Made by a program: the position numbers and the translations under genes
Shown here: in pieces, positions 1 to 64,000 of the stretch
Layout of the letters: each line of letters opens with the position of its first letter
How positions within the stretch are numbered: the stretch's first letter is position 1
IMG/VR virus record: IMGVR_UViG_2974563859_000001
DNA length: 64,000 bases
From: a virus
Lineage: Duplodnaviria > Heunggongvirae > Uroviricota > Caudoviricetes
Strand: one strand, 5' to 3'
Notes under the pieces: generated by a model
The model's database searches: none
Seen by the model: only the letters and a program-made list of their open reading frames with translations
What the model was told of the DNA's origin: nothing

Positions 1-2233
1 GTGCTTCTTTAATAATTTTATAATTATTATAATTTTCCTCAATTTCTTTTAATCTTTCAGTGCAATCATCAATAATGATTAAGTCTCTTTGAACTTCTTT
101 TAATTTAATTTCTAACGGTTCAAGTTCAGATCTTTTGCTTCTTAATAGAAGAAGATTATCATTAATGATTTTCTCATTTGCTTTAATAGAATTATAGATG
201 TTTAGTTTCTTTTGGTAATCTGCTTCTTTTTTATTTAATTCATTAGTATTATTCTCAATAATACTTTTTTGATTTTTAATAGTTTCTAAAATTGCTAATT
301 TTGTTTTATTATTTTTAATTTTCTTGTCTGTTGATTTTTTACTAGAAATTAGAGTATCAATTTCACTCTTACACTGAAGATACTTTTCCTTAATTTCCAA
401 TAATTCCTTTTTAGCCTGTTCAACAATTTCATTTTGCTTTTGTGCTGTTTTAAGATGAGATAATAAATTTTCTTTTTTATCTTTTTCAATTATAATATCC
501 ACTTTTACACTAGCTATTTCAATAATATCCTTAATTGAAAACTTTTCTTGGATGTCGCTAATGCTACTTTTTAGAATATCAATTACATTTTCCTCTGTTA
601 TAGCATTATCATAAATTAATGAAATTACTTCTTTATTAGAATTAATTTTCTTATTCAATCTCATAATATCTTGAGCATAGTTCCATCTATTTCTTAATTC
701 TTCAAGATTTTTCTGATCTTCAATAATACTATTTTCAATATCTATTAATTCGCTAAGTAAGGGTTCTAACCTAGAATAATCATTATTTCTATAATCTAAA
801 GCTTTAACAATAAAAGGACATGTATCAATTATACAATTACTTGGTCTTTTCTCAAGTGTTTCAAGTAAATAAGAATTTGACTCAATCTTATTAGTCTCTT
901 TTTCAATAGTATTTTTTCTATTTAGATCAACTTGTAATTTTTCATCAAGTCTCTTAATCTCATTAGGTATAGTAATTATTTCAGAAACATTAAATGATTC
1001 AATGATATGGCTAGTATGATCAGACTTAATTGATTCAATTGTTTCAACAATTCCATCTAAGATATATTGATATTGTGTTGCCATTTGAACCGTTATATCT
1101 AGATCTGAATAAGGACTATTTAAAATTTTCTTTTCATACTGTTCAATTAATGAATCTTTATTCTTTATTTGTTCCTCTATATAGTCAGTATCAGCTTTAT
1201 TTTCAATAATACTATTTTTAGAAGTGATTTCGTTTCCTAGACGAACAATATCTTTTTCAAGATTATCAATCTGACTATTGATTAAATTTAATTCTCCATT
1301 TAGCTCAACTTCTAACTTATTACATTCCATAATTGAATTATTAATTCTATCAATCTCATAATTTTTAAGGTTTGGATATTTGTCATAATAAGTATCCAAA
1401 ATCTTTTCACCTTTTATAATTTCTACTTGCATCTGTTTAATAGTATTGCTTAGATGGTTAATATAATGATCATAATCATCAAAGCCCTCAGTATCTAGAC
1501 TTACTTTTAATTCGTCTATCTTTCCCTCAGTTCGGTTAATATTCTTATCAATATTCTCAATCTCTTTATTTAATTCATTAATTCTTTTGGTCAATGTTTC
1601 ATTTAATTTTTCCAAGTTATCCTTGGAATCTAATTTTTCTAATTGACTTCTAATGCTTTTAATAGTACTTGTAACATTCTTAAATTTTTCATTGACTATC
1701 TCAAATGCTTCTAAATAATCATCAATATCTGGAAGAAAATTGTTTATATATTTCTTCCTATCAGCAGTTTTTAAATCTACAAATGTAGTTACATTACTCC
1801 CAAGTCTTGCTACTCTAAAATAATCCCTTGTTAGATTAAATTCTTCTTGAAGAATTTTTTCAAATGTTCTAATACCGCCATTTTCATTCAGTTCTTCACC
1901 ATTCTTTGAAATAAATGATTTATTACCACTACTATTAAATTTACCATCTACCACTTTTGCATAGTAATGTCTAATAATGTAGCTATTTTTTTCACTAGAG
2001 AGATGAATTTCTTTTTCACCTTTCTTGCCATCAAGAATGATAGATTTTCTCTCATCATTAGTATCTCTATAAGGAGTTAATAAACTTAAAATAGTCGTTT
2101 TACCAGAACCATTATCACCGATTAAAGCAATAATTTTATTAGTAGATTTTGAGAAATCAAGCTCTAGTTCTGTTTTACCTAATCCAGCATAAATTCCAGC
2201 AAAGTTAACAAATCTTGCATAAGTGATTTTCAT
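1..2233 (-). CDS. SbcC/Rad50-like recombination ATPase (T4 gp46-like); the N-terminal 744 aa lie in the window and the gene runs off the window edge
   Basis: Reverse-strand reading frame from ATG at 2231-2233: MKITYARFVNFAGIYAGLGKTELELDFSKSTNKIIALIGDNGSGKTT (Walker A). A long coiled-coil-like region follows. It is open to position 1. Confidence 0.7.
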   Translation of the reverse strand, partial: MKITYARFVNFAGIYAGLGKTELELDFSKSTNKIIALIGDNGSGKTTILSLLTPYRDTNDERKSIILDGKKGEKEIHLSSEKNSYIIRHYYAKVVDGKFNSSGNKSFISKNGEELNENGGIRTFEKILQEEFNLTRDYFRVARLGSNVTTFVDLKTADRKKYINNFLPDIDDYLEAFEIVNEKFKNVTSTIKSIRSQLEKLDSKDNLEKLNETLTKRINELNKEIENIDKNINRTEGKIDELKVSLDTEGFDDYDHYINHLSNTIKQMQVEIIKGEKILDTYYDKYPNLKNYEIDRINNSIMECNKLEVELNGELNLINSQIDNLEKDIVRLGNEITSKNSIIENKADTDYIEEQIKNKDSLIEQYEKKILNSPYSDLDITVQMATQYQYILDGIVETIESIKSDHTSHIIESFNVSEIITIPNEIKRLDEKLQVDLNRKNTIEKETNKIESNSYLLETLEKRPSNCIIDTCPFIVKALDYRNNDYSRLEPLLSELIDIENSIIEDQKNLEELRNRWNYAQDIMRLNKKINSNKEVISLIYDNAITEENVIDILKSSISDIQEKFSIKDIIEIASVKVDIIIEKDKKENLLSHLKTAQKQNEIVEQAKKELLEIKEKYLQCKSEIDTLISSKKSTDKKIKNNKTKLAILETIKNQKSIIENNTNELNKKEADYQKKLNIYNSIKANEKIINDNLLLLRSKRSELEPLEIKLKEVQRDLIIIDDCTERLKEIEENYNNYKIIKEA

Positions 2234-2256
2234 TCTCTCAACTCTCCCATATGTCT

Positions 2257-2688
2257 CTATTTAAGCTCTTCTCTAACTTTCATGAGAATCTTACCTAATT
2301 TATTTTGTCCTTTCCCATTGCATACTCCCCAAGTTGTATCATTCCATGTATTTCCTTCAATTAATTCAAGATTTCCTGTAGCAATTAATTTTCTTTTGAG
2401 TCCTTCATTTTGTGAGAATTTAGCATAAACAATTCTATACATAATATCCTCTTTAATATTCTCCCAATCTGGTCTTAGACGAACACTACGACCTTTTCTT
2501 TTGGCTAGATTTGGAGGAAGAATTGTAAATTGTTTACGAATAAAGCTTGAAGTAACCTTCATAGCTTGAAAGGCGGCTTCGTTATTATTAAACTCTAAGT
2601 CAGCAAATTTTACTTTTGCAGGATAAAAATTACTTAAAAAATAATATTTACCTGAAAAACTATCAATCTTATTCATCAACATCCCCAC
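2257..2688 (-). CDS. NADAR / YbiA (DUF1768) family N-glycosidase-like protein
   Basis: GKYYFLSNFYP...FxxxEAAFQAMK signature of the YbiA/NADAR family. Confidence 0.75.
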   Translation of the reverse strand: MGMLMNKIDSFSGKYYFLSNFYPAKVKFADLEFNNNEAAFQAMKVTSSFIRKQFTILPPNLAKRKGRSVRLRPDWENIKEDIMYRIVYAKFSQNEGLKRKLIATGNLELIEGNTWNDTTWGVCNGKGQNKLGKILMKVREELK

Positions 2689-2754
2689 CTTAGTTTAATA
2701 TTCTTCATTTTCATGTTTTTAAATAATTTTTTTAGTTACAAGAATATAAATTAT

Positions 2755-2900
2755 TTAGTATATATCTGCTTGATTATATTCTTCAAAATTATCACATTCT
2801 TCACATTGTATTACAAGTAATGAACCAAATTCATCATCGTCTACTATAAAACTAATATTGTTTGATCCACATTCATCGCATCTAATAGTAAAACTCATTT
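2755..2900 (-). CDS. small zinc-ribbon protein (47 aa; CxxC...CxxC)
   Basis: Hand translation: MSFTIRCDECGSNNISFIVDDDEFGSLLVIQCEECDNFEEYNQADIY. Below the 60-aa cutoff of the ORF track. Confidence 0.4.
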
Positions 2901-3045
2901 AAATCACTCCATTTTTTCTTTTATTTTATTAACTTATTTATAATATATTCTTTAATCTTTTTTTATTTTTAGAGAATTAATTACAATAAAACATAATTAT
3001 AATAAAATAAACCCCTCAATAAAAGCAGAACAATATTATTTAATT

Positions 3046-3078
3046 AAACCAAGGATATCATTATTTGATATCCTTGGT
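3046..3078. terminator. inverted repeat / hairpin downstream of the 3083..3769 gene
   Basis: aaccaaggatatca-ttatt-tgatatccttggtt. Confidence 0.4.
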
Positions 3079-3082
3079 TATT

Positions 3083-3769
3083 TTATTCTTCATCTTCAGT
3101 AAATTCTACTACATCATAAATTTTTCCATTTTCATCTTTTGCAATGTATTCCCCATTTTCTTCTGTAATCTCTATTTGCAGATCTGGTATTTCAGCATCT
3201 TCTATAATATTATAGTCGCCATCCAGACAATAGATATTTTTCTCCATATCTACTACATATTGATAGTCATTTATTTTTTCCTCTATTACTGTCTCTTCCT
3301 TTTCAGAATTGCTTTCATTTTGTTCTTCTTTCAATCTTGCTTCTAATAATGCATCTACTTCTTCATCATTTTTCTGTGATCCAGAAATATCTTCAGATTC
3401 TTGTTTATTTATAATTTCACTAAATTTTTTATCTTTTTTATTATTAAGAATATAATCATGAACACCAGCAACAATTTCTCTAATATCAGAGTTATCGCCA
3501 CCCTCTTGATTTCTTTGATTTTTAAGTGCAATATCAGCTTCAGTTTTCTTAGCATTTACGATTTGCTGAATAATAGATATCTTACCAGTTTTAAGTGAAA
3601 TTAAATTAGAGGTTTGTTTTTCTATAAATGTAAGAGTTCCATTACTGCCACTATTTTTAACTTTATCATAATGCTCTTTTGTTTCATCATATAATTCATC
3701 GATTTTTTCTAATTCATTCTGGAGAATACTTAATTCTTTAGAAATATCGATATTAATATTATCAGCCAT
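3083..3769 (-). CDS. hypothetical acidic protein
   Basis: 228-aa ORF, no recognisable domain. Confidence 0.55.
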   Translation of the reverse strand: MADNINIDISKELSILQNELEKIDELYDETKEHYDKVKNSGSNGTLTFIEKQTSNLISLKTGKISIIQQIVNAKKTEADIALKNQRNQEGGDNSDIREIVAGVHDYILNNKKDKKFSEIINKQESEDISGSQKNDEEVDALLEARLKEEQNESNSEKEETVIEEKINDYQYVVDMEKNIYCLDGDYNIIEDAEIPDLQIEITEENGEYIAKDENGKIYDVVEFTEDEE

Positions 3770-4052
3770 TTTCTATCACTCCTATAATATTTAATACTAA
3801 TATAATGTTCCGTATCAAAAAGATTTTCAAGTATATATTATTACTGTAACAATAAGAAACACAAAAACTAGTAATAAATAAGGTAATAAAAGAATGGTTG
3901 GAAAGACAAAAATATTCATCAGGCTACATACCACGAAAAGTGTATTGAACGAATGACAATACCCACCTAGTGATTATAGCAAGATCTTTCACCATTCTCC
4001 GTATCCTTATAAAGAGAAAAAGGATTTTTTAAAATGGAGAGGAGAATACGCT

Positions 4053-4133
4053 ATGACAAACACAGTTGAGAAAAATGATTGTCTGGGAAAATTCCCTATT
4101 GATGCAGTAAGAATTAGAAGTTCTATTATTTAA
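4053..4133 (+). CDS. small peptide (26 aa)
   Basis: Strong RBS ggagaggagaa lies 7 nt upstream of the ATG. MTNTVEKNDCLGKFPIDAVRIRSSII. A strong terminator follows immediately. Confidence 0.3.
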   Translation: MTNTVEKNDCLGKFPIDAVRIRSSII

Positions 4134-4155
4134 ACATATACGACGACTACTTTTA

Positions 4156-4197
4156 CTATGGGTGGGGGCAACCCCACCCATAGGGCTTTTTTTGGTC
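4156..4197 (+). terminator. rho-independent terminator
   Basis: ctatgggtggggg-caa-ccccacccatag followed by a T8 run. Confidence 0.65.
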
Positions 4198-4242
4198 AAT
4201 GTATAAAGATTTCGTCAAAATACTTAATGGGGAGGTTTTTGA

Positions 4243-5016
4243 TTGAATTGGTTTAAAAGAATGTTTATGGCAAAGGAGAAGGATAAGGAAATTGATTCAC
4301 TAAGAAGGATGGTTGAACAGAGTAATGAAACTATTAAACTCATGGATGGTGTCATAAAAAGATTAGAGGATAATATGACTAAATCCAGACAAGAATCAGC
4401 AGCAACTCTTCAGGAAGAAAAAGAATATCAAGATCAAATGAAATTGGAATCAGAAAGGATGCGGGAATATGAATATATTCAAAATGCTCAAAAAGTTGTT
4501 TCTACTTATTTAACTAAATATCTAGATCGTTTTAATCTAATTGAAAATCGTTTTTCACTTGCTCATAATATAGATCTTCTTTCTAATTCTGATGACTTAA
4601 TGTTTAAAATTGTACAAATGATTAAATTGTCTAAGACCAGTGTTGAATTTGCTACTGTTTGGAACAATCATGTTATAAGAATTAGTATTGATAATGATGA
4701 AGATGATGTATATTATAGTATTAATGGTGGAAAAAATCTAAGTTCCGACATTGTAGGAACCAAATTTCTTACTAAATTTAAGAAGGATATCCAATTAGAT
4801 ATATTGAATTTTCCATGTGTTCAGACAAATAAGATTTATGAAGTAACTGGTAAGAAGTACAAGTATGTCTTAGCTAACTCAAGAAGAGAATGTTATTATA
4901 TACTTAAAGATAAAGAGATGAAAACAAAAATAAAAGAAGTTAGTTTTGTTGAACCAAGTGCATATACACGTTCTATTAGATCTAGACTAGTATATGTAGT
5001 ACCTCATCAAACTTAA
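4243..5016 (+). CDS. hypothetical protein (TTG start)
   Basis: RBS ggggagg 7 nt upstream; 257 aa, no recognisable domain. Confidence 0.55.
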   Translation: MNWFKRMFMAKEKDKEIDSLRRMVEQSNETIKLMDGVIKRLEDNMTKSRQESAATLQEEKEYQDQMKLESERMREYEYIQNAQKVVSTYLTKYLDRFNLIENRFSLAHNIDLLSNSDDLMFKIVQMIKLSKTSVEFATVWNNHVIRISIDNDEDDVYYSINGGKNLSSDIVGTKFLTKFKKDIQLDILNFPCVQTNKIYEVTGKKYKYVLANSRRECYYILKDKEMKTKIKEVSFVEPSAYTRSIRSRLVYVVPHQT

Positions 5017-5024
5017 TGCTATAA

Positions 5025-5059
5025 GAGTAAAGTCTATAAAAGACTTTACTCTTTTTTTT
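5025..5059 (+). terminator. rho-independent terminator
   Basis: gagtaaagtct-ataaa-agactttactc followed by a T8 run. Confidence 0.6.
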
Positions 5060-5060
5060 G

Positions 5061-5240
5061 TTAATAACGTTTGATATCTAATAATAAGTATTGATTATTT
5101 TTATAAAGAAAATTTGAATACTGTTTTACTTTAAAACCAAATCTTTGTAATAGCCAGCAAGGGAAAGAAATAATAAACATTAACAAAATTAGTATAATTA
5201 ACAATAGTCCTTCCAATAAATTTATCTTAAAACCCCACAT
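5061..5240 (-). CDS. small hydrophobic membrane protein (about 59 aa)
   Basis: RBS ggagga; MWGFKINLLEGLLLIILILLMFIISFPCWLL... Confidence 0.3.
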   Translation of the reverse strand: MWGFKINLLEGLLLIILILLMFIISFPCWLLQRFGFKVKQYSNFLYKNNQYLLLDIKRY

Positions 5241-5251
5241 AGAAATCCTCC

Positions 5252-5413
5252 TTATTCTCTAGTTAGAGAATAAATTGCTTGTATTGCTTCATTCCCAATT
5301 TGACGAGAGTTTCGTCCCATTTGGTCTAACATATTCTTCTTTTCCCATATTAATCGTTCTGCTTCTTCATTAGCTTCTTTACTAAATACTCCACGTAGAG
5401 ATACTGTATCACC
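5252..5413 (-). CDS. RNA polymerase beta-prime N-terminal gene, last exon (GDTVSLRGVFSKEANEEAERLIW...YSLTRE*)
   Basis: Aligns to E. coli beta-prime [22 protein letters not shown]...LGLYYMTR. It has no start codon. It lies directly downstream of a td-like intron 3' end (...gaagattttG|ggtgat). Confidence 0.6.
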   Translation of the reverse strand, partial: GDTVSLRGVFSKEANEEAERLIWEKKNMLDQMGRNSRQIGNEAIQAIYSLTRE

Positions 5414-7303
5414 CAAAATCTTCCAGTAGATTCGCTACATCTACTGCGTTCTCTTATGAACTGCTCTATATTACTATAGAGATGAGACTATATCTTCACA
5501 ATATAATTGTGCCCTCCGTTTCCATTTAAAGAGGAATTATAACCTTATTACGGAATACCTCTACCGCTTGGCTGTACTCTACTCCCTTCCTTCTAACTAG
5601 CGTTATCACAACGATCTGTTAGAGTGGTTTCGATAGTCGTTGAACCTTCATCTTTAAATGAATTAAAGATGCTTGGATGCTGATTGTCCATATAGGATTT
5701 TCCAGCAGTTAAAAGGGTTTTACTACGACAGTAGATTATTATCTTTTATAGGTAAATACTAAATTACCACAATCCCATATTCTTTTAAATCTAGTTTTAT
5801 CCATGATTTCAAATTCAGTACTATCATCACTATATAATTTTGGAAATTTCTTTTTGAGATTAGACTTTCTATAATTAAATCTATGGAATCGTTGAGTTTT
5901 TTCAACGTTAACATACCAATAGTTGGGTTTACTAATATGACTTAATTCAAATTTATTATTGATATAAACATTGCCATCTGACCAGCGTTTATCTGCATAG
6001 GTTATTAATTCTTTCCACTCATAATTTCTCTCGAAGTATTTGAGAAGTTTACTAAAAGCACCTATTACTCTATAGTCCATATCGGTAGCGAATCTTGATA
6101 GTTCAAAAATATTATCAGCACTATTTCTACCTAGGCTTTTTCTAAGTTTACTAAAAGTCATTACCGCTACAAGTTCATCGCCATCTTCTTTTGGAAGCCA
6201 TAAGCCTAATTTAATTGATGACAAATCTTTTCCCTGAATGTGATTTCTTTCTAGGAATTCATTTTTAAAATTGTTATCAATTACTTCTACATAACAATTT
6301 CTAGCGTATATTTTAGTAGAATTATTTAATTTTAGTAGGTGTTTTATTTTTTCTTTTACTATGAGAGGTTTGTTAACCCATTCGTCTTCAAAAATTTGAA
6401 TTAGTCTAATCCCTTTACTATTACATTTTTCTAATTTTTCTAAATGATAGTTTCTTTTCTTCCCCATTTGCTCTGAATGCCAATATAAACCATTAAATTC
6501 AAAAGCAATTTTTTTGGAAGGAATAAATATATCAATCTCTTTACCTTCAAGTAATTTCCTGTCATTACATATGACTTTATCTACAACTAATCCTTTAATA
6601 AAAGAAGATAGTTCTTTTTCCATTTTTGATGAACTTTTAAATGCACAATATGGACATCTATTTCCATTATCAAAGTTTTTAATTGTAACTTCATACTCCT
6701 TATTACAACTATGATGTAACAATCTAATCTTCGTTTTATTATTACGATATTCACCTAATAATGAATACTCATTATTTGTAACTAAGCTAATTTTTCTTTT
6801 AACCTCATCAGTAGTTAGTCTTCTTTTACCAGAACATTGAGGACATCTATTTTTCAAAGCATAATAAGGAGTAGTCTTCCATTCATAATTACAGTCATTA
6901 CATCTGAAAAGTATTTTGGTATCGATATTGATATATTTCTCAAGACTTATAAGTCTTCCATTAGTCTTTTCTTTTAATTCCTTCTTAAACTCATCATTGC
7001 TTTTTAATCTTGATTTACCTTTATTAATATCAGCGCACTGAGGACATCTTCTACCATTATGAAATACATCAGGTCTAACCTCATATATATTTCCACATAA
7101 TTCATGCCTTAATTTGATTTTAGTCTTATTGTTAATATATTCATTGGATAAAACTGTATAGGTATTGTTAGTTAGTAATTTAACTTCTTCTTTGAATTCG
7201 TCCAGTGTCTTTTTATGTGGCATACATTAATACCTCCAAATAATTAATAATTATTTGTTTATTTGACACTGTATTCCCTTAAAAAGAAATAATATTAATT
7301 TTT
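5414..7303 (-). mobile_element. group I intron (phage IA2 / td-like core) carrying homing endonuclease ORF 5739..7223
   Basis: Core blocks AACGACTATCG and GAAGATATAGTCTCA plus the shared 3' tail agagcagttcataagagaacgc...gtagcgaatct. IGS gtcgtagt pairs the exon end actacgaT with a U-G pair at the junction. The junction splits the catalytic motif: D-Y-D | G-D. Confidence 0.6.
5739..7223 (-). CDS. homing endonuclease: N-terminal repeated zinc-finger modules plus C-terminal Vsr/EDxHD-like (DUF559-type) nuclease domain
   Basis: Repeated Y..L.EY.N..TKI...H..C...Y...P..F..G.RCP.C modules. C-terminal IAFEFNGLYWHSE. Paralogous to 7576..8493 and 34288..36051. Confidence 0.65.
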   Translation of the reverse strand: MPHKKTLDEFKEEVKLLTNNTYTVLSNEYINNKTKIKLRHELCGNIYEVRPDVFHNGRRCPQCADINKGKSRLKSNDEFKKELKEKTNGRLISLEKYINIDTKILFRCNDCNYEWKTTPYYALKNRCPQCSGKRRLTTDEVKRKISLVTNNEYSLLGEYRNNKTKIRLLHHSCNKEYEVTIKNFDNGNRCPYCAFKSSSKMEKELSSFIKGLVVDKVICNDRKLLEGKEIDIFIPSKKIAFEFNGLYWHSEQMGKKRNYHLEKLEKCNSKGIRLIQIFEDEWVNKPLIVKEKIKHLLKLNNSTKIYARNCYVEVIDNNFKNEFLERNHIQGKDLSSIKLGLWLPKEDGDELVAVMTFSKLRKSLGRNSADNIFELSRFATDMDYRVIGAFSKLLKYFERNYEWKELITYADKRWSDGNVYINNKFELSHISKPNYWYVNVEKTQRFHRFNYRKSNLKKKFPKLYSDDSTEFEIMDKTRFKRIWDCGNLVFTYKR

Positions 7304-7489
7304 ATCGTAGTCTCCGCCTAAAGCCTTTAAATAACCATTATAAGGAATTACTGTATCAACAAAAAGTTCATCCTCTGCGGGATAGTCAGGGTATATAACA
7401 GGATAATCAGGTAAGTATCTATCTTCCAGCTTTTGAGGTCGTGTTTCCTTTGTTGAAAGAATTCTTATTTTACTTGGATAAATATTCTA
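7304..7489 (-). CDS. RNA polymerase beta-prime N-terminal gene, internal exon (...IPYNGYLKALGGDYD)
   Basis: No ATG/GTG/TTG in frame. Ends in the DYD of the universally conserved NADFDGD motif. The 5' boundary is approximate. Confidence 0.45.
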
Positions 7490-9032
7490 TAGTGATAGGT
7501 AAAGATTTGATTTTATCTCCTCTTTTTCCCCCACTTCACACCCTACGTGCGACTTTCATCGCATAAGGCGTTCCATCAATTTAATAAAAATTTTTTAATA
7601 AGAATTGGTATACTATCGATTGGTGTATCATATTTAATTCTAAGAATTGGTAAATTATATTTCTTACAAAAATCATTTTTAATATTATCATGTTTTTGTA
7701 TTAATTCTAATTTTTTAATACGGTCATTTTCATCGTTACCAAAGATAGGAAGAAAATGTTGTCTACCATCATATTCTATTATAGCATTAAATTCCTCTAC
7801 AAAAAAATCAAAAGGTAAGGGTTTTCTATCTTTACATTCTTTAAAAGTTTTTTGATAGGTATATTCTGTTCCCATATTATTTAAAATATTTTTTATTAAT
7901 AATTCCCCACTACTCATTTTACAGTTTTTACATGAAAATTTATTAGATGTAATATTTTTTAATGAAAATTTATTAATAGTATTACACTCTAAATGTATTA
8001 TTTCTAATGGAGTTACATTATTTATATACTCACCAATCACTTTATACTCATTAGGATTTATTTTGTCTAACTGTTCTTGAACATATTCTTTATTTTTCTT
8101 AATAAGTCCTGAACAGTTAGGACAACGTCTCCCTAGAGATGTAAAATTTCCTGCTTTGACTTCATAAATGAATTTACATTTATTATGACGCATTGTTACC
8201 TTAGAATGATAATTTTTATAATTAGACAAAACAGTATATTCATCTTTTACTAATTCCTTAACCTTATTGATAAATTTTTCTGTAGTTAACTTTTCTTTTG
8301 AATTACAATGAGGACATCCATAACCCTGTAATAAGTTACAAGGTCTTGCCTCAAATTCTTTATTACAAATTTCATGTAATATTAAAATTTTTGTTTTAGA
8401 ATTAATATATTCACCAATTCGTTTGTAACCTTTTAGTATTTGATTTAGTCTTAAATCAAATGAAGTATTATCCAATTTTCTCATTAAAATCACTCCACAT
8501 AACTATTTATTATTATGTTTTGTGATTGTTCGATTATTTTTATTAAACTGACTATGACCCTTCGCTCCAATGGAGTTACCCATCTTCATAACTACTATGG
8601 TCTGCTGACTTTCTATATAAGAGTATCAACTATAATTTCTCTTATATAGAATCTCTGACGTTCCGTAAATGATAGTATAGCTATAACTTAGATGCCTTCT
8701 GCCCTATATAAACTTCTATTGTACCACACTTTACAATCAGGTCGTTCACCAGTACCGTATTACTAAACCCTGAATTTATATAGTATAAAAAGGTTCGTGT
8801 TCCTCATCATATTATAGCACCGCCCACCCTATCTATTAGTATTATAGTACTACTAATATTCAGATGACTTCACCTAACTTCATACAAATATTTTATATAG
8901 TTTAAAATAGATGCATGTAGGAGTATTAGCGACAAGTCTTCAATGAAAATGGTCATATCTTTTACTTGTTCTCATTTACAGTTTAGATTATAAAATCTAC
9001 TCCATTTCACATTAAATGCTTATAGGAGAACG
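7490..9032 (-). other. intervening sequence (putative intron of a different class) containing homing endonuclease ORF 7576..8493
   Basis: The beta-prime frame is broken by a stop at 9033-9035 and resumes at about 7489 without a start codon. The 540-nt segment at 8494-9032 is GC-richer and hairpin-rich. It lacks the td-like core blocks. Confidence 0.3.
7576..8493 (-). CDS. homing endonuclease paralog (zinc-finger modules + EDxHD/Vsr-like, IIEYDGRQH)
   Basis: Same architecture as 5739..7223. Confidence 0.6.
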   Translation of the reverse strand: MILMRKLDNTSFDLRLNQILKGYKRIGEYINSKTKILILHEICNKEFEARPCNLLQGYGCPHCNSKEKLTTEKFINKVKELVKDEYTVLSNYKNYHSKVTMRHNKCKFIYEVKAGNFTSLGRRCPNCSGLIKKNKEYVQEQLDKINPNEYKVIGEYINNVTPLEIIHLECNTINKFSLKNITSNKFSCKNCKMSSGELLIKNILNNMGTEYTYQKTFKECKDRKPLPFDFFVEEFNAIIEYDGRQHFLPIFGNDENDRIKKLELIQKHDNIKNDFCKKYNLPILRIKYDTPIDSIPILIKKFLLN

Positions 9033-10205
9033 TCACATACGATACTGCTCTATTGGATACCTTGTTACATATACATGTTTATCTTTGGTAATATCAACTG
9101 CCGCAATGAATAGAATATCAGTTAATGTAAAGTTACGCCCTAGTTCTTCTCTATATAATGGAATAGGAATTTCATTCCCCTTATCATCTTTAATCATTAA
9201 ACTATTAAAACGACTTTCAATAGACTTAATGTATAATGAGATCATCTTTTTTACTGCTTCTTCAGAGAACTGCTCTCTTATATTACTGATAGTTATCTCT
9301 TTTCCATTATGCTTAAATTTACTAAGTTCTGATTCACGTTCAAGAATATAATCTTGGATATATTTAAGAAAGAATGGATAAAATTCTACCACTAATTGTG
9401 ATAGGGGAATACCAGTCCATCCAAATCTAATAGGGTTATCCTTCCAGCTATTTGACTTAAATCGTGGTGCTGAGATTACACTACGAGTTGCATAATCAAC
9501 AGATTTACCTAAAGAGTTTTGATGGAACATACCATTTTTACCAGCTAAAGAGGATGTAAAATAGTCATAGATATCATATAAAAGAGTCTGAATAGATGAT
9601 TCTGTTATTACTCCCATAAAATCATAATCTTCACCCTTAGAAATTGATTGGCTATACCTAATTAATTTAGCATATTTGTCATTCACTTCATCAACAGCTT
9701 TAATCGTATCATTAGAAGATTTTGAGGGATTATAATCTCTATAAAATGCCGGAATCACTAAATATTTGTCAATAAATATATCATCCTTACCAAGTTTATT
9801 TAATAATGTAAGATAACTTGTTCTTCTATCAGTTCCAGTATTACTAAATTTTAATTGGTCATAAATAGTATAAAAATAGGTAACTCCAGTTTTACCATTA
9901 TCTTTATCTTCAACTAACCTACCGCCCTCAACTTTAAAATATTTTTTTCCAGATAGACAATCTGCAATTTTTCGATCCATAGAGGTTAGAAGCTTATAAA
10001 TTACTGGATGGAGAAATTTTCTCTTTAAGTCTATATAACCAAAAATTATTTTTCTTTCTTTACTTCCCGGATAACCAAAAATACTAGTTGAAAATAATCC
10101 ATCTTCAGTTGGTATATTTCCCATATTAAAGTAAACCGGATTTGTTACTTCTTTACATGCATGAGAAGTAATAAATTTATCTATATTTAATGTATCTATT
10201 TTCAT
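9033..10205 (-). CDS. RNA polymerase beta-prime N-terminal gene, first exon
   Basis: NSLGKSVDYATRSVISAPRF...GIP matches beta-prime NLLGKRVDYSGRSVIVVGP...QCGLP. The frame ends ...VYVTRYPIEQY, matching NRAPTLH. The 3' end is approximate. Confidence 0.65.
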   Translation of the reverse strand: MKIDTLNIDKFITSHACKEVTNPVYFNMGNIPTEDGLFSTSIFGYPGSKERKIIFGYIDLKRKFLHPVIYKLLTSMDRKIADCLSGKKYFKVEGGRLVEDKDNGKTGVTYFYTIYDQLKFSNTGTDRRTSYLTLLNKLGKDDIFIDKYLVIPAFYRDYNPSKSSNDTIKAVDEVNDKYAKLIRYSQSISKGEDYDFMGVITESSIQTLLYDIYDYFTSSLAGKNGMFHQNSLGKSVDYATRSVISAPRFKSNSWKDNPIRFGWTGIPLSQLVVEFYPFFLKYIQDYILERESELSKFKHNGKEITISNIREQFSEEAVKKMISLYIKSIESRFNSLMIKDDKGNEIPIPLYREELGRNFTLTDILFIAAVDITKDKHVYVTRYPIEQYRM

Positions 10206-10260
10206 TTAATTTCCCTCCTACTATTATAATAATTTGTTAACGGTTTAAGAGAAATGAACA

Positions 10261-10290
10261 AAAAAAAAATATGAAGGGATTAACCTTCAT
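10261..10290 (-). terminator. hairpin terminator
   Basis: atgaagg-gattaa-ccttcat flanked by an A10 run on one side and a T-rich run on the other. Confidence 0.4.
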
Positions 10291-10293
10291 ATT

Positions 10294-10557
10294 TTATTTA
10301 AATTCAATTTTTTCATTTCCCAATGGCATAATTCTAATACTGTTACTAACTGAGTCGTTTACAATAATACAATCAATTGATCTATTATCTTTTAAATAAA
10401 TTAGTCTTTTAATGAGAGTTGGTTTTTTAGGATCAGACATTTTATTTAATGTATCAAGCTTATTTATTACATCTTTAGTAGTTTCTCCGCATAATAATTC
10501 TGATTTTTTATATCCTTTAACAATAGTTAAATAAAAGTTTTCATTTAAGTATTTCAT
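10294..10557 (-). CDS. hypothetical protein
   Basis: 87-aa ORF. Confidence 0.45.
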   Translation of the reverse strand: MKYLNENFYLTIVKGYKKSELLCGETTKDVINKLDTLNKMSDPKKPTLIKRLIYLKDNRSIDCIIVNDSVSNSIRIMPLGNEKIEFK

Positions 10558-10585
10558 ATATTAGTCCTTTTTATTATATTTTTGA

Positions 10586-11047
10586 TCAATGATTATATGA
10601 TTCAATTGTTACTGAAATCTCTTTAATTCCAAAGCTTTTAATAGTATTTTTAATTCTTTCAAATTGTTCATCAATATTGTCAATATTAATATCTTGGATG
10701 TTTAAACTTATAGAACCACTATCAAATTTCTTTTCAATTGGTTTATTTAAAGATTCATTAACTATGTGAGTTGGTGTAATTCCCTTTACATTATCCTTTT
10801 CTTCTGTATAATTTAAAGGTTTTCTAACTCCATATCTAATTTCTTCTTCTGGAGTCATTTTTCTAGTGATTACCTCACCATGCATACTTTCTTTTCGTGG
10901 TCTCTTACCTCTAATTTTTGAACCATGATATTGTACTGTTTGATATTTTACCCCAGTCTTTTTAGAAATATCAGAATAAGACAGATCAGTCTCTCCAATT
11001 AATCTTTTTGCTTCTTCAATATTATATTGTCCATTCTCTCTTCCCAT
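10586..11047 (-). CDS. putative HTH DNA-binding protein
   Basis: N-terminal LSYSDISKKTGVKYQTVQYH resembles a helix-turn-helix. Confidence 0.4.
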   Translation of the reverse strand: MGRENGQYNIEEAKRLIGETDLSYSDISKKTGVKYQTVQYHGSKIRGKRPRKESMHGEVITRKMTPEEEIRYGVRKPLNYTEEKDNVKGITPTHIVNESLNKPIEKKFDSGSISLNIQDINIDNIDEQFERIKNTIKSFGIKEISVTIESYNH

Positions 11048-11097
11048 TATTTTTCCCCATTTCTATTTAATATTTATATAGTTTTGTTTCTCAAATT

Positions 11098-11355
11098 TTA
11101 TAATTCTTTAAATAAAAGATAAAATAAAATAATAATGATTATTAAAATAATTCCAAAGGGAATGTATATAATAGGATCACTTAAATGAAGAATTGTACTA
11201 CTTTTATCATCTTCATAGAGGTAGTTAACAGGATGTGTAGGACTTAATAAATTATTTGGACTGGTAGGATTTAAAGGACTTGTTGGATTAGCAGGATTTA
11301 ATTGACTAGATGGATTCATCTTATTCTCTCCTTTGTAGACAAAAAATAAAAACAT
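11098..11355 (-). CDS. proline-rich protein with C-terminal transmembrane helix
   Basis: NPANPTSPLNPTSP repeats; C-terminal IILIIIIILFYLLF. Confidence 0.35.
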   Translation of the reverse strand: MFLFFVYKGENKMNPSSQLNPANPTSPLNPTSPNNLLSPTHPVNYLYEDDKSSTILHLSDPIIYIPFGIILIIIIILFYLLFKEL

Positions 11356-11379
11356 AAGAGACTTATAAGTCTCTTATGT
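11341..11379 (-). terminator. rho-independent terminator
   Basis: acataagagact/agtctcttatgt stem followed by a T-run on the minus strand. Confidence 0.5.
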
Positions 11380-11383
11380 CATT

Positions 11384-12109
11384 TTATACTGCTTTCTCTT
11401 CTGTTTCTGGTCTTTCTATAATTACATATGGAACGGCATTAAATCCTTTTTTCATTAGATTTTCATTAAAACCATCAATATCTTTATTGTTATAACCAGT
11501 TGATGGAATATAAATATCTACTTCTTCAAAACCATCATTACAATTTTCTACAATATCATTAATATTTGATAATTCATCTTCTACAATCATTTTTACATTC
11601 TTTAGATTCTTAATATAATCTGATTTCTTTTCATTTTTCCCAACAAAAATAATCTCTACTTTATTAGAATTTAAGAAAGTTTCAATAAATTTTCTTTTTC
11701 CTTCTTTGGTTCCTTCACTTGTTCTTGTTACAACATAGATTTTATCTACGAATTTTTGTAATGATAATTTATAAATTCCTTCACACATTTTAGTTGGCAT
11801 ACAATCTTCATAAAATTCATCATTATCATATAACGAATAAAATCTTTCAAATAATTCTTTTTCTTCTTCATCTGATAATACAAGATTTTCTTTTCTTAGC
11901 CATTTATTTAAATGAAATTCTGGTCGTGATAGTACTGTTTGATAATGTTCAAATGTACCAAATTCCAATCCTTCTAGTTTACTTAAATCAAAGTATTTTC
12001 CAAAATAATCAGCATTTTGCTGAATCTTATGAACCCATAAAGGACTAATGTCAGTTAATACCTCATCGCAGTCTGTAACAATTGAAAATGGTTCTTTAAT
12101 AGAAAACAT
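11384..12109 (-). CDS. HAD-superfamily 5'(3')-deoxyribonucleotidase-like phosphatase
   Basis: N-terminal IVTDCDEVL (DxDxV/T HAD motif I). Confidence 0.5.
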   Translation of the reverse strand: MFSIKEPFSIVTDCDEVLTDISPLWVHKIQQNADYFGKYFDLSKLEGLEFGTFEHYQTVLSRPEFHLNKWLRKENLVLSDEEEKELFERFYSLYDNDEFYEDCMPTKMCEGIYKLSLQKFVDKIYVVTRTSEGTKEGKRKFIETFLNSNKVEIIFVGKNEKKSDYIKNLKNVKMIVEDELSNINDIVENCNDGFEEVDIYIPSTGYNNKDIDGFNENLMKKGFNAVPYVIIERPETEEKAV

Positions 12110-12188
12110 TAAATCCTCTCCCTGTAATTATAATATGCACGAAGGAATATTAGAATAATACCATTATATTCTAATAATATAAATGCTT

Positions 12189-14141
12189 TTAGAATGTTAA
12201 GATATTGGTTGGAAATTGTGTCTGTTTAGTTGTTTCTAGTATTTTAAATCCTAAAGATTCTAACATAATCATACCACTCTTAATATGGTCGTTAACCATT
12301 GTTTCAATATCAATAAATGGAGTAACCCACTCAGGTAATTTTTTGATTGATTTTGGTAAACACAGGATTGTAAAACCATACTTAGAAAGATTTTCATTAT
12401 CATAAATAGTTTCTTTAATAGTTTTATAGACATCCATTGGTATTTTACCTGCTAAATCGTTTAAACTCTCAGTTGTCAATTTAATCAGATTTACTTTGGT
12501 AGGTAACACAATTTCATTATCAGGAAATAATTCATTCCAAATAATAGTTCCTCTAATAGATTGCATTGCATAAGGATTAGCATATGATTCAATCTCATTA
12601 GCCTTGGAAGGAAGTGTATAAGTAATTTCTCCATTCATCAATGAATTAGCAATTTCATTTTGTAAATGAACAAAGTTCCCAAATACTTTACTTAAATCAA
12701 TTTTATCAGAAGATAAAATATTTTTATCCAGCATTTCAGTAAAGTAGTCTCTTACATTTTTGTTTACACTTACTTTTCTAATAGCTAAACCCTTAATATC
12801 AAGTTTAGGCTTTTCAAACATACGACCTTCTTGCATGATTAATTTACCAGCATAACTTTTCTTATTACGAGTAAGCATTAGACGTTTATAGAAAAATTCA
12901 TTTTTCATATTGATAATAGGACGTTTTTCAGAAGGAATATTTAGTTCAGATGTCATTTTCCAATAAACATTTTCAATTACCTTTGCCAATAAATATGATG
13001 CAATATTAACAACACTTACTTTACCTTCATCCGTCTCGTCTACATTATCTGGGTAATTTTCTTTTAAGTATTTATAAAATGGATCTAACATTAAGAAGTT
13101 TGAGTCAGTATCTACTACTAATACTGTTTGTCTCTTTTCATTCTCTGCATTTTCATAACGATAGAAACTTAAATGATTATATAAAACCCATTCTTGAATA
13201 TATGTCCATAACATTTCTAGTGAATCTTTAATATCTTTAGGTGGATCATTTGGATCTAAAAATTCTTTATTAATTACTTTTCCTAAAAGATTAGAGATCT
13301 CATTATTACCTAAGAATTCATAAAGATTATTTTTATAATAAATTTTGTTAAGTGTTTGTTGATCCATTCTCTCAATAATATCTGAAAGAACCTTTACATC
13401 TGAATCATTTCTATTTCTCCATTTACGTAGGAGATATTGTAATAATTCTCCGCTTTCAATATTTCTATTAATAATGTGTGTATATACATATTTCTGTTCT
13501 TGAATATTATTAATGTATAGAAGAACGTCATTTAGATTTTCAAAGTGAAAGTTATTAGACATAAAATTCTCAAATGCATTTACAGCAGTCGTAATAATAA
13601 TTACACCACTATATGTAATACTTGGACCAAAGTTTTGATTAAAGAAGATACTATTTTTCTCAACTGTTGCTCCATAAAATGAGTTAGCAAGAAGTTTAAA
13701 GGTTTTTTGCATTAAATCTAAATTATTATATTCCGTTCTATCTTCATCATTAACATGCTCAAACATTTCTTTTTTTACTTTCTTACGTGATACCAGCAAG
13801 TAATCAACCATATCAGAAAGTAAATTTACACCTTCATTATGTTTTCTATAGAATGCTCCGTAACCAGTAATTATTGGTTTCTTTTCTTCTAACCATTCAG
13901 TAACACTTAATAAATTTTTTACACTTTTTTGCTCACCATCATTAAATACAACATTTTTACCTTGAATAGTACTATTAATTTCCTTGTCTAAAAATTCTTC
14001 AATCTCTTCTTCTCTAATATCAGGAAATGAAAGAAGTAATTGTTTCTTTGCCTGTTCTTTATATTTTTCTAAGAAATTTGGATATGAATTTACATAATCT
14101 TTAGTTTCCTGCAAATTTTTCTCCTCCCAAGTGTTTATCAA
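12189..14141 (-). CDS. family B DNA polymerase, C-terminal fragment (motif B to C-terminus)
   Basis: KLLANSFYG (motif B) and VLVVDTDS (motif C). Motif A is absent. Split polymerase gene. Confidence 0.8.
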   Translation of the reverse strand: MINTWEEKNLQETKDYVNSYPNFLEKYKEQAKKQLLLSFPDIREEEIEEFLDKEINSTIQGKNVVFNDGEQKSVKNLLSVTEWLEEKKPIITGYGAFYRKHNEGVNLLSDMVDYLLVSRKKVKKEMFEHVNDEDRTEYNNLDLMQKTFKLLANSFYGATVEKNSIFFNQNFGPSITYSGVIIITTAVNAFENFMSNNFHFENLNDVLLYINNIQEQKYVYTHIINRNIESGELLQYLLRKWRNRNDSDVKVLSDIIERMDQQTLNKIYYKNNLYEFLGNNEISNLLGKVINKEFLDPNDPPKDIKDSLEMLWTYIQEWVLYNHLSFYRYENAENEKRQTVLVVDTDSNFLMLDPFYKYLKENYPDNVDETDEGKVSVVNIASYLLAKVIENVYWKMTSELNIPSEKRPIINMKNEFFYKRLMLTRNKKSYAGKLIMQEGRMFEKPKLDIKGLAIRKVSVNKNVRDYFTEMLDKNILSSDKIDLSKVFGNFVHLQNEIANSLMNGEITYTLPSKANEIESYANPYAMQSIRGTIIWNELFPDNEIVLPTKVNLIKLTTESLNDLAGKIPMDVYKTIKETIYDNENLSKYGFTILCLPKSIKKLPEWVTPFIDIETMVNDHIKSGMIMLESLGFKILETTKQTQFPTNILTF

Positions 14142-14301
14142 TTTTTAGTTATTATTTCTCTTAAAAATATCTAAGATTAAAAATAACTAATCAATATAAT
14201 AATATATTTTTAAAAAGGTTTTTATTTAAACAATTAAATATAAAAGTATTTATTTCAAATAAACATTTAATTATATTAATCTGAAAGGAAAGTGATTTTT
14301 A

Positions 14302-14601
14302 ATGTCATCATTCTTCAACTTACTCACTGAGTCAAATACTAGTGATATTATTCTTGAGCAAACTTTTCAAGAAGCTAACGTAGTTCGTATGGATAAACAA
14401 ACTCTTAAAAAACGTTTGCTTACTCAGGCTACACTATTAGCGGCTAAAGATGCTAACGATCCAATTTATCAAAAATATGTTAAAGCGGCTAAACAAAAAC
14501 GCCATTTCCGTTCTCAAATTCAACAAAAATATGGTGCTAAAGGTCAAGCTAAAGTCCGTGAGTTCCTTAAACAGCAACAACAAGCTAAACAATCTCGTTA
14601 A
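14302..14601 (+). CDS. hypothetical basic protein
   Basis: 99 aa. Confidence 0.45.
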   Translation: MSSFFNLLTESNTSDIILEQTFQEANVVRMDKQTLKKRLLTQATLLAAKDANDPIYQKYVKAAKQKRHFRSQIQQKYGAKGQAKVREFLKQQQQAKQSR

Positions 14602-14778
14602 TTTTCGGATCATAGAAATATGAATGAGAAAGATTACTATTAATGTAATCAGATTTGAAAGTGAAGAATAATTTTAAATTATCCTTAAGATCTTATTAAA
14701 GATCTTAAGGATACTTATATGCCGTTTACATATAATACTTAGTTATTTTTAAGATATTAAAAAACATAAAAAGTGATG

Positions 14779-14793
14779 TAAATATATATTATT
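14779..14793 (+). promoter_or_regulatory. AAATATATATTATTA promoter-like motif
   Basis: 54 nt upstream of the TTG start at 14847; recurs at four further sites (26385, 27393, 50888 and 38728 on the minus strand). Confidence 0.45.
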
Positions 14794-14846
14794 AACTTGT
14801 ATTTTTCCATGTTTCATGTTATAATTAATCAACGGAGGGATCATCA

Positions 14847-16742
14847 TTGGAAAAGACTTATAATTTAAATGATATTCTATTATCAAATGAGTATGAAAAA
14901 ATTAAAGAGGATATCAAAGAAGAAATAATTAATGATATGGCATCTAAGAAAGTAAAGTATAGTAATACTTCTGAATTTGCTAAAAATGACTTTCTTAAAG
15001 ATGAATTCATTGATTTAGTTGTTGATGGGGAAACATATGAAATTACATATGGAAATCTAATCACATTATTAATTGTTGCAAGACCATTTAATCACTTTAA
15101 AGTACCAATGACTGAAGATTTATTATTTGATCTATCTGATTTAAAAGAATACCAAAATTATTATACTACATTGCTAGAACATTTTAGTTACAGTAATGAA
15201 ATTAAATCTATTATTAAAGATGTTATTAGTGAGTTAGCAATTTTCTCTGGGGATATTAACGTAACATTTGGTAATACAGTTTCTATTAAATCACTTATTG
15301 ATTTGGGAAATAAAGTAAAGAGATTTAGAGAACTATTACATTATCGTTTACCAAATGATGAGGCATTAGAGTTTAATGATATTGAGGCTATTATTAAAAA
15401 GAATTTAGATGAAATTATGAAAATTCTTTCTGAAACTGATAATATGCTAAGATATTACATTGATTCAGGTGCTGGTATTAACTCAAAACAATTTGGTCAA
15501 GTATTATCATTAGTAGGTTCTAAACCGGATTTATTTGGTAAAATTATTCCTTATCCAATTAATACTAGTTTCCTAAGAGGATTAGATGTACGGTCTTTCT
15601 ATATTAATGCTTTAGGGGCAAGAAAAGCTTTAATCACAAACTATCAACAAGTAAGAAACTCTGGCTATCTAACAAGAAAAATTAGTATGTTATTGATGGA
15701 TACAAAATTAATTGATTTAGATGATTGTGGAAGCCATGAAAACAACTATCTTTCAATTAATGTTGAGAATAAAGATGTTCTAAAAAGATTCTCTAAAAGA
15801 AGTTATTTAAATAATAATGGTGAATTAGTTGAAATTGATATTAATGATGAAAGTCTAATTGGACAGGTAATAAAAATTCCTTCTCCAACTACTTGTGCAT
15901 CTAATGAAGGCGTTTGTCGTAAATGTTATGGTAAATTGTTTGATATCAATAAAGATTTAAATATTGGCATGATTGCAGTTCTACTATTAACAGATCCATT
16001 AACTCAGCGTTTATTAAGTGCAAAACACTTACTAGAGACTCGGTCTTCTAAGATCGATTGGGGAACTAATTTTGAAGAGAACTTTATCGTAAACAGAAAC
16101 TTAATTTATCCTAAAGTTTATAATGGAACGGTTATTATTAAAGAAGATGATTTTAAAGAAGATGAGGAAACAGAAGAACAAGTATTTGATACATTTACTT
16201 TAAAAAGTGGTAATAGATTTATTTCTATTAGTTCACCAATGAGATTATTCCTAAATAAAGACCTTAAGAAACAACTTGATGAAAGCTTTTATAATATAGA
16301 AGAAATGCAATTTGAAATTCCATTAAATAAGCTTGATGAAGGCGATAGTTTTGCAACATTCATCATGGATAATAACGAATTATCAAAACCATTAAGGGAA
16401 ATTAAAGATCTTATTGAAACTAATAAATATATTAAAGATCATAATGTTAATGAAGTGGTAAACTATTTTATTTACCTCTTAAATGAATCAGGTATCAATA
16501 TTCAGTCTGTTCATTCAGAGTTAATCATTAGAGAAATGATGAAACTAGATGATTCAGATAGAACACAATTTAAAAATGATAAAATGCCGGATTATGAAAT
16601 CTTCCGTATTACAGATGCTAATTTAAAGGGAGATAGTCTATCAAGATCATTATTATTTGAGCAAGTTAAGAAACAGCTAACTACACTAGATTATGATACA
16701 TTTAATAAAACAAAATCTTCAATTTTAGATAAACTACTTTAA
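14847..16742 (+). CDS. RNA polymerase beta-prime C-terminal gene (trigger-loop region), TTG start
   Basis: CASNEGVCRKCYGKLF...IGMIAVLLLTDPLTQRLLSAKH matches beta-prime C..C..CYGRDLA...[21 protein letters not shown]. RBS ggaggga upstream. Confidence 0.75.
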   Translation: MEKTYNLNDILLSNEYEKIKEDIKEEIINDMASKKVKYSNTSEFAKNDFLKDEFIDLVVDGETYEITYGNLITLLIVARPFNHFKVPMTEDLLFDLSDLKEYQNYYTTLLEHFSYSNEIKSIIKDVISELAIFSGDINVTFGNTVSIKSLIDLGNKVKRFRELLHYRLPNDEALEFNDIEAIIKKNLDEIMKILSETDNMLRYYIDSGAGINSKQFGQVLSLVGSKPDLFGKIIPYPINTSFLRGLDVRSFYINALGARKALITNYQQVRNSGYLTRKISMLLMDTKLIDLDDCGSHENNYLSINVENKDVLKRFSKRSYLNNNGELVEIDINDESLIGQVIKIPSPTTCASNEGVCRKCYGKLFDINKDLNIGMIAVLLLTDPLTQRLLSAKHLLETRSSKIDWGTNFEENFIVNRNLIYPKVYNGTVIIKEDDFKEDEETEEQVFDTFTLKSGNRFISISSPMRLFLNKDLKKQLDESFYNIEEMQFEIPLNKLDEGDSFATFIMDNNELSKPLREIKDLIETNKYIKDHNVNEVVNYFIYLLNESGINIQSVHSELIIREMMKLDDSDRTQFKNDKMPDYEIFRITDANLKGDSLSRSLLFEQVKKQLTTLDYDTFNKTKSSILDKLL

Positions 16743-16750
16743 TTAATAAA

Positions 16751-16796
16751 AAACAGTATAAAGGTCTATATGATCTTTATACTGTTTTATTTTTAC
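16751..16796 (+). terminator. rho-independent terminator
   Basis: aaacagtataaag...ctttatactgttt followed by a T-run. Confidence 0.6.
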
Positions 16797-16864
16797 ATAT
16801 TAATGTATAAATAAATAAAAATATAGATAACAAAATATCAGAAATAAATTTAGGGAGAGATTTT

Positions 16865-17455
16865 ATGTTAGCCTTTCAAGATCAAAAAGAATTCAGAAAT
16901 CATATTAATGATTTTACAAAAAGACAAGAAGAAATTGATGAACTTATGATAGATATTACCGAGTATATAAAAGAATATTTATGTACTAATTATATTATTG
17001 GTGAAAAATTAGTTTTAGTACCTGATGAGCGTAAAATTGATATTTATTTCTTAGAGGAAGTTGATTCATTACTTATGTGTAGCATTGATATTTTTAGTAT
17101 GGTTATTACAGGTTATAAAATAGATCCTAGATTATTAAAGAAACATAAAAAAATGATTGAAAAACAGTATAAAGATATGCATGACGCTAAAAAAGGACTT
17201 ACAAAACGTTTATCATTTTTAAAATCTATTAAACTCCCAATTAAAAAAAGATATGAACAAATAGAAAGAATTGAATATGAAATCATTCAGACAGATATTG
17301 TAATTGGCTATATAAACGACTATATTTATTTTACTAATACTAGAGATGATTTAGTCAATCAAATTTCTTATGATATACAAATCAATTTTAATGAAGAAAA
17401 TGATAAATATCCATTTTTAAAATTCTCTAGAGAGTATGAATTTCTTGGTTCTTAA
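16865..17455 (+). CDS. hypothetical protein
   Basis: 196 aa. Confidence 0.5.
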   Translation: MLAFQDQKEFRNHINDFTKRQEEIDELMIDITEYIKEYLCTNYIIGEKLVLVPDERKIDIYFLEEVDSLLMCSIDIFSMVITGYKIDPRLLKKHKKMIEKQYKDMHDAKKGLTKRLSFLKSIKLPIKKRYEQIERIEYEIIQTDIVIGYINDYIYFTNTRDDLVNQISYDIQINFNEENDKYPFLKFSREYEFLGS

Positions 17456-17471
17456 TAGGAGAGGATAATAT

Positions 17472-18905
17472 ATGATAAGAGTACAACCAACTAGAATTCT
17501 TGTTGAAAATTATAAAGCTGGTGAAAGTGATAAACTAGAGAAATCACTATCTGTATGGGATAAAACTATTTTTCAATATACCTTTTCAGCATTTTTAATT
17601 GATGAAGATACAAATCAATTATTAATTCCTGGAGGTTATGATTACACTAAATTAAAAAAGTGTTTTCCAAGAGATAAGATAGTTAATGAAAGATTAAATG
17701 TTGATCCTTATAATAAAGTAACCTTTTCACTAAAATATCCTCCTAGAGATTCAATACAACAAGATGCAATTAAATTTCTTTTACAAACAAATGATTCACA
17801 GAAATTCTTATGTTTACCAACAGGTAAAGGAAAGACATACTGTTCTATTAACTACGTATTTAAGTCTAAGAAATTACCAATGGTATTTGTAGACCAAGAG
17901 AACTTAATGGAGCAATGGAAGAAGAGTATTCTAAATTTTACGTCAGTAAAAGAGGAAGAGATATTTCTTATTAGTGGTAGAAATAGTATTGATAAGTTAA
18001 TGAAAATGAAAAAGAAAGAGCTAAAGCAATATAAGTGGTTCATTGCTATTCATAAAACTATTGGTAACTATATTGACGATAATCCAGATAATATTGATAA
18101 GTTAATGAAACACTTAGGCATAGGTGTTAAATTGTATGATGAAGCACATGTCGAATATAAAAATATATTCTATATTGATTCATTAACTAATACTGAAAGT
18201 GTTTATATAACAGCTACTCCATCCCGAAGTGATCCAATTGAAAATAAAGTTTATCAAAATATTTTCAATGATGTTCCAATGTATAAAGTTAAAGAAGATG
18301 AAATTGTTAATTATCACAATATAATTATTGTGAAATTTAACAGCAAACCTAGTATTGATGATCAAGCCAAGATGAAATCAAAATACGGTTTTGATACAAA
18401 TAGATGGTGTAAATATATTCTGGATAATATTAAATATGAAGAATTTATGAATCATATTACAAAAAATATTATTGAAAGAGTAAATAAGAATTTTGATAAA
18501 AAAACAGTACTATTATTTCATACAATGGCTGGCAATGATGTTATTATTAATGATCTTAAAGAAACTTACCCAAATATAGAAATTGGAAGATATAATTCCA
18601 GTATTAAGGACAAGGATAAACGCTTAAAGGAATTAGAAAAAGATATAATAGTAACAACAGATGTATCATTTGGGAAAGCTATTGATGTTAAAGGATTAGA
18701 GATACTTATAAATACGGTTCCATTTGGATCAAAAGTTCTAACTGAGCAGTTATTAGGTAGATTAAGGGAGATTGAAGGAAAAGAAGTATGGTATATTGAT
18801 CTTGTAGATATTGGTTTTGATAGTTGTAAAAAACAATTAAAACAGAGACAAAATATATATAATAAAAAAGCAAAGAGAATTTATGAATTAGACTTGACAA
18901 AATAG
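17472..18905 (+). CDS. superfamily-2 helicase (DEAH box)
   Basis: LPTGKGKT (Walker A) and LYDEAHVEY (DEAH). Confidence 0.6.
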   Translation: MIRVQPTRILVENYKAGESDKLEKSLSVWDKTIFQYTFSAFLIDEDTNQLLIPGGYDYTKLKKCFPRDKIVNERLNVDPYNKVTFSLKYPPRDSIQQDAIKFLLQTNDSQKFLCLPTGKGKTYCSINYVFKSKKLPMVFVDQENLMEQWKKSILNFTSVKEEEIFLISGRNSIDKLMKMKKKELKQYKWFIAIHKTIGNYIDDNPDNIDKLMKHLGIGVKLYDEAHVEYKNIFYIDSLTNTESVYITATPSRSDPIENKVYQNIFNDVPMYKVKEDEIVNYHNIIIVKFNSKPSIDDQAKMKSKYGFDTNRWCKYILDNIKYEEFMNHITKNIIERVNKNFDKKTVLLFHTMAGNDVIINDLKETYPNIEIGRYNSSIKDKDKRLKELEKDIIVTTDVSFGKAIDVKGLEILINTVPFGSKVLTEQLLGRLREIEGKEVWYIDLVDIGFDSCKKQLKQRQNIYNKKAKRIYELDLTK

Positions 18906-18910
18906 ATAAA

Positions 18911-18948
18911 AAATGGTATAATCATATCTAAATATGATTATACCATTT
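18911..18948. repeat. perfect 17-bp-arm palindrome containing TGGTATAAT
   Basis: aaatggtataatcatat-ctaa-atatgattataccattt. Confidence 0.5.
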
Positions 18949-18993
18949 AAAATATTCATTTTAAAAGTATTATGGGGGAAAGAAGGAAGATAA

Positions 18994-19884
18994 ATGATCA
19001 TCACACATTATGATGCAGATGGAAAAACATGTTTAGTTCTAGCCAAAAAATATATGAATGGAATAGGTAGTTATCGAATTTGTGACTACTCAAATGTGGA
19101 TGAGGTAGTAAATGATTATCTAGATGCTATTGAAAACTGGCAATGCACTGATTCAGTTTTAGTCATTACAGATATTACTATTTCTAAAGAAACCGCAGAG
19201 AGAATTGAAAGTTTAAAACACTTATTCAATTTTATTATGCTAATTGACCATCATCCAGCAAATCACTATTATCTCAAGAAATATGAGTGGTGCTTACTAT
19301 TTAAGGATAATACCAGTGCTTCTAAGGAATTATATCAATATTTAAAGCAAAAAGGTTTAATCAATATGAATGATGACAGCTATGATGAACTAATTGACTC
19401 TGTTAATTCATTAGAAACATGGGATTATGATAACGAGAATGCTAAGATTATTAATGATTTATCTTATAACTTAAAGACTCATGACTTTTTGGCAAGATTC
19501 TTAATCAATCCATCTCTCACATTGAGTAAGAAAGAAAAGATTATTCTTGGAATGAGACAAGATGATATTCAGGCAACTATTCAAAAAGTTAAACCAATAA
19601 TTAAAGGTAAAACATGTTATATTTTTGTAGATAGATATGTTACTGAAATTACAGAACATATATTTGGGAATTTTGATAATGTAGATGTACTTATTGCTAT
19701 TAATCCAATGAATCATTCTATCTCGTATAGAAGTAGAGATGCTAGAAATGATGTTTCAAAGGTAGCAAGTGAGAATGGTGGAGATGGAAGAAAAACAACT
19801 AGTGGTAGTCCTATTAGCGAAGACGCAATGTTAAAAATTGTTGATATTTTATTAAAGGATGGTGCTAAAGATTATGCAAAGTAA
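18994..19884 (+). CDS. DHH-family phosphoesterase (NrnA/RecJ-like)
   Basis: ITHYDADG and LIDHHP motifs. Confidence 0.6.
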   Translation: MIITHYDADGKTCLVLAKKYMNGIGSYRICDYSNVDEVVNDYLDAIENWQCTDSVLVITDITISKETAERIESLKHLFNFIMLIDHHPANHYYLKKYEWCLLFKDNTSASKELYQYLKQKGLINMNDDSYDELIDSVNSLETWDYDNENAKIINDLSYNLKTHDFLARFLINPSLTLSKKEKIILGMRQDDIQATIQKVKPIIKGKTCYIFVDRYVTEITEHIFGNFDNVDVLIAINPMNHSISYRSRDARNDVSKVASENGGDGRKTTSGSPISEDAMLKIVDILLKDGAKDYAK

Positions 19885-20431
19885 AAATGAAATTTCATTG
19901 GGATTAAGTGTTAAAATCACAAACAAAAATAAGAATGCAAAGATTATTAGTCTTTGCATTTCTGATCTTGGAGGTAAAAACTTATTTTATGCAGAATTTA
20001 ATGATTATTCTGAGCACTTTTTAGATTATTATGCTAAGAATGATATCATTCCTAATTTATTATTTAATGAGAAAAATGATTTTATTATAGAGAGTAACAA
20101 TCATTTTCACATCAAATCTAATAGTGATATAATAAGAAAAGAAGTTTCAAAATGGCTGGCAAACTATTATCTAAAACATAAGAAGAAGATTAAGTTTATT
20201 ATTGATGATAAACAATTTAGCTGGCTGTTCTTTTCAGAATTAATTGATTATGAAATTTTTCCTAAATTTATGTTATCCAATGATACAATTGATTTAGATT
20301 CTCTTCTAGAGTTCCTAAATATTAATCTATCAGGAACATCATTAGAGAAAAAATCCAATGCTATTATTAGCGCCAAAGGGAACATTAGTATTTGGAAGCA
20401 ACTATTTGATGTATATCAAAATAAAAGATAA
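19874..20431 (+). CDS. hypothetical protein
   Basis: ORF; the start may be 19859 or 19874. Confidence 0.4.
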   Translation: MQSKNEISLGLSVKITNKNKNAKIISLCISDLGGKNLFYAEFNDYSEHFLDYYAKNDIIPNLLFNEKNDFIIESNNHFHIKSNSDIIRKEVSKWLANYYLKHKKKIKFIIDDKQFSWLFFSELIDYEIFPKFMLSNDTIDLDSLLEFLNINLSGTSLEKKSNAIISAKGNISIWKQLFDVYQNKR

Positions 20432-20456
20432 ATTTATATTATAATAGTGTCTTTAA

Positions 20457-20645
20457 ATGAAAAGGAGGAGTAGCATGAATACTTATTATGATTATTCAAA
20501 TCAGACTAAGAAGACGTTAAAAACTAATGAAAGAAGTCTCTCTAGGAAAGAAAGGAGGGAATTAGCAAAACTAGAAGAAAGAGAAAGGAGGCTTTATGAT
20601 AAGAAGCAGAGGGAAATTGCAAAACGATTGGGGTTCATTAAATGA
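20457..20645 (+). CDS. small basic protein
   Basis: ORF; RBS aaaggagg lies upstream of the internal Met at MNTYY. Confidence 0.4.
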   Translation: MKRRSSMNTYYDYSNQTKKTLKTNERSLSRKERRELAKLEERERRLYDKKQREIAKRLGFIK

Positions 20646-20929
20646 TAGATGTTTTTATTCAAGGTAAATTTAATATTAAAAGATTAAAAAAGTATTTCCA
20701 TGATAATACTAAAACAATGTTTCTAAATGTAAATGAAAAAAATTATCTTATAGCATTTGATAATAAAGAGCAAAAAGAGATAAATACTAGGGAATTGAGA
20801 AACTGTATAGAATGTCTACAGGATCACATGGATAATGTACCATTAGATAGCTGGACAGATAGTGTTGCAGGTATTAATTATGGTACATATTTTGGACAAA
20901 ATTTATCCTTAAGAGTATATATTTTGTAG
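20642..20929 (+). CDS. hypothetical protein
   Basis: 95 aa, start overlaps the preceding gene. Confidence 0.4.
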   Translation: MIDVFIQGKFNIKRLKKYFHDNTKTMFLNVNEKNYLIAFDNKEQKEINTRELRNCIECLQDHMDNVPLDSWTDSVAGINYGTYFGQNLSLRVYIL

Positions 20930-20998
20930 ATTAATTTTCATAAAAAGTTAGAAAAAATTAAACATAAAAATGTATCAAAAAAAAAAATAATTAGAAAT

Positions 20999-22039
20999 AT
21001 GGGGGAACACTTAATGAGCAGACTAGACACAGTAGAAAGAATTGAAAAAACTTTATTTTCAGTAGGAAATCTATTCTCCGTGAAAAATGTAATTCTTAAT
21101 GGAAATAAAGGAAAGAACGATAATAAATTAAATTCTATTTATACACGCTCATATGATTCACAAAAATATTCAGATAGAAGTACGTTAGATCAAATCCAAA
21201 TCAGAACTTCTGATTTCCTTGTATTTTCATATCATGATTTTCAAAATAAAATTAATGAGGATATTTTTATCAGCTATCCTCATATGATGAACTTTATGAC
21301 AATCCTAACATCTGCTTATAATATGGTTAATACTGATGAGGTTTATCAAGGAAATAATATTAATCCAAAATATGCAAATGTTTCTTTGACAACAAATCCT
21401 CTTGGTGGAGGTAAACAATTAGCTTTTATTCCTACTATTATTCAACGAGATCAAGTATATACTAATGGTGTTATTTTATTCCTTGGATCAGAAGATTATG
21501 CAATTGAATTAGATGCTTCTCAACTAGGCGCTCTTTATTATATCTTAAATAATTTCAACCTATTATCTGAAAGCTCTACTTTGTTCCTTACAGGATTAAT
21601 GTTTGATTCAGCTGTAGAAGGTTCTGAACCATCTGTCAACACATTTAGCTCTGCGCCTAAAAATAATGCTGGCTTTAACGCTAAACCTAAACGTGGAATC
21701 TTTGGTGGGAATAATGGTGCTTCTAGAGGTAATGGTAATACATTCGGTGGAAATAAGAGCGAAGAATCAAGCCCTAAACGTAATGCAGGATTTAAACCGC
21801 AAACAAAGAATGTTACTCCAGATGAGTTAGAAAGTGCCATTGAGAATGGAACTGATCTAAATCCTCCTATTCCTAGTGATGACGATATCCCATTCACTGG
21901 TGGAATTGAAGATGATTCTCCTATTGAAACTGGAAGAGAGAATAATGATTCTCCTATTAGTTTTAATGATGTAATGGCTGGAGCAACAGAGATCGAAGTT
22001 CCTGATCTTGATGATAAAGACGGCGGCATTAATTTCTAA
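20999..22039 (+). CDS. hypothetical protein with Gly/Asn-rich C-terminal region
   Basis: 346 aa. Confidence 0.5.
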   Translation: MGEHLMSRLDTVERIEKTLFSVGNLFSVKNVILNGNKGKNDNKLNSIYTRSYDSQKYSDRSTLDQIQIRTSDFLVFSYHDFQNKINEDIFISYPHMMNFMTILTSAYNMVNTDEVYQGNNINPKYANVSLTTNPLGGGKQLAFIPTIIQRDQVYTNGVILFLGSEDYAIELDASQLGALYYILNNFNLLSESSTLFLTGLMFDSAVEGSEPSVNTFSSAPKNNAGFNAKPKRGIFGGNNGASRGNGNTFGGNKSEESSPKRNAGFKPQTKNVTPDELESAIENGTDLNPPIPSDDDIPFTGGIEDDSPIETGRENNDSPISFNDVMAGATEIEVPDLDDKDGGINF

Positions 22040-22068
22040 GATTACAAAGCAAAGGGTGAAACAGAACT

Positions 22069-22407
22069 ATGACAAACAGCAATGATTTCCTAGATAAAAT
22101 CTCTCAAATTAGTAATACAAAAGAAACAGAAAAGAAAAAACCTTCTAGAAAAGGACGTAAGGTTGAAGTAGAAGTATTGGAATTTGAAATTGATGAAGAA
22201 AAAGACACTGAGTTAGCAGTATTTGTTAAACAGATAGTTAATAAAGCTCAGATTACCAATCAAGATGTATATAATGTATTAGGAAGAGTTGAAGGTTGGA
22301 ATCTAATTAATGGACTACGAAAGGGTAGTGTTAGTTGGGGAAGAGTAAAGAAATGGTGTGAAATAATTGGATATAGGGTAGAAATTACTCTATCAAAAAT
22401 TGATTAA
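22069..22407 (+). CDS. hypothetical protein
   Basis: 112 aa. Confidence 0.5.
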   Translation: MTNSNDFLDKISQISNTKETEKKKPSRKGRKVEVEVLEFEIDEEKDTELAVFVKQIVNKAQITNQDVYNVLGRVEGWNLINGLRKGSVSWGRVKKWCEIIGYRVEITLSKID

Positions 22408-22415
22408 TGTAAATA

Positions 22416-22450
22416 AGGATAGACATAATATGTCTATCCTTATTTTTTTT
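22416..22450. terminator. bidirectional terminator between convergent genes
   Basis: aaggatagacata/atgtctatcctt followed by a T10 run. Confidence 0.6.
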
Positions 22451-22908
22451 TATTTTTCTGGATTTGATTCAATTACAGCATCTTTTAATTTAGAGAGTGT
22501 ATCATTATATCCATAATTTACACCACGAGAGTCCAAGATTTCTTTAAGTTCTTTTTTAGTTGCTTCTTCAAGATCTTCCATTGTATATGCTATGTCAGAA
22601 TCAATTTCCTCTAGTTCTTCTTCTGAAATTTCTTCTTGTTCTTCAACTAATGTTTCTTCTTCTTGAGACTCTTTAGGATCTTCTACAGAAACTTCTTGTT
22701 CTTCAACAGATTCTTCCACTTGAGGTTTTGGCTGTTCCTGAATTTTTTGAGGTTTTTCTTCTTCATAACGAACTACATTAAAACCTAGTTTAGTCAACAA
22801 TTCATACTGACCTACAGTAATACTAATAGGACGGTTAATTGGACCTTTTCCAATAGTAGGAATAAGTTTAGAGTCAGTAATTGTTACACGAATTCTTTGT
22901 TTACTCAT
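22450..22908 (-). CDS. hypothetical protein with acidic linker and C-terminal SAP-like motif
   Basis: LEEATKKELKEILDSRGV..LSKLKDAV. Confidence 0.45.
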   Translation of the reverse strand: MSKQRIRVTITDSKLIPTIGKGPINRPISITVGQYELLTKLGFNVVRYEEEKPQKIQEQPKPQVEESVEEQEVSVEDPKESQEEETLVEEQEEISEEELEEIDSDIAYTMEDLEEATKKELKEILDSRGVNYGYNDTLSKLKDAVIESNPEK

Positions 22909-22923
22909 ATACTGTATCCTCCC

Positions 22924-23520
22924 TTAAAGTAAGTCTAGATCTAATAATGACTCTCCGATGGCTTCTAATTCTTCATCATCTTCGTCATCTTCATCTGCTA
23001 ATTCTTCAATTTCTTTATCATCAGCAATAGTCTCTTTTTCTTCATTAATTAAAATTTCTTCAAGTTCATCCAATGCTTCATCAAGAATAATGTCATCATC
23101 TTCGTCATCATCCTCAAAATCAAGAACTTCTTCATTAGAAGTTGCTTCTTCTAATTCAAGTTCTTCTAATGTAACTTCATCTTCTTCTTTGACAACCTCT
23201 TCATCTTCAGAGATGATTTCTTCATCTAATAGTTCTTCAGATAACTCTGCACCTTCTAATAGATCATCTTCGTCATCATCATCCATATATAAACCTGAAG
23301 TGTCATCATCTTCGTCATCAAGATCATTAACATCTAAGTCTACATCAAGATCATCAATGTCAACTGATAAATCCTGACCGTCAATTTTTGCTTCATCAAG
23401 AACTTCATCTTCAGTTGTCTCAACTGTTTCTAGTTCTTCCTCTAAACCCTCAAGTTCCTCATCAATATTAAGCAACTCAGTATCTTCATTAAGCATCTTA
23501 TTTTTAATAGTTTTAAACAT
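22924..23520 (-). CDS. extremely acidic (Asp/Glu-rich) protein
   Basis: 198 aa composed mostly of D/E runs. Confidence 0.55.
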   Translation of the reverse strand: MFKTIKNKMLNEDTELLNIDEELEGLEEELETVETTEDEVLDEAKIDGQDLSVDIDDLDVDLDVNDLDDEDDDTSGLYMDDDDEDDLLEGAELSEELLDEEIISEDEEVVKEEDEVTLEELELEEATSNEEVLDFEDDDEDDDIILDEALDELEEILINEEKETIADDKEIEELADEDDEDDEELEAIGESLLDLDLL

Positions 23521-23560
23521 TTAAGTCTGCTCCTTCCTTAAATAAGGTAATTATACTTAT

Positions 23561-24748
23561 TTAATTGTTTAAAATTGTATTCTTTATTTCTTTTAGTATG
23601 AAGAGAATACATGGAATAATCATATAATTATCCAATGTCTCCTTTATTTTTTCCTTAGTAATAAAATTAACAATTTCTTCTTCTACTAAAGCATTGTTTA
23701 AAAAATTAATTATAAAATTATTTATTTTATAATTATCATCAGCATAAGGTTCATTTGTTTTAATTCTTTTAATAAAATCACTAGTAAATAAAGGTAATAA
23801 ATCACTAGAATCTGATTCAGAATAACTAATATGAAGAATGTTATACTTGTTTTTATAGAGATTAAATATGCTCTTACTATCATTAATTTCTTCAAGAGTA
23901 TAGTTTAAATTCTCTAAATTATCTGTACTTTTTTCTTCAATGGCTGAGTAGATACTATTATCATAGGCGAAAAATTCATCCATGCTTTCATTTAGTAGCG
24001 GTTCTATTTTAATATTTTTCAAGAATGTTTTAGAATTGATAAATAGATTATTACTTTGGATAAATTTCATAAGCATATTATCGTATAATTGATTCTTGAA
24101 AAGAAAAGTATTATAGAACTTATTATAAAATAACTTTGTATACTGTTTTGATAAGATATTAAATGCATCATCTATTTTACCTAACAGGAGAAAATCTGTG
24201 GTCTTAAGAATACTCTTAGCTTCTTTACCAATATTCTCATAAACAACTTTATATTCTTCAGTTAATTGTCTCTCTTCCAGTATTCCAAGATTATCACCTG
24301 ATAGTATATAAGTAATTCTATAGAATACTTTATTATCAATACTGCTAGTCTCAACATTACTAATTCTAAATAGATAATCTTTATTTAGATAATTAACTAG
24401 GAAATAGTCATTTGGGAGTGGTTTAAGAGTATTAGGTAGAACGATTGCAGTACTTTCTACTGATGTATCTAGACCATTTTCAGTATCATATTCTAAATTA
24501 GGATCAATTTGCTCCATATTATAAATAGGGAAATTTTCAATTTTATTAAATTTTATAGGAGACTCTACACCAATAACTTCCATAACACCTTGTAGTGTTT
24601 GATCTTCCATAGAATTCATTATATCTTTAGAATAATAAGTGACAAAGTTTGGAGAACCTTCTATGAACCGAGAGAAATCTTTAGTGGTACTCGTAAAATT
24701 GTTTATATATTTTTCGATTACATCTTTTTCTTCAATAAATCGACCCAT
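23561..24748 (-). CDS. hypothetical protein
   Basis: 395 aa. Confidence 0.55.
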   Translation of the reverse strand: MGRFIEEKDVIEKYINNFTSTTKDFSRFIEGSPNFVTYYSKDIMNSMEDQTLQGVMEVIGVESPIKFNKIENFPIYNMEQIDPNLEYDTENGLDTSVESTAIVLPNTLKPLPNDYFLVNYLNKDYLFRISNVETSSIDNKVFYRITYILSGDNLGILEERQLTEEYKVVYENIGKEAKSILKTTDFLLLGKIDDAFNILSKQYTKLFYNKFYNTFLFKNQLYDNMLMKFIQSNNLFINSKTFLKNIKIEPLLNESMDEFFAYDNSIYSAIEEKSTDNLENLNYTLEEINDSKSIFNLYKNKYNILHISYSESDSSDLLPLFTSDFIKRIKTNEPYADDNYKINNFIINFLNNALVEEEIVNFITKEKIKETLDNYMIIPCILFILKEIKNTILNN

Positions 24749-24885
24749 TATTTTAACCTCCTTTAAATTAATATAAAGCCAATATTCATTTGTTCAGTTA
24801 TTATTTACATGATAAACTTTGATTCATTTGTTGAAACATACTATTAGTGATTTAAAAATAAAATAAGAAGGAGGGAGAATAAGAA

Positions 24886-25695
24886 ATGCAAAAAATTGAG
24901 AATGAACTAAATAATCTTTTATATGAGTCTATAGAAATACAAAATTTAATCAATGAAATATATTATATTGAAAGAAGTTTAATTTTATCTGAATATAATG
25001 ATATTTCTAATAATACAGCTATATTAAATGAAAATTTAACTGATAGTATATTAAGAGTTTTACAAAAAATAAAATTACTCATTAATAAAATTATTATTTG
25101 GTTTAAAGATATATTTAGCAAGGTAATAACAAAAATTAAGAATGATACTCCCAACTATAATTTAAATAGTAAAAAAAGAGTAATATCAGAAATTGATATT
25201 ATACTAAGTATTAATAATTTACTTAGATCTTATGAGGATGTAAGTGTTGATTTGAGTTCAATCAACCTTTTATTGTCGGCTAGTATTAATAATACAAAGC
25301 TAAATAATGTTAATATACCAAATATGAAAAAGACAATTAATAATAAGAAAAAATCAATTAAAGATTCTTGTGAAAATATTGTAGTTAAAAGAACAAATTT
25401 AACATATATAGCTAGCGATATTAATGCTATTATAAAAAATAAAAATATTTTAGTAAATTATTTAAATAAAAAATGTAATAAACAGATTCAAAATCAAATT
25501 ATAGTTATGAAAGAATATTATCATACTTTGACTAGGATGAATAATTCTGGAATTGATCAAGGTAAATTATATATAACTATAAATTCTCTTGCAGAATTTA
25601 TTAGCATTTCAATAAGTTCATACTCTCAACTGCTTACAGCAGGTATTTCTATTCTCTCTGAAAGTACAAAAGTGTTAGAACAATTTACAGAATAA
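24886..25695 (+). CDS. hypothetical Asn/Ile-rich protein
   Basis: RBS aaggaggga. Confidence 0.5.
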   Translation: MQKIENELNNLLYESIEIQNLINEIYYIERSLILSEYNDISNNTAILNENLTDSILRVLQKIKLLINKIIIWFKDIFSKVITKIKNDTPNYNLNSKKRVISEIDIILSINNLLRSYEDVSVDLSSINLLLSASINNTKLNNVNIPNMKKTINNKKKSIKDSCENIVVKRTNLTYIASDINAIIKNKNILVNYLNKKCNKQIQNQIIVMKEYYHTLTRMNNSGIDQGKLYITINSLAEFISISISSYSQLLTAGISILSESTKVLEQFTE

Positions 25696-25713
25696 TAGAG
25701 AGGTAGATTTATA

Positions 25714-25929
25714 ATGCGTGGTAGAAGTAGATATTATAAACATTCAATCATGTCCAATGCGACATTCGGAGAGTTAACTATCAGAAATAAAGATATGGAA
25801 TTAATTATTCCACAAAAATATATTACTTTAGAAGGTAAGATTTATCAGAATATTCAGAAACTTATTGATAAAGGTAATATAGTTGAGTTAAAAGAAAGAG
25901 GAATTAAAATAAATAATCTAATGTCATAA
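25714..25929 (+). CDS. hypothetical small protein
   Basis: 71 aa. Confidence 0.4.
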   Translation: MRGRSRYYKHSIMSNATFGELTIRNKDMELIIPQKYITLEGKIYQNIQKLIDKGNIVELKERGIKINNLMS

Positions 25930-25956
25930 GAGACATTAGATTATTTTATTATTTTG

Positions 25957-26340
25957 TCAAGAAACTTTCTGTTCTACTTTAAAATGAAATAGTGTATTTA
26001 CATAATCATTTGTTTCTGGATTTTGAGAGATAACAAAGACCTTATCCTCATCTTTATCTTCACATACAATATCACTAGTATTACAAATATCCAGATTTGA
26101 AATTGCATTAATGATTAACTTTTTATAGTTTTTATCCTTCATTCTTACAATAAAACGACAAGATGGTTTATCTCTAAATTCTTTATATTTTTCTCTTAAT
26201 ACTTTTAACATCTCTAGATAAATGTAATCTTCCATAATTTCATTATTATCCATGAATGAACCTTCAACTAATTTAATAATTTCCATTTTTATGCACCCCT
26301 CTAGATATTGGATTAATCTAACTAAATGTTGATTATTCAC
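25957..26340 (-). CDS. hypothetical protein
   Basis: 127 aa. Confidence 0.45.
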   Translation of the reverse strand: MNNQHLVRLIQYLEGCIKMEIIKLVEGSFMDNNEIMEDYIYLEMLKVLREKYKEFRDKPSCRFIVRMKDKNYKKLIINAISNLDICNTSDIVCEDKDEDKVFVISQNPETNDYVNTLFHFKVEQKVS

Positions 26341-26384
26341 ATAAAAAAATTAAAAATTTCAGAGACGTATTAAAATTTTAGATG

Positions 26385-26399
26385 AAATATATATTATTA
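26385..26399 (+). promoter_or_regulatory. AAATATATATTATTA promoter-like motif
   Basis: 42 nt upstream of the ATG at 26441. Confidence 0.45.
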
Positions 26400-26440
26400 A
26401 AGTGAAGAGGATGTTATATTTATTAAAGGAGAGGTAAATT

Positions 26441-27364
26441 ATGATTTGTGAGAAAGAAAGAGAGATCACAGTAGAAGAGAGAATTAGGAATGTAAGAAAA
26501 TTAAATGTTAGTAGAGAAGTATTGGAAGAGATGGTAAAGAGACACTATAGAAAAGTTCCTGTAGATTTAATTCTAAAGAATACATTTATGGTTCCATTAT
26601 ATACTGAAGCTTTACCAAAATGTATTATATATCGAAAAGACAGATATCCTAAAAATCGTTATGTTGGTCTTAAAGAGACTATTAAGAAACAACATTTTCA
26701 GATGTATCATATTATATCAAATATTAAAGAAGAAGAAAGAACTGTCGCTGAACAACAATTTTTGAATTATATAGATAGTAAGGACTTCTATAGTCTTCAG
26801 ATGAAACTTCTCACCATATTTATTTCCACATCAGCAATGACTAATCCAAATACTAACTATCTCCAAAACTTCAGTAATAGCGTACTTAAAGTAATAAATA
26901 AGATTAAGAATGAAAGAAAAATTGAATTTATTGGACAAGCAGAAACAAAATTTAATTTTTATTTCTCTGATCATTTTCAATTTGATAGAATGATACATCG
27001 TGGTATTCCCTATCATAATCTAGAAATGGCATTAACGCCAATCGTTCAGTTTGAAAACTATAATAAATTTAAGAAAGGGACAGTGATAGCATCACAACTA
27101 AACTTAGGTGATACTGAAATTAGTCCTATTATCCTAGTAGGTGTTACTAAGAATGAAGATAAAGAAATTGAATTCACAATTATTACAGTACTTTATAATC
27201 AGGATAAAAATTATGTAATAAAAGATTGTGATGATTTTATATGTAGATATTATCATGAAGAACAGAAAAGATATAGAAGTATTAATTATAAAAGTAATAA
27301 GAAAGTATTTAGAAAATATTTCCCTACTATTAAGGTAGTAGACGAGGAGGAAGGCATTTATTAA
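26441..27364 (+). CDS. hypothetical protein
   Basis: 307 aa, RBS aaaggagagg. Confidence 0.55.
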   Translation: MICEKEREITVEERIRNVRKLNVSREVLEEMVKRHYRKVPVDLILKNTFMVPLYTEALPKCIIYRKDRYPKNRYVGLKETIKKQHFQMYHIISNIKEEERTVAEQQFLNYIDSKDFYSLQMKLLTIFISTSAMTNPNTNYLQNFSNSVLKVINKIKNERKIEFIGQAETKFNFYFSDHFQFDRMIHRGIPYHNLEMALTPIVQFENYNKFKKGTVIASQLNLGDTEISPIILVGVTKNEDKEIEFTIITVLYNQDKNYVIKDCDDFICRYYHEEQKRYRSINYKSNKKVFRKYFPTIKVVDEEEGIY

Positions 27365-27381
27365 TGCCTTTCTTTTTTTTA
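27351..27381 (+). terminator. rho-independent terminator
   Basis: aaggcatt-tatt-aatgcctt followed by a T8 run. Confidence 0.6.
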
Positions 27382-27392
27382 TTGAAAAAATT

Positions 27393-27406
27393 AAATATAT
27401 ATTATA
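27393..27406 (+). promoter_or_regulatory. AAATATATATTATA promoter-like motif
   Basis: 33 nt upstream of the ATG at 27439. Confidence 0.4.
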
Positions 27407-27438
27407 AAAAAGAATAAAATTATTAAGGGGGAAGTATA

Positions 27439-27789
27439 ATGGAAATTGTTGTAAAAGCATTAAATGTTTCTTCAGAAGTACATGAAGTGGAAAAATTATT
27501 TAGACTCTACGATAATGGGTATAAAAATGTTCTTTATGGTAATTATCAAAATGATGTGTGTTTGCTATCTAAAGATGTTATTCCAAAGGATATAATTAAA
27601 AATATTAATGATAATATACTAGAAGAAATTTATTTGGAATTACTTTGGTTGAGTAAATCTCCTGTTTTTATAATTAATAAACTTAAATATACAGAAGTTT
27701 TAAGTTATGATGATGATGGCAATTTAATCGTAAAAGCTAACAATGATAGTTTAAAAGATATTAAATTTTATGTAGAAAAAGGTGAATAA
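27439..27789 (+). CDS. hypothetical protein, paralog A1
   Basis: MEIVVKALNVSSEVHEVEKLF...; paralogous to the next gene. Confidence 0.55.
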   Translation: MEIVVKALNVSSEVHEVEKLFRLYDNGYKNVLYGNYQNDVCLLSKDVIPKDIIKNINDNILEEIYLELLWLSKSPVFIINKLKYTEVLSYDDDGNLIVKANNDSLKDIKFYVEKGE

Positions 27790-27790
27790 A

Positions 27791-28150
27791 ATGGAAATCA
27801 TTGTAAAAGCATTAACTGCTGTAGCTGAAGTAACAGAATTGGAAACTCTATATGAACATTTTAAGAATGGTTATACTCATATTCTTGCGTCTAATTATCA
27901 AGATGACTTATGTTTAGTAGCTAAAGGTAATATTGAAGGAGATATAATTGAAGAATTAAAAAATGAATTGTCTGAAGAGGCATTTGAAGAATTAATGTGG
28001 ATTAGTAAAGAATTTAATTTAGTAGATAGATTTAAAGATGAATTATATCATATTGAAGTATTATATAATGAAGATGATTATCTGATTGCTAGAATTAAAG
28101 ATAATGATTATCTAAAAGATATTAAATTTCATGTGGAAAAAGGAGATTAA
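27791..28150 (+). CDS. hypothetical protein, paralog A2
   Basis: MEIIVKALTAVAEVTELETLY...; tandem duplicate of 27439..27789. Confidence 0.55.
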   Translation: MEIIVKALTAVAEVTELETLYEHFKNGYTHILASNYQDDLCLVAKGNIEGDIIEELKNELSEEAFEELMWISKEFNLVDRFKDELYHIEVLYNEDDYLIARIKDNDYLKDIKFHVEKGD

Positions 28151-28163
28151 AACAGGAGAACAT

Positions 28164-28454
28164 ATGTTTAAGTGTCTTAAGAAAATTTTAAATAAAACTA
28201 AAAAGATTAAATGTGATCATCATGGAATTGAAATGGGATCAAAAGGACGTATTGCTGATCCAATACATTATTTTAAATGTAATAAATGTGGCTTATATTG
28301 TGATAATAATATTATGAAAAGTAGAAAAAATAAAAATAATTATATAGAATTAATGGATCTCTACTTTAATAATCAATTAGCAGTTAGAGATAAAGATTTT
28401 AATAATGGCGAATTAAGTTATTTTGAGGATTATTTTAATAGTTTTAGATTGTAA
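28164..28454 (+). CDS. small Cys/His-rich (zinc-finger-like) protein
   Basis: CDHHG...FKCNKCGLYC; RBS aggaga. Confidence 0.4.
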   Translation: MFKCLKKILNKTKKIKCDHHGIEMGSKGRIADPIHYFKCNKCGLYCDNNIMKSRKNKNNYIELMDLYFNNQLAVRDKDFNNGELSYFEDYFNSFRL

Positions 28455-28512
28455 GAGAATAATTAATTATTCTCTTAATATCATCATGAATATACATAAA
28501 AGGAGTAATAAA

Positions 28513-28665
28513 AATGGATATCTATGAATCATTTTGTTTTTCACTATTAGGATTTGGTTTAGCGATTGCAGTTGTATGTGTAACATTAAGTGTTATCTTA
28601 GTATTAAATACCAATATTCTTATTAAAAGACAAATTGAAAAGTTGGAGGATAAAATAAATGACTA
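28513..28665 (+). CDS. small membrane protein (about 50 aa)
   Basis: MDIYESFCFSLLGFGLAIAVVCVTLSVILVL...; RBS aaaggag. Confidence 0.4.
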
Positions 28666-29123
28666 AAATTATCTCAGGTTTTCCAGGAATTGGTAAGAGT
28701 ACTCTCTATAATAATACTGATTTAAAAGTTTTAGACTCTGATAGTAGTAATTTTTCATGGTCACGTCCGGGAGTACGCAATAAGGATTTTCCACAAAATT
28801 ATATCGATCATATTAAAGAAAATATGGGTAAAGTGGATATTATTCTTGTATCTTCACATGATGTCGTAAGAGAAGCGCTTAATGATAATAATATTGATTA
28901 TTATATTGTATATCCTGATATTAAATTAAAAGATGAATATCTTAAACGTTATAAAGAAAGAGGAAATGATGATAAGTTTTTATCTTTCATAGAGAAAAAT
29001 TGGGAATCCTTTATTAATGCAATTGAAGATGAAAATAACGCAACATTGATTAAATTGCATTCTAATGAATACTTATCTGATATTATTAAATTATTTAAAA
29101 ATATTGAAGGGATGGGGTTGTGA
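28659..29123 (+). CDS. P-loop nucleotide kinase-like protein
   Basis: GFPGIGKST Walker A. Confidence 0.5.
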   Translation: MTKIISGFPGIGKSTLYNNTDLKVLDSDSSNFSWSRPGVRNKDFPQNYIDHIKENMGKVDIILVSSHDVVREALNDNNIDYYIVYPDIKLKDEYLKRYKERGNDDKFLSFIEKNWESFINAIEDENNATLIKLHSNEYLSDIIKLFKNIEGMGL

Positions 29124-29349
29124 AATGAAAAGAGACTAAAGACATAAAAGTAGTTATTCATATACTATTAGTAGTATATCAAATATTAAATTTTCTGATA
29201 AAAAGATAAATGAAATAAAGTCTATATTCTAGAACTAGAAATGAAGATATTACCAGAAGATTGATAATTTATTTATGGCAGAGATGGTGGTTATTCAAAT
29301 ATGGCTGAAGTATTCAATAATAAAAATAAATAAAAGAGGTTAAAAATAA

Positions 29350-29763
29350 ATGGATAAACATCAGAATATTATAGAATTTATTGGATTGATTAGAGGAAGT
29401 GATGCTAAAGAAATACTCGGTTCTAAATATAGGGGAGTTAGAGATGATCAACACTCTGCTTCTTATATAATTAAGGAAATATATACTAATGGTAATTGCG
29501 GTCAATTAGTAAAATTGCTTAAACATGTATATCCTGAAACTAAACCAATATTAATTACAAATTTTATAGATCCTAAGACTAAAGAAAAATTTCCAATGTA
29601 TCATATAGTTGCTGATATTGATAACAAGATATACGATATTGATGGAGAATTCATGAACAGTAATTTAAATAATTACGAACACAAATATTTATCAGATGAT
29701 GAGTTTAAAAATGAAAAATTAGAGAATTATTCCTTTAAAAATAGAGGAGCACTTGAGAATTAA
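29350..29763 (+). CDS. hypothetical protein
   Basis: 137 aa. Confidence 0.45.
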   Translation: MDKHQNIIEFIGLIRGSDAKEILGSKYRGVRDDQHSASYIIKEIYTNGNCGQLVKLLKHVYPETKPILITNFIDPKTKEKFPMYHIVADIDNKIYDIDGEFMNSNLNNYEHKYLSDDEFKNEKLENYSFKNRGALEN

Positions 29764-29782
29764 AGTGAGGTAGTAAAATTCT

Positions 29783-30316
29783 ATGAGTAAATGGACAAAA
29801 AAAGTAGATGTATTTAATGATGCAGAATTTATTTTGGGAAAACCTTATAAAATTATTTTAAGTAATGATGATAAAGAGATTGTCTATGGATTATTGTCTG
29901 ATATAAGTGACTATTCATTGCAATTTATTATTTATGATAGTGATACAGGACATAAGAGAATCTCATTTAATATTCATGAGTTTTTAAATAATGATTTTAT
30001 GATTGTTGAGTTAGATGACGATAATGAATTGGAATTATATTCAGGGCAAATTTATCAGATGATTTATGATACAGAAATTGCTGGTTATATGGTATCAAGT
30101 GGTGCATTTATTAAAATTGATTCAATTACAGAATATCCCAATCGTAAAATATATAATATTACTATTAAGAATAAAGGTTATATAAAAGAATTTAAACTTG
30201 CTAAAAATCACCTTCAAAAAATTAATACAAATTCAATGAAAATTGAAATGAGTGAAGATGAATGGGATAATTTAATTGATTATTCAACTAATAAAGATGA
30301 GGGAGTTGTAGAATAA
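29783..30316 (+). CDS. hypothetical protein, paralog B1
   Basis: MSKWTKKVDVFNDAEFILGKPYKI... Confidence 0.5.
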   Translation: MSKWTKKVDVFNDAEFILGKPYKIILSNDDKEIVYGLLSDISDYSLQFIIYDSDTGHKRISFNIHEFLNNDFMIVELDDDNELELYSGQIYQMIYDTEIAGYMVSSGAFIKIDSITEYPNRKIYNITIKNKGYIKEFKLAKNHLQKINTNSMKIEMSEDEWDNLIDYSTNKDEGVVE

Positions 30317-30444
30317 TGAAATGTCCTGATTGTGAAGGTACAGGATATGATACTTGGTTTGTTGGAGATAAAAAGATACAAGATCATAATACCCCATGTA
30401 TTAATTGTAATGGATATGGTAAAATTAAGGAGGATAATAAATGA
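30316..30444 (+). CDS. small DnaJ-type zinc-finger peptide (42 aa)
   Basis: MKCPDCEGTGYDTWFVGDKKIQDHNTPCINCNGYGKIKEDNK; two CxxCxGxG motifs. Confidence 0.4.
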   Translation: MKCPDCEGTGYDTWFVGDKKIQDHNTPCINCNGYGKIKEDNK

Positions 30445-30935
30445 GCGTTCAGTGGACTAAAAAAGTAGAAATAGATGTATTTAATGGACAAAAATTTAAT
30501 ATTGGTAATGCTTATAAAATTTTTGCAGATAATTCCACTTATACTGGTTTATTGAAAAAAGTTACTGATGATCAATTAGATTTTACAACTCTGAATCATG
30601 ATGTTTTTGTTAGCATTGGTGATATATTAGGTGGTAGTGTAAGAATTATTGAAATGAGCGCATATAATAAAATAGATTATAAACCGGGACAAGTTTTCAA
30701 ATTAATTAGTGGTATGACAATTTGTGGGGAACGAGTCTTTAGTAATTCACTAATAATAATTGATTCCATACTTTTAGGTTCTGAAGGAAAAGATTACTAT
30801 AATATTGTTATTAAAAATAAAGGTCAAATAACGAGAGAATTAAGTATAACTAAAGATAATTTTATAGAAATTGATAAAAACTCAGAGCAAATAAGGATGA
30901 CATCTAATGAATGGAAAAATATACAATTTGATTGA
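30441..30935 (+). CDS. hypothetical protein, paralog B2
   Basis: MSVQWTKKVEIDVFNGQKFNIGNAYKI...; paralogous to 29783..30316. Confidence 0.5.
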   Translation: MSVQWTKKVEIDVFNGQKFNIGNAYKIFADNSTYTGLLKKVTDDQLDFTTLNHDVFVSIGDILGGSVRIIEMSAYNKIDYKPGQVFKLISGMTICGERVFSNSLIIIDSILLGSEGKDYYNIVIKNKGQITRELSITKDNFIEIDKNSEQIRMTSNEWKNIQFD

Positions 30936-31215
30936 TTATCTAAACACAAGTACAAATTCATTAGTAGTGGGAAGGAAATATGGAAAAATCACACGTAAAT
31001 TAATGGACTTAAATAGATTAGATAAAACTACTGATACCATAGATATTATTTTTCCAGATACTATATTTATGGTATCTCCTTCATTCTTTCTAGGAATGTT
31101 TGAAGATATTTTTATACTATTGGAAAAAGAAAAATTTTTAAAAAAATATAATATAGTTTGTACTTTGTTTATAAAAGAATCATTATATAGTGCTATTAAT
31201 AGAGCTATCAAATAG
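30907..31215 (+). CDS. hypothetical protein
   Basis: 102 aa. Confidence 0.4.
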   Translation: MNGKIYNLIDYLNTSTNSLVVGRKYGKITRKLMDLNRLDKTTDTIDIIFPDTIFMVSPSFFLGMFEDIFILLEKEKFLKKYNIVCTLFIKESLYSAINRAIK

Positions 31216-31225
31216 GAGTGTTAAA

Positions 31226-31399
31226 ATGGTTAATATCATAGTACTACTAATTGTTTTATTTTTAATATTTATTGCAACTTTCGTCTATCAAGAATTTGCA
31301 AATACAGGATACGCAATGAGTGATTTTCTAACTGCTATACAAATTATTTCTGGAGGATTAATGTTTTGTATTCTTGCTAAGTTAATATTTGAAATGTAA
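31226..31399 (+). CDS. small membrane protein
   Basis: MVNIIVLLIVLFLIFIATFVY... Confidence 0.4.
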   Translation: MVNIIVLLIVLFLIFIATFVYQEFANTGYAMSDFLTAIQIISGGLMFCILAKLIFEM

Positions 31400-31483
31400 A
31401 TTTATTGTTTAAAAATTGATTTTTCTATAACTAAAATAGAGATTTAGTAACAATTTATCAGAGGAGGAATGTGTAATTGAAAG

Positions 31484-31633
31484 TAATGATTGGTTCAACA
31501 ATGATAGTACTTGCAATCTTATTTCTCTTGTGGTTAGCAATCAGTCCATTATTTGAGAAAATAGGTAGAAGTACCAGAAAAGTAAAAAATAATATTTTTA
31601 AGGGTGATGAGAATGACAGTGAGAAATAAGATT
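31484..31633 (+). CDS. small membrane protein
   Basis: MIGSTMIVLAILFLLWLAISPLFEK...; RBS ggagga. Confidence 0.35.
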
Positions 31634-32419
31634 ATTGGTGGTATCGTTGCAGGAGTAGTATTAATTGCTGGTTTAATTATCTCTATCTTTATGGTTGAGA
31701 AAATTCCAAATGGATATGTTGGTGTAGTTTATTCCCCTAATGGTGGAGTAAAAGAGACTACACTTGATCAAGGTTGGCATTGGATCAAGCCTTTTGATAA
31801 AGTTACAGAATATCCAGTTCGCATGCAAACAGTAAATAATAAAGACATCAAAGTAGCAACATCTGATGGTAAAAACATTGAAATGGATATTGCTTATAAC
31901 TATGTTGTACAACCAGATAAAGTAGTAGATGTATTTAATAAGTTTGGTTCAGTTAAAGTTGAACAAATTGAGAATTCATATCTTAAATCACGTTTATGGG
32001 ATGCCTCTCGTAAAGTGATCTCTAAATATTCAGTAATTGATACTTATGGTCAAAAATCTTCAGAAGCGGCTAGTGAAATTCAAAAAACATTTGCTGAAGA
32101 TATGAAGAAATATGGTTTTATTATTGATGATCTTACTTTAGGTGTGCCAAAGCCAGATAAAGCTACTCAAGATGCAATTGATGCTAGAGTTAAATCTTCT
32201 CAGGAATTAGAACGTTCTCAAACTGAAATCAAGATTGCTAAAGCAGATGCTGAGAGGAAGAAAATTGAAGCTCAAGGTGTTGCAGATGCCAATGAGATCA
32301 TTAAGAAGTCTATGTCTAAAGAAATTATTATGAATAAATGGATTGAAAAGTGGGATGGTAAAATGCCAAAAGCAACTGGTACTAACTCACTTCTTCAACT
32401 TCCTTTAGAAGACAAATAA
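31604..32419 (+). CDS. SPFH / band-7 (stomatin/HflKC-like) membrane protein
   Basis: N-terminal transmembrane helix followed by GYVGVVYSPNGGVKETTLDQGWHWIKPF... Confidence 0.6.
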   Translation: MMRMTVRNKIIGGIVAGVVLIAGLIISIFMVEKIPNGYVGVVYSPNGGVKETTLDQGWHWIKPFDKVTEYPVRMQTVNNKDIKVATSDGKNIEMDIAYNYVVQPDKVVDVFNKFGSVKVEQIENSYLKSRLWDASRKVISKYSVIDTYGQKSSEAASEIQKTFAEDMKKYGFIIDDLTLGVPKPDKATQDAIDARVKSSQELERSQTEIKIAKADAERKKIEAQGVADANEIIKKSMSKEIIMNKWIEKWDGKMPKATGTNSLLQLPLEDK

Positions 32420-32444
32420 CTTTAAAATAGGAATTAGAGTCTAG

Positions 32445-32711
32445 TTGACTCTAATTCCTATTATTAATTTACATAGGAGGATTTTAATGACTGATATTTA
32501 CTATAAGCTGTTATATTATATTAGCGAGAATGGTAAACCAAAAGTAACAGTAGCAACATTACAGTGGTTTGATGAACTTGACGATAATGATAAGTATCTA
32601 AAAGATGAAGATGGGGATGACCTACTGTTTTACAATGAAGAAGAAGCTGTTCAATGGTTATTGGATAATTTTCAAGAAAATGAAATTGATTCAGAATATC
32701 TAAATAAGTAA
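32445..32711 (+). CDS. small acidic protein
   Basis: 88 aa. Confidence 0.4.
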   Translation: MTLIPIINLHRRILMTDIYYKLLYYISENGKPKVTVATLQWFDELDDNDKYLKDEDGDDLLFYNEEEAVQWLLDNFQENEIDSEYLNK

Positions 32712-32722
32712 AGGAAAATAAT

Positions 32723-33031
32723 ATGAATCAAAAAATATTACCAGTAAGAATCGTCTTTACACCTATGTCTAAATGTCCTTATTGTAATGATAAAATGATT
32801 AATCATAATTATCATCTATGTCATATAAATTACAATAATATTAAAGGTACTATGAATATAAGAACTAATGAACAAGGAGAAGAAAACTTATGTTTAAATT
32901 ATTCTCAAAGAAAAATAAACCTAAATTCTGTAAAGAATGTGGTAAGGAATTTATTAGTGAACATTGGGCAGTCTGTCAAAATTGTCTTAAAAAAAGAAAC
33001 TGGTGGTCTTAAAAGTAAAGGGAGGAATTAA
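32723..33031 (+). CDS. small Cys-rich protein
   Basis: CPYCNDK...HLCH. Confidence 0.4.
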   Translation: MNQKILPVRIVFTPMSKCPYCNDKMINHNYHLCHINYNNIKGTMNIRTNEQGEENLCLNYSQRKINLNSVKNVVRNLLVNIGQSVKIVLKKETGGLKSKGRN

Positions 33032-33033
33032 TT

Positions 33034-33402
33034 ATGAAAACAACAATTACTGCTGAGGAATTAGTACAAGCGTATAAGAAGACCGGTATTAAACCAATAA
33101 ATAAAGTATATGTAAATCCAGTGATTAACTGTGGGTGTGCTTTATCAGTTCTATCCATTAATAATAGTAATGGTAATTTGTCATTAAGTAAAATTAATGC
33201 TATTAGAGATACTGAGGAATTGGAGAAAATCTTTAGAGATAAAATTGGTCTTGATCCAAGTTATAATATTGATGCCTTCATGGATGGTTTTGATTGTATT
33301 ATGAGTGGAAAAATGGATACTAAAGAATGGAATGAAGGCTATAAATGTGCAAATATAGTTAAAGAAGAATTTTCAATCAATGATCTAAGTCAGGGAGTTT
33401 AA
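33034..33402 (+). CDS. hypothetical protein
   Basis: 122 aa. Confidence 0.45.
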   Translation: MKTTITAEELVQAYKKTGIKPINKVYVNPVINCGCALSVLSINNSNGNLSLSKINAIRDTEELEKIFRDKIGLDPSYNIDAFMDGFDCIMSGKMDTKEWNEGYKCANIVKEEFSINDLSQGV

Positions 33403-33404
33403 TC

Positions 33405-33599
33405 ATGGAAGATATGATTCTATTTAGTATTGAGTTAACACCATCTGAACGTGATATTTATGAAGTAGAATTAAAGAATAGAATTTCTAATTTGATGAAA
33501 TTAAGAGTAGTTAAAAGAAATAATAGAGAAATAGATAAACGTATTTATGTCCTTAGAAAGATTTTAAAAAAATTAAGGGATAATGGAGGACAAGAATAA
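33405..33599 (+). CDS. hypothetical small protein
   Basis: 64 aa. Confidence 0.4.
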   Translation: MEDMILFSIELTPSERDIYEVELKNRISNLMKLRVVKRNNREIDKRIYVLRKILKKLRDNGGQE

Positions 33600-34114
33600 T
33601 GGAAAAGAAATCTGTAAAAGATTTATTGAAATTAAGAATTAGTAAAATCTCATTAGATAATGAATTTAGCAAAATAAATGAAGATGATATCGAAAAAATT
33701 ACTAATGAAATTCTTGATAATATTGATAAAACAATATTAACTAAACATGATTTTGATCATTATTTAAGAAATAATGTAAATCCTCATATTATTGATGATA
33801 TTGTTCTAGAAGCAATAAAAAAGTATCTATATGGGACAATAAAACCATATTATACACCAGATACTAAAAACTATGTATTTTTACTATTAATGAACAATGG
33901 AACCTACGAAAGAGATTTTGATGAATCTGGTATTGGATATTCAGATGAACAAATTGAGAAAAATGAAAATCTAGCTGTTTTAAAAACATTCTTAACTATT
34001 ATTAGTCTTGAAACAATCACTGGTGGAGAAGAGAATGTTGAAAAGCATGTTAAGCAATTAATGAAAGATTATGGAGTAAGTAGAGATAGAATAAAGCATT
34101 TTTCTATTAATTAA
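33599..34114 (+). CDS. hypothetical protein
   Basis: 171 aa. Confidence 0.45.
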   Translation: MEKKSVKDLLKLRISKISLDNEFSKINEDDIEKITNEILDNIDKTILTKHDFDHYLRNNVNPHIIDDIVLEAIKKYLYGTIKPYYTPDTKNYVFLLLMNNGTYERDFDESGIGYSDEQIEKNENLAVLKTFLTIISLETITGGEENVEKHVKQLMKDYGVSRDRIKHFSIN

Positions 34115-34127
34115 AGGAGGATTATCA

Positions 34128-34271
34128 TGAAATTTAAATTAACTGACTTACAAGGAAATAAAATCATGACTTATCATGCAAATAGTAAAACTGAGGCTAC
34201 TAATTATTTTAGGAATTATTTAAGTACAATAGGTAAAAACCTTAGAGGACTAAAAGTAATTGGGGAATAAT
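34128..34271 (+). CDS. small protein (47 aa)
   Basis: RBS aaaggagg; MKFKLTDLQGNKIMTYHANSK... Confidence 0.35.
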
Positions 34272-34275
34272 AAAT

Positions 34276-34318
34276 AAAGGATAGAGACTAAATATCTCTA
34301 TCCTTTATTTTTTTTTTT
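34276..34318. terminator. bidirectional terminator
   Basis: aaaggatagagac-taaat-atctctatccttt followed by a T11 run. Confidence 0.6.
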
Positions 34319-36051
34319 GTATACTCAAAGACTAAATTTCCACAATCCCAAATTCTATCATAACCAGCTTCTCTCATAATTTGAATTTCTGTTTTATCAT
34401 TACTATAAATTTCTGGAAATAATTCTTTTAATCTTTGTTTTCTATAGTTGTATCTATGTGAAAGACTCAATTTATTTTTATTAAAATACCAATAATTTGG
34501 CTGAGAGTTATGCATAAAGTGAAAGCTATTTTTATGATATACATTTCCTTCTGACCATCTTAAATCAGCATATGTTATGATTTTATTCCAATCATAATTC
34601 TTTTTAAAATAACTGAATAATTTTCCAAAACTACCTATTACATTATAGTCTCTTTCTGTAGCAAATCTACTTAATTCATAGTCATATTTATTCCCTTTTT
34701 GCCCTAAGCTAACTCTAGGTTTACAGAATGTCATTACTGCTACTAACTCATCACCCTCATTCCTTGGATACCATAGTCCCAGTTTAATAGTAGAGTTATC
34801 AGATCCTTGAATATGATTTTTATCTAAAAAATCTCTTTTCACATTATTCTGAATTTCTTCTATATAACATTTTCTAGCATATATTTTTTCTCCATTATTT
34901 AAACCTAAAATATGTTTTATCTTTCCCTTTATAAGTTCTTTATTATCAATCCACTCATTCTCAAATAAATGAATTAATCTTATACCCTTTTCATTACATT
35001 TTTTCAATTTATTTAAATGGTAGTTTCTATCTTTTCCTTGAGATTCACCATGCCAATATAAACCGTTATATTCAATTGCTATTTTCTTTGAAGGTATATA
35101 AATATCCAGTTCTAAACCTTCAAGTATTTTTCTGTCTGATAGAATTACATTAGTGCTATTGGGGAGAATTTGTTTAATATAATCATATAATTCAATCTCA
35201 TCTTTTGAATTATGTTTCTTTAGTTGACATCTAGGACAATCTCTTTTAACTTTTTTACCTCTTGAATTACCATGTAAAATATCGACCGGTCTAACCTCCC
35301 AAGAATAGCCACATGAATGCTCAATAACTATTGGAGTTTTATTATTAATATATCTACTCTTAATTGTATAATCATTACTATTAAATATTCTATAAAAATC
35401 TTCTTTAAAACCATTAGATCCTTTATTTTTTGGATTTTTATTACATATATTACACCTTTTTCTTTTTAGGAAATTAGTTGGTGTAATAAAGAAATTATGA
35501 GAATCACTAGTATTGTGTCTCATCTCAATTTTATCTTGAGAGCTAATATATTCTCCTAATACAGTATATTCATCTCCTACTAAATCATACACTTCTTTAA
35601 TAAACATTTCAGTAGTCTTTGTCTTTTTCCTTTTTATTAGTTTCTTAGTACAATCAGGACATCTTGAACCCTTACTGAGAAAGTCATTAGGTCTTTTTTT
35701 AAACTCCTTATTACAGATGTTATGTCTAAGTAATACTAGTTTAGAACTATTAATATATTCTCCTAATACAGTATATTCATCTCCTACTAAATCATACACT
35801 TCTTTAATAAACATTTCAGTAGTCTTATTTTTTCTTTTAGATATTCTCTCTGATTTATGTAAAGGACATCTATTACCTGCATTTAAAAAGCCATTTGGTG
35901 AGACATAGTATTCATGACTGCACTTTTCATGTTTCATTTTTATTTTATTATTAGTTCCAGTATATTCTCCTAATACAGTATATTCATCTCCTACTAAATC
36001 ATACACTTCTTTAATAAACATTTCAGTAGTCTTTTTAGGCAAAACAATCAT
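34288..36051 (-). CDS. free-standing homing endonuclease paralog (three zinc-finger modules + EDxHD/Vsr-like nuclease)
   Basis: Three near-identical modules: KTTEMFIKEVYDLVGDEYTVLGEY...CP.C. C-terminal IAIEYNGLYWHGE. Confidence 0.65.
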   Translation of the reverse strand: MIVLPKKTTEMFIKEVYDLVGDEYTVLGEYTGTNNKIKMKHEKCSHEYYVSPNGFLNAGNRCPLHKSERISKRKNKTTEMFIKEVYDLVGDEYTVLGEYINSSKLVLLRHNICNKEFKKRPNDFLSKGSRCPDCTKKLIKRKKTKTTEMFIKEVYDLVGDEYTVLGEYISSQDKIEMRHNTSDSHNFFITPTNFLKRKRCNICNKNPKNKGSNGFKEDFYRIFNSNDYTIKSRYINNKTPIVIEHSCGYSWEVRPVDILHGNSRGKKVKRDCPRCQLKKHNSKDEIELYDYIKQILPNSTNVILSDRKILEGLELDIYIPSKKIAIEYNGLYWHGESQGKDRNYHLNKLKKCNEKGIRLIHLFENEWIDNKELIKGKIKHILGLNNGEKIYARKCYIEEIQNNVKRDFLDKNHIQGSDNSTIKLGLWYPRNEGDELVAVMTFCKPRVSLGQKGNKYDYELSRFATERDYNVIGSFGKLFSYFKKNYDWNKIITYADLRWSEGNVYHKNSFHFMHNSQPNYWYFNKNKLSLSHRYNYRKQRLKELFPEIYSNDKTEIQIMREAGYDRIWDCGNLVFEYTKKKIKDRDI

Positions 36052-36061
36052 CCTTTATATA

Positions 36062-36105
36062 AAATTGGATTTCAACTATTATTTTGTTTAGTTGAAATCC
36101 AATTT
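36062..36105. terminator. hairpin between the beta gene end and the endonuclease gene
   Basis: aaattggatttcaac...ttgaaatccaattt. Confidence 0.45.
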
Positions 36106-36120
36106 GTTTATCAAAGAAAA

Positions 36121-37251
36121 TTATTCTGAATATATTTTACCAATTTCTCTCTTAAGATGAACTAAAGCTTTATTTAAATACAATGCATTGTAAATATCAA
36201 CGGTCATGCGTGAAACGATACTTAATGGACTCATAATGGCTTCAATATTCTCATCTGGATCATTCTCACTAAAAGGCTCTTGATCTTTAGGAATAACATC
36301 AGATACAATTGTTTTAAGTGCTGTATAATACGTAATCTTATCTCCAATACCAAGTTCATCATCATACTCAATATAAATCTCAATGAGTAGTCCATCTACC
36401 TCAGTACCTTTAATTTTCTCACCTGATTGCTTTTGAATAGGTTTAAGATTAACAGAAGTCAGATCATTAGTAACAGACTTAATCTTATCTTCTTTCTTCT
36501 TACTATCTTTAATATAGTTCTTCAGAATCTTTTGTACTGAAGGAGAAAACTCACTGATATCTTTATTGTAGTACATTACAACATCTACAATCTTACCAGT
36601 ATATTTAGAACTTACTTTGTTCTTAGATAACTCATTAATAGTCTCATTAAAGTCATCTCCTAGTTTATCTAAGAGTTGGTTGAGTGATTTATCTTCAAAA
36701 GAGTTTTCAAAGATAATCAGTGGATCACCAGTTTTAACCATATCGCCTTTCTTAACAATAAAGTCAATGTTTGAGTTAACTCCAAGAGCAAGTTCTTTCT
36801 TCATAGTAATCTTAGTAGATAGGTCTTGAGATAAGCTTTCTGTGATAATACTACTATCTTCATATGTGTAATCTGCGCTTGCTAGTGCTACTTTACAAAG
36901 CTTCCCTGTAGTATACGTGATATCATCTTTCTTATCGCCAAGGAAATAACTTGGATTCTTCGCTAGGATATCATCTTTTTTGAATTTCTCTCCTACTTTG
37001 ATAATGAGTTCTTTACGATTGGAAATATAGAAACCACCATTACTGTTCTTACTCATATGCTCGGAGAGATCAATGACGTCTTTCTTACCATCATTATAAC
37101 GAACGACAGCTAACTCATGTTCTTCATCTATGGACTCTAGAACTCCATCTTTTTTTGCTCTAAACACAAAGTCGTCACTTAGAATGTAAGCGACAGTCTT
37201 CTCTACACCACTACCAAATAGAGGTTTAGATTGCTTTGTGGTAGGAATGAT
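36121..37251 (-). CDS. RNA polymerase beta N-terminal gene, exon 5 (IIPTTKQSKPLFGSG...PSRM...)
   Basis: Aligns to E. coli beta AVPTLRADKPLVGTG...GDKMAGRHGNKGV...GVPSRMN. The frame is open upstream of the GTG that the ORF track used as a start. Confidence 0.65.
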   Translation of the reverse strand: MIPTTKQSKPLFGSGVEKTVAYILSDDFVFRAKKDGVLESIDEEHELAVVRYNDGKKDVIDLSEHMSKNSNGGFYISNRKELIIKVGEKFKKDDILAKNPSYFLGDKKDDITYTTGKLCKVALASADYTYEDSSIITESLSQDLSTKITMKKELALGVNSNIDFIVKKGDMVKTGDPLIIFENSFEDKSLNQLLDKLGDDFNETINELSKNKVSSKYTGKIVDVVMYYNKDISEFSPSVQKILKNYIKDSKKKEDKIKSVTNDLTSVNLKPIQKQSGEKIKGTEVDGLLIEIYIEYDDELGIGDKITYYTALKTIVSDVIPKDQEPFSENDPDENIEAIMSPLSIVSRMTVDIYNALYLNKALVHLKREIGKIYSE

Positions 37252-37611
37252 CGTTAACTTCCATTAGATTCGCTACGTCTAATGCGTTCTCTTATGAACT
37301 GCTCTATATTTCTATAGAGACGAGACTATATCACTATCCTTATCTATTAAGGATAACCCCCATTTCCATTTAAGGGATTCTCACCCACTCCAATCGCTTG
37401 AGCCGTACTCCTATTGCGGAATTTCACCGCTACTCACAATCCTAAGATTGCTTTCGGATAGTCGTTGAACCTTCATTGTTATTTATAACAATGCTTGGAT
37501 GCTGATTGTCCATATATCCTTTAGATTGTTACACTTTGGTACTAAAGGCTTTAGGATTTTCCAGCAGTTAAAGGGTTTTGCTAGCAATATTACTACTACT
37601 AGGCACGAATC
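37252..37611 (-). mobile_element. group I intron (td-like, no ORF) in the beta gene
   Basis: ctttaactgctgg, caacgactatcc, gatatagtctcg and the tail ...gcgaatctaatggaagttaacG. Confidence 0.55.
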
Positions 37612-37788
37612 ATGCTTTTGCTGCGTTGTTTGCATTCCAACGCGCGGTGGGTCGGCATGACGAGCAGTAAAGGAGTTTAATAACTCTGCCGGACCATAGA
37701 TATTTGTCGTATTATTTTTTGTATTAGGATTGGTGTCTAAGAATCCTCGTGTGTTTTTGAATGCTGGATCAAAAGTTAACTGTCTAAC
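37612..37788 (-). CDS. RNA polymerase beta gene, exon 4 (VRQLTFDPAFKNTRGFLDT...FTARHADPPRVGMQTTQQKH)
   Basis: GC-rich island. GFLDT matches GFLET. ARHADPPRVGMQTTQQ matches EHDDANRALMGANMQRQ. Confidence 0.55.
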
Positions 37789-38837
37789 CCATTACCTTCA
37801 TATAGGTTCGCTACACCTATACCGTTCTCTTATGAACTGCTCTATGTTACCATAGAGATGAGACTATATCTTTATCTAGTCAAAAAAAAAGAAAGGAGAT
37901 GACTAGATATCTCCCATTTCCATTTAAGGGATTCTCACCCACTCCAATCGCTTGAGCCGTACTCCTATTGTGTGTTAACCACTAAAGGATAGTCGTTGAA
38001 CGTTACTCTCGTTATAATTAAAAATAATTTATAAAACCGTTTTTCTCAGCAATTTCTTTTCTAAAAGTAATTGCTAGTTCTTTAGCTTTTTCAAAACCAT
38101 ATTTATTAACTGCAAATGTTTTAATAAATTTTTTATGATTAACACGGATTTCAGATTCCCATCTATTTTTCTTTTTAGAATATCTTATTCCTTTAATTCC
38201 AGAAGTATTATCGTTTCTTAGTGATGTATTTCTATTATTCATCATTTGAGAAACCTCACGCAAATTACTTTTTCTATTATTTAAACTATTTCTATCTATA
38301 TGATCAATTACATTATTATTATCTTTAATATCCATTAGGTATCTATGAAGCTTTCCACCTGAATTACTTGAAATATAAAATGAATTATTTCTTTTAGACC
38401 AGATAGCTCTCCAAACATGCTTATTTATTTTATCAATATCTTCAATATCAATTTGAGATTTTACGATACCATATGTTTTTGAAAAAGTAACTAATAATGC
38501 ATGATCATCTAATACTTCAATAAAATTATATGCTCTTTTTCCTTCTTTTAATGTTTTCATAGCTATACGCTCACTATAATCTCCATATAAAACTTCTGAA
38601 TAATGTGCAAGGGAATTTGATTTCTTTTCTTTATTATAGAAACTTACTCTCCATAATTTTTGTTCTTTTAGATATATTATTTTATTTTTTTCCATAATAG
38701 TAGCTCTCCTTTTTAACTTACTACTATTATAATATATATTTAACGAGAGTCTTCGATACGGATTGTCCTATTATTAGGAGTTTCCCGTAGTTAGAGAGAT
38801 TTTATCATTATATATCACTATATAAGGGGGCAGTTTA
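37789..38837 (-). mobile_element. group I intron with HNH-AP2 homing endonuclease (38018..38695) inserted in a stem-loop
   Basis: Stem ctctcgtt/aacgagag flanks the ORF. The td-like 3' core lies at 37789-38010. Confidence 0.5.
38018..38695 (-). CDS. HNH homing endonuclease with C-terminal AP2 DNA-binding domain
   Basis: IDHIDRNSLNNRKSNLREVS (HNH) and GIRYSKKKNRWESEIRVNHKK (AP2). RBS aaggagagc. Promoter-like motif on the minus strand at 38728-38741. Confidence 0.7.
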   Translation of the reverse strand: MEKNKIIYLKEQKLWRVSFYNKEKKSNSLAHYSEVLYGDYSERIAMKTLKEGKRAYNFIEVLDDHALLVTFSKTYGIVKSQIDIEDIDKINKHVWRAIWSKRNNSFYISSNSGGKLHRYLMDIKDNNNVIDHIDRNSLNNRKSNLREVSQMMNNRNTSLRNDNTSGIKGIRYSKKKNRWESEIRVNHKKFIKTFAVNKYGFEKAKELAITFRKEIAEKNGFINYF

Positions 38838-38852
38838 ATTCACCCCAACTTT
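38838..38852 (-). CDS. RNA polymerase beta gene, proposed 15-nt micro-exon (KVGVN)
   Basis: Lies between a td-like intron 3' end (...ggaagataatG) and the next intron, which starts taa after an exon T. It restores the conserved (I/V)GL(I/V)N segment. Confidence 0.35.
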
Positions 38853-39187
38853 CATTATCTTCCACTAGATTCGCTACATCTAATGCGTTCTCTTATGAAC
38901 TGCTTCATGTTACCATGAAGATGAGACTATATCATCATCCTATTAGGATGCCTCCCATTTCCAACTCCAATCGCTTGAGTTGTACTCTACTCCCTTCCTT
39001 CTAACTAGCGTTATCACAACGATCTGTTAGAGTGGTTTCGATAGTCGTTGAACCTTACTCTAATGAGTCTTGGATGCTGATTGTCCTTAAAGGATTTTCC
39101 AGCAGTTAAAGAGGTTTACTTATAATATTTCTATTATAAGGGACTATTATAAATCTTGTCTGGGAATTCAAGAATTATAATAATTCA
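38853..39187 (-). mobile_element. group I intron (td-like, no ORF)
   Basis: Complete core: ctttaactgctgg, caacgactatcg, gatatagtctca and the tail gtagcgaatctagtgg. Confidence 0.5.
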
Positions 39188-39265
39188 ATCCGAGTCGGGT
39201 GTTGACATTGCCATGATTCCACGCATACTAGGGTCATAAGCCCGAATATCAGTTGTATAAGCATC
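39188..39265 (-). CDS. RNA polymerase beta gene, proposed 78-nt micro-exon (DAYTTDIRAYDPSMRGIMAMSTPDSD)
   Basis: STPDS matches the universal ETPEG motif. Flanked by a td-like 3' end (...gaaggaaaacG) and a 5' exon-T|tga junction. Confidence 0.45.
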
Positions 39266-39649
39266 CGTTTTCCTTCATATAGGTTCGCTACACCTATACC
39301 GTTCCTTAGAACTGCTCTAAGTTTCCCTAGAGACGAGACTATATCATCACTTAAAAGTGCCTCCCATTTCCAGCCTCAATCGCTTAGACTGTACTCTACT
39401 CCCTTCCACTAACTAGCATTATTGTAATGATCTGTTAGAGTGGTTTCGATAGTCGTTGAACCTTTACCTTATTACAAATAATTTGTAACTTAGGTACTTG
39501 GTTGCTTATGATTACCCAATCCTTTAAATTTTTACCATACCTGAATTGTTATATTCAGCCATCTATTATGTTTCCATATAGATTTGGTATTAAAGGCTCT
39601 AAGGGTTTTCCAGCAGTTAAAGAGGTTTTAATTGGACTAAAACACTTTA
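39266..39649 (-). mobile_element. group I intron (td-like, no ORF)
   Basis: Begins taaagtgttttaGTCCAATtaaaacctctttaactgctgg. IGS gtccaa pairs the exon end ttggaT. Confidence 0.55.
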
Positions 39650-42445
39650 ATCCAAGTTCCTTCCTGAAAGCCCCTTGTAAGTAGCCGCACCACCCTTTTC
39701 AATTTCCAAAGAAGGGTTAAGGACACTATATTCATCGACAGTAGGTGAATTCATTAATGTCTTTAATAGAATATCCTGTGGAACAGACATCTTAATAGGA
39801 TTACCAGCTTTCAGTGTATCCTTATACGTTTTAAATGAATCTGCCAAGATTTTATACAAGTAGGCGTTTACTTGCTCAGTACCACGGATTCGATATGAAT
39901 TCATATCATTCAGTGGACTATAGCTCATATCTTCCAATAAGGTATTCGCATACAACAATATGTCATAGATATTCTCAGGTAATTCTAACTGTTTCAGTAC
40001 ATCTAATGTGATAGGATCAACCATTAGAGATAGAGTATTATGGAGACCTTTACCCATATTTCTGCTACCAAACATCTCATAGAAAGTTTCAATATAAGGA
40101 TCTTTAGAGTTCATTTCTTCAAATGTATACTCTTCAGTAGCCATAGTACTTAGACCACTTAATAATAAGGAATTTCTCAATAAAGAATTATTATAATATA
40201 GGTATCCATCTTTAAAACGGATCTTATCATAGTCATCATCAATTGTAATTCTCTTATTCTTAGTATCAAAGCTATATTCAATATTATATCTTTCTAATAA
40301 ATCTTCTAATCCTAATTCATATCCAAGAAGAACCACTAAAGGAATCATTCTATTATTAATACGAACTCGGTTATATGCTAGAGACTTAGAATTACTTAAA
40401 GAAGATAATTTTTTATAAGCTTCCTCACTAAGTGAAGTAACAACAACTTTAATAATGAGTTCTGAAAGACTCATATCAGTATTTTCTTGTTTCTTATTAT
40501 TAATCAGATAAACTCTTTTACTTGAACGCTTAAGAGCAATAACATTTTCATTATCTTTTGTATGACCGATTGGTAAGAATTGTTTATCATCAATATTAAT
40601 CTTAGCAAGCTTAGCCATATTATCAAGATCACTTTTCAATAAATCTTCTACTTCTTTTTGACTGAACATAAGTTTATATTCATCATTCTCTAAGCTTAGA
40701 AGGAAGGAAGAGATTTCATTATATTCAAGAGTTGTTTCATATCCCTCATTAATTGTTAGAGCGTTACCTAGACGATAATTAAACTTCTTACCTGATACTT
40801 TAAATTCATTTAGATCCATACCAAAAAGCTTCTTAAGTTTCTCAGTTTTATGAGATAGCTTAGAACCAAAGCGCATGACAAAAAACTTATTGTAGTTAGT
40901 AGTAATCTGAACTTCATCAGGTTTTGTTTTTACAATGGGTAAAGATAGAATTTGCTTAAGAATTAATTTTTTACCACCATTAATATTCATAAACCTACCA
41001 TCTCTGATAATAGGATAATCAAATTTAACAGTATGCTTTACATTACGATCATCTTGGAAAGTAACAGTGTAAGTTAATTTCTTTGATAAATCAGTAGATG
41101 TGTCTTCTGTTTTAATATCACTTACAAATAATTTAACATCGCTATCTCCATTAAATGATGAAAGAACTGCAACTAAGTCTTTTTTCATCTGTTTCTCAAA
41201 GTAGCTCATATCAAAATCTTTAAGATTTGAATATCTAGTTTCTTCTTGAATAACATTTGTATTGGTAATTGGCTTTCGGTCAATACTTGTTGATTTAAAA
41301 TCATCAATAATATCTTGAATATTAATATCATCAAGAGTAACTTGTTTTTGTTTTTCTTTTAGGCGTTCAAGAGTCTTTCTCTGTTTAATTTCATCTCCAC
41401 CAGTAGACTGAAGCTCTTTAAGAGTTGAAACATCAGCTTTTAATTCCTTACTGTTATTTAAGATATCAATGATTTCATCTTCACTTTTATCAAGAATATC
41501 TTCATCACTTGAATCAATAGCTTTTTCAATATCATCACCAATCTTATCAGTAACTTCAATTGCACTACTGGATAATTTTGTATTTCCATCAATTTGGAAA
41601 TTACTTAATAATTTTTCTTTAACTTTTTCAGATTTTTCTTTTACTAATGCATCTCTCTTGTTTTCTGTTTCTTGAGTTGCATCTTCTTTACCTAAAGGTT
41701 TTTCATCATTATTAGTCCTCTGATGATTTGCTGTTTTAATAAGAATATTTAATGCATTAAGGAATCTATTTGCAAGAAGATTAGAAAGTTCATCATTAAT
41801 ATTGAATTTAATAAATGTATTATTAACTGTAGTATAAAAAATAAAGTCTACATTCTTAAGCTCTTTCTTCTGTTCCTCTGTTAACAACTTTCTTTTAATT
41901 GCCATATAGATATAAGCAAAAGGTGTTCTTGCATTATTTAAGTCAAAGAATGATGGATCAAGAACATTGTCAGGAACAGGAATTGCTACTGCTTTATTCT
42001 CATATGATGCGCCCTCTTTAATTTTAGATATAAGAAACTCAAAATACATTTCAACTCGTTTTCTTCCACGAACTTTAATCTCTACTTCATTCTCAAGATG
42101 CTCATTTGTAATATCATAGATCAAGTTAAGATCATTATAATTAGTTAAAGCACGTTTAGTATAAATAATACTGGAGCATTTTGCTTTTACCTCATCATAA
42201 TATTTCTTTTGATCTACAATAATTCTTTTATTCTTTTGAACAGTATTGAATGCTCTTGGAATATATACTCCTCTAAAAAAAGAAGGACTGAATATATTAG
42301 AATTAATAAAATCAAATATTTCACTTTGATTATTTCCTGAAAAGAAAATCAAATTTGAATTACGGTCATTTTTCCTTTTTTTAATGGATGAAAGTTTTAT
42401 ATTAGAGTACACTCTCAATTCCTTGAGATTATCAAGATAAAACAA
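39650..42445 (-). CDS. RNA polymerase beta N-terminal gene, exon 1 (TTG start)
   Basis: Ends ...NPSLEIEKGGAATYKGLSGRNLD, matching [20 protein letters not shown]. RBS aaggaagtggg. Confidence 0.6.
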
Positions 42446-42502
42446 TTATACCCACTTCCTTTCTTAACAATATCTATTTGTTTACATAAGAAATTAAAAA
42501 TA

Positions 42503-42535
42503 AAAAGATAAGGTATTATCCTTATCTTTTTATTA
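42503..42535 (-). terminator. rho-independent terminator
   Basis: aaaagataagg-tatt-atccttatctttt. Confidence 0.5.
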
Positions 42536-42536
42536 T

Positions 42537-42806
42537 TTACTCTGTTATAGTTTCATTCAATTTATCTTTATTATAAATAGTAATAATATTATTATCTATA
42601 GTATCAGATTCATCTGAAAATGAAAATTCACTTTTTATATATCTAATTAAATCATCTTTATCTTTAAAATTTTCTTGAGTATAAGGATCAAATGGTTGGT
42701 AATAGAACTGTTGTCCACTAGGAATAAAGTAACCATCTGTAACCCATCTTCCATCTTTTTCTTGTCTGAGTATAAATTGCTTATCATGACTTTCCATAGT
42801 TGACAC
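42537..42806 (-). CDS. hypothetical protein
   Basis: 89 aa. Confidence 0.45.
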   Translation of the reverse strand: MSTMESHDKQFILRQEKDGRWVTDGYFIPSGQQFYYQPFDPYTQENFKDKDDLIRYIKSEFSFSDESDTIDNNIITIYNKDKLNETITE

Positions 42807-42808
42807 CC

Positions 42809-43390
42809 CTATACAGTTTTCGTTTCATATTCACTAGAAACCTTCAAGTTAATCAATACTTCGCTCTTATTTTTAAGAACTACTGTAATAACAAAATCAC
42901 CAAGAACTAATGGAGTTCCTTTGATCATTTCACTATCAGCATCATAATACAAACTTGAAGGCAATCCTTTAACCTGTTTAATAAGAGATACTTCACTTGT
43001 ATTTAATTTTACGGTTAGTGAATGTCCTGAAACTGCATTAATTGAAAAGTCTTGTAGACCATTTACAGAAGGTTTTAGGTAAATAGTATAGTCCATTTTA
43101 ACATCAATTGTTGATTTAAGTGAAGTTACATTAGTCAAAAATACTTTATCTTTTTTATTTTCTTTAACAATCAGATTGGAAAAACCACTTAATACAGGTT
43201 TATTAGAATTAAAATTACATAAAGTTGCTTGCGTTTTTCCTATAGAGTCAGTAATATTTCTAACATAAAAGGTATTTGTTATTATATGGTTATCAGGATT
43301 ATTTAAATCCGTAATTTTTCCATCTTTAACATTAAGTTCATTTTTTATTTTAAAACCATTTAAATAAGTTAATCTAGTTTTAACAATCAC
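42809..43390 (-). CDS. putative virion structural protein
   Basis: Lies in a structural gene cluster; beta-rich composition. Confidence 0.4.
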   Translation of the reverse strand: MIVKTRLTYLNGFKIKNELNVKDGKITDLNNPDNHIITNTFYVRNITDSIGKTQATLCNFNSNKPVLSGFSNLIVKENKKDKVFLTNVTSLKSTIDVKMDYTIYLKPSVNGLQDFSINAVSGHSLTVKLNTSEVSLIKQVKGLPSSLYYDADSEMIKGTPLVLGDFVITVVLKNKSEVLINLKVSSEYETKTV

Positions 43391-43395
43391 TTTAC

Positions 43396-45357
43396 TTAAC
43401 TCCCTTCATAAGAAGTATAAGTAGAAATGGCTCCTGAACCAGTTATTATAATTGGTACTCTCGTAGGTGATGTTGAGCTTGTAGAAACATTATATGATTT
43501 ATCTTGACTATCTCTAAATATTGCATTTCCTTCAAGCATTAATTTAATCTCTGTTTCTTTTAATTGTCCTGTCATATCTCTTGCCTCGACTAATATTGCA
43601 CTTTCAATATTTTGATCCACATAGGTAATATCTGTATCTTCGAAACTAACTGAGACATCAACTGACAAGAAAGGACTAATCATTTCTAAATTAGCACCTT
43701 CTTTATTTCTTATAAACCAAACTCTTTCTAAATCATCAATGCCTATAGATCTAATTGGATCAGTAATATTCTCAATCAATGAAAATCTCTTTGTAGTGGA
43801 ATCAGTAGTATATACCCAAAAACCATTATTTTTAACAATAACAATAAATTGATCACCTAGAGGGAAAATTGCCTTAACGCCATCCAAATGAATATCTTTG
43901 AATGGTAGAGAATCTTTTAAAGTTAAATTTAATTCAGTATCATCAAATTCTAAAAGATGAATTGGGAACTCTTTTGTTTTATAGGTATCTGCAAGATATG
44001 ATGCATTTAATGAACCAGATCTTGGGTTTGAAACTGATGCTCTTTTATAATAGTTAATCCAATCGGTATAAAAGATTTCATTTAAATGCGAGAATACATT
44101 TCCAATATATAGGTATTTAGTATTATTAACAGTGATTGAACCAATTTGAATTGAGTAAAGATTTAAACCATAATCTTGATAATTGTAAAGTGTTTTTAAA
44201 TCTAATCCGTTAATACTAAGATTTGTCACCGTACCTACTTTTCCATTAGGAATATCTATAGGTAACTTACATAAAGAACTGCTTGAACCAGTTATATATT
44301 CCATTTGTAAATAATATAAACAGCTTTCTTTAGAATCAAAATATGGTATTTGTCTAGCAAATGTGGAATATCCTGTTGTTGATCCAGCATGAATATTTTT
44401 ACTGAATAAAACCGTTTCAACTAATGTTGGTGAAATCTTCTTTACTAGCAATCTTGTTTTTGGACCAGACATTGTATATGTTGTACCATCTTCTTTTGTT
44501 ATAGTTTCATTATTAAAAATATAACCTTGTGTTAAAATAATTAAACTGCCATTAGAAGTTTTACCTAGAATATTTAAAATTTCTTCTCCATTTAAAGTGT
44601 AACTTTTAGTTAAGTTTAAGTTTTTATCAAAAAGTAGAATACTATCATTTAAATTAACGGTATTATATGCTGTTGATGTTGAAGCTAAACTGTATTGATT
44701 AAGAGCAGCGGCAGAATAAGTGCAATTGGAATAGTAGTTTCCATTCACTATTACATTAGAAGAACTTCTATTTAGTTCAAAATACTCTTTTCCGTATAAA
44801 TCAATTTTAGCATTTTCACCATTAGCTGGAGGAGAACTAGTACTTCCAATATTATTTATCCCAAATCCTCCATAATTTATCATATTTCTAACAACAATGA
44901 ATGAGCTTTCATCTAGTTTAACTAATGATGTTTTTCCTAATCCATTCGAAAATCTATAAGTATTTAAAATTTTTCCATACTTATATTGATAGATAGCAGT
45001 TGCTGTATTTCCAGAACTTTCTGATACTCTAATTTCCGTACCATCATTAAACGAAATTGAATTTTGAAAAATGGTTTCATCTTTGCGATATGGTATACGT
45101 CCTCCTACAAAAGCTGTTCTACCATCATAATTTATACTATGAGTTCTTGTTCTAGTATTAATATTATTTGCATTATATGGGGCAGAATAACTAAAGTATG
45201 GTGATCTTGCAACTTTCTCTTCTTGTAAAGAATTTTTATTATACGTCTTTCCATTAATTAAAATTGTATTACTCTCTTCCTGAAACAAAGGAAAAGAAGT
45301 AAAATTATCTCTTGTAATTGAGAAATTTCCTTGACCAATTGAATAAATTACACTCAT
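43396..45357 (-). CDS. putative tail fibre / baseplate protein
   Basis: 653 aa, rich in Ser/Thr/Asn/Gly. Confidence 0.4.
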   Translation of the reverse strand: MSVIYSIGQGNFSITRDNFTSFPLFQEESNTILINGKTYNKNSLQEEKVARSPYFSYSAPYNANNINTRTRTHSINYDGRTAFVGGRIPYRKDETIFQNSISFNDGTEIRVSESSGNTATAIYQYKYGKILNTYRFSNGLGKTSLVKLDESSFIVVRNMINYGGFGINNIGSTSSPPANGENAKIDLYGKEYFELNRSSSNVIVNGNYYSNCTYSAAALNQYSLASTSTAYNTVNLNDSILLFDKNLNLTKSYTLNGEEILNILGKTSNGSLIILTQGYIFNNETITKEDGTTYTMSGPKTRLLVKKISPTLVETVLFSKNIHAGSTTGYSTFARQIPYFDSKESCLYYLQMEYITGSSSSLCKLPIDIPNGKVGTVTNLSINGLDLKTLYNYQDYGLNLYSIQIGSITVNNTKYLYIGNVFSHLNEIFYTDWINYYKRASVSNPRSGSLNASYLADTYKTKEFPIHLLEFDDTELNLTLKDSLPFKDIHLDGVKAIFPLGDQFIVIVKNNGFWVYTTDSTTKRFSLIENITDPIRSIGIDDLERVWFIRNKEGANLEMISPFLSVDVSVSFEDTDITYVDQNIESAILVEARDMTGQLKETEIKLMLEGNAIFRDSQDKSYNVSTSSTSPTRVPIIITGSGAISTYTSYEGS

Positions 45358-45368
45358 AAATATCCTCC

Positions 45369-45761
45369 TTAGATACTTTTAATAGAATAAGTTAATGTAC
45401 AGTTTCCTCCTATAGAAATGACAAGATCACTTCTTTGTGAAGAAAATGCCATTACTTTTCCTGCATCTATATTTCCTTCATGTAATACCGAACCTAATGA
45501 TGTAATCTTAAAAGGAATAGCTATAGAATTTTTGTTTTTAATATTAATACTACAGCTTATTACAGATGTTCCCCCAATCGTATTTAATATATTAGACATA
45601 TTAAATATTTCAGTTAAATTTGTTATATTAGTAAAATCTTTAGTCTCACTTTTTGAGTTTACTGATAGGGAATTCTTTTGTAAGCTAAGAATATCTTCCT
45701 TAATAGTGTTACCAATGATACCCTTTATTTGATTCTGATTAATCAATAAGTTCACCTCCAC
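45369..45761 (-). CDS. putative virion structural protein
   Basis: 130 aa. Confidence 0.35.
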   Translation of the reverse strand: MEVNLLINQNQIKGIIGNTIKEDILSLQKNSLSVNSKSETKDFTNITNLTEIFNMSNILNTIGGTSVISCSINIKNKNSIAIPFKITSLGSVLHEGNIDAGKVMAFSSQRSDLVISIGGNCTLTYSIKSI

Positions 45762-45800
45762 TCTAAATAATTGTTTTTAATTTAGTAAAAATATAAAAAA

Positions 45801-45830
45801 TAAGCATACCCTTTTTTAGAGGTATGCTTA
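45801..45830 (-). terminator. rho-independent terminator downstream of the endolysin gene
   Basis: aagcatacc/ggtatgctt stem with a T-run on the minus strand. Confidence 0.55.
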
Positions 45831-45843
45831 TCTTGTTTCCCAA

Positions 45844-47016
45844 TTATTTGACTCTTAATTTTTGCCCTACATAGATTTTATTAACATCAACTAATTTATT
45901 CCATGATTTAATTTGATCAATTGAAGAGCCAAATTTCTTAGCAATAGCTGATACATTATCTCCTGCTTTTACAGTATAATACTGTACAGATGATTTAGTG
46001 GAACTACCACTAGTAGGAATTTTAAGTGTTTGTCCTACAGAAATTTTATTTGGATCTTTAATTCCGTTAGCTGATGCGATAGCATTAACTGTAGAGCCAA
46101 ATTTCTTAGCAATAGCAGTTAAATTATCTCCTGCTTTTACTTTATAAGTTGTAGAAGAACTAGATGTCTTAGTAGAACTTACTGATTTAGAATTACCGCT
46201 AAGTTTAAGAACTTGACCTACATAGATTTTATTTGGATCTTTAATTCTATTAATACTTTGAAGAGTAGAAACAGAAACTCCAAATTTACTAGCAATTTTG
46301 GAAAGAACATCACCTTTTTGCACTGTGTACGTACCAGAAGGTTTACTTTCTTTTTTAGGTGCTGACACTGTAACTGGTTTTACAGCAGATTCTGTTTTAA
46401 CAACTTTTTTAACTCCACCAGTAAACCAAGTAAGTGATTTATCACCATTTAGTAAATTCATGTCAAGAGTACCGTTATACCATGATACTTTCCCATATTC
46501 GGTATATTGCCAGATGCAACAAGGGAAATCTGGTTTTTTATTAGCTGTACCATCATTACGACCATAACGAGGAATCCATAAGAAATCAGCATCAACTTTA
46601 TTCAGTCCATAAGACATATAAAGATTGTGAGATACATAATAACCAGTCTTATAACCAGCTTTTCTACAAGTATCAATAAATGCTTGTGAAGCTTCTCTAA
46701 GATTAGCAGTTCCGCAAGATGCAACTGTATCATCCTCAACATCAAGAGCTAGAAATTTAGCATCTTTATCAATACGGCTTAAGAAATCATTTGCTTCAAT
46801 AATAGCATCTTTAACTGATACATAGTGTCCATAAGCATAATGACCAAAAGGAATGCCATATTTCTTACAATTAGCCACATGATTTTTGTATTCTCGGTCA
46901 ATAGTCTTTGAACCATATTGAACACGAATAATCATAAGATCTACTTCTTTAGCCGCTCTTGCCCAATCAATTGCACTTGAAGGTTGGTGGTGAGAAATAT
47001 CAATAATGTAACCCAT
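45844..47016 (-). CDS. endolysin: GH25 muramidase with three C-terminal LysM repeats
   Basis: [11 protein letters not shown]...IDW (GH25 start). Three copies of Y.V..GD.L..IA.KFG.....L...N.I.DPNKI.VGQ.L. Confidence 0.85.
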
Positions 47017-47081
47017 ATATAAAAGTTCCTCCTTTAATTAAGATTAATAAAATGTTACTTTAATAATGCGATAAAATAATA

Positions 47082-48854
47082 TTAGACATCTATAGGTATA
47101 TTATTAATCTGTCTATCGTCTTCAAGCATCCAAGGCTTACCTTCATATAGACTATTAGCTAAAGTAGTACTCTTAGATGATGTTGAGACTAATGGTGCTG
47201 ACATAGATGCACTTTCTGTTGCCGCATATGCCTGTAGATCATTTATTAATACTTTTTCAGTGTTTACTAAATTTAATCCACGTCCACCTGAAATGTTGGT
47301 TGTAATATAAATACGTTCAAATCGATGACCCATACCACCTGTTATTTGGATCGGTACAATATATTTAGATTCTAATACTTTAATATCCTTCATAAATAAA
47401 CGATATTTTGTTGCCACTCCAAGTATACTTAAATTCTTAGATTTTTTGACAGTAATATTATCAAATAGAACTTGACTTTCTGCATCGAAATCTATACCAT
47501 AAGATTGGTTTTCAATGTCATTAAAATCTACAAGAATATTCAAAAAGTTCACTTCTGATGATCTAATTCGAATTCCTGAATAGCATCCTATTGCATGGAA
47601 ATCTTTAATTCGAATACTTGTTGATCTAAAAATATCTAAACCTCTTGTTGATGAGTTATAAGCCTCATTTCCTATTAAAGAAATATTTGAAGAGGTATCA
47701 ATTGAGAAAGCAATTCCATTTTCATTCATTACTTTATTACCTGAAATGGTTACATTGTCAGCATAATATGCAACTATGCCAACTGCAGATTCATGCATCT
47801 CATCAATTATATTACCAATAATATTAACACCTTTTCCTCGTGCATCAATACCTTTATTAAATCCTTTGATTGTATTTCCAATAATCAAGGAATTATTACA
47901 TTTTTGAGAGGATGATACACCATCTCCTTGAATGGCAGTATTTTTACCATCAGTACGAACCATTGTATTATTAGAAATAAGTGTATCAGTACCACTTCCA
48001 TAATTAATTACATGGTCAGACTGATTGTTTACAATACGTACACCATAACCATTGAAGTTACTTACTGAAGCATTTATATTCCCTATAAATGTACATCCTT
48101 CAATAAGTACATCTCTAATTTCCTCATAGTCAATAGAACCTTCTCCATAACCTTCAATATCAATACCAAAACGAGGGGCACAACCATCATCAGCACCAGC
48201 TTTAGTAATTATACAATCCTTAATTCTAACTACTTCTGCCGCTGTAACTGAAATATTATTACGTCTATTATTGGAAATAAAACATTTCTCAATATGAATA
48301 TTATAACAATAATGGTATTCTGATCCTGTATAGTTAAGTAATCCTTTAGCACCAAGAAAAATTCCATCACCTGTAAAATCCATGATTTTTAGTTTTTCAA
48401 CATAGCCATCATGAGAACCATGAAAGTAAATACCATAACCCCATTCATGAGTTTTCTTGTTTCCATCTTTTCCTTGAAAACTATAATCATGATCATAACG
48501 TTCTCCGACTAAGTAACCTCCTCCTGAAAATGAAACATTTTTCTCACTAGGGGCTACATAGAATAAAGTATAGCCATAAGAATCATTAGGTGCTACTTTT
48601 AATGTAGTATCAGGGGTGATTTCAATTTCTATATTTCCCGGAACACGAATTCCAGCACCAATTTCAGGACTTGTTGTTGTATTACTTACTCCATTAATCA
48701 TATAGGTTCCTTTAGGTAATGTTACTTTATAGTAACCCTCTGATTTTGCATACTCAATAGCTTTAATAAAACCATCTTTGTTAACAGTAGCATTAACAGG
48801 ATCTGTACCTTCAACAATTCCCCATTGTGTTGGATCGATTACATAACTATTCAA
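47082..48854 (-). CDS. right-handed beta-helix (pectate-lyase-like) tail spike / depolymerase
   Basis: Repeated NN...I.. / GI..... beta-helix turns. Confidence 0.5.
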   Translation of the reverse strand: MNSYVIDPTQWGIVEGTDPVNATVNKDGFIKAIEYAKSEGYYKVTLPKGTYMINGVSNTTTSPEIGAGIRVPGNIEIEITPDTTLKVAPNDSYGYTLFYVAPSEKNVSFSGGGYLVGERYDHDYSFQGKDGNKKTHEWGYGIYFHGSHDGYVEKLKIMDFTGDGIFLGAKGLLNYTGSEYHYCYNIHIEKCFISNNRRNNISVTAAEVVRIKDCIITKAGADDGCAPRFGIDIEGYGEGSIDYEEIRDVLIEGCTFIGNINASVSNFNGYGVRIVNNQSDHVINYGSGTDTLISNNTMVRTDGKNTAIQGDGVSSSQKCNNSLIIGNTIKGFNKGIDARGKGVNIIGNIIDEMHESAVGIVAYYADNVTISGNKVMNENGIAFSIDTSSNISLIGNEAYNSSTRGLDIFRSTSIRIKDFHAIGCYSGIRIRSSEVNFLNILVDFNDIENQSYGIDFDAESQVLFDNITVKKSKNLSILGVATKYRLFMKDIKVLESKYIVPIQITGGMGHRFERIYITTNISGGRGLNLVNTEKVLINDLQAYAATESASMSAPLVSTSSKSTTLANSLYEGKPWMLEDDRQINNIPIDV

Positions 48855-48958
48855 TCTTATTCCCCCAATATTTATTTAAAAATTAATGTGATAAATAGAA
48901 GATTAATAGATTAAATATACTTAGTGGTGTTAAAAATATCAACACCACTATGGATTTA

Positions 48959-49837
48959 CTAAGACATTACTACTACACGGTATTGATTCAATGTAGGTGC
49001 TTGAGAGAAGCTAACAGTGATATTATTTTCATCTACTCTTACAATATCTGTACTAATATTAGCAAATGTTTCATTATCGAATACTTGTACAATAACATCA
49101 CGAGTATTAAAATTATGATTAACTGTAAAAGATGTAGCAGTTCCATCCCCAATTGTTGATACAAATTTAGGATTTAAACTACCTACAATTTTTAGACCAT
49201 CAGCGTCTGTTGCTAAACGTGAATCATTTAATTTAACTTTTAAGCTACCATCAGTATTTTGCTCTAAACCAAGACCAGCTAAGTCTGTACCTAATTTAGT
49301 CTTAGTAATTGACTTATCAATTACCTCTAATTGATTCCCAACATTAAGACCGATAGAGACATTATCAATTTTTACATTAAATGTATCATCAATATTTTCT
49401 AAACCTCTACCAGCATTAATTGTAGTTAGATCGGCGATTGACCAAGTACTATTAGTATACTTGAAAAATTGTTTATCGCTTTTGCTAAATAATAATACAC
49501 CATCACCTTTAGATGAAACATCATAGGTAACAACAAATTTAGATCCATCATATTGAACGATATCTCCAGCTTCTAGACCTTCAATTGTTCCAAATGATGG
49601 ATCAAGTGTAGTTGGATCTTTAATTACATAACGATCTCCAACAACAGGAGAATCAATTACCAATGTAGCATCAGATTGGATTGCTTTTACATCATTTTGA
49701 AAATCAAAATCAGTAATTGCTTTATCAATCTTATTTTCTACAAAGGATTTACTTACTAAATCAGATCCTTCAGTCGGACTAGGTAAATTGACAATTTTAG
49801 CCACTCCACCCAAATCAATATTACTAAGAACTTTCAT
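48959..49837 (-). CDS. putative tail fibre protein
   Basis: 292 aa; Gly/Thr/Asp-rich. Confidence 0.4.
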   Translation of the reverse strand: MKVLSNIDLGGVAKIVNLPSPTEGSDLVSKSFVENKIDKAITDFDFQNDVKAIQSDATLVIDSPVVGDRYVIKDPTTLDPSFGTIEGLEAGDIVQYDGSKFVVTYDVSSKGDGVLLFSKSDKQFFKYTNSTWSIADLTTINAGRGLENIDDTFNVKIDNVSIGLNVGNQLEVIDKSITKTKLGTDLAGLGLEQNTDGSLKVKLNDSRLATDADGLKIVGSLNPKFVSTIGDGTATSFTVNHNFNTRDVIVQVFDNETFANISTDIVRVDENNITVSFSQAPTLNQYRVVVMS

Positions 49838-49877
49838 GACAACACCATCCTTTATACCAGAATAATTTTTTGTTCTA

Positions 49878-50357
49878 TCAATCGATTATCAAAGTGAATA
49901 TTTCATCATCGTCTGTTGGAGTTTTTAATAAAATAGAATTAGTACTCTGGTCTTCAGTATAGTCAATATTTAAGTCTTGAAATACACCATTCCTATATAT
50001 TTTTAATGAACCACCAGTATTAAAGCTAAAAGGTACTGTAAAAGATGATTGACCTTTTAATGGAGTTATTGTTTCTCTTTTCTTACTATTAGATCCATCA
50101 GTTATAGGTTTAAATATTGAACCATTCCAAATATAAATTTTATAATTATCTTTTGTAAGATATAATTTATTTTGTATTTTTTCAGTTAAGGAATTTAATT
50201 CATCTTCACTTTCTACAACTATAAGATCTGATATTTTTAATTTTTGTCCATTGCTTCCTACTATATATAAATTTCTTTCATTAGTAAAAATAATAGTTCC
50301 TATAGTATTAATTGAATTTAATAATGATTCTTTAATAGCTCTAAATGATAATTTCAA
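49878..50357 (-). CDS. putative tail fibre / structural protein
   Basis: 159 aa. Confidence 0.35.
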   Translation of the reverse strand: MKLSFRAIKESLLNSINTIGTIIFTNERNLYIVGSNGQKLKISDLIVVESEDELNSLTEKIQNKLYLTKDNYKIYIWNGSIFKPITDGSNSKKRETITPLKGQSSFTVPFSFNTGGSLKIYRNGVFQDLNIDYTEDQSTNSILLKTPTDDDEIFTLIID

Positions 50358-50402
50358 TTATTTTACCTCCTTATTCTTTTAGTTAATAATTTTTTAAAAA
50401 AT

Positions 50403-50765
50403 TTATAAATTAAATTCTTCCCATTCAAGAGATACACTATCACTTGCAATAAATTTTTCTTCTGCTAAAGAGTATGATAGAATCGACTTATCTTTTATGT
50501 TTGTCATATCTACATCTGACATTTCAGATAATTTGGAAATAATTTTCTTTGCTTCCCATTTATTACTAACAGAATTGTAAGTTAGAACGAATCCATTCTC
50601 AATAGTTGGGTTAATACTAACATCATATAGAGAAGAAAGGTTTAACTTACTTTCGATCTCTTGAATAATTCTATCAGGAGACCATGCATGATCGGTTCCA
50701 GTAGTATTATCATCTATAACAATACCGCTTACTTTATTTTGGTAAAATCTAGGCACTATAATCAC
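50403..50765 (-). CDS. putative structural protein
   Basis: 120 aa. Confidence 0.35.
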   Translation of the reverse strand: MIIVPRFYQNKVSGIVIDDNTTGTDHAWSPDRIIQEIESKLNLSSLYDVSINPTIENGFVLTYNSVSNKWEAKKIISKLSEMSDVDMTNIKDKSILSYSLAEEKFIASDSVSLEWEEFNL

Positions 50766-50887
50766 ATCCCTATATTATTTAGATTTTAATAAGTTGTTCT
50801 CGTTTGTTCTAACTATTATTAATTCTTTTTAAAATTTAAAAGAATAGATAACAGTTATATAGTTTGGAGAAATTTCAAACTAAAAAA

Positions 50888-50901
50888 TAAATATATATTA
50901 T
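50888..50901 (+). promoter_or_regulatory. TAAATATATATTAT promoter-like motif
   Basis: About 85 nt upstream of the ATG at 50986, in a divergent intergenic region. Confidence 0.4.
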
Positions 50902-50985
50902 TTTATTGAAAAATCTAAGATAATAGGTAACAAGCTATTACTTTAGATTAAATAAAAATTATTTATATTACAGGAGGAATTTATC

Positions 50986-51753
50986 ATGGCATTGAAAAAG
51001 AAAGTAGTTCGCCCTAAAACATCTGGAGAAGTAGCGGCAGAAAAAGCAAAAGAGGAAGAAGTACAACAGCCAGTAGTAGAAACAACTGAGGAACCTAAAG
51101 TAGAAGCTAAAGAAGAAAAGAAAGCTACACCTAAGAAAAATGTTGCTAAAGCTACTAAAGAAGAAAAAGCTGAAGCTACATATACCGAAGAAAAACAAGA
51201 AGAGCCAGTAGAAGAAGTAGTTGAGGAACCTAAAGAAGAGAAAAAAGAAACTAAAACATCTCCTAAGAAAAAACCAGCAAGTAAAAAAGAAGCTAATAAA
51301 ACTATTGCTCTTAAATCAGTTAATGACTCAGAAGAAGAAAGTGATAACTCTGGTGGTCGTCGTGCTACTAGAAAATCTGTAATGAAACAAGTTCAAAAAC
51401 ATTTGGAAGATCAAGGAATTTCTATCACCCTAGACGCAGTTACAACTGTTGTAGGTGCTTTTGAAGAAGTTCTAGATGAAGTAACAAATCATAAAGATTT
51501 CAAATTCATGAACTCAATGATTAAACGTCAAGAGCGTTCTGGACAAGTTTATAAATCTCCAAAGGCTGGATATGATTCCTATAAAGCTGATCGTGTAGTA
51601 AAAACATTTACAAAAGATACAACTAATGTAGACAAGTTCCGTGGGCAATATCTGAAAGATGAAGGTAAATTTATTGCTGATGGTAAGTTCAACTATGACA
51701 CTGGTGAATTTGATCCAGTAGAACTTGAAATTGAAGTTGGTAAGAAAAAATAA
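50986..51753 (+). CDS. HU/IHF-like DNA-binding protein with long Lys/Glu/Ala-rich N-terminal tail
   Basis: C-terminal ISITLDAVTTVVGAFEEVL...KRQERSGQVYKSPKAG resembles the HU fold (R.ER.G..P.TG). N-terminal KEEK/PKK repeats. Confidence 0.45.
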   Translation: MALKKKVVRPKTSGEVAAEKAKEEEVQQPVVETTEEPKVEAKEEKKATPKKNVAKATKEEKAEATYTEEKQEEPVEEVVEEPKEEKKETKTSPKKKPASKKEANKTIALKSVNDSEEESDNSGGRRATRKSVMKQVQKHLEDQGISITLDAVTTVVGAFEEVLDEVTNHKDFKFMNSMIKRQERSGQVYKSPKAGYDSYKADRVVKTFTKDTTNVDKFRGQYLKDEGKFIADGKFNYDTGEFDPVELEIEVGKKK

Positions 51754-51761
51754 TATAAGAT

Positions 51762-51798
51762 AATGAAGGTAAATGAGATAATCTCATTTACCTTCATT
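51762..51798 (+). terminator. strong hairpin downstream of the HU-like gene
   Basis: aatgaaggtaaatgagat/atctcatttaccttcatt. Confidence 0.5.
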
Positions 51799-51857
51799 AA
51801 TATTGTAAGGGGAATTATTTTTTGGATGAAGAAAATAAAGATTAAGGGGATCTATAT

Positions 51858-52355
51858 ATGAGACCAGATTTTACTGATAGAAATATTATCTATAATAAAA
51901 ACATTTACGGAATAGGATATTATAATAAAAAGAGAAAGAGATATGAATGGTTAGATGAATCTGTAAGTAATCTTCCGTTATTTACTTTTTCATTGAGAGA
52001 TCTGATTAGACTAATTTCAAGAGATGAACAATCTAAATTAGACAATGGTTGGGAAATTTATCAAATGAAAGTAACTCTGGAGGATATTTCAAATATTTCG
52101 GGATCACCAACAGACCTAGAAAATTTAATGGTTAGTATGTCTAAAGAAATTTGTTTTCCAGTCATTAATAGAATCTATTTTGCTATTTTTAATGGAGAAG
52201 GAGTTTATTGGACACTTGACTCATTAAGTAAAAATCTTGACAACCAGAAATTTGTTAAATTTGAAATTACTGAAATGCCTACACTAGTTGAGAGAACCAA
52301 TGACCATTATATTACCTTAAATAATTGTAGTTATGATATAACTATTTTAAACTAA
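51858..52355 (+). CDS. hypothetical protein
   Basis: 165 aa. Confidence 0.45.
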   Translation: MRPDFTDRNIIYNKNIYGIGYYNKKRKRYEWLDESVSNLPLFTFSLRDLIRLISRDEQSKLDNGWEIYQMKVTLEDISNISGSPTDLENLMVSMSKEICFPVINRIYFAIFNGEGVYWTLDSLSKNLDNQKFVKFEITEMPTLVERTNDHYITLNNCSYDITILN

Positions 52356-52410
52356 TTCTTAAAATGATTTAATAGATATATAAGATTTATTTTTGGGAGG
52401 AAATATAACA

Positions 52411-53361
52411 ATGAAAAAGGTTTTATATGCAATAGGAACACCATTAGGAGAAACTGGTAAATTTAGTTTTATACCTAATGCCAATAATGATGGTCCAATG
52501 TTTGTTGAAGATAAAGAAAAATTGATTAAACTAATTTCAGATGATCCAGTAGCTTTTGATACATGGAATATATACGAATTTCCAGTGTTAGTGCATGACA
52601 TAGACTATTATAGTGATTTTAGAGAAAAATCTTCTTTTACTTTAAGAAAAAATGAAAAATTTACTTGTTACTATAATAGTATTACTAAAGAGTTATTATG
52701 GAATTTTAAGCCTGATGAATTATTATGTGGAAAACCTGTTAGAATAACGATTTTAGATAATCCTAGAATTATTAATGATAAAATAATCAATGACAATACC
52801 AATTATACTTCAAGAATTTCAGAAGATATTCTTGAATTTAATTTCGATTTATTTATGAAAGTACAAAGAGAGATTTATTTAAAATATGAATTAAATACTA
52901 AAGATGAAGGAATTCACTTAACTGATAGATATTTTATGCAAATCTTTGAAGAGATTCATGAAGTAAAAAGAGAAGAAAATGATATGAAGGTAATAGAAGA
53001 AATATTAGATATTGTTATGTACCTCGGAAGTACATATTGTACATTTGATAAAAACCTAATTGATCATGGTAAAAAAGTTTTTGTCAAGAAAGGCTATGAA
53101 TATGGTTTTACTAAAAGAGATATTCACACTTTAATGGATAGAGTATCTTCTAGTTTAATGGTTGTAAGACGTTTGTATCCAGAAAGAAAATGGCATAGAA
53201 AGAATAGTAATACTATTGAAAACAGAGATAAAATTGCTATGGATACAATTAGAGAATTAATTTGGGAATTATTAGAATATGTATTATTCATTAATCTAAA
53301 TGGATTTAATGGTGTTATTGATTCTATGATGATTACTAAGCAACTAAAAAATCTAAAATAA
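52411..53361 (+). CDS. protein with MazG-like all-alpha NTP pyrophosphohydrolase domain
   Basis: FEEIHEVKREEN....EEILDIVMYL (EExxE / EExxD). Confidence 0.4.
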   Translation: MKKVLYAIGTPLGETGKFSFIPNANNDGPMFVEDKEKLIKLISDDPVAFDTWNIYEFPVLVHDIDYYSDFREKSSFTLRKNEKFTCYYNSITKELLWNFKPDELLCGKPVRITILDNPRIINDKIINDNTNYTSRISEDILEFNFDLFMKVQREIYLKYELNTKDEGIHLTDRYFMQIFEEIHEVKREENDMKVIEEILDIVMYLGSTYCTFDKNLIDHGKKVFVKKGYEYGFTKRDIHTLMDRVSSSLMVVRRLYPERKWHRKNSNTIENRDKIAMDTIRELIWELLEYVLFINLNGFNGVIDSMMITKQLKNLK

Positions 53362-53387
53362 AAGTTGTTATAAAGGGAGAGACTAAG

Positions 53388-53744
53388 ATGGCTGAATATT
53401 TGAAAATACCTAGTAAATTTAATGAAATTATAGAATTATTGAATAAACATGAATATAAAGATATTACTTGGAGTACTACACATGGATTTTACATTAGAGA
53501 CTGCGCTGGATCGTCCATTGACGTTAGATTTAATTTTAATATTAATAGATTTCTCGTGACTATAAGAGGAAGAAATTATGAAAATATTAATATTGATGAA
53601 TTACAAAAATATATTGACGAATTAAATGAGACTAAAAATCTAATTGATAAATTAAATAAGCTTCTTGAAGTAGATGATATCCCTGTACCAGATCTAGATA
53701 GTGGTACTCCCACTGAAAAAACTGAAGATGGACATGATTTTTAA
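53388..53744 (+). CDS. hypothetical protein
   Basis: 118 aa. Confidence 0.45.
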   Translation: MAEYLKIPSKFNEIIELLNKHEYKDITWSTTHGFYIRDCAGSSIDVRFNFNINRFLVTIRGRNYENINIDELQKYIDELNETKNLIDKLNKLLEVDDIPVPDLDSGTPTEKTEDGHDF

Positions 53745-53765
53745 TAATAATTAATAGGGGGATTA

Positions 53766-54173
53766 ATGAAAATGAAGATGGATAATTGGTCAACTTTAAG
53801 ACAGCGCTTAGTTGAGATTTATATTGGAGAAGTTGCCTGTAAGAAAGAAATTCAACATGTTCATAATGTCTTAAAAGAAATAGAAAGATTAAATGCTTTA
53901 GCATTAAATCCATTTGACAGGGCTTTAAAATTATTAAATGAATATAATAACTCTGGTTTTGAATCTTTACAAGATGACTATAAGCTTATCTTCTCAATTA
54001 AAGATTGTTTTGAAAATAGAATTTCAGAAGAACGGAGATGGTCTATGTTAAAATTTTATTTAAAGCTTAAATTAAAAGAAAATTATGAACACAATGATCC
54101 AGAATTAATTCCTTATCTAGAATCTACATTGAAACTTATGGATAATCTTGAAATGGAAGTTAATAATCATTAA
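53766..54173 (+). CDS. hypothetical protein
   Basis: 135 aa. Confidence 0.45.
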   Translation: MKMKMDNWSTLRQRLVEIYIGEVACKKEIQHVHNVLKEIERLNALALNPFDRALKLLNEYNNSGFESLQDDYKLIFSIKDCFENRISEERRWSMLKFYLKLKLKENYEHNDPELIPYLESTLKLMDNLEMEVNNH

Positions 54174-54355
54174 TTTTAATGAAAATAATTAACAAGAAAA
54201 TAATAATGGGTAATAAGGGTTATAATAATATAACTCTTATTATTCTATTATTAATATTAAAATATTAATTTTTTTATTATATAAACAATATTATATAATA
54301 TAATTTATAAATAATTATTTTTTTTTTATTTTATAAGTAAAGAAGGTGAAATAGT

Positions 54356-57300
54356 ATGCCAATGAGAGTATTACCAAAATTCGTTAAGAATGTAGGTAGA
54401 TCACTTGGAAGATCAACAGCTTCAGCATTTGGTGATATGATGCCTAGTATGAAGAATTCAGGCATTGATAGTAAAAATTATATTGCTGAAGTATATAATT
54501 CTTCCAGAGAAAAAGTAACTCCTAATGAAGTTAAACAGACCTACATTTATAAATCTGGACAGCAATTAATTAATAATGCAATTAGAGATCTTAAATCAGG
54601 TAATTTCTATAATAAAGAAAGACAACAACAAGCATCTAATGATTCTTTCAAAGAGATGTTTGGTATTGATTTAGATAATCTTACTAATTTTGAAGATCAA
54701 AATAAAGAAACAACAAAAGAAAAAGATGGAAAAACTATTCACAATACCAGCAATAACACTCAACAAAATGTTTTTGTGAATAATAGTGATCCATCTACTT
54801 CTAAAAGCATTCAGCAATTAACAACTATTTCATCTTCAGCTATGAAGATGAGTCATTATAATTCTAGTGCTTTGAGTAAACAAATTTCTACATTAATTGA
54901 ATTCCAGCATAATAACACTAACAGATTCTATACAGAGATGTCAAGTAAAATGGCTGATATTACAAGAGATGTTAGTCAGATGACCGGATTCCTTGGTGTA
55001 ATGGCTGAGGTTTCAGTAGGTGGAACTAGAAGAACACAAGGCGAGTCCATGCTTGCAACATTATTAGGGTTAGAAGGATTTAGTGTTAGTGGAATGAAGG
55101 ATATGTATAGGAAAAAATATTCTAATTCTACTGGTGGAATGAAAGATACATTTAATCTTGTTATTAAACCTTATATTGATGAAGTTGTTGCAAATCCAAT
55201 TGGAGCTTTAACTAAAAATGCAATTAAGTTAGCTTTACCAAGAGCTTTAAAATCGGCTGTTGGTGATATGGATCAAATGTTTAAATTTCTTCCTACTATG
55301 ATCCAAGGAAAAGCTAAAGATTGGGAAGGTAGCGATAATGTCTTTAAGAGAAATGCCGCAAAAATATTTGGCATTGATCTAAAAGAAGATAAGGGATTTA
55401 ACTTTTCTAATTATGAAAAAGGAAAGGTAGCATTTGACGGTGTAACTAGACGTTCTATTGTTAATGTAATTCCATCATTGTTATCTAAAATTTTGGCTAG
55501 TGTTAGCAATAATTCAACTCATAAAGAAGAACTTATTTATGATTATGATAAAGGAAAATTTACTACTAGAAAACGTGTAATAAAAGAAATGAATAGTGAT
55601 ATTAAAAACTTCACTATTGATAACTACGATCTTACTAATTATAAAGAACAGATTGCAAGAGAGAATCAATCTAAATTTTCAAGCAGTGAAGAATTATCTG
55701 CTTTTATGGAAAGAGTTGATAAAGCTCTTTTATCCATGGTTAAAAATAGCAAAATGATTCATGGTAATAGCAAGGCATCTGATATTTCGGAGGACGAAGA
55801 TGTTGCTAATGCTATCTTAAATAACTTCAAGGGTCAAACAAATGCTAATAAGTCTAAATATCAATATGACCTGCTAAGTGCTTCAAAAGCTTATTCTGAT
55901 ATTTATAGAAGAATTGAGCAAAATGAATCATTCAATAATGCCTTTGATATGACAAAAGAAGAAAGAATATTTGAACCTGAAACTAATAAAGAAATGGCTA
56001 GAAGGGTAAAAACAAATATTGATAGATTCTTTGGCGTTGGTCAAGGTCCAGTAGAAAATAATATGAGTAAAAAGAATCCTCTTTATTGGTTAACTGAAGG
56101 TATCAAGAGAGTTAATGGAAAAACTTCTGAATTTTTTTATGGTCAGGATAATAATGAATATGCATATACTAGACCTCAACAACCTTCTTCTAATCAGCAA
56201 AATACAGTAAATAGAGGATCTAAGATAAGAGATTTTGCTAGTAGAGTAGTAAATACAGGAAGTAATGCTATTTCTAAATTAAATACAAGAAATGGTTTAA
56301 TGCCTGAGAGAAGAACTTCACCTTCAATTCCTGTTATTTCAAATACTGAGGATACTAGTAGTAACAATACAACAAGAGAATTAAGTAATTTAAATCAAAA
56401 TATCGAAGAAGTAAATAATGAAATTAGTGGAGATAGAGGTATCACCAGAAGTATCTTCCTGTTAAATAGAAATATTGAACGTAATAATAGGATTATGGAA
56501 GGTAGAAATGATGAGAAAACATCCTCTTCTACTAATTCAACTGCCATTAGAACTACGAATGTACAAAACCCAGATCTTTCCATTCTCCCTAAGATTAATG
56601 ATAATATTCTTCATATTATAGCATTACTAGAAGCTAAATTTAGTGGAGATGGCTTACCAGTAGGTAGGATTGGAAAATTCAAAAATATTATTGGTAGTTA
56701 TAAGGATAAAACTCTTAATTTCTTTGAAAAGTTATTTGGAAGAGGAAGATCTAATTCAGGAGGTTTCTTCTCTAGAACAGCAGAAAAAGTTAAAGGCTTT
56801 ATTGGAATGGTATTTGGTAATTCAGGTTCCAGAACTTCACTTTTATCTAAATTATTTGGTGGTGCAATGGATTCTATTAGAGGTGCTAATGGAAGACAAT
56901 CTATTACATCAAGACTTCTAGGAAGAGATGGCATTATCACCAAGTTTGTTTCTGGTACATTAACAACTGTTTTGGATGTTGCGTCTAAAACAATTCCAAA
57001 AGCAACTAAATTTGCAGGAGAGGTAACAAAAGGATTTTTAAATTTTGGTAAAAGTGCTTTTTCACTAATACTTGGAGCAGGTAAAAAAGGATTAGATAAA
57101 GCTAAAGAACTTCGATCAAATAGATCTGCAAGTAGAGCAGGAAGAAGCGGAAATAGAAATATTAAAGGAATGAGAGGCTTACTTGGTCTTTTAACAAGTA
57201 CTACTGGGAGTGTTATAGGAGGAGCAGGTAGCCTTATTGGTGGAAGCTTAAGCCTTGGTATGAGAGGCATTTCAAAAGTAGGAGATATCGCTTCAGGTAT

Positions 57301-60133
57301 TGGTAATAAACTATCTGGTCGTAAAGGGCATAAAAAAAGTAAATCTTCTTCTAATAGAAGATCTTTTTCAATGCCAGATATTATAGATAGAGTATTTAAT
57401 CGTAAAAGTGATTCACTGCATGTCTTTGTAGATGGCGGTTCTCTAGATAAAATCCGAGAAGTAGTTAAGGTTCAGACACATATTAGTGATGGAAACTCTG
57501 CAGTAGAACAAATTGCAGAGTTTAAAAAAAGACGTCAAAATAATGAAAATAGCCTTCTTCAAAACTTAAAAGGTGGTAGAAAGAAAAGAAATAGAAATAA
57601 CCTTACAGGTGAACAGTCTTCTGGTGGAGGTTTTTTAAGCGGAACACTGAGTAATATTGCAGGTGATATTATTGGTGAGGTAATTGGAAATAAAATTGCT
57701 GGACGTGGAGGAAGAGATACTGGTACTAGAGCTGGAAGAAGAGCTGGACGGAGAGGAATCTTTGGTAGAATTGGCGGTCTCTTTAATCGCAATAGAGGTG
57801 GTGCATCTGAAGCTATTGAAGGAGCAACTGATTTAGCACAAAACTCTACTAGAATGGGAAGAAATCAATCAACTGGACGAGGAATTAGAGGTATGTTCAG
57901 TCGAATTGGTGGAGGATTATCTCGTCTAGGTGGACGAGGAATGGCAGGAATTGGTGCTTTAGGTGCTGGTGCAGGATTGGCATCTGGGGGTGCTGGAGTT
58001 GCTCAAGCCGCAACTACAGGCGCATCAGCTACACAGGCGGCTACTACGGCGGCAGGTGCTAGTGGAGTAGCAGGATCGGCTTCTGGAGGCGCTAAAGGAC
58101 TTCTTAGAGGAGCCGGAACAGCACTTAGAGGGGCAGGTAGATTAGCAAAATTCATTCCGGGAGTAGGATTAGTTGCTACAGCAGGAATGGGTGTTATGGA
58201 TGCTATTAATGGCGTTCAGAACGCTAACCAAATATTTGGAACTGAAAAAGCTACTTTAGGACAAAAAGTATCTGCAGGAGCAGGTAGTGTTATAAGTGGA
58301 CTTACATTTGGTTTAGCTGATAAAGAAAAAGTTTCAAAAGGGATTTATGGATTTGGTAACAAGATTAAAGATTTTGGTTCAAAAGCATTAAGTACAGTTA
58401 AGAAAAATCCTTTATTACTCGCCGGAGGTATTGGTGGAGGATTAGGATTAGGTGCTTTAGGACTTTCTAAGATGTTTGGAAAAAAAGAGGATGAAGATCA
58501 AAAAAGAGATGCTGAAAAGGGAGAAAACAGTAAGCAACCTATTAATAAAATCTCTGCTTGGGTCGAAAAACTAGGTAAATTCTTCTCAATTGGTGCTGGT
58601 GGTACATTCTTTAGTGGTATCTGGGGAATGATTACTGGTAAAACAGGTGGTATCTTTGATAAGATTGGTAACTGGTTTAAAGGCTTATTTGGTGGAGGAA
58701 AAGATGATAGTAATTCAGGTGGCGATTCTTATACTGGTAAAATTGGTTCTGGTATTGGAGCACTAGCCGCTAAATATGAGTCTAGTGGTAATGCTGGAAC
58801 GGTAGCAAATAGTTCTGGTGATATTGGTGGGCAATCATTTGGTAAATATCAACTTGCAAGAAATACTGGGTCTTATAAATCTTTTATTAATAAGCTTAGT
58901 GATTATGGTCATGAAGATTGGGAAAAACAATTAAAATCAGCTTATAATAGTACCTCTCAAAGTGCGGCAGTGTGGAAGAAGATATATAAGGAAAATCCAA
59001 AAGAATTTGAAAAAGTTCAAGATCAATATTTTGCAGATCAATATTTTAGACCAGCGGCAGGTAAAATCAAATCTGCAATTGGTTTAGATGTTGGTAAACG
59101 TTCTACAGCTGTTCAAGCGGTATTATTATCTACTGCTGTTCAACATGGAACTGCTGGTGCTGTTAATGTTTGGAAGAATGCACTTGGTAGTAAAGCAAAT
59201 GATATGTCTGATTCTGAAATTATTAATGCAGTTTATAAAGAGCGTGCGGCTAATAATGGTATGAAATATTTCCCTAGTTCTTCTGCCGCTATTCGTAAAG
59301 GTGTTGTGAACCGATTCTCAAGAGAGAAAAAAGATGCATTAGCAATGTTAGCTAAAGATGGTGGAGAAAAAGCAAATACTTCATCTGATAGTGATAAAGA
59401 TACAAAAGATTCTTCATCAACAGGTTCAACAGCGTCTAAGGTTATGAATGATCGCAGTCAATTTTACGATAATCCATTTGACTCAGCTTCTTCAGGTGGA
59501 GGCTATACAAATAGTACAGCAGGTTATGACTCAGCTCCTTCTTCATCATATAAGAGTATTGGTGGATTTAGTCTTGGTTCATCTGCTGGAAAAGCATTAA
59601 CTTCTGGTTCTGCATATGTGGCAAATTTACTTTCAACATCTGATAAAGCAATGGGAGACTTAAGATGGTCAATTGGAAATAATACTATTTCTAAAGCGAA
59701 TAGTATTAAGAATAACTATCTAAATTCCAATTCTTCAAGTAATCCATTTTCTGCATTAGGAATTGGCACTGGAACAACATCAAATATTAAATCGACTGCA
59801 TCAAGTTCATTAGTAAGTCCATTAAGCTCTATTCCAAAACTTTCAAGTTCTTCTTCAGAAAGTAACACTGGAAGTACTATAACTGGAAATGATTTTACTG
59901 AAATGCTTAAGAACTCTGATGAAATTGCTCAAATGCAAAGTATTCTTAAACAAATTAATGAGAACAGCAAACAAGGAAATAGTATTCTGGCTAAGATGCT
60001 TGAAGCCATTATTGATATTAGAGATAATAAAAGTTTTGGTGGAACAACAGTAGTCAATAATACTTCTTCAGGTTCAAATTACAGTTCTTCAAGTATTTCT
60101 CCAGAGACAGATAGTATGTTAAAGGGTTATTAA
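54356..60133 (+). CDS. giant virion protein (1925 aa) with lytic transglycosylase (SLT) domain; putative tape-measure / ejection protein
   Basis: AAKYESSGNAGTVANSSGDIGGQSFGKYQL ... AYNSTSQSA (SLT ES...GxxQ...AYN motifs). Long Gly/Ser/Ala/Arg-rich low-complexity stretches. Confidence 0.65.
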   Translation: MPMRVLPKFVKNVGRSLGRSTASAFGDMMPSMKNSGIDSKNYIAEVYNSSREKVTPNEVKQTYIYKSGQQLINNAIRDLKSGNFYNKERQQQASNDSFKEMFGIDLDNLTNFEDQNKETTKEKDGKTIHNTSNNTQQNVFVNNSDPSTSKSIQQLTTISSSAMKMSHYNSSALSKQISTLIEFQHNNTNRFYTEMSSKMADITRDVSQMTGFLGVMAEVSVGGTRRTQGESMLATLLGLEGFSVSGMKDMYRKKYSNSTGGMKDTFNLVIKPYIDEVVANPIGALTKNAIKLALPRALKSAVGDMDQMFKFLPTMIQGKAKDWEGSDNVFKRNAAKIFGIDLKEDKGFNFSNYEKGKVAFDGVTRRSIVNVIPSLLSKILASVSNNSTHKEELIYDYDKGKFTTRKRVIKEMNSDIKNFTIDNYDLTNYKEQIARENQSKFSSSEELSAFMERVDKALLSMVKNSKMIHGNSKASDISEDEDVANAILNNFKGQTNANKSKYQYDLLSASKAYSDIYRRIEQNESFNNAFDMTKEERIFEPETNKEMARRVKTNIDRFFGVGQGPVENNMSKKNPLYWLTEGIKRVNGKTSEFFYGQDNNEYAYTRPQQPSSNQQNTVNRGSKIRDFASRVVNTGSNAISKLNTRNGLMPERRTSPSIPVISNTEDTSSNNTTRELSNLNQNIEEVNNEISGDRGITRSIFLLNRNIERNNRIMEGRNDEKTSSSTNSTAIRTTNVQNPDLSILPKINDNILHIIALLEAKFSGDGLPVGRIGKFKNIIGSYKDKTLNFFEKLFGRGRSNSGGFFSRTAEKVKGFIGMVFGNSGSRTSLLSKLFGGAMDSIRGANGRQSITSRLLGRDGIITKFVSGTLTTVLDVASKTIPKATKFAGEVTKGFLNFGKSAFSLILGAGKKGLDKAKELRSNRSASRAGRSGNRNIKGMRGLLGLLTSTTGSVIGGAGSLIGGSLSLGMRGISKVGDIASGIGNKLSGRKGHKKSKSSSNRRSFSMPDIIDRVFNRKSDSLHVFVDGGSLDKIREVVKVQTHISDGNSAVEQIAEFKKRRQNNENSLLQNLKGGRKKRNRNNLTGEQSSGGGFLSGTLSNIAGDIIGEVIGNKIAGRGGRDTGTRAGRRAGRRGIFGRIGGLFNRNRGGASEAIEGATDLAQNSTRMGRNQSTGRGIRGMFSRIGGGLSRLGGRGMAGIGALGAGAGLASGGAGVAQAATTGASATQAATTAAGASGVAGSASGGAKGLLRGAGTALRGAGRLAKFIPGVGLVATAGMGVMDAINGVQNANQIFGTEKATLGQKVSAGAGSVISGLTFGLADKEKVSKGIYGFGNKIKDFGSKALSTVKKNPLLLAGGIGGGLGLGALGLSKMFGKKEDEDQKRDAEKGENSKQPINKISAWVEKLGKFFSIGAGGTFFSGIWGMITGKTGGIFDKIGNWFKGLFGGGKDDSNSGGDSYTGKIGSGIGALAAKYESSGNAGTVANSSGDIGGQSFGKYQLARNTGSYKSFINKLSDYGHEDWEKQLKSAYNSTSQSAAVWKKIYKENPKEFEKVQDQYFADQYFRPAAGKIKSAIGLDVGKRSTAVQAVLLSTAVQHGTAGAVNVWKNALGSKANDMSDSEIINAVYKERAANNGMKYFPSSSAAIRKGVVNRFSREKKDALAMLAKDGGEKANTSSDSDKDTKDSSSTGSTASKVMNDRSQFYDNPFDSASSGGGYTNSTAGYDSAPSSSYKSIGGFSLGSSAGKALTSGSAYVANLLSTSDKAMGDLRWSIGNNTISKANSIKNNYLNSNSSSNPFSALGIGTGTTSNIKSTASSSLVSPLSSIPKLSSSSSESNTGSTITGNDFTEMLKNSDEIAQMQSILKQINENSKQGNSILAKMLEAIIDIRDNKSFGGTTVVNNTSSGSNYSSSSISPETDSMLKGY

Positions 60134-60150
60134 TAGAGAGGTGATTTATT

Positions 60151-61176
60151 ATGGCAGATGAACAGCAAAACGTTGATGAACAACAGTCACAGATAATTGG
60201 AGATGAGTTTTTCCAAGAAGGTAACTCTAATTCAGATTCAAAAGGTGGATTTGGAACAAGTGTAGAATATACTGATGGTTTTGAAGCGTTAATTGGATCT
60301 TCTAAGGGTGGTTCTGGTTCTTATGCTACACCTACATGGAATCCATATAAATCAGATAGTGTATTAGGCTTACCTTTATACTACAATGATTTAGCGGATC
60401 CTTCGGGAAGAGTATACAATCAAACCATTATTCAAGATATTCCTAATATATACATGGTTCCCGGAATTCCATCTATTAATAGAAATATGATTGACGTAGC
60501 AGGAAAACGTATTATTCCTGCTACTCTTTCTCGTGCATTAATGGATTTTCAAAATAATCCAAATAGTATTTTTAATTTTGGAGTTAGAGGAGTAAAAAGT
60601 GGTAATGACCTTCGTTTCATAGGGTTTAAAGCAGATTATTCTGAATACTTTAAATATGTACAAACTATGTTAAGTACTATACATTCATATATGGCAATGG
60701 ATGGCATATTTGATTTATATAGATTCTCAGATGACTTTAATAATAGTTTTAAAAATTATGGATTATGTTTTTATGCAGATAAATCTACAACTATTTCTGA
60801 GTCAGCTGATAATACTTATGCGGCTTCTAGAACAGCAGAAATGGTAAGTGAGAAAGCGGCTACTTTAAGGGAAGCAGATTTATTATATCCTACAGGAAGT
60901 ACAACATCTCGTATTGTTGACTCAATTAAAGCGGCTAATCCAATTGGTGTACTAGAATCATTAGGTTCATTTGATGGAATTATCACTCGTACATCAAATG
61001 CATTATTTCGTGTTGTAAATGGATCACAATTAATGTTCCCTGACTTTTGGCAAGATTCTAGATTTGATAAATCTTATAATATTAGTTTCAAATTTTATAG
61101 TCCTTATGGTGATAGAGAAAGTATATTTAGATACGTGTATGTACCTTTTATAGCACTATTAGCATTAGCATTGCCT
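60151..61176 (+). CDS. virion structural protein gene, exon 1
   Basis: The ORF ends at a T followed by intron-initial taa. Intron IGS gggcaat pairs the exon end attgccT. Confidence 0.55.
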
Positions 61177-61617
61177 TAAATGACGGGGCAATTAAAACTC
61201 TTTTAACTGCTGGAACATCCTTAGAGCTTATTAGACTACAACGTGACTGGTGACAGTGAGCGTGAATGTTTAAAAACTAATAAGATTGGACAATCAGCAA
61301 CTAGTTAAAACTTCCACATGGAAGTTACTAGCTCAACGACTATCGAAACCACATCATTTGATGGAAGGAAGTAGAGTACCCCACAAGCGTGGTTACATTT
61401 AGGCATAAATGTAAGTATAGTAAACTAATACTATATGGGAAACAAAGAGCATGATGAAGGCAAAAAGCTGGAGTGAAGATATAGTCTCAACTTCTATGGA
61501 AACATAGAGCATGATGAAGGCAAAAAGCTGGAGTGAAGATATAGTCTCAACTTCTATGGAAACATAGAGCAGTTCATAAGAGAACGCACTGAAGTAGCGA
61601 CTCAGTGGAAGGTTATG
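61177..61617 (+). mobile_element. group I intron 1 (td-like, no ORF) with internal 60-nt tandem duplication
   Basis: taaatgacGGGGCAATtaaaactcttttaactgctgg ... caacgactatcg ... gaagatatagtctca ... gcgactcagtggaaggttatG. Confidence 0.55.
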
Positions 61618-61677
61618 CGTCAAGACGGTTTATTAGGATATCAGCAACCATTCTTTGTAAGAATGTCTCGTCCGGGT
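61618..61677 (+). CDS. proposed 60-nt mini-exon (RQDGLLGYQQPFFVRMSRPG)
   Basis: Open frame between the intron 1 3' end and the intron 2 start (exon ...ccgggT|taactaaatagctcgg; IGS gctcgg pairs ccgggt). Confidence 0.4.
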
Positions 61678-62159
61678 TAACTAAATAGCTCGGCTTATGA
61701 GTAATCATAAGAAACAATCATTCTCTAATTGCTGGAAAGTCTTAACATGTTGTGATGAAGATAATCAGCAGCGAAGATTATTAGTTTTAGATTGTGTAAT
61801 AAAAAATTATATCAATAGTAAAATAAACAAAATAATATAAAAATAATTATTGTAAGATTAATAATATTCCACTTTTAAGAATACCATATAAATATAGGGA
61901 TACTGTTGATATAATTCTAGAAGACTTCTTTACTAATAATAACGTTCAACGACTATCCGAAAGTAATCGTTAGATTATGAGTAGCCTAAAAATAGGCAAT
62001 AGGAGTACGGCTCAAGTGTTTGGAGTGGGTGAAAATCCCTTAAATGGAAACGGGAATCCCCTCTTTAGAGAGGGTGAAGATATAGTCTCATCTCTATGGA
62101 AACATAGAGCAGTTCATAAGAGAACGCATTAGATGTAGCGAATCTAATGGAAGATAATG
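61678..62159 (+). mobile_element. group I intron 2 (td-like, no ORF)
   Basis: caacgactatccgaaag ... ggagtacggctcaag ... gaagatatagtctcatctctatggaaacatagagcagttcataagagaacgcattagatgtagcgaatctaatggaagataatG. Confidence 0.55.
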
Positions 62160-62546
62160 TATTTTGACATAGATATGGGAGTAGTAACAAGCTTGACTAT
62201 TACTAAAGGCGGAGCTGATAGTCTTTGGACAGTTGACGGTCATCCGCAAATGATTGAAGTTAATATGAACGTAGTAGATTTATATCCGCAAATGATTCAA
62301 ATTAAAGATATTGGTTTACTTGCTTATAATTTGGGAATTGCATCATTCTTAGAAAATATGGCAGGAATAAGACCAGACCAATTAAGTTTTCTTAAATTTA
62401 AATCATTAATTAATAGAAAACTATCAAATTCATTATTGTTTACTACTTTCCTTGATGGAGGTTCAGGAATTAAAGATAGAGTTGGTAATAAATTTGCTGA
62501 CTTCTTCTATGAACTACAAGGTAAGTTTAATAATATATTAAGATAA
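62160..62546 (+). CDS. virion structural protein gene, exon 3 (YFDIDMGVVTSL...)
   Basis: In frame with exon 1 and the mini-exon after removal of both introns. Confidence 0.5.
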   Translation, partial: YFDIDMGVVTSLTITKGGADSLWTVDGHPQMIEVNMNVVDLYPQMIQIKDIGLLAYNLGIASFLENMAGIRPDQLSFLKFKSLINRKLSNSLLFTTFLDGGSGIKDRVGNKFADFFYELQGKFNNILR

Positions 62547-62547
62547 A

Positions 62548-62581
62548 TTAAGAAAGAACCTTTATTTAGGTTCTTTCTTAA
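62548..62581 (+). terminator. hairpin terminator
   Basis: ttaagaaagaacc-tttattta-ggttctttcttaa. Confidence 0.55.
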
Positions 62582-62648
62582 TTAATACAATTCTAAATTC
62601 CTAACTTTTAAAGAATATGCCTAACAGATTAATAGAAATTAAATCTGA

Positions 62649-63263
62649 TTGGAGGTAGAATTCTTGGCATTTAAAAAAGGTAGTATTTCACAAACTACCA
62701 AATCGCAAAAAAAGAAATTAGAAAAAATTAAAAATACTGAAATTGAGTTAATAATTAATGAATTAGATGATAATCAAGTAGTTGTTAATATTAACATGAA
62801 TAGCATAATAGAACCATATGTAAGAAATAGATTGGCAGGTAATTCATCACATCTATATGATCCATTAAATACTTATAAGAAACAGATAAGACGAAAATTA
62901 AAAGAACAACTAGAAAATTATGAAAACTTTAAAATGGGAGAAGGTAAAATTACTTTCATTATTGATGTATATACTGTTCCACCTAAGTCATTTACAAAAA
63001 GACAACTAGTATATGCTATATTTAAGAGAATTATAAGACCTATTGTTAAACCAGACTTAGATAATGTTGCTAAAACTGCAATGGATGTTTGTTCTAAATT
63101 ATTTTGGAAAGATGATAATCAAGTAGTAGAACTTAAAGTGAGAAAATTTTATGGGGAAAACCAAGCAACTTATATTAAATTTTACATGGATTTAAAGCCA
63201 GATGAAATTCGGGGAAGAGCAAATGAGGAGGAAAATGAACTATGGAAAACGCTAAATCTTTAG
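62649..63263 (+). CDS. RusA-family Holliday junction resolvase (with N-terminal extension; start uncertain)
   Basis: KPDLDNVAKTAMDVCSKLFWKDDNQVVELKV matches the RusA PD.DN..K...D...DD motif. Confidence 0.5.
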   Translation: MEVEFLAFKKGSISQTTKSQKKKLEKIKNTEIELIINELDDNQVVVNINMNSIIEPYVRNRLAGNSSHLYDPLNTYKKQIRRKLKEQLENYENFKMGEGKITFIIDVYTVPPKSFTKRQLVYAIFKRIIRPIVKPDLDNVAKTAMDVCSKLFWKDDNQVVELKVRKFYGENQATYIKFYMDLKPDEIRGRANEEENELWKTLNL

Positions 63264-63748
63264 CGGATACATCAAAGTATCTCAACCAAAGTGACATTGA
63301 AAATATTGTGAAAGTAAATAAAATTAAAAAGGATATTACTAGTTTTTTTGATATGGATTTATTCATCAATAAGATGAGAGATATTATTGATGAATCTGAA
63401 CATTTTGACTTTAGAAGTAAAACTTCACGATTATATATTGAAAAAGAAAGACCAAATTTTATTTTAAAATATGTATCAGATGAACTAACAAATAAAATTA
63501 ATTCTGTACAAGGTTCTGATCCAGAAGAAACTGAGTCAATTCAAATTGATATTATTACTGAATACATCTTTAATGATGTTATCTCTAAATTTTCTACTTT
63601 TGTTACTGATTGTATTAAAGACACAGAAAAATTAAATGATTTATTTTCAGATATTCCAGATGATATCAAAGATATTCTAATTTCAAATATTTATACAATT
63701 AGACCTGATATCAAGGGAAATAACATTCAAGTACTTTATTTTATTTAA
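63242..63748 (+). CDS. hypothetical protein
   Basis: 168 aa. Confidence 0.45.
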   Translation: MENAKSLADTSKYLNQSDIENIVKVNKIKKDITSFFDMDLFINKMRDIIDESEHFDFRSKTSRLYIEKERPNFILKYVSDELTNKINSVQGSDPEETESIQIDIITEYIFNDVISKFSTFVTDCIKDTEKLNDLFSDIPDDIKDILISNIYTIRPDIKGNNIQVLYFI

Positions 63749-63776
63749 TAAAAAAGATTACAGGGGGTTTTCATAA

Positions 63777-64000
63777 TGTGGAAACAAGCATTAAAATTAA
63801 AAGGTACAAAAGATTTAATTGATGAAGAAATTATTAACTTAGATGATGTAATTCTAACAAAACCTGTTTACAATAAAGTAAAGAATACTATTGAAAAAGC
63901 AATTGCACGCAATGAATTAGTTACTACTAATTTAAAAGGAGTAGGAAAGACAACTGCTGTTATTAAATTAGCTAAGAAGTATGATCTGAGTGTAGTTACT
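63777..64000 (+). CDS. P-loop ATPase, N-terminal fragment (runs off window)
   Basis: GVGKTTAVIKLAKKYD Walker A. Confidence 0.4.

What the first reader, a model, noticed from the sequence alone, without database searches (positions are those of the whole stretch)
5252..7489. Intron splits beta-prime between the Asp codons of the catalytic NADFDGD motif; the homing endonuclease sits in the P1 loop
The exon at 7304-7489 ends ...LGGDYD. The exon at 5252-5413 begins GDTVSLRGVFSKEANEEAERL, matching [21 protein letters not shown]. The intron's guide sequence gtcgtagt lies about 20 nt before the aaaacccttttaactgctgg block. It is perfectly complementary to the exon end actacgaT with a U-G at the junction. 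This guide sequence lies after the 1.5-kb endonuclease ORF (5739..7223). The ORF therefore sits between the 5' splice site and the guide sequence, that is, inside the P1 loop. The motif reads DYDGD (Phe to Tyr), and the beta-prime N-terminal fragment lacks the N-terminal zinc finger. Both traits are typical of divergent phage RNA polymerases.
Basis: partly seen in the sequence, partly recalled or inferred. Interest (0 to 1): 0.8.

Follow-up and report, generated by a model that had tools for sequence, protein, structure and literature searches.

The report
Known mobile intron in phage polymerase
This is a real self-splicing group I intron, carrying its own homing-endonuclease gene, that interrupts the catalytic Asp motif of the virion RNA polymerase beta-prime gene of Bacillus phage PBS1/AR9; the split gene and its splice junctions were already in the public record, and the only addition here is evidence that the endonuclease gene sits in the loop of the first intron helix (P1).

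Summary
The window is Bacillus phage PBS1, 99.6% identical to AR9. On the minus strand, exon 7488..7304 ends ...GGDYD and exon 5413..5252 begins GDTVSL. The 1890-nt sequence between them (7303..5414) is a group I intron (Rfam 84 bits). An intronless allele in phage Goe21 reads GAT|GGT across the junction. The spliced 503-aa product is identical to the AR9 g145 protein deposited in 2016.

The guide GUCGUAGU (5729..5722) pairs 8/8 with the exon end and lies directly 5' of P3. The 494-aa endonuclease ORF therefore lies wholly in the P1 loop. Related introns in Staphylococcus and Yersinia jumbo phages put their guides in the same register, with compensatory changes, and their ORFs in the same place.

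Corrections:
- The exon starts at 7488, not 7489, because a group II intron (9040..7489) precedes it.
- The guide abuts the P3 block rather than lying 20 nt before it.
- The gene's C-terminus seems to lie about 100-135 residues before the cyanobacterial/plastid rpoC1/rpoC2 split.

AR9 dRNA-seq places a late promoter for the endonuclease inside the P1 loop. Verdict: real, correctly read, already known, of modest interest.

The parts
9041..10205 (-). Exon 1 of the virion RNA polymerase beta-prime N-terminal subunit gene (AR9 g145 homologue). It ends ...CAGTATC, one base into a codon.
   Evidence: ORF list. Collinear with intronless Goe21. AR9 annotation is a join of 3. Weak Pfam RNA_pol_Rpb1_1 match. 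PDB hits to AR9 non-virion beta-prime 7S00/7S01.
7489..9040 (-). Group II intron (5' GUAUG...; D1-D4 at 8986..8813; D5/D6 at 7573..7489) carrying the 305-aa endonuclease ORF 8493..7576.
   Evidence: Rfam RF02004 80.7 bits and RF00029 55.2 bits. Boundaries from the Goe21 alignment. Published in PMC12350094.
7304..7488 (-). Exon 2 (185 nt), ending ...GGC GGA GAC TAC GAT (GGDYD). The last 8 nt (7311..7304, ACUACGAU) form the 5' strand of P1.
   Evidence: Diverges from Goe21 at 30 of 185 nt with only 2 amino-acid changes.
5414..7303 (-). Group I intron, 1890 nt. The first base is A7303 and the terminal G (omega-G) is 5414.
   Evidence: Junctions fixed unambiguously by the intronless allele GAT|GGT. 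Rfam RF00028 core match. The spliced product equals AMS01229.1.
7248..7259 (-). Late-type promoter motif AACA-N6-TA inside the P1 loop. The transcription start is A7248, 25 nt upstream of the endonuclease ATG.
   Evidence: The AR9 dRNA-seq table lists a primary TSS for g146 at AR9 120207 with upstream sequence ...caaataaacaaataattA, which is identical in the window (PMC5312081 supplement file 4).
7233..7237 (-). Shine-Dalgarno GGAGG, 9 nt upstream of the endonuclease start codon.
   Evidence: Read directly from the sequence.
5739..7223 (-). Homing-endonuclease ORF, 494 aa, with three parts. The N-terminus holds three CapR/DUF4379-like zinc ribbons. The middle is an EDxHD/Vsr-like nuclease domain (about residues 200-295). 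The C-terminal ~199 aa is the 'Hef-like' domain, with Mom-like/GNAT-like similarity.
   Evidence: Pfam CapR 2.7e-13 and DUF4379 3.4e-10. PDB 3R3P 'mobile intron protein' 6e-6 over residues 222-294. PHROG 559 at 2.8e-154; C-terminal domain hits phrog_1384 at 1.9e-8. 99.8% identical in AR9 and 98.4% in Internexus.
5730..5733 (-). P10 guide UACU, complementary (2 Watson-Crick and 2 G.U pairs) to the first four bases of exon 3, GGUG (5413..5410).
   Evidence: Read directly from the sequence. The corresponding UAUAUU in the Staphylococcus and Yersinia phage introns pairs with their 3' exon GAUAUG or GAUACA.
5722..5729 (-). Internal guide sequence GUCGUAGU, the 3' strand of P1. It lies 9 nt after the ORF stop codon (5741..5739) and is followed directly by AAAA and P3.
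   Evidence: Unique 8-bp match in the intron. Chance estimate. The P1 pairing appears in the minimum-energy fold of a mini-construct. Aligned in register with the guides of four other lineages. Covariation.
5414..5721 (-). Ribozyme core, hand-assigned on the Rfam alignment. P3 is CCCUUU/GGAGGG; P4 is UGCUGG/UCAGCA; P5 is minimal; P6/P6a is a 9-bp hairpin; P7 is GACUA/UAGUC. A 113-nt insertion lies between P7 and P3', in the P7.1/P7.2 position (subgroup IA-like). P8 is CACAAU/AUUGUG. P9 is CUCUAUA-GUAA-UAUAGAG. A further 8-bp hairpin follows at about 5449..5427. No P2 is present.
   Evidence: Rfam alignment. RNAalifold recovers P4, P5, P6a, P8, P9 and the last hairpin. AR9 carries two compensatory double changes, A-U to G-C in P9 and G-C to U-A in the last hairpin.
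5252..5413 (-). Exon 3 (GDTVSLRGVF...YSLTRE, then stop). It is annotated in PBS1 records as a separate 54-aa ORF starting at a TTG that is really the last three bases of the intron.

Best explanation
Position 7303..5414 (minus strand) is a mobile, self-splicing group I intron of the phage IA-like family. It is inserted in phase 0 between Asp450 and Gly451 of the Mg-binding DYDGD loop of the PBS1/AR9 virion RNA polymerase beta-prime N-terminal subunit.

Splicing. The late pre-mRNA runs through an upstream group II intron, a 185-nt middle exon and this intron. P1 forms over 1.57 kb, between the last 8 nt of the middle exon and the guide GUCGUAGU, which lies directly 5' of P3. There is no P2. The adjacent UACU aligns the 3' exon (P10). 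Guanosine-initiated splicing then joins GAT to GGT and restores DYDGD. The splicing chemistry itself is inferred from family membership.

The endonuclease. The whole P1 loop is occupied by a gene cassette with its own late promoter (TSS 7248), a GGAGG ribosome-binding site and a 494-aa ORF. The product is a Hef-like endonuclease with CapR-type zinc ribbons and an EDxHD/Vsr-type nuclease domain. The ORF stops 9 nt before the guide. The endonuclease is therefore made mainly from a transcript that starts inside the intron and lacks the 5' splice site.

Mobility (inferred). In mixed infections the enzyme cuts intronless alleles such as that of phage Goe21 near the DYDGD codons. Repair then copies the intron together with flanking exon sequence.
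For: - Identity of the locus: 100% PBS1, 99.6% AR9.
- Ribozyme: RF00028 at 84 bits, E 6.6e-20. Two compensatory double changes between PBS1 and AR9 in P9 and the last hairpin.
- Junctions: the intronless Goe21 allele reads GAT|GGT. The spliced product is collinear with it and identical to the deposited AR9 g145 protein. [quoted passage not shown]
- P1 and P10: a unique 8-bp guide, about 6e-4 by chance at that place. No GUYG guide exists in the 80 nt between the splice site and the ORF.
- Comparative support: the guide is in the same position and the ORF in the same place in Madawaska and phiR1-37. ORF-less mini versions with 10-13-nt P1 loops occur in MarsHill, PB50, Machias and AH12. P1/P10 covary.
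- Endonuclease.
- Its own promoter and late expression: AR9 dRNA-seq supplement.
- Mobility: presence/absence polymorphism among phages whose flanking exons are about 99% identical. Exon 2 differs at 30 of 185 nt, against 14 of 1165 and 1 of 162 in the other exons.
Against: - No splicing or cleavage experiment could be run here, and the primary AR9 genome paper (Lavysh 2016) could not be read. Experimental confirmation of this particular junction is therefore second-hand.
- A local 4-bp hairpin, CUAC-UGUC-GUAG (5734..5723), competes for the guide.
- A 1.57-kb P1 loop demands long-range pairing.
- Rfam's own alignment places its P1/P2 columns in the 3' end of the ORF, though with many non-canonical pairs.
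- Rfam does not detect the Madawaska core or the mini-introns at E <= 0.01, and scores phiR1-37 below gathering at 44 bits. The comparators rest partly on conserved blocks read by eye and on exon continuity.
- The guides in the pair-count alignment (A4) were extracted by me, which favours pairing. Their register was, however, reproduced by MAFFT.
Confidence: 0.9

Rival explanations
1. The guide is elsewhere. On this view CUAC-UGUC-GUAG (5734..5723) is a small P2 hairpin, as in the sister introns of this window that have a P2 just before AAAACCC. P1 would then form with a sequence inside or before the ORF, so the ORF would not be in the P1 loop.
For: The sister intron at 37621..37302 has the hairpin CUAG...CUAG in that position. 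The Rfam alignment puts P1/P2 columns upstream of 5735. Partial complements of the exon end exist inside the ORF (7 bp at 6587, 6 bp at 6709).
Against: The hairpin has only 4 bp and is not conserved: Madawaska, phiR1-37, MarsHill and PB50 have no hairpin there, yet each has a guide complementary to its own exon in that exact register. Rfam's P1 columns are mostly non-canonical in this hit. ORF-internal candidates are wobble-rich, lie far from the core, and would be in translated sequence. The ORF-less mini-introns show the basal design: a P1 hairpin, then P3, with no P2.
Confidence: 0.05
2. There is no splicing. On this view the three ORFs are separate polypeptides, or remnants, that assemble non-covalently, as the PBS1 GenBank records (390 aa plus 54 aa ORFs) would suggest.
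For: PBS1 and Internexus records annotate the pieces as separate genes. Jumbo-phage RNAP subunits are indeed split into several polypeptides (PMC7598289).
Against: Exon 2 has no start codon and begins inside a codon. The 'TTG start' of the 54-aa ORF is the intron's last three bases. The break would separate the second and third Asp of one Mg-binding loop. Both gaps are filled by significant ribozyme matches. An allele with about 99% identical flanks has no gaps. The AR9 depositors joined the exons exactly as derived here.
Confidence: 0.02
3. The intron splices but is no longer mobile. On this view the ORF is a passenger that has lost site-specific cleavage, or has acquired another role such as a maturase or a competition weapon without homing.
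For: No cleavage data exist for this enzyme. Its C-terminal domain resembles a Mom-like/GNAT fold of unknown role. A related enzyme sits free-standing next to an intact beta-prime gene in PALS_2. The PhiPA3 example shows that intron endonucleases can act as interference weapons (PMC11620839).
Against: The ORF is intact and 98.4-99.8% conserved in three phages. It has its own mapped promoter, with transcript levels rising late. Intron-plus and intron-minus alleles coexist among near-identical phages, and there is a divergent exon tract next to the intron.
Confidence: 0.15

Closest known systems
AR9 g145/g146 (GenBank KU878088, Lavysh et al. 2016) and Fig. [quoted passage not shown]
   Same: It is the same element. 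The sequence is 99.6% identical, the spliced protein is identical, the endonuclease is the same, and the same gene is described as invaded by a group I and a group II intron with homologous endonucleases.
   Different: The held texts do not state where in the ribozyme the ORF sits, do not name the guide sequence, and do not point out that the junction falls inside DxDGD. PBS1's own records do not join the exons.
PhiPA3 gp210 intron in the virion RNAP beta-subunit gene (Birkholz et al., Science 2024, PMC11620839)
   Same: A group I intron with an endonuclease gene in a jumbo-phage virion RNA polymerase gene, inserted next to conserved catalytic Asp codons. The endonuclease targets the intronless allele of a related phage.
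   Different: Different subunit (beta, not beta-prime). The enzyme is an HNH nickase, not an EDxHD/Vsr-Hef type. The host phage is a nucleus-forming chimallivirus. Function was shown experimentally there, not here.
Phage T4 td intron / I-TevI (own knowledge of the classical literature)
   Same: The ribozyme is subgroup IA with P7.1/P7.2-type extensions. The ORF is in a peripheral loop and is expressed from a late promoter inside the intron. The insertion is in a conserved part of an essential enzyme gene. The core shows sequence similarity to Twort/T4-type introns.
   Different: I-TevI sits in the P6 loop and is a GIY-YIG enzyme, and td has a P2. Here the ORF is in the P1 loop and P2 is absent. 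A sister intron in this same window does use the P6 loop (ORF 38695..38018).
Nuclear rDNA group I introns with endonuclease genes in P1 (myxomycete S1389 introns, PMC8395846)
   Same: A sense-orientation endonuclease gene inserted in P1, so that the 5' splice site and the guide are separated by the whole gene.
   Different: Those are eukaryotic nucleolar IC/IE-type introns in rRNA genes with His-Cys box enzymes. They have no internal bacterial-type promoter and no translation coupling.
I-Bth0305I, the EDxHD endonuclease of the recA intron of Bacillus phage 0305phi8-36 (PDB 3R3P)
   Same: The nuclease domain is homologous (E 6e-6 over residues 222-294). Both enzymes are encoded in group I introns of Bacillus phages.
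   Different: PBS1's enzyme has three CapR-like zinc ribbons at the N-terminus and an extra ~199-aa Hef/Mom-like C-terminal domain.

Membership tests
Group I intron (Rfam RF00028) | Covariance-model match above the curated gathering score | tested here: met
   84.0 bits against a gathering score of 50, E 6.6e-20, full model 1-253, at 5775..5464.
Group I intron (Rfam RF00028) | P1 helix between the 5' exon end and an internal guide, with a U.G wobble at the cleavage site | tested here: met
   ACUACGAU (7311..7304) pairs 8 of 8 with GUCGUAGU (5729..5722). The match is unique in the intron, has about a 6e-4 chance at that place, and covaries across five lineages.
Group I intron (Rfam RF00028) | Terminal guanosine (omega-G) at the 3' end, and a P7 guanosine-binding helix flanked by conserved J6/7 and J8/7 | tested here: met
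   The intron ends ...GAUUUUG|GGU (G5414). UUCAACGACUA and GAAGAUAUAGUC align to the model's J6/7-P7 and J8/7-P7'.
Group I intron (Rfam RF00028) | Precise excision restores the host reading frame, and an intronless allele exists | tested here: met
   Goe21 intronless gene. The product has 503 aa with no indel and is identical to AMS01229.1.
Group I intron (Rfam RF00028) | Guanosine-dependent self-splicing of the RNA | not testable with these tools
   There is only a second-hand statement that AR9 mature mRNA sequences were determined experimentally. The primary paper is not held.
Subgroup IA (T4 td / Twort-like) | Extra P7.1/P7.2 helices between P7 and P3', and a P2 helix | tested here: inconclusive
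   A 113-nt insertion lies exactly between P7 and P3' in the Rfam alignment, and there is blastn similarity to Twort and other phage introns. P2, however, is absent: the guide is followed by AAAA and then P3. No formal subgroup classifier was available.
EDxHD/Vsr-type (I-Bth0305I-like), Hef-like homing endonuclease | Sequence homology of the nuclease domain to a solved family member, plus auxiliary DNA-binding modules | tested here: met
   3R3P at E 6e-6. CapR 2.7e-13 and DUF4379 3.4e-10. PHROG 559 at 2.8e-154. Same family description as in PMC12350094.
EDxHD/Vsr-type (I-Bth0305I-like), Hef-like homing endonuclease | Site-specific cleavage of the intronless allele, and gene conversion | not testable with these tools
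   Indirect evidence only: presence/absence polymorphism and a 16% divergent exon tract next to the intron.
Endonuclease gene in the P1 loop (as in nuclear S1389 introns) | The whole ORF lies between the 5' splice site and the guide sequence | tested here: met
   5' splice site at 7304/7303, ORF 7223..5739, guide 5729..5722. The order is the same in Madawaska, where the guide overlaps the last codons, and in phiR1-37, where the guide lies 9 nt after the stop.
Multisubunit RNA polymerase beta-prime | DxDGD Mg-binding motif in the double-psi beta-barrel | tested here: met
   DYDGD at 448-452 exists only after splicing. It aligns with SGDYDGD of AR9 non-virion beta-prime (7S00/7S01) and with NADFDGD of plastid beta-prime.
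Multisubunit RNA polymerase beta-prime | N-terminal zinc finger (CxC...CxxC) | tested here: not met
Only C17 and C83 occur in the first 100 residues. The segment between IFG and the next conserved block is short and has no Cys.
Cyanobacterial/plastid rpoC1-rpoC2 split | The N-terminal subunit ends at the same position as gamma / plastid beta-prime | tested here: inconclusive
   Query residues 442-481 align to plastid beta-prime 483-522 of 680. Cyanobacterial gamma chains are 624-626 aa long with an offset about 16 smaller. The phage protein (503 aa) therefore seems to end about 100-135 residues earlier. A review says the sites coincide. A search with the C-terminal peptide was uninformative.

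The most novel reading that the evidence does not exclude
The arrangement may be a conserved regulatory design of one intron lineage that has colonised the DxDGD codons of virion RNA polymerase genes in Bacillus, Staphylococcus and Yersinia jumbo phages. In this design the endonuclease gene fills the P1 loop, carries its own late promoter downstream of the 5' splice site, and has a stop codon that abuts or overlaps the guide sequence. A terminating ribosome would mask the guide, so translation of the endonuclease and formation of P1 would be mutually exclusive on one RNA. The internal promoter would put endonuclease synthesis on transcripts that cannot splice. The lineage would also have retargeted by 3 nt (DxD|GD in PBS1, DxDG|D elsewhere) through changes in the guide.
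Probability: 0.3. Interest if true: 0.45.

Novelty: already known. Interest (0 to 1): 0.25.

Why it matters
The element illustrates a general rule: mobile introns settle in the most conserved codons of essential genes, where imprecise loss is lethal. Here the intron sits in the metal-binding loop of an RNA polymerase that the phage must package in its virion.

The intron, its endonuclease and the splice junctions are already in the public record for AR9 and in a 2025 paper. The practical value of this check is therefore limited to three points.
- The PBS1 records should join the three exons rather than list 390-aa and 54-aa fragments.
- The P1-loop placement of the endonuclease gene recurs in three phage groups. 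Together with the mapped internal promoter, this gives a tractable system for asking how endonuclease translation and splicing are kept apart.
- The natural intron-plus (PBS1, AR9, Internexus) and intron-minus (Goe21) phages, and the divergent exon tract between the two introns, offer a ready-made pair for homing and co-conversion experiments.

Tried and rejected
- A guide close to the 5' splice site. No GUYG exists in the 80 nt before the ORF, and the best local match is 3 bp. Rejected.
- Rfam's placement of P1/P2 inside the ORF's 3' end. Most of those pairs are flagged non-canonical. Rejected in favour of the 8-bp long-range P1.
- CUAC-UGUC-GUAG as a P2 hairpin. It is not conserved in relatives. 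Rejected.
- An A/U-rich extension of P1 (AUUAUUUCUUUU with AAAAGAUAAUAAU) that would close the 1.5-kb loop. It is absent from the minimum-energy fold of a mini-construct. The overall interaction gain (-11.2 kcal/mol against -5.4 +/- 2.5 for shuffles, reached by 6 of 300) is explained by P1 itself. Not claimed.
- The repeated 9-mer AAUCUACUG (before the guide and in the last hairpin) as a functional alternative pairing. AR9 changed the hairpin copy by compensatory changes without changing the other. Treated as coincidence.
- Rfam at gathering score on Madawaska, phiR1-37 and PB50 found nothing. At E <= 0.01 only phiR1-37 (44 bits) and the MarsHill group II intron appeared.
- The BpSp hit to the core turned out to be an intron in a different gene.
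- A PDB search with the C-terminal 76 residues, meant to fix the split site, was uninformative.
- The AR9 genome paper could not be opened by PMC id or DOI.
- Several loci fetched in parallel calls never reached the script machine, so some scans were done with the DNA search and by reading sequence.


Full report
IDENTITY OF THE LOCUS

The 5.3 kb around the finding is 100% identical to Bacillus phage PBS1 and 99.6% identical to AR9. [quoted passage not shown] It is annotated as a join of three pieces. Two endonuclease genes, g147 and g146, lie in the gaps.

Phage Goe21 belongs to the same genus and has the gene uninterrupted (1512 nt, 'rpoC1'). Phage Internexus has both intervening sequences, but the first is shorter.

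THE OBSERVATION

On the minus strand exon 2 ends ...GGC GGA GAC TAC GAT at 7304, and exon 3 starts GGT GAT ACA at 5413. The Goe21 allele reads ...GGAGATTATGAT GGTGATACA... This fixes both junctions without ambiguity: the base after GAT in PBS1 is A, and the base before GGT is G.

Joining 10205..9041, 7488..7304 and 5413..5252 gives 1512 nt. The product has 503 aa and differs from the Goe21 protein at three residues, with no gap. The same joins in AR9 give the identical protein. That exact sequence is the deposited AMS01229.1 / YP_009283049.1. The junction is phase 0, between D450 and G451 of D448-Y-D-G-D452.

Position 7489 is the last base of a group II intron that runs from 9040 to 7489 (Rfam D1-D4 80.7 bits, D5/D6 55.2 bits). 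That intron splits a codon as C|AG.

THE INTERVENING SEQUENCE IS A GROUP I INTRON

Rfam RF00028 matches 5775..5464 over the full model at 84 bits (gathering score 50, E 6.6e-20). The match includes the conserved J6/7-P7 (UUCAACGACUA) and J8/7-P7' (GAAGAUAUAGUC). A 113-nt insertion sits where subgroup IA introns carry P7.1/P7.2. The intron ends in G (5414).

The core resembles those of many phage introns: 310 phage records match it, including Twort. Five further group I introns lie in the same window.

Between PBS1 and AR9 the few substitutions in the 3' part include two compensatory double changes. One is A-U to G-C in P9, with a GUAA to GAAA loop change. The other is G-C to U-A in the last hairpin. 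These argue that the RNA structure is under selection.

WHERE THE GUIDE IS, AND HENCE WHERE THE ORF IS

Scanning the whole intron for pairing with the exon end, with G opposite the final U, gives one 8-bp solution. It is GUCGUAGU at 5729..5722. The runners-up are 7 and 6 bp, wobble-rich, and lie inside the ORF or in the P7.1 region.

The degenerate pattern occurs 3 times in the window's 128,000 positions, against 2.4 expected. A hit in the ~30 nt before P3 therefore has a chance of about 6e-4.

The guide is followed directly by AAAA and by P3 (CCCUUU, pairing with GGAGGG), so there is no P2. The four bases before the guide (UACU) can pair with the first four of exon 3 (GGUG) as P10. A mini-construct lacking the ORF folds with this P1 in its minimum-energy structure.

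The ORF (7223..5739) lies wholly between the splice site (7304/7303) and the guide. The guide abuts the aaaaccc block rather than lying 20 nt before it.

COMPARATIVE TEST

A tblastn search with the spliced protein shows that other jumbo phages are interrupted at the same motif.
- Madawaska (Staphylococcus) and phiR1-37 (Yersinia) have ORF-containing introns at DFDG|D, 3 nt downstream of the PBS1 site.
- In Madawaska the guide GCCGUCA pairs with the exon UGACGGU and overlaps the last codons of the ORF. It is one of two plus-strand pattern matches in 3 kb, and the only one that is fully Watson-Crick.
- In phiR1-37 the guide GCCAUC pairs with GAUGGU, 9 nt after the stop codon. Its core scores 44 bits for RF00028.
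- MarsHill, PB50, Machias and AH12 have ORF-less introns of about 160 nt at the same site. Their P1 loops are 10-13 nt, they lack P2, and their guides are in the same position.

MAFFT aligns all five lineages column for column through [P10 guide][P1 guide][P3][P4]. On that register 84% of P1/P10 cells pair. Five pairs show changes on both sides, and 0 of 500 shuffles reach that number. Slid controls give 26-63% pairing.

Three caveats apply. I extracted the guide segments myself. Some lineages are related to each other. Rfam does not recognise the Madawaska core or the mini-introns. Even so, the alternative reading of the PBS1 sequence CUAC-UGUC-GUAG as a P2 hairpin is not supported by any relative.

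THE ENDONUCLEASE

The 494-aa protein has three parts.
- Three CapR/DUF4379-type zinc ribbons.
- A nuclease domain homologous to I-Bth0305I, the EDxHD/Vsr-type enzyme (3R3P, E 6e-6).
- A ~199-aa C-terminal domain typical of 'Hef-like' phage endonucleases (PHROG 559, 2.8e-154). This domain also hits a 'Mom-like DNA modification protein' family (1.9e-8) and, weakly, GNAT.

The protein is 31% identical over 244 residues to the ORF of the neighbouring group II intron. It is 24-27% identical to the Madawaska and phiR1-37 intron ORFs. It is 42.5% identical to a free-standing gene that lies 38 nt downstream of the intact beta-prime gene in Staphylococcus phage PALS_2, where no intron RNA is detected.

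EXPRESSION

The AR9 dRNA-seq supplement lists a primary transcription start for g146 at AR9 120207, 25 nt before the ATG. The upstream sequence is ...caaataaacaaataattA, and the window carries it unchanged. This places an AACA-N6-TA late promoter at 7259..7248, inside the P1 loop, followed by GGAGG at 7237..7233.

g145 and g147 have their own mapped starts, and all three genes are late. The endonuclease mRNA therefore starts downstream of the 5' splice site. It carries the guide, the core and exon 3, but cannot splice. The stop codon lies 9 nt before the guide, and in Madawaska it overlaps the guide. That a terminating ribosome would mask the guide is my inference and was not tested.

MOBILITY

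Intron-plus phages (PBS1, AR9, Internexus) and an intron-minus phage (Goe21) differ by about 1% in exon 1 (14 of 1165 nt) and exon 3 (1 of 162 nt). In the 185-nt exon between the two introns they differ by 16% (30 of 185 nt), with only two amino-acid changes. The differences run from +40 after the group II junction to 4 nt before the group I junction.

This is what co-conversion of flanking exon sequence from a more divergent donor would leave. It is indirect evidence only.

The two synonymous C's in GAC TAC of the intron-plus alleles make G-C pairs with the guide, where the Goe21 T's would make G.U pairs.

- DYDGD is confirmed, and the AR9 non-virion beta-prime shares it. The Staphylococcus and Yersinia homologues read DFDGD.
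- The zinc finger is absent.
- The end at YSLTRE is conserved: YSLTKE in PALS_2 and YMMTRD in phiR1-37.
- The single usable alignment puts that end about 135 residues before the end of plastid beta-prime, and about 100 before that of cyanobacterial gamma. A review says the split sites coincide. I leave this open.

WHAT IS KNOWN

- The three-exon join and the 'Hef-like homing endonuclease' have been in GenBank since 2016.
- Korn et al. cite AR9 introns in RNAP genes and experimentally determined mature mRNAs.
- NAR 2025 describes this gene in AR9 and PBS1 as invaded by a group I and a group II intron with homologous CapR + EDxHD/Vsr endonucleases.
- Endonuclease genes in P1 are documented in nuclear rDNA introns.
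- Intron insertion at catalytic residues of a jumbo-phage virion RNAP gene has been studied experimentally in PhiPA3. The rationale for such sites is textbook.
- I found no held text that states the P1-loop position, the guide, or the exact DxD|GD junction for this intron. Those details are a modest addition.

VERDICT

The element is a known mobile group I intron. Interest is low to moderate (0.25).

Noticed in passing
window 7489-9040 (-); L003 about 2772-3357: Exon 2 is bounded upstream by a group II intron (5' GUAUG; D1-D4 at 8986..8813; D5/D6 at 7573..7489). Its domain-IV ORF (8493..7576, 305 aa) is a CapR + Vsr-like endonuclease, not a reverse transcriptase, and it has its own mapped late TSS in AR9. 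Internexus carries the same intron without the ORF (about 586 nt against 1552 nt). That makes a natural pair with and without the endonuclease. The intron itself is published (PMC12350094).
   Followed up: partly
window 7304-7488 against L012 (Goe21): The exon between the two introns differs from the intronless allele at 30 of 185 nt, with only 2 amino-acid changes. Exon 1 differs at 14 of 1165 nt and exon 3 at 1 of 162 nt. The tract stops 4 nt before the group I site, and the first 39 nt after the group II site are identical. This looks like polar co-conversion from a divergent donor.
   Followed up: partly
L008 6020-6200 (PB50); L010 4520-4690 (Machias); L011 4700-4870 (AH12): The ORF-less mini group I introns at DFDG|D in these Staphylococcus phages have C, not U, as the last exon base, and A, not G, as the first guide base. 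A C.A pair thus replaces the near-universal U.G wobble at the cleavage site.
   Followed up: no
L011 4520-4720 (AH12): AH12 has an additional mini group I intron 15 nt upstream of the DFDG|D intron. This leaves a 15-nt micro-exon, GCTGACTTTGATGGC (ADFDG), between two introns.
   Followed up: no
L004 1933-5192 (PALS_2): In Staphylococcus phage PALS_2 the beta-prime N-terminal gene is intact (GADFDGD). The closest non-Bacillus relative of the PBS1 intron endonuclease (42.5% identity, 569 aa) sits free-standing 38 nt downstream, with no Rfam intron match nearby. This fits the idea that a free-standing endonuclease targeting this gene later moved into an intron.
   Followed up: partly
window 5742-6338 (-): The C-terminal 199 residues of the intron endonuclease (the 'Hef-like' part) match PHROG 1384 'Mom-like DNA modification protein' (1.9e-8) and, weakly, the Pfam GNAT family (0.081). 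The group II intron's endonuclease lacks this domain. Its role is unknown.
   Followed up: partly
window 36121-42445 (-), micro-exon 38842-38852: The virion RNAP beta-subunit gene (AR9 g189, a join of 6) holds at least four Rfam group I introns. An 11-nt exon, AAAGTTGGGGT, appears to lie between two of them. The peptide read across it (…TPDSDKVGVVRQLTFDP…) is collinear with uninterrupted homologues in Goe21, Listeria and Staphylococcus phages. One of these introns carries its HNH-AP2 ORF (38695..38018) in the P6 loop.
   Followed up: partly
window 34288-36051 (-): A 587-aa paralogue of the intron endonuclease (AR9 g188, 'Hef-like') lies free-standing just downstream of the beta-subunit gene. 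It has four N-terminal zinc-ribbon repeats, three of which begin with near-identical copies of KTTEMFIKEVYDLVGDEYTVLGEY.
   Followed up: no
L008 5650-5843 (PB50); L010 4150-4345; L011 4150-4345: PB50, Machias and AH12 have a mini group I intron (not a group II intron) in the Ile codon of YPIENF. This is 9 nt upstream of the site where PBS1/AR9 and MarsHill have their group II intron. The same short conserved stretch has therefore been colonised by both intron classes.
   Followed up: no
window 61156-61509 (+): A further group I intron on the plus strand (RF00028, 56 bits), in a gene I did not examine.
   Followed up: no
window 5252-5416 and 9033-10205 (-): PBS1 and Internexus GenBank records annotate the exons as separate proteins (390 aa ending ...YRM, read into the group II intron, and 54 aa from a TTG that is intron sequence). 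Exon 2 is not annotated at all. The records should carry the three-exon join used for AR9.
   Followed up: yes

Follow-up and report, generated by a model that had tools for sequence, protein, structure and literature searches.

The gene for an N-terminal beta-prime-like subunit of the virion RNA polymerase of Bacillus phage PBS1 is interrupted by what is, judging from sequence and comparison, very probably a functional group IIB self-splicing intron. It lies at 9040..7489 on the minus strand of the window, as we call the whole 64,000-nt stretch of viral DNA analysed here (IMG/VR record IMGVR_UViG_2974563859_000001). From 7200 to 9300 the window is 100% identical to PBS1 (MF360957 30352-32452) and 99.4% identical to phage AR9. 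A preliminary description of this DNA had recognised a second interruption of beta-prime, different in kind from the group I introns of the same window and carrying a homing endonuclease, and this is borne out. None of the three identities that it proposed (another group I subclass, a degenerate intron, a bypass or hop element) turns out to be right, since Rfam models and the covariation of tertiary contacts point to an intact group IIB ribozyme.

Boundaries of the element and structure of the host gene

The limits of the element were taken from an alignment with phage vB_BsuM-Goe21, whose gene is uninterrupted (1512 nt, an open frame of 503 aa) and from which the element is precisely absent. 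Nucleotides 1-1165 of the Goe21 gene align with window 10205..9041 (98.8%), nucleotides 1166-1350 with 7488..7304, and the remainder with exon 3. Since in this comparison exon 1 ends at 9041 and exon 2 starts at 7488, the element is 9040..7489 (1552 nt) and not 9032..7490; the interruption first placed at the latter coordinates is real, but its 5′ limit had been misplaced by 8 nt and its 3′ limit by 1 nt. The frame described as running from 10205 to a stop at 9033 is present. It encodes 390 aa and closes with VTRYPIEQYRM and the stop, the final 8 nt (R, M and the stop codon) being intron sequence. The break had also been assigned to a segment equivalent to NRAPTLH. The pattern makes this plausible (TRYPIEQY against NRAPTLHR); an HMM alignment gave no confirmation.

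Exon 2 does lack an in-frame ATG, GTG or TTG, as had been stated: none was read in its sequence, the ORF list has no entry in that frame, and the frame is shut directly upstream by a TAG made of the last T of the intron and the AG of the exon. Further downstream a group I intron splits the catalytic motif of beta-prime between DYD and GD. The predicted translation of the three spliced exons, 503 aa long, is identical to AR9 protein AMS01229.1, annotated there as a three-piece join, and the AR9 depositors therefore used the same junctions. Coordinates of all features are collected in Table 1.

Table 1. Predicted features of the interrupted beta-prime gene and its intron, ordered from 5′ to 3′ along the minus strand (window coordinates)
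Feature	Position	Strand	Basis
Exon 1, virion RNA polymerase beta-prime N-terminal subunit gene (AR9 g145 homologue)	9041..10205	-	Goe21 alignment
IBS2 (AUAGAG), tentative	9048..9053	-	6 bp with intron nt 251-256
IBS1 (CAGUAUC), last 7 nt of exon 1	9041..9047	-	Pairs with EBS1 GGUACUG
Whole group IIB intron, begins GUAUG, ends ...CACUAU	7489..9040	-	Rfam; absent from Goe21 allele; Merk et al. Table S1
Epsilon (AU), intron nt 3-4	9037..9038	-	nt 3 covaries with last base of domain 1 GAAGN bulge
Domain 1, intron nt 7-384, closing stem GACGUUC / GGAACGUC	8657..9034	-	Covariation; RF02004
Epsilon-prime (G163, U164) in 4-nt AAGU bulge, class IIB type	8877..8878	-	Alignment column pairing
Zeta element, 5′ half (UAUGA) of 11-nt GAAA-tetraloop receptor	8807..8811	-	Alignment
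EBS2 (UUUUAU), tentative	8785..8790	-	Pairing with IBS2
EBS1 (GGUACUG), domain 1 terminal loop	8750..8756	-	Fold; covariation with exon tails
3′ half (UCUAAG) of tetraloop receptor	8687..8692	-	Alignment
Domain 2 hairpin, intron nt 387-433, boundaries approximate	8608..8654	-	Minimum-free-energy fold
Domain 3, intron nt 439-485, boundaries approximate	8556..8602	-	Consensus helix with compensatory changes
Domain 4	7576..8551	-	12-bp basal stem, 8551..8540 paired with 7587..7576
Late (non-virion RNA polymerase) promoter motif AACAUAAUAAUA, AACA-N6-TA	8508..8519	-	Start = final A, 8508
Homing endonuclease gene, 302 aa + stop	7576..8484	-	Zinc modules + C-terminal nuclease
Domain 5	7538..7571	-	34-nt hairpin with CGC triad, 2-nt bulge and GAAA tetraloop; RF00029; fold
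Domain 6	7491..7535	-	Bulged A; fold; RF00029
Exon 2, between group II and group I introns	7304..7488 (185 nt)	-	Goe21 alignment, junction overlap resolved
Group I intron (context)	5414..7303	-	RF00028 at 5775..5464; resolved junction
Exon 3	5252..5413	-	Goe21 alignment + resolved junction

Identification and class of the ribozyme

A covariance-model search that includes group II models, proposed in the preliminary description, was run and classifies the element. At Rfam gathering thresholds, RF02004 (group-II-D1D4-5), the best of the D1-D4 models, matches 8986..8813 on the minus strand (80.7 bits, E 4e-17 in a local search), and the D5/D6 model RF00029 matches 7573..7489 on the minus strand (55.2 bits against a gathering score of 40, E 1e-9). 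The two matches thus share a strand, follow each other in the expected order and flank the endonuclease ORF; a weak match to RF01998 (8650..8557) falls in the domain 3 region. The segment 5′ of the endonuclease had been called GC-richer and hairpin-dense, and rightly so: GC content is 29-34% in the 5′ non-coding part versus 20-28% in the endonuclease ORF, and intron nucleotides 1-501 fold better than all shuffles (z = -3.38). The same is true of domains 5 and 6, that is, the 3′ 99 nt (z = -3.95). Class IIB is marked by a 4-nt bulge of the AARC type at epsilon-prime/lambda (Merk et al., PMC12350094), and such a bulge is found here, AAGU in PBS1 and AAGC in its relatives.

Comparison was made with introns of Internexus, of Staphylococcus phages S6, PALS_2 and MarsHill, with two introns of Listeria phage LPJP1, and with nine metagenomic contigs reached via the closest homologues of the endonuclease. 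The Internexus copy is 595 nt long, has no ORF and is 99% identical in its RNA parts; a 19-nt hairpin takes the place of the endonuclease insert. In an alignment of 10 sequences, 42 of the 74 consensus pairs are changed on both sides. Such changes affect four of the seven pairs of the domain 1 closing stem, and five of the 14 pairs of domain 5 are compensatory; the basal stem of domain 4, which surrounds the 952-nt endonuclease insert and has the ORF stop codon within its 3′ strand, covaries in L009, L010, L012, L013 and S6.

Covariance models ignore pseudoknots and tertiary contacts, and it is in contacts of this kind, epsilon-epsilon-prime and EBS1-IBS1, that further covariation is seen. In each of the 12 introns compared, nucleotide 3 forms a pair with the final base of the GAAGN bulge, as A-U, C-G, U-A or G-C. 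The 5′ end of the PBS1 intron, GUAUG, departs from GUGYG at this very nucleotide and is compensated in epsilon-prime, so the covariation accounts for its unusual form. The EBS1 loop complements the intron's own exon tail in eight intron/exon combinations (PBS1, L009/L010, L012, L013, S6, PALS_2 and both LPJP1 introns), with a compensated pair between CAGUAUC/GGUACUG and CAAUAUC/GGUAUUG. The GAAA loop of domain 5 and its 11-nt receptor, likewise a tertiary pairing that the models do not use, are conserved and covary (the three contacts were followed through 10-12 related introns), the receptor reading UAUGG...CCUAAG in relatives and UAUGA...UCUAAG in PBS1, again a compensated pair. The candidate EBS2-IBS2 interaction consists of 6 bp including two G-U pairs and is not statistically secure; S6 and both LPJP1 introns show pairing at comparable positions. 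For EBS3 no fitting alignment column was found. The MAFFT alignment is unreliable in the middle of domain 1. The predicted branch point is a bulged adenosine of domain 6, intron nucleotide 1545 (window 7496), the eighth nucleotide from the 3′ end of an intron that ends in AU.

Two further candidates for exon-binding sites were discarded. A perfect 6-mer at intron positions 414-419 (GAUACU) could have served as a second EBS1 but is buried in the domain 2 stem and shows no covariation, and an EBS2 candidate at 130-135 falls in the Ic stem of the Rfam consensus.

The endonuclease and its expression

The endonuclease ORF reported at 7576..8493 is present in the ORF list and encodes 305 aa when counted from its GTG. 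Judging from the sequence, translation probably starts from the ATG at 8484, preceded by GGAG 8 nt upstream. Three zinc modules of the form H..C..CxxC (~8433..7915) are followed by a nuclease of the Vsr/EDxHD type (~7911..7579), and the protein matches PHROG 559 (E 1.5e-75). The catalytic fold is the PD-(D/E)xK fold shared by Vsr and I-Bth0305I; in an alignment of 40 homologues D226, E237, H243, D266 and K269 never vary, and conservation of D239 is 90% or higher. Pfam and PHROG return zinc-finger/CapR and endonuclease families only, with no reverse transcriptase or X (maturase) domain among their matches.

The late promoter motif upstream of this ORF (Table 1) coincides with a start mapped experimentally in AR9: Table S3 of the AR9 dRNA-seq study gives g147 a primary start at 121466(-) and a 24-nt UTR. 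The 51-mer listed for that promoter is identical in the window, where it forms the 5′ strand of domain 4. The host gene has its own late start at window 10227 (mapped in AR9, its Table S3 51-mer being present exactly), and so has the endonuclease gene of the neighbouring group I intron (7223..5739, start at 7248); g145-g147 are all late genes in the AR9 dRNA-seq study. Six of the seven endonuclease-bearing introns have the late promoter motif 23-35 nt before the ATG.

Splicing and mobility

The anatomy suggests the following course of events. The beta-prime gene would be transcribed late from the 10227 start mapped in AR9, and domain 1 would dock the 5′ exon through EBS1-IBS1, as sequence and covariation indicate, probably also through EBS2-IBS2. 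The domain 5 active site, with its CGC triad and with its GAAA loop held in the domain 1 receptor, would let the adenosine at 7496 attack the 5′ splice site. The intron would leave as a lariat, and ...CAGUAUC would be joined to AGAAU..., restoring ...YPIEQYQNIYPSK...; the predicted product of exon 1-exon 2 ligation joins ...CAGTATC to AGAATATT... at the DNA level of notation. Removal of the downstream group I intron would be independent. In vivo, group II introns as a rule depend on a maturase, and this one encodes none of its own.

Domain 4 holds the 302-aa homing endonuclease in place of a reverse transcriptase or maturase, and the enzyme is expressed from its own late promoter inside that domain. 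Given this replacement, mobility of the intron is most likely DNA-based. In a mixed infection the endonuclease would cut an intron-less allele, for instance that of Goe21, and recombinational repair off intron-plus genomes would transfer the intron along with adjoining exon sequence. Exon 2 differs from Goe21 at 30 of its 185 nucleotides (16%), almost all of the changes being synonymous (2 aa changes); exon 1 is 1.2% and exon 3 0.6% divergent, and around the insertion site the PBS1 and Goe21 alleles share an unchanged stretch of 47 nt, from -7 to +40. This would be the pattern expected of gene conversion initiated by the endonuclease with a diverged donor. Either of the two neighbouring introns, or recombination unrelated to homing, could have been its source.

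Another way for the same ribozyme to spread would be RNA-level retrohoming or reverse splicing, with a reverse transcriptase acting in trans and the endonuclease a later passenger of minor importance for mobility. The intron's own protein cannot drive retrohoming, since it lacks reverse transcriptase, maturase (X) and En domains, and we know of no reverse transcriptase in PBS1-like phages, which counts against supply in trans. Trans-acting reverse transcriptases have nevertheless been raised for ORF-less phage introns by Merk et al. (PMC12350094), and one observation fits movement at the RNA level: introns L013, L017 and L018, a monophyletic sister clade, sit 15 nt upstream, between TRY and PIE instead of between PIEQY and Q, at a site ending in AUAUC, which matches the RUAUC bound by EBS1. 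Homologues of the endonuclease of ~300 aa and at least 41% identity, nine out of nine examined, reside in group II introns with the same domain 4 architecture, which suggests that the endonuclease keeps the unit spreading; a homologue of 36% identity is not in such an intron. Neighbour-joining puts the endonucleases resident in group II introns into a cluster separate from the paralogue of the group I intron. The divergence of exon 2, moreover, resembles co-conversion at the DNA level. Taken with these observations, spread by retrohoming is improbable, and we favour endonuclease-driven, DNA-based mobility.

A more far-reaching reading is that the endonuclease-carrying IIB lineage has changed its site within the beta-prime gene, perhaps by reverse splicing; separately, the endonuclease may serve as a weapon against intron-less co-infecting Takahashivirus phages, in the manner of PhiPA3 gp210. 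This reading seems to us rather unlikely, if worth keeping in mind.

Alternative identities of the element

The element could also be the dead remnant of an intron, leaving a split gene in which the 390-aa exon 1 polypeptide stands separately and the downstream pieces are unused or independently started. The PBS1 GenBank record would agree with this, as it annotates only the 390-aa ORF of exon 1 and, separately, exon 3 as a 'hypothetical protein'; we regard this annotation of the beta-prime gene as incomplete. Exon 2 could hardly be started independently, having no start codon and a frame that a TAG shuts at the junction. Nor would exon 1 be active by itself, because DYDGD, which straddles the junction of exons 2 and 3, lies downstream of the group II intron. 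No catalytic element is damaged, and all are conserved with compensatory changes; the exons are under purifying selection (30 nucleotide changes yielding 2 amino acid changes), and AR9 carries the three-piece join. On this evidence a degenerate intron is very improbable, and the functional group IIB reading stands.

A group I intron of an unusual subclass might be suspected from the company that the element keeps. RF00028 finds six other introns elsewhere in the window, the endonuclease is a paralogue of the one in the neighbouring group I intron (31% identity, E 1e-27), and the note on g147 in the AR9 record reads 'group I intron VSR'. The td-like group I core had already been described as missing, correctly: RF00028 has no match in 7300-9200 even at E ≤ 1, in a region where two group II models match strongly. 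Domains 5 and 6, epsilon-epsilon-prime and EBS1 are features specific to group II, and a group I identity is hardly credible. A translational bypass (hop) of the T4 gene 60 type, or programmed recoding, would explain a frame that stops and resumes without a start codon, but the chance of it is negligible given a gap of 1552 nt (against ~50 nt in the gene 60 type) that holds a complete ribozyme and an expressed gene and is missing as a discrete unit from the sister phage.

Relation to known systems

To our knowledge, group II introns were long thought absent from phages, and those with a DNA homing endonuclease in place of a reverse transcriptase are rare anywhere. In PBS1 such an intron adjoins a group I intron with a paralogous endonuclease, in an essential polymerase gene.

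The group IIB intron of PBS1/AR9 with its endonuclease is already published. Table S1 of Merk, Jones and Eddy (NAR 2025, PMC12350094) lists PBS1 NC_043027 32192..30641 as class B with the entries D1D4-5, CGC, GTATG and AT, together with an endonuclease ORF at 31636..30731. The interval 32192..30641 is window 9040..7489, so it is the same element and nothing essential differs. [quoted passage not shown] 2016. Our small additions to that catalogue are the link between domain 4 and the late start, the divergence of exon 2, the nine metagenomic relatives and the clade shifted by 15 nt.

With Ll.LtrB, the canonical mobile group II intron of bacteria, the PBS1 intron shares a ribozyme of six domains, an ORF in domain 4, EBS-IBS recognition and a branch-point adenosine; it differs in that its ORF is free of the reverse transcriptase, X and En domains. 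LAGLIDADG homing endonucleases are encoded in some group II introns of fungal mitochondria (Mullineux et al. 2010, ref. 54 as cited in Merk et al.). These introns are alike in having a DNA homing endonuclease as their ORF instead of a reverse transcriptase, with mobility presumed to be at the DNA level. They lie in an organelle rRNA gene, whereas PBS1 has a Vsr/EDxHD PD-(D/E)xK nuclease with zinc-finger modules in a phage protein-coding gene. Compared with I-Bth0305I (EDxHD, PDB 3r3p), the DNA-binding part of the PBS1 enzyme is built of CapR-like zinc modules, and its host intron is of group II, that of I-Bth0305I being of group I.

Like gp210 of PhiPA3, the PBS1 endonuclease is encoded by an intron within a jumbo-phage virion RNA polymerase subunit gene, whereas gp210 is an HNH nickase; the host intron of gp210 is reportedly of group I. 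In co-infections this intron-encoded HNH endonuclease cleaves the allele of a related phage that lacks the intron, and it confers a competitive advantage (Birkholz et al. 2024, PMC11620839). It is plausible, by analogy, that the PBS1 endonuclease plays a similar competitive role against Goe21-like phages.

If the move of the shifted clade by 15 nt did occur through reverse splicing, and not through illegitimate DNA repair, RNA-guided targeting would persist in this lineage without a reverse transcriptase. PBS1 is a classical transducing phage, and its intron offers a convenient system in which to study the splicing in vivo of a maturase-less intron, what keeps a ribozyme and an endonuclease gene together, and whether mixed infections are decided by intron endonucleases.

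Endonuclease gene and group II intron

The group II intron of the PBS1 virion RNA polymerase beta-prime gene carries its endonuclease gene in domain 4 (D4). In phage Internexus (L002 3749–3768), a 19-nt D4 hairpin replaces the 952-nt endonuclease insert within window 8551–7576, while outside this insert the two introns are 99% identical, which suggests that the endonuclease gene was lost (or gained) cleanly and recently. The intron of Staphylococcus phage MarsHill (L008) occupies the same insertion site as that of PBS1; its endonuclease ORF (979–1959) has no stop in the D4 stem and runs on through ribozyme domain 5 (1922–1993). A 306-aa endonuclease homologue with 36% identity (L020 3001–3921) lies outside any group II intron, surrounded by further genes for CapR-type endonucleases; the same contig has a group I intron ∼2.3 kb downstream.

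Endonuclease-bearing group II introns of three metagenomic contigs (L013, L017 and L018) reside in the same gene as the PBS1 intron and form a monophyletic clade. Relative to the PBS1 intron, their insertion point is shifted 15 nt upstream and follows TRY|PIE. The sequence at the end of either site, AUAUC or GUAUC, base-pairs with EBS1, which lies in a domain 1 loop of the intron.

Group I introns and annotation

The beta-prime gene also contains a group I intron, whose endonuclease gene has a late transcription start of its own, mapped in the related phage AR9, at window 7248. Five more Rfam group I intron matches are located elsewhere in the window; annotations of genes 78–80, beside four of them, include 'RNA polymerase beta subunit' and HNH endonuclease.

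Introns and related features
Feature	Location	Strand	Remarks
Clade intron, L013	2475–4002		
Clade intron, L017	2485–3990		
Clade intron, L018	ending at 2316		
Group I intron	window 5414–7303	−	in beta-prime gene; interrupts catalytic motif as DYD|GD
Its endonuclease gene	window 7223..5739	−	494 aa; paralogous to group II intron endonuclease
Four Rfam group I matches	window 37302–39692	−	all inside 2.4 kb, by PBS1 genes 78–80
One Rfam group I match	window 61156–61509	+	at 61 kb

In the PBS1 GenBank record MF360957, window 5252–10205 corresponds to genes 32–35 and has no intron features: the 'RNA polymerase beta subunit' entered there, of 390 aa, is exon 1, the label 'hypothetical protein' is given to exon 3, and exon 2 is not annotated. 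The AR9 record has the exon join, yet calls g147, counterpart of the group II intron endonuclease gene, 'group I intron VSR'.

Exon 2 divergence

Exon 2 (window 7304–7488, minus strand), located between the group II and group I introns, shows 16% divergence from the intron-less allele of phage Goe21, with 30 nucleotide differences resulting in only 2 amino acid changes, whereas the flanking exons are ∼99% identical to Goe21. Judged by this pattern of sequence identity, exon 2 resembles a tract gained by co-conversion or acquired horizontally.

Follow-up and report, generated by a model that had tools for sequence, protein, structure and literature searches.

Early promoters common to Bacillus phages PBS1 and AR9 in a 64,000-nucleotide window, and a possible two-part subclass with an upstream box

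The window and its recurring motif

The stretch of DNA analyzed here (64,000 nt, hereafter the window, to which unlabeled positions refer) is letter-for-letter identical to positions 23153-87152 of the Bacillus phage PBS1 genome (MF360957.1), and the 6-kb stretch around the site at 14780 matches PBS1 at 100% and phage AR9 at 99.7%. [quoted passage not shown] The G+C content of the window is 23-37%. It includes two subunit genes of the virion polymerase, AR9 g145 and g189 (Table 1); g145 is split by introns that carry homing endonucleases, g189 is likewise intron-split, and both genes are late, with 0 FPKM at 5 min of AR9 infection (AR9 Table S4). Every transcript dataset used in this study comes from AR9, with PBS1 itself contributing sequence.

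An earlier note on this DNA had described a motif that recurs 33-54 nt upstream of start codons and had proposed it as a phage-specific class of promoters. The conserved unit of this motif is the 13-mer AAATATATATTAT, present in five exact copies (Table 1), and the full 15-mer AAATATATATTATTA is exact at 14780-14794 and 26385-26399 only. The sites were found where they had been reported, apart from small slips in position (14779 for 14780 and 50888 for 50889), and the reported distance, counted from the last base of the 13-mer, is correct at four exact sites but not at the fifth, 50889, which lies 84 nt from its start codon. All five exact copies are oriented in the same direction as the downstream gene, with the start codon 27-78 nt past the predicted start site. 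Two weaker variants had also been pointed out, AAGTATATATTAT at 3829-3841(+) and AAAAATATATTAT at 14199-14211(-), of which the second, located before the DNA polymerase gene, proved to be the published promoter P152, mapped in AR9. Two further published promoters with one mismatch, at 18851-18863 (P157) and 20430-20442 (P159), had been missed, so that six of eight were found. The eight promoters of the window thus comprise five exact 13-mers and three one-mismatch copies; as P157 and P159 each share sequence with the 3′ end of a coding sequence, not every member of the class is intergenic. The nucleotide that follows the 13-mer after 6 nt is G at seven of these promoters and A at P190, in agreement with the published start sites. 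A simple scan of the region around 14100-14900 detected no intrinsic terminators.

Table 1. Early promoters, further motif sites and virion polymerase genes of the window (TSS, transcription start site in AR9 coordinates; feature, annotation in the AR9 record)
Feature	Position	Strand	Sequence elements	Start	AR9 data	Context
P152	14192..14211	-	AAAAATATATTAT 14199-14211, one mismatch	G 14192	'early promoter' feature; Table S2 TSS 127150(-)	start 78 nt before DNA polymerase catalytic subunit gene (12189-14114)
P154	14780..14799	+	exact 13-mer AAATATATATTAT 14780-14792	G 14799	'early promoter' feature at homologous position; Table S2 TSS 127757(+), UTR 48, checked against AR9 sequence	start 48 nt before TTG start of non-virion RNA polymerase beta′ C-terminal gene (14847-16742)
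P157	18851..18870	+	AAATATATATAAT	G 18870	Table S2 g157 TSS 131828(+), UTR 124	inside 3′ end of helicase gene; 124 nt before NrnB-like gene (18994)
P159	20430..20449	+	AAATTTATATTAT	G 20447 and G 20449	'promoter' feature; Table S2 g159 TSS 133407(+), tallest dRNA-seq step among early promoters	overlaps stop codon of 3′-5′ exonuclease gene; 26 nt before gene 20475-20645
P169 (two-part)	26365..26404	+	box ACGTATTAAAA 26365-26375, 9-nt spacer, exact 13-mer 26385-26397	G 26404	'early promoter' feature; Table S2 TSS 139425	start 37 nt before gene 26441-27364
P170	27393..27412	+	exact 13-mer 27393-27405	G 27412	'early promoter' feature; Table S2 TSS 140433	start 27 nt before gene 27439-27789
P190 (two-part)	38722..38761	-	box CCGTATCGAAG 38751-38761, 9-nt spacer, exact 13-mer 38729-38741	A 38722	Table S2 TSS 152042(-)	start 27 nt before HNH homing endonuclease gene (38018-38695), which sits in intron of late virion RNA polymerase beta gene
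P200	50889..50908	+	exact 13-mer 50889-50901	G 50908	'early promoter' feature; Table S2 TSS 164233	start 78 nt before gene 50986-51753
Site at 3829, probably not an active early promoter in AR9	3810..3848	+	box CCGTATCAAAA 3810-3820, 8-nt spacer, AAGTATATATTAT 3829-3841	A (predicted)		
Candidate early promoter	2933..2952	-	AAGAATATATTAT-aaataa-G; 13-mer 2940-2952	G (predicted)		intergenic; predicted start 35 nt before Zn-finger gene g141 (2755-2898)
g145, virion RNA polymerase beta′ N-terminal gene	5252..10205	-			annotated 'virion RNAP subunit', joined CDS	
g189, virion RNA polymerase beta N-terminal gene	36121..42412	-			annotated 'virion RNAP subunit', joined from 6 pieces	

Correspondence with the early start sites of AR9

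The motif very probably represents the already published early promoters of PBS1/AR9, whose reading has been attributed to the RNA polymerase of the virion. In AR9, the early consensus AAATATATATTAT-(6N)-G+1 was derived from 41 early start sites (Lavysh et al. 2017 mBio, PMC5312081), the start sites being identified by dRNA-seq and a random selection of them confirmed by primer extension (PMC5312081). The early promoters are active at 5 min, when the primer extension product of g152 is already present, and transcripts from P087 and P104, the sole two promoters tested and both located outside the window, still accumulate in chloramphenicol (PMC5312081). The exonuclease treatment by which primary transcripts are recognized gave little enrichment of the early 5′ ends (PMC5312081). 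From their data the authors concluded that the injected virion polymerase reads the early promoters (PMC5312081).

Eight start sites of AR9 Table S2 map into the window (g152, g154, g157, g159, g169, g170, g190 and g200). When the rows of this table were compared with a rebuilt AR9 genome, 37 of 39 matched at their coordinates, and the other two, both for g226, were swapped. On both strands of the AR9 genome, all 24 exact 13-mers coincide with mapped early start sites, as do 10 of the 17 one-mismatch copies, and given these mapped starts the test of the motif against its frequency in coding sequence clearly favors function. In the AR9 record (KU878088), five of the sites known from the earlier note (before g152, g154, g169, g170 and g200) bear 13-nt features labeled 'early promoter', and an additional 'promoter' feature lies before g159; features of these two kinds cover seven of the eight window promoters, and the g190 promoter, which has no feature, is present in Table S2. 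The eight downstream genes are expressed at 17-1344 FPKM at 5 min (g154, 33; g159, 1344; g169, 258; g170, 120; g190, 291; g200, 1250), the neighboring late genes being at about 0 (AR9 Table S4). At g200, a late promoter lies in tandem upstream of P200 (late g200 TSS 164186 in the available part of Table S3). The early promoters of AR9 are identical in PBS1 in sequence, position, orientation and downstream genes. The proposal of a phage-specific promoter class is thus borne out by literature on the near-identical AR9, in which reading by the virion polymerase is the published interpretation, and the present finding is a rediscovery: for AR9, publications of 2016-2017 had already described the motif, where and when transcription begins from it, and its assignment to the virion polymerase.

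The site at 3829, which the earlier note had given as a weak variant at 3831-3844, fared differently as a promoter: it has no mapped start in AR9 and is absent from both Table S2 and the AR9 record. In PBS1 it differs from the 13-mer by one mismatch only, a variant that is the same as that of the active P120, whereas AR9 has AAGTATGTATTAT in place of AAGTATATATTAT at this position and so carries two mismatches. The gene that the site faces, g144, is expressed late, its level at 5 min being 0.43 FPKM. The opposite strand at this site carries a mapped late promoter of g142, according to the available part of Table S3, and phage BpSp has a similar site at the syntenic place. In AR9 at least, the 3829 site is unlikely to function as an early promoter. 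A second site outside the published set lies at 2940-2952(-). Its 13-mer variant equals that of the published P083, and its sequence is identical in AR9. At 5 min in AR9, g141 is expressed at 310 FPKM and the upstream co-oriented gene g142 at 0.76, and therefore an early promoter must lie between them. Table S2 and the available part of Table S3 list no start site for g141, and 2940-2952(-) is likely an unlisted early promoter, which we annotate as a candidate.

Recognition of the early promoters

Two rival explanations were considered, namely that the motif recurs by chance in an AT-rich, low-complexity genome of 27% G+C and is functionless, or that the sites are promoters of the extended -10 kind used by host sigma-A. 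Chance does account for part of what can be seen: copies of the 13-mer with two mismatches are common (34 in the window, 27 of them coding) and look like AT-rich background, and the 15-mer with up to two mismatches is expected 6.5 times. Exact and one-mismatch copies, however, are far above shuffled sequences. The 15-mer with up to two mismatches has 16 matches, as opposed to 6.5 +/- 2.5 in shuffles, and the 13-mer with up to one mismatch and a purine 6 nt downstream has 9, as opposed to 1.6 +/- 1.2; in each case 0 of 100 shuffles reached the observed number. Equal frequency inside coding sequence, the outcome that the earlier note had set against its own proposal, was not found for the exact copies, 0 of 5 being coding in a window that is 12.8% noncoding by the PBS1 annotation (Fisher p = 3.5e-5). 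Together with the shared orientation of copies and downstream genes, the purine at a fixed 6 nt, the coincidence of all exact AR9 copies with mapped starts, and the conservation of the motif in diverged phages whose flanks are not conserved, these counts refute a chance origin, which retains a negligible probability. The case for sigma-A begins with the hexamer at -12 to -7, which is TATTAT in 37 of 39 AR9 early promoters (a 5/6 match to TATAAT that shares its A-11 and T-7) and TATAAT itself in 2 of 39, with the start 6-7 nt downstream; the virion enzyme itself is a homologue of bacterial RNA polymerase. The case can also draw on a 4/6 match to TTGACA at a 16-18 nt spacer in 13 of 39 promoters as compared with about 13% of random genome positions, and on the roughly 10-fold drop in phage yield caused by rifampin in strain 168, which the authors attribute to killing of the cells by the drug (PMC5312081). 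The claim that the motif does not fit sigma-A architecture consequently needs a qualification: a TTGACA-like -35 is indeed missing, but the -10 position is occupied by a near-canonical hexamer in nearly all promoters (37 of 39). Among the eight in the window, the best TTGACA-like -35 at a 16-18 nt spacer matches 2-4 of 6 positions, and the overall distribution of matches lies only slightly above that of random positions; no TG is present at -15/-14; and a sigma-70-type scan made no plus-strand call at 14780. Sequence invariance from -19 to -7 far exceeds what sigma-A needs, and a single change at position 3 of the motif (AACTATATATTAT, before g057) is associated with no start site (PMC5312081). 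No sigma homologue is known for the virion polymerase, the genome is dU-DNA, and the same 13-mer is kept in Staphylococcus phages. In rifampin experiments, which followed whole infections, infection goes on in the presence of the drug and is unaffected by it in a rifampin-resistant host, the AR9 authors conclude that infection can do without the host polymerase, and the related PBS2 has been reported to be insensitive (PMC5312081). On this evidence we reject host sigma-A as the main explanation and consider it very improbable.

We infer instead that the 13-mer is recognized by the virion polymerase, with or without the help of a co-injected factor. A different division of labor, in which a separate DNA-binding specificity factor, virion-delivered or from the host, recognizes the 13-mer and recruits the virion polymerase, with the beta/beta′ fragments themselves making little contribution to recognition, finds a precedent in VETF at poxvirus early promoters. 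The virion polymerase has no known sigma homologue, and the question was left open by the AR9 authors (PMC5312081); the second, spaced upstream box found in a subset of promoters (see below) would also fit recognition by two contacts. Against this, no candidate factor has been identified, and in the non-virion enzyme this role falls to gp226, a dedicated fifth subunit. Because gp226 is integral to the non-virion enzyme, an integral specificity subunit is equally possible for the virion polymerase. Recognition mainly by a separate factor appears somewhat unlikely, and would be more a refinement of the main explanation than a rival to it. According to a 2020 review, purification of a virion RNA polymerase had yet to be achieved, a review from 2026 continues to mention co-injected helpers as a possibility, and the literature examined contained no in vitro transcription with the virion polymerase.

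The signal is a near-invariant 13-mer, AAATATATATTAT, at -19 to -7, with transcription beginning at a G, or rarely an A, exactly 6 nt downstream, in a genome in which deoxyuridine stands for T throughout. In the mechanism that we favor, that of promoter recognition by the virion polymerase, the multisubunit polymerase packaged in the particle, two of whose subunit genes, g145 and g189, are located in the window, would enter the cell together with the DNA and initiate at the early promoters within minutes, requiring no new protein synthesis. Among the early products are DNA polymerase (P152) and, from P154, one subunit of the non-virion RNA polymerase, together with nucleases and numerous small proteins that have no assigned function. 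The non-virion polymerase then reads the unrelated late promoters (AACA-N6-TA). These late promoters, AACA-(6N)-T-A/G, are found in the same phage and the same window (e.g. before g153, g142 and g189) and are also phage-specific and dU-dependent, but they differ from the early promoters in their unrelated sequence, in their late timing and in their use by the non-virion polymerase with its specificity subunit gp226. The non-virion polymerase reads late promoters through the template strand.

A search for relatives with the beta′ C-terminal protein retrieved BpSp (66% identity), Listeria phage LPJP1, a group of Staphylococcus jumbo phages (about 33-34%) and phiR1-37. BpSp has 19 exact 13-mers, 18 of which have G at +1, and one of these copies precedes its beta′ orthologue; its flanking sequences have diverged. 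A 42-kb sample of Staphylococcus phage S6 (33% identity) contains three exact copies, with the exact AAATATATATTAT-N6-G arrangement, and a one-mismatch copy before the beta′ orthologue. Conservation of the motif in Staphylococcus jumbo phages was already published for MarsHill, in which a motif 'nearly identical' to that of AR9 and containing TATATTAT lies upstream of 29 genes (Korn et al., bioRxiv 10.1101/2020.12.14.422802), but the early promoters of these phages are predicted, without transcript mapping. The likeness to phiKZ early promoters that the earlier note had suggested is documented: the phiKZ core TATATTAC and TATATTAT, which occupies -14 to -7 in AR9/PBS1, are a single base apart, with TATATTAY as the family core. 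Both systems have a highly conserved AT-rich element near -10 with the start 6 nt downstream, place it before early genes that include non-virion polymerase subunits, and package a split multisubunit RNA polymerase; the window has the split subunit genes g145 and g189, and P154 precedes the non-virion beta′ C-terminal gene. They differ in the flanking and upstream parts, the AR9 motif extending 5′ as AAATA, and AR9-like phages have dU-DNA and fall outside Chimalliviridae. Early promoters of phiKZ and 201phi2-1 are conserved around -10, -20 and -30, and the early motifs of 201phi2-1, OBP and N1M2 are longer than the phiKZ core; the phiKZ-type motifs as listed lack the CCGTAT box described in the following section.

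An upstream box in a subset of early promoters

Alignment of the Table S2 promoters showed that 10 of 39 (g047, g048, g069, g108, g120, g169, g190, g234, g253 and g292) carry the sequence (C)CGTATYAAAA at -39 to -29, followed by exactly 9 unconserved bases and the 13-mer. The box of g292 spans the arbitrary ends of the AR9 record and is contiguous in PBS1. The probability that 10 of 39 sequences would by chance have CGTAT at one set position is about 2e-22. In the 251-kb genome, CCGTATYAAA is present in 8 copies on both strands, of which six are located at early promoters with the 9-nt spacer and the other two at the 3810 site, with its 8-nt spacer, and inside g147. Eight promoters of BpSp are similarly built, (C/A)(C/T)GTATYRAA-N9-13-mer, and about a quarter of the early promoters of AR9/PBS1 and BpSp are two-part. 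No homology was detectable between the genes downstream of the box promoters in BpSp and those in AR9. In S6, the box is absent from the four clear promoters of the 42-kb sample, and it may be specific to Takahashivirus. The presence of A at -31 and -30 in 32 of 39 AR9 early promoters suggests in addition a weaker, general upstream element.

The box is associated with distinct kinetics, measured here by dividing, for the first gene after each promoter, the FPKM at 5 min by that at 20 min (AR9 Table S4). Box promoters have a median ratio of 1.16, as opposed to 0.21 for all others (Mann-Whitney p = 3e-5); at P169, for example, g169 declines from 258 to 166 and 136 FPKM at 5, 20 and 40 min in AR9, and its transcript is among those listed as 'pre-early' (PMC5312081). 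Boosting of non-box genes by late promoters is a less likely source of this difference, which persists relative to non-box promoters with a perfect 13-mer (p = 2e-4) and relative to seven 'pure early' non-box genes, whose 40-min level is not above the 20-min level (p = 0.002). All eight of the genes that the AR9 authors termed 'pre-early' (g048, g109, g111, g120, g169, g235, g289 and g292; PMC5312081) are located at or downstream of a box promoter. RNA stability and polymerase affinity are the only explanations that these authors offered for this behavior (PMC5312081).

We tentatively suggest that the early promoters fall into two architectural classes, with the box serving as a second recognition element that sets a distinct immediate-early program, a reading that we regard as possible. 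The box might be contacted, in the manner of a -35, by the virion polymerase or by a co-injected factor. Alternatively, it might be an operator through which an early repressor turns these promoters off. Two other origins were considered and rejected. As the -10 (CGTA) of an ECF-sigma promoter, the box would lack a partner, no conserved AAC-type -35 being present upstream in 18 aligned promoters. Recent duplication of a promoter cassette would not explain why all spacers and flanks differ while the spacer length is fixed, nor why the genes downstream of box promoters in AR9 and BpSp have no detectable homology; with every spacer and flank different, the constant spacing is not left over from such an event. 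The box is mentioned neither in the text of the 2017 mBio paper, nor in the literature search, nor in the 13-nt GenBank features, and the two-part subclass may be new.

For PBS1, whose records are without promoter features, transfer of the eight promoters and one candidate to these records is a gain in annotation. The box offers a sequence-based explanation for the 'pre-early' transcripts, which we consider a modest lead, and with respect to how a sigma-less, split, virion-packaged polymerase finds its promoters, the two-part subclass provides concrete templates for in vitro work.

A second box upstream of the early promoters

In the AR9 genome, 10 of 39 early promoters carry the box (C/A)(C/T)GTATYRAA exactly 9 nt 5′ of the early 13-mer, the conserved promoter unit at -19 to -7, and the diverged relative BpSp has eight promoters genome-wide with this box at the same exact distance. 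Boxed promoters coincide with the "pre-early" transcripts of AR9, the 5-min/20-min ratio being 1.16 with the box vs 0.21 without it (p = 3e-5). No description of the box was found in the text of the 2017 AR9 paper, in a literature search or among the 13-nt GenBank promoter features. Across all AR9 early promoters, A occupies -31 and -30 in 32/39 and T is preferred at -34/-33, producing a TTAAA-like patch between -34 and -29; T is also found at -1 in 29 of the 39. The alignment suggests that the A and T preferences at -34/-33 and -31/-30 reflect a weak upstream element general to the class, similar to the conservation around -30 described for phiKZ and 201phi2-1.

Promoter-related features in the window and in Staphylococcus phage S6
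Feature	Position	Strand	Detail
Second promoter box	26365-26375	+	window
Second promoter box	38751-38761	-	window
Second promoter box	3810-3820	+	window
Weak 13-mer variant	3810-3848	+	CCGTAT box, 8-nt spacer in place of 9
Candidate early promoter	2933-2952	-	AAGAATATATTAT-aaataa-G, in gap 5′ of g141
Perfect hairpin	14680-14713		15-bp stem, 4-nt loop (TATCCTTAAGATCTT-ATTA-AAGATCTTAAGGATA), -19.4 kcal/mol
AAATATATATTAT-N6-G sites	2282, 7282, 19792, 26213		S6 (L016)

Candidate and doubtful regulatory sites

The site before g141 has the same 13-mer variant as the published early promoter P083. At 5 min, g141 reached 310 FPKM in AR9, while the upstream g142 was silent (0.76). No g141 start appears in Table S2 or in the examined part of Table S3, the published AR9 start-site lists; the site is probably an early promoter that they omit. 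The weak variant listed in the earlier note, which faces g144, overlaps a late promoter (GATACGG-AACA-ttatatt-A) that has been mapped for g142 on the opposite strand. BpSp has a similar AAGTATATATTAT site in the syntenic position (162285+), and the window copy may represent a promoter that has decayed or is specific to PBS1.

Expression of g148 (10294-10557, minus strand) at 5 min was 611 FPKM, against 28 for g149 directly upstream in the same operon, and no 13-mer with two or fewer mismatches was found near g148. The pattern suggests a promoter not yet recognised, RNA processing or a difference in stability. The hairpin separates P154 from g153, a late gene with very high expression, and no T-tract follows it. 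Possibly it terminates the transcript of the non-virion polymerase or marks a site where that transcript is processed.

Annotation and conservation of the early system

The PBS1 record, which carries no promoter features, shows the intron-split virion polymerase genes (5252-10205 and 36121-42412) as separate fragments or "hypothetical protein". In the AR9 record the exons are joined and the promoters marked, and transfer from it could upgrade the PBS1 annotation.

Promoter conservation has been published for MarsHill, a relative of S6 (Korn et al., bioRxiv 10.1101/2020.12.14.422802). The S6 polymerase subunit is only 33% identical, yet AAATATATATTAT-N6-G is present, with a one-mismatch copy immediately 5′ of the S6 beta′ orthologue. 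Judged from these sequences, promoter specificity is much more strongly conserved between AR9/PBS1 and S6 than the sequence of the enzyme.

Follow-up and report, generated by a model that had tools for sequence, protein, structure and literature searches.

The window analysed in this study, a stretch of 64,000 nucleotides, comes from the Bacillus jumbo phage AR9/PBS1 (100% identity), and an AR9 coordinate equals the window position plus 113021. The genes at the locus are AR9 g179, g180, and g181. The gene g181 is not a discovery, as it has been annotated in GenBank since 2016 as a stomatin/prohibitin superfamily protein. We delimited the following features at the locus:

31226 to 31399, plus strand: g179, a 57-aa ORF with two hydrophobic segments, exactly matching the AR9 annotation.
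31448 to 31460, plus strand: late promoter TAACAATTTATCA, with AACA at -11 to -8 and the TSS at A 31460.
31463 to 31467, plus strand: Shine-Dalgarno sequence GGAGG, 9 nt 5' of the g180 TTG, read from the sequence.
31477 to 31629, plus strand: g180, a 50-aa predicted single-pass membrane protein with a TTG start.
31613 to 31629, plus strand: 17 nt shared by the stop region of g180 and the start of g181, taken from ORF and annotation coordinates.
31613 to 32419, plus strand: g181, a 268-aa prohibitin/HflC-type SPFH protein with its annotated start at ATG 31613.
32426 to 32462, plus strand: hairpin resembling an intrinsic terminator (16-bp stem, then a T-rich tract) at the end of the g180-g181 unit.

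The first-pass annotation of this DNA had described an SPFH gene preceded by two small membrane peptides with overlapping starts. The ORF at 31226-31399, a second small ORF, and an SPFH ORF ending at 32419 all exist in the orientation it gave, but the second ORF, which it had placed at 31484-31633, occupies the frame 31477-31629. The overlap was likewise true of g180 and g181 (17 nt) but not of g179 and g180, which lie 77 nt apart. ATG 31486 was considered as the start of g180 and was dropped in favour of TTG 31477 on the basis of Shine-Dalgarno spacing and of homologues, whose ATG codon begins MKVMIGS at this position.

The results of profile and structure searches demonstrated that g181 is a true SPFH protein of the prohibitin/HflKC kind, in agreement with the identity first assigned to it. 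It matched Pfam Band_7 (PF01145) with 126.1 bits (E=2.1e-36, residues 30-213, cut-off 23.6) and the large family PHROG_200 (4.5e-79), and a PDB sequence search returned prohibitin-2 (1.3e-9) and erlin-2. Its score against the HflC equivalog TIGR01932 was 19.8 bits, far under the cut-off of 134.4, indicating that it is not an HflC orthologue. The AF2 model was a monomer predicted from a shallow input alignment with moderate confidence (pLDDT 76, and below 50 at the C-terminus); it contained a TM helix at residues 2-25, an SPFH domain at 28-177, a 51-residue helix at 183-233, and a C-terminal tail. Residues 237-268 were of low confidence in this monomer, which is compatible with ordering on oligomerisation and is not evidence for it. 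Foldseek searches with the model gave prohibitin 8rrh (9e-15), together with erlin, HflK/C, and stomatin; the matches to 8rrh, 9o9z, 9vvg, 7vhq, and 9cz2 were full-length, and the list included the solved SPFH-NfeD complex QmcA-YbbJ (8z5g).

The best sequence and fold matches of g181, namely HflK/HflC-FtsH of E. coli, prohibitin PHB1/PHB2, and erlin1/2, share its architecture of a single N-terminal TM helix, an SPFH domain, a long coiled-coil helix, and a C-terminal tail. The bulk of these proteins lies on the trans (non-cytoplasmic) side, and the same is predicted for g181. Unlike HflK/HflC and PHB1/PHB2, which form hetero-pairs, AR9 has one SPFH paralogue, and the HflK/C, prohibitin, and erlin complexes have no counterpart of the 50-aa g180. 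A literature search for experiments on any phage SPFH protein returned annotations and speculation only.

A primary late TSS has been mapped at AR9 144481 (+), 17 nt upstream of g180, with a step height of 736 (PMC5312081 Table S3). Together with AACA at -11 to -8, this published TSS identifies g180-g181 as an AR9 late (non-virion RNAP) unit. We rejected the late-promoter motif as independent evidence, because its pattern counts equalled chance, and relied on the published TSS alone. The published FPKM values at 5, 20, and 40 min were 99, 6069, and 6561 for g180 and 31, 603, and 1651 for g181 (PMC5312081), with g180 mRNA about 10-fold above that of g181. The terminator scan found one candidate against 0.3 expected, and the hairpin 3' of g181 had an RNA folding energy of -23.4 kcal/mol (z = -6.8). 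In homologous loci the small ORF and the SPFH gene as a rule either overlapped or were separated by no more than 12 nt.

The proposal that both upstream peptides are partners of the SPFH protein was sustained for g180 and not for g179, which is a neighbour in a different transcription unit and not part of the conserved module. We excluded g179 because the 77-nt spacer between g179 and g180 holds the mapped late promoter, because the sister phage Internexus keeps the g180-g181 cassette and its promoter without g179, and because g179 was also missing upstream of the cassette in all other loci examined. Profile searches matched g179 only to the AR9-type family phrog_29988 and to no Pfam family.

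Judged from its sequence, g180 belongs to an unnamed family of 41-66-aa single-pass membrane proteins, which is described here for the first time. All 57 of its 57 database relatives are hypothetical proteins of 41-66 aa, and gene callers often miss members of the family. The family alignment revealed a sequence pattern common to members, and the tail of g180 is Lys-rich, then acidic. g180 matched PHROG 35614/9657 and no Pfam family; weak likenesses to YajC (E=0.045) and DUF3899 (E=0.09) were discarded as below cut-offs and TM-driven. The family is under purifying selection, with a pN/pS of 0.24-0.32 in seven of eight clades. No Rosetta-stone fusion of a g180-type partner with SPFH or other domains was found among the 57 relatives.

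SPFH proteins had been called rare in phages, a view that our survey contradicts: of 50,697 phage records searched by tblastn, 695 carried a homologue of g181, with about 50 host genera represented, and PHROG_200 is itself large. Across 54 distinct homologous loci spanning phages, prophages, and Bacillaceae chromosomes, a small TM ORF ended at the SPFH gene start in 49, whereas among the 195 other ORFs of 150 aa or more at these loci 17 had such a neighbour (Fisher p=2e-31, an overstated value, as the 54 loci are related and the control set consists of raw ORFs). Counted by adjacency, a small TM ORF lay beside the SPFH gene in 52/54 loci and beside 36/195 controls. These results show that the pairing of a small TM ORF with an SPFH gene exceeds chance, and this conserved pairing is new here. 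Sixteen contigs with identical SPFH C-terminal sequence (L038 type), counted as one lineage, had no small ORF; this lineage has lost it, indicating that the partner is not strictly required. An exact peptide-pattern scan of genome contigs gave only 4 loci, as its patterns were too specific.

Topology was predicted from the positive-inside rule and from homologues. The SPFH proteins of 11 family members carry 2-8 K/R before the TM segment versus 0-1 after it (3 in one member), and the charge bias predicts opposite orientations for the SPFH protein and its small partner in every family member. The predicted location of the g181 SPFH domain is outside the cytoplasmic membrane, and g180 is predicted to be N-out/C-in with its tail inside the cell; g180 could alternatively be N-in, or a signal peptide. 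Homologues from some Staphylococcus phages and from P1-like, DL54, phiE125, Mydo, and crAss phages carry lipoprotein lipoboxes, indicating that their SPFH domains are exported. Such PHROG_200 'lipoprotein' SPFHs (P1-like, Bruynoghevirus DL54, phiE125 gp43, Vequintavirinae, crAss-like) belong to the family of g181. They possess the lipobox Cys, whereas the N-terminus of AR9 g181 (MTVRNKIIGGIVAGVVLIAGLIISIFMVEK) contains no Cys and keeps a signal-anchor. Small membrane ORFs often adjoin the lipoprotein genes of Gram-negative phages, but these neighbours contain two TM segments and share no homology with g180.

We conclude that g180-g181 is probably a self-contained bicistronic late operon for an exported prohibitin/HflC-like scaffold and a dedicated membrane partner. 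The unit would run from the late promoter and Shine-Dalgarno sequence through g180, the 17-nt overlap, and g181 to the terminator, with g180 translationally coupled to g181. An uncleaved N-terminal helix would anchor g181, leaving its SPFH domain and coiled-coil on the external side of the host's cytoplasmic membrane. From the behaviour of prohibitin, erlin, and HflK/C, g181 would be expected to form a ring or cage enclosing a patch of membrane. With the opposite membrane orientation, g180 would serve as its dedicated partner, a contact proposed by analogy only. The pair would constitute a mobile two-gene module common to large virulent phages of Firmicutes, to prophages, and to the chromosomes of Bacillaceae, and the AR9 copy, which nests within the Bacillus subtilis-group clade, would have been acquired from the host lineage. 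Few membrane organisers are as widespread as SPFH scaffolds, or as poorly understood, and hundreds of phages, Kayvirus therapy phages among them, carry a compact version of two genes that is also present in prophages and Bacillaceae chromosomes. With its tiny partner and exported prohibitin-like unit, it offers an easily cloned system in which to ask what is gained from a late membrane cage.

As for function, we tentatively suggest that the cage might sequester or modulate a host membrane client late in infection. By analogy, the FtsH protease would be the best precedent for such a client, because B. subtilis 168 is not known to have any extracytoplasmic HflK/C-type SPFH protein of its own, its SPFH proteins being FloA, FloT, and YdjI. 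A broader and rather doubtful reading is that the small partner and exported SPFH protein form a distinct, undescribed 'NfeD-less' module that cages a host membrane machine from outside. If it were true, AR9, Kayvirus, Schiekvirus, and Bastille-like phages, together with prophages, would cage FtsH or an injection/secretion portal, and membrane proteolysis would be controlled or rival phages excluded during infection.

The module might instead act in superinfection exclusion or as an envelope shield, in which the exported SPFH layer and its partner would block DNA injection or receptor access by rivals. The predicted position of the SPFH domain outside the membrane, and the many lipoproteins among the homologues, correspond to the typical location of Sie proteins, and other phages offer a parallel in their Sie proteins of membrane or lipoprotein type. 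The pair is carried by SPbeta-like prophages and by viral-collection contigs some 20-60 kb long, and in B. velezensis-type chromosomes the module adjoins phage-remnant genes. However, the same pair was found in ordinary, non-prophage chromosomal settings in Fictibacillus and Domibacillus with no phage genes nearby. The AR9 module has a late promoter and low expression at 5 min, whereas virulent phages usually express exclusion functions early, and no PADLOC defence model matched g179, g180, or g181 at E<=0.1. We regard this role as unlikely.

A role in lysis timing or secretion, with the scaffold organising or restraining a holin, an endolysin, or Sec-dependent lytic enzymes and a holin/antiholin-like partner, would fit the late expression in AR9. 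A parallel exists in Kayvirus (phage K-like), whose MbpS is homologous to g181 (about 46-49% identity) and has a hydrophobic segment with a Cys close to its end. The adjoining mbpV gives the same two-gene architecture, and MbpV is small, with an N-terminal TM segment and a charged tail; unlike g180, it has 102 aa and a long helical tail, and it shows no detectable sequence similarity to g180. The mbpV-mbpS pair lies in the lysis region, between lysK (endolysin) and tgl (transglycosylase). MbpV has been noted to resemble holins, and MbpS has been speculated to aid Sec-dependent export of Tgl (PMC7150955), both of which favour a lysis helper. In AR9, however, the annotated amidase g020 and the putative holin g082 are far from the module. 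The modules of Jabberwock, Sundance, Porthos, and PJN02 are situated among DNA-metabolism genes, and the chromosomal copies have no lysis context. We consider a role in lysis timing or secretion quite unlikely.

The pair could also be a passenger, taken over from a host and without any specific function in AR9 infection. The closest relatives are bacterial or prophage copies (74-82% identity), and in a neighbour-joining tree, which has no bootstrap support, AR9 g181 nests inside the B. subtilis-group clade, the clade of the host lineage. The GC of the module is raised (0.31-0.34 vs 0.22-0.27), but the case for recent horizontal transfer is weakened by a GC3 already at the phage value (0.19 vs 0.42 in B. 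velezensis), and this amelioration also argues against a passenger. Moreover, a phage-specific late promoter has been gained by the cassette, which is strongly transcribed and is retained in AR9, PBS1, Goe21, and Internexus, and hundreds of virulent phages maintain related modules. We therefore consider a passenger pair very improbable.

The g180-g181 pair does resemble SPFH-NfeD operons (QmcA-YbbJ; FloT-NfeD2/YuaF and FloA-NfeD1b/YqeZ in B. subtilis; PH1511-PH1510 in Pyrococcus), in which an upstream membrane-protein gene is co-transcribed with the SPFH gene and the pairing is tightly conserved. Unlike in these operons, the partner has 41-66 aa and no NfeD/OB-fold domain, and the SPFH domain is predicted to be exported, whereas that of FloA/FloT and QmcA is cytoplasmic. 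The co-orientation and closeness of g179, g180, and g181, the classical pairing of SPFH genes with an upstream membrane protein, and the presence of 8z5g among the fold matches notwithstanding, a true NfeD-SPFH-type operon in which g179 and g180 both act with the SPFH protein is scarcely credible, since neither small protein had an NfeD match (E<=0.1), both are too short for an OB-fold domain (50 aa for g180), and g179 lies outside the mapped g180-g181 transcript and is nowhere else conserved with the module. The NfeD-SPFH resemblance noted in the first-pass annotation accordingly extends to the co-transcribed upstream membrane gene, g180, but not to an NfeD domain, which was absent from 19 g180-family members at E<=1.

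Homologues of g181 carry diverse labels in databases, having been mislabelled as 'lipoprotein', 'RIIB lysis inhibitor', 'transposase', or 'serine protease'. Recognising the two-gene unit corrects such labels and flags the unnamed small-protein family that accompanies it.

The region 30900-32800 of the window was compared with known phages by megablast. Bacillus phage AR9 (KU878088) and PBS1 matched it at 100% identity over the full length, followed by vB_BsuM-Goe21 at 97.5% and vB_BspM_Internexus at 94% over part of the query only. AR9 coordinates equal window coordinates plus 113021. The ORF list and the sequence confirmed that the two small ORFs and the SPFH gene all lie on the + strand, and a terminator scan added a site 3' of them:

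31226-31399, + strand: g179, 'putative membrane protein' in the AR9 record
31477-31629, + strand: g180, 'putative secreted/membrane protein' in the AR9 record
31613-32419, + strand: g181, 'stomatin/prohibitin superfamily protein, pfam01145' in the AR9 record
32426-32462: terminator-like hairpin of 16 bp, then a T-rich tract, 3' of g181

The first-pass annotation had placed g179 and the end of g181 exactly; its second peptide is a real ORF, but its coordinates were offset, the true ORF running from a TTG at 31477 to 31629. A GGAGG at 31463-31467 is separated from this TTG by 9 nt, and bacterial g180 homologues start with ATG (MKVMIGS) at the equivalent position. The ATG at 31486, 18 nt from GGAGG, was rejected as the start. 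The starts had also been described as overlapping; g180 and g181 share 17 nt, whereas a 77-nt gap separates g179 from g180, and the description is true of g180/g181 alone. Since g181 is labelled in the AR9 record, the central SPFH gene was already annotated and known, and is not itself novel.

Published dRNA-seq of AR9 mapped a primary late-promoter TSS to AR9 144481 (+), which is window 31460 (PMC5312081, Table S3). It lies 17 nt 5' of g180, and its step height of 736 is among the larger in that table (PMC5312081). AACA occupies -11 to -8 of this TSS, as it does in all other late promoters of Table S3. The hairpin at 32426-32462 has a folding energy of -23.4 kcal/mol (z = -6.8) and is the sole terminator-like site in 2 kb. 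The mapped TSS and the hairpin therefore define a unit of ~1 kb consisting of promoter, SD, g180, overlap, g181 and terminator, with g179 outside it, upstream of the late promoter. FPKM values at 5, 20 and 40 min were 139, 1174 and 2619 for g179, 99, 6069 and 6561 for g180, and 31, 603 and 1651 for g181 (PMC5312081, Table S4). At 20 min the g181 value (603) was ~10-fold lower than that of g180 (6069) on one mapped transcript; the reads may be enriched at the 5' end, the transcript may be processed or attenuated close to the overlap, or the small partner may be made in deliberate excess.

In Internexus, promoter, g180, g181 and terminator region are conserved (94% identical DNA). Upstream of the cassette lies a different gene there, for a protein of 167 aa, and tblastn found no g179 homologue in the Internexus locus. 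Both small peptides had been proposed as partners of the SPFH protein; this holds for g180, which is conserved with the SPFH gene, but not for g179.

We then considered how widely the small ORF accompanies SPFH genes. The closest g181 relatives in a 5.8-billion-protein collection were 'prohibitin family proteins' of the Bacillus subtilis group and other Bacillaceae (64-82% identity). In all bacterial and prophage contexts inspected, an ORF of 49-59 aa overlaps the SPFH gene start, and its homology to g180 is clear (for example, MKVMIGSIILLVIIGFGLWLMLSPIFKQVGSGAKKFKKSWEEEDQHERK). The pair was found in B. velezensis-type chromosomes (near lexA, with genes for dUTPase, gamma-PGA hydrolase and Peptidase_G2 alongside), SPbeta-like prophages (with YorP, YosH, PolIII alpha and NrdIEF), B. 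sonorensis, and ordinary chromosomal contexts (Fictibacillus beside PEP carboxylase; Domibacillus beside PhoX/TatAC). A DUF2512 membrane-protein gene adjoins the pair in the B. velezensis-type locus L002 (6859-7308, -) and the Fictibacillus locus L087 (4282-4728, +), whose neighbourhoods otherwise differ, and may be a further associate.

Adjacency was assessed in 70 further viral loci and several annotated phages, giving 54 distinct SPFH genes after duplicates were dropped; a small ORF was defined as 20-130 aa with a strongly hydrophobic segment. Such an ORF ended at the SPFH start in 49 of the 54, compared with 17 of 195 controls, which were other ORFs of 150 aa or longer from these loci (Fisher p=2e-31), and stood on one side or the other in 52/54 compared with 36/195 (Fisher p=4e-27); these P values are inflated by related loci and a crude control set, but the SPFH proteins nonetheless span 31-82% identity. 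The two genes overlap or are at most 12 nt apart. In Kayvirus and other Staphylococcus phages, the partner is MbpV (102-106 aa), abutting mbpS; in Enterococcus Schiekvirus phages, a small TM ORF lies 3' of the SPFH gene with overlapping stop and start; PJN02 carries an unannotated 24-aa TM ORF as a partner variant. The Enterococcus-phage locus L066 had no small ORF on either side of its SPFH gene. The other exception was a lineage of 16 contigs (L038 type) with identical SPFH C-terminal sequence and a replaced upstream region. Here the small partner ORF was lost, the replaced region lies near L038:2300-2500, and the SPFH N-terminus now reads MEKPNTRK; this natural partner-less variant is useful for asking whether the partner is needed.

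Nineteen partners (33-58 aa) aligned nearly gap-free: 3-5 N-terminal residues, a hydrophobic segment of ~20 residues, W-terminated as a rule, and a tail of the pattern [P/GK]..F.K[IV]G....K.KN.F.EE. A Pfam search of the family gave no match, all hits being sub-threshold and TM-driven, and its PHROGs (35614, 9657) carry no functional label. A profile search of the protein collection returned 57 relatives, all 41-66 aa and 'hypothetical', with no fusion to other domains among them; those with a named organism all came from Bacillaceae or their phages. pN/pS of the small ORF was calculated within eight independent clades: seven gave 0.24-0.32, and the eighth gave 0.64 from just 13 differences. 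The low pN/pS indicates a translated, constrained protein, and the earlier proviso that the small ORFs might be untranslated does not apply to g180. The partner is a new, tiny, unnamed family. These results show a late, strongly transcribed unit of two genes, g181 for an SPFH protein of the prohibitin/HflC-like kind and g180 for its single-pass partner, which is conserved and under selection. The first-pass annotation had likened the arrangement to an NfeD-SPFH operon; it does behave as an operon of an SPFH gene and its partner, but the partner family has no Pfam match and is not NfeD, so this is not an NfeD operon.

The SPFH/band-7 identity of g181 was upheld by Pfam Band_7 (126 bits, cut-off 23.6) and PHROG_200 (4.5e-79), and its best PDB sequence relatives were prohibitin-2 (1.3e-9), prohibitin-1 and erlin-2. 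The HflC equivalog model scored 19.8 bits against a cut-off of 134.4, and g181 was rejected as an HflC orthologue, although it shares the HflK-C-type architecture. PADLOC defence models gave no match. The AlphaFold2 model (31-sequence alignment, mean pLDDT 76) predicted an N-terminal helix (2-25), an alpha/beta SPFH domain (28-177), a single 51-residue helix (183-233) and a disordered tail. In Foldseek, the model aligned over its whole length with 8rrh, the human prohibitin complex (9e-15); erlin1/2, HflK/C (7vhq, 9cz2, 7wi3), stomatin, flotillin and QmcA from the QmcA-YbbJ SPFH-NfeD complex were matched as well. g181 is therefore a member of the SPFH superfamily and PHROG_200 with prohibitin/HflK-C-type architecture; the modelled architecture is that of the cage-forming type, whose members have their bulk on the non-cytoplasmic membrane side.

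In 11/11 SPFH proteins, the hydrophobic helix has 2-8 Lys/Arg before it and 0-1 (3 once) within the 15 residues after it; in 19/19 partners, the counts are 0-1 before and 2-6 after. By the positive-inside rule, g181 is predicted to be N-in/C-out, placing its SPFH domain on the outside of the cytoplasmic membrane, and g180 to be N-out/C-in, with its tail in the cytoplasm, giving the pair opposite predicted topologies with an exported SPFH domain. Alternatively, g180 may be N-in or a signal peptide. Lipoboxes occur in SPFH homologues of Staphylococcus phages (LAAC, LTAC), a P1-like phage (LTGC), DL54 (TAGC), phiE125 gp43 (AAGC), Mydo (LTGC) and a crAss-like phage (VSSC); they commit the SPFH domain to export and independently support the prediction. 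Unlike these lipoproteins, g181 has no Cys in its N-terminus and is therefore predicted to be signal-anchored. Small one- or two-TM ORFs, non-homologous to g180, abut the SPFH gene in the P1-like, phiE125, DL54 and crAss-like loci; phages of Gram-negative bacteria and Bacteroidota may likewise pair an exported SPFH protein with a small membrane ORF, here of unrelated sequence. Unannotated two-TM ORFs overlap the SPFH lipoprotein gene start in the P1-like phage (L094 1227-1463, +, 78 aa) and the crAss-like phage (L099 1248-1451, +, 67 aa).

SPFH genes had been considered rare in phages, which is contradicted by tblastn: g181 homologues were present in 695/50,697 phage records, with the leading host genera being Staphylococcus (275), Pseudomonas (64), Bacillus (54), Enterococcus (53), Klebsiella (33), Burkholderia (29) and Erwinia (29), followed by ~40 more. 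The homologues are labelled without any consistency, for example as lipoprotein, membrane protein, HflK, RIIB lysis inhibitor, transposase or serine protease. SPFH ORFs of T4-like phages were tabulated as early as 2006 (PMC1524935). The searched literature held no experiment on any phage SPFH protein, the nearest being work in which an SPFH protein from a Pasteurella prophage island was investigated as a virulence factor (PMC9872710). A phage SPFH gene alone is unsurprising to specialists. The module of mini-partner and exported SPFH protein, which large virulent phages share with prophages and Bacillaceae chromosomes, is to our knowledge undescribed; it is well defined, widespread (therapy phages included) and directly testable.

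In a neighbour-joining tree (no bootstrap), AR9 and Internexus g181 fell inside a B. subtilis-group clade with B. mojavensis, B. velezensis, B. sonorensis and SPbeta-like prophage copies; its sister comprised other Bacillaceae chromosomal copies, and Herelleviridae copies were far off. The cassette has a GC content of 0.31-0.34 (flanks, 0.22-0.27), and g181 GC3 is at phage level (0.19; B. velezensis, 0.42). Clade placement and GC3 therefore indicate that the cassette was taken from the host lineage, not recently; it gained the phage late promoter after capture. In L002 (1296-5756), the module stands beside phage-like Peptidase_G2, dUTPase and gamma-PGA hydrolase near lexA, and AR9 encodes its own poly-gamma-glutamate hydrolase, g067; the site hints at an old phage-derived island.

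FloA, FloT and YdjI are the only SPFH proteins known in the host strain 168, and they are not of the exported type. If g181 behaves as prohibitin, erlin and HflK/C do in their solved cages, it would oligomerise and form a ring or cage on the outer face of the membrane, and g180 would lie in or at this ring as its sole cytoplasmic handle. The cage might, with low confidence, confine or modulate a client in the host membrane during late infection; FtsH would be the best precedent for such a client, again tentatively. Superinfection exclusion, which fits carriage of the module by prophages and the predicted external SPFH domain, is unlikely given the late timing in AR9 and the plain chromosomal copies. 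We regard a helper role in lysis or secretion as less probable still: the Kayvirus pair sits between lysK and tgl, and the authors of PMC7150955 speculated along these lines, but elsewhere the module occurs in non-lysis contexts. That the genes are passengers is very doubtful, as they acquired a late promoter, their GC3 is ameliorated and the cassette is kept in four related phages.

Several neighbouring loci were also characterised. g176 (29783-30316, +) and g177 (30441-30935, +) are tandem paralogues (36% identity, E=2e-25) that matched no Pfam family; their N-terminal pattern recurs in Internexus gene 59, which stands in g179's place upstream of the cassette. The gap between them is filled exactly by an unannotated 42-aa Zn-ribbon ORF at 30316-30444 (+) (MKCPDCEGTGYDTWFVGDKKIQDHNTPCINCNGYGKIKEDNK), with a sub-threshold match to DnaJ CXXCXGXG (E=2e-5, 25 bits, cut-off 32.7); the AR9 record names several similar 'Zn finger' genes and omits this one. 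At 34288-36051 (-), a 587-aa ORF corresponds to AR9 g188, 'Hef-like homing endonuclease', whose N-terminal module of ~75 aa is present three times (KTTEMFIKEVYDLVGDEYTVLGEY...).
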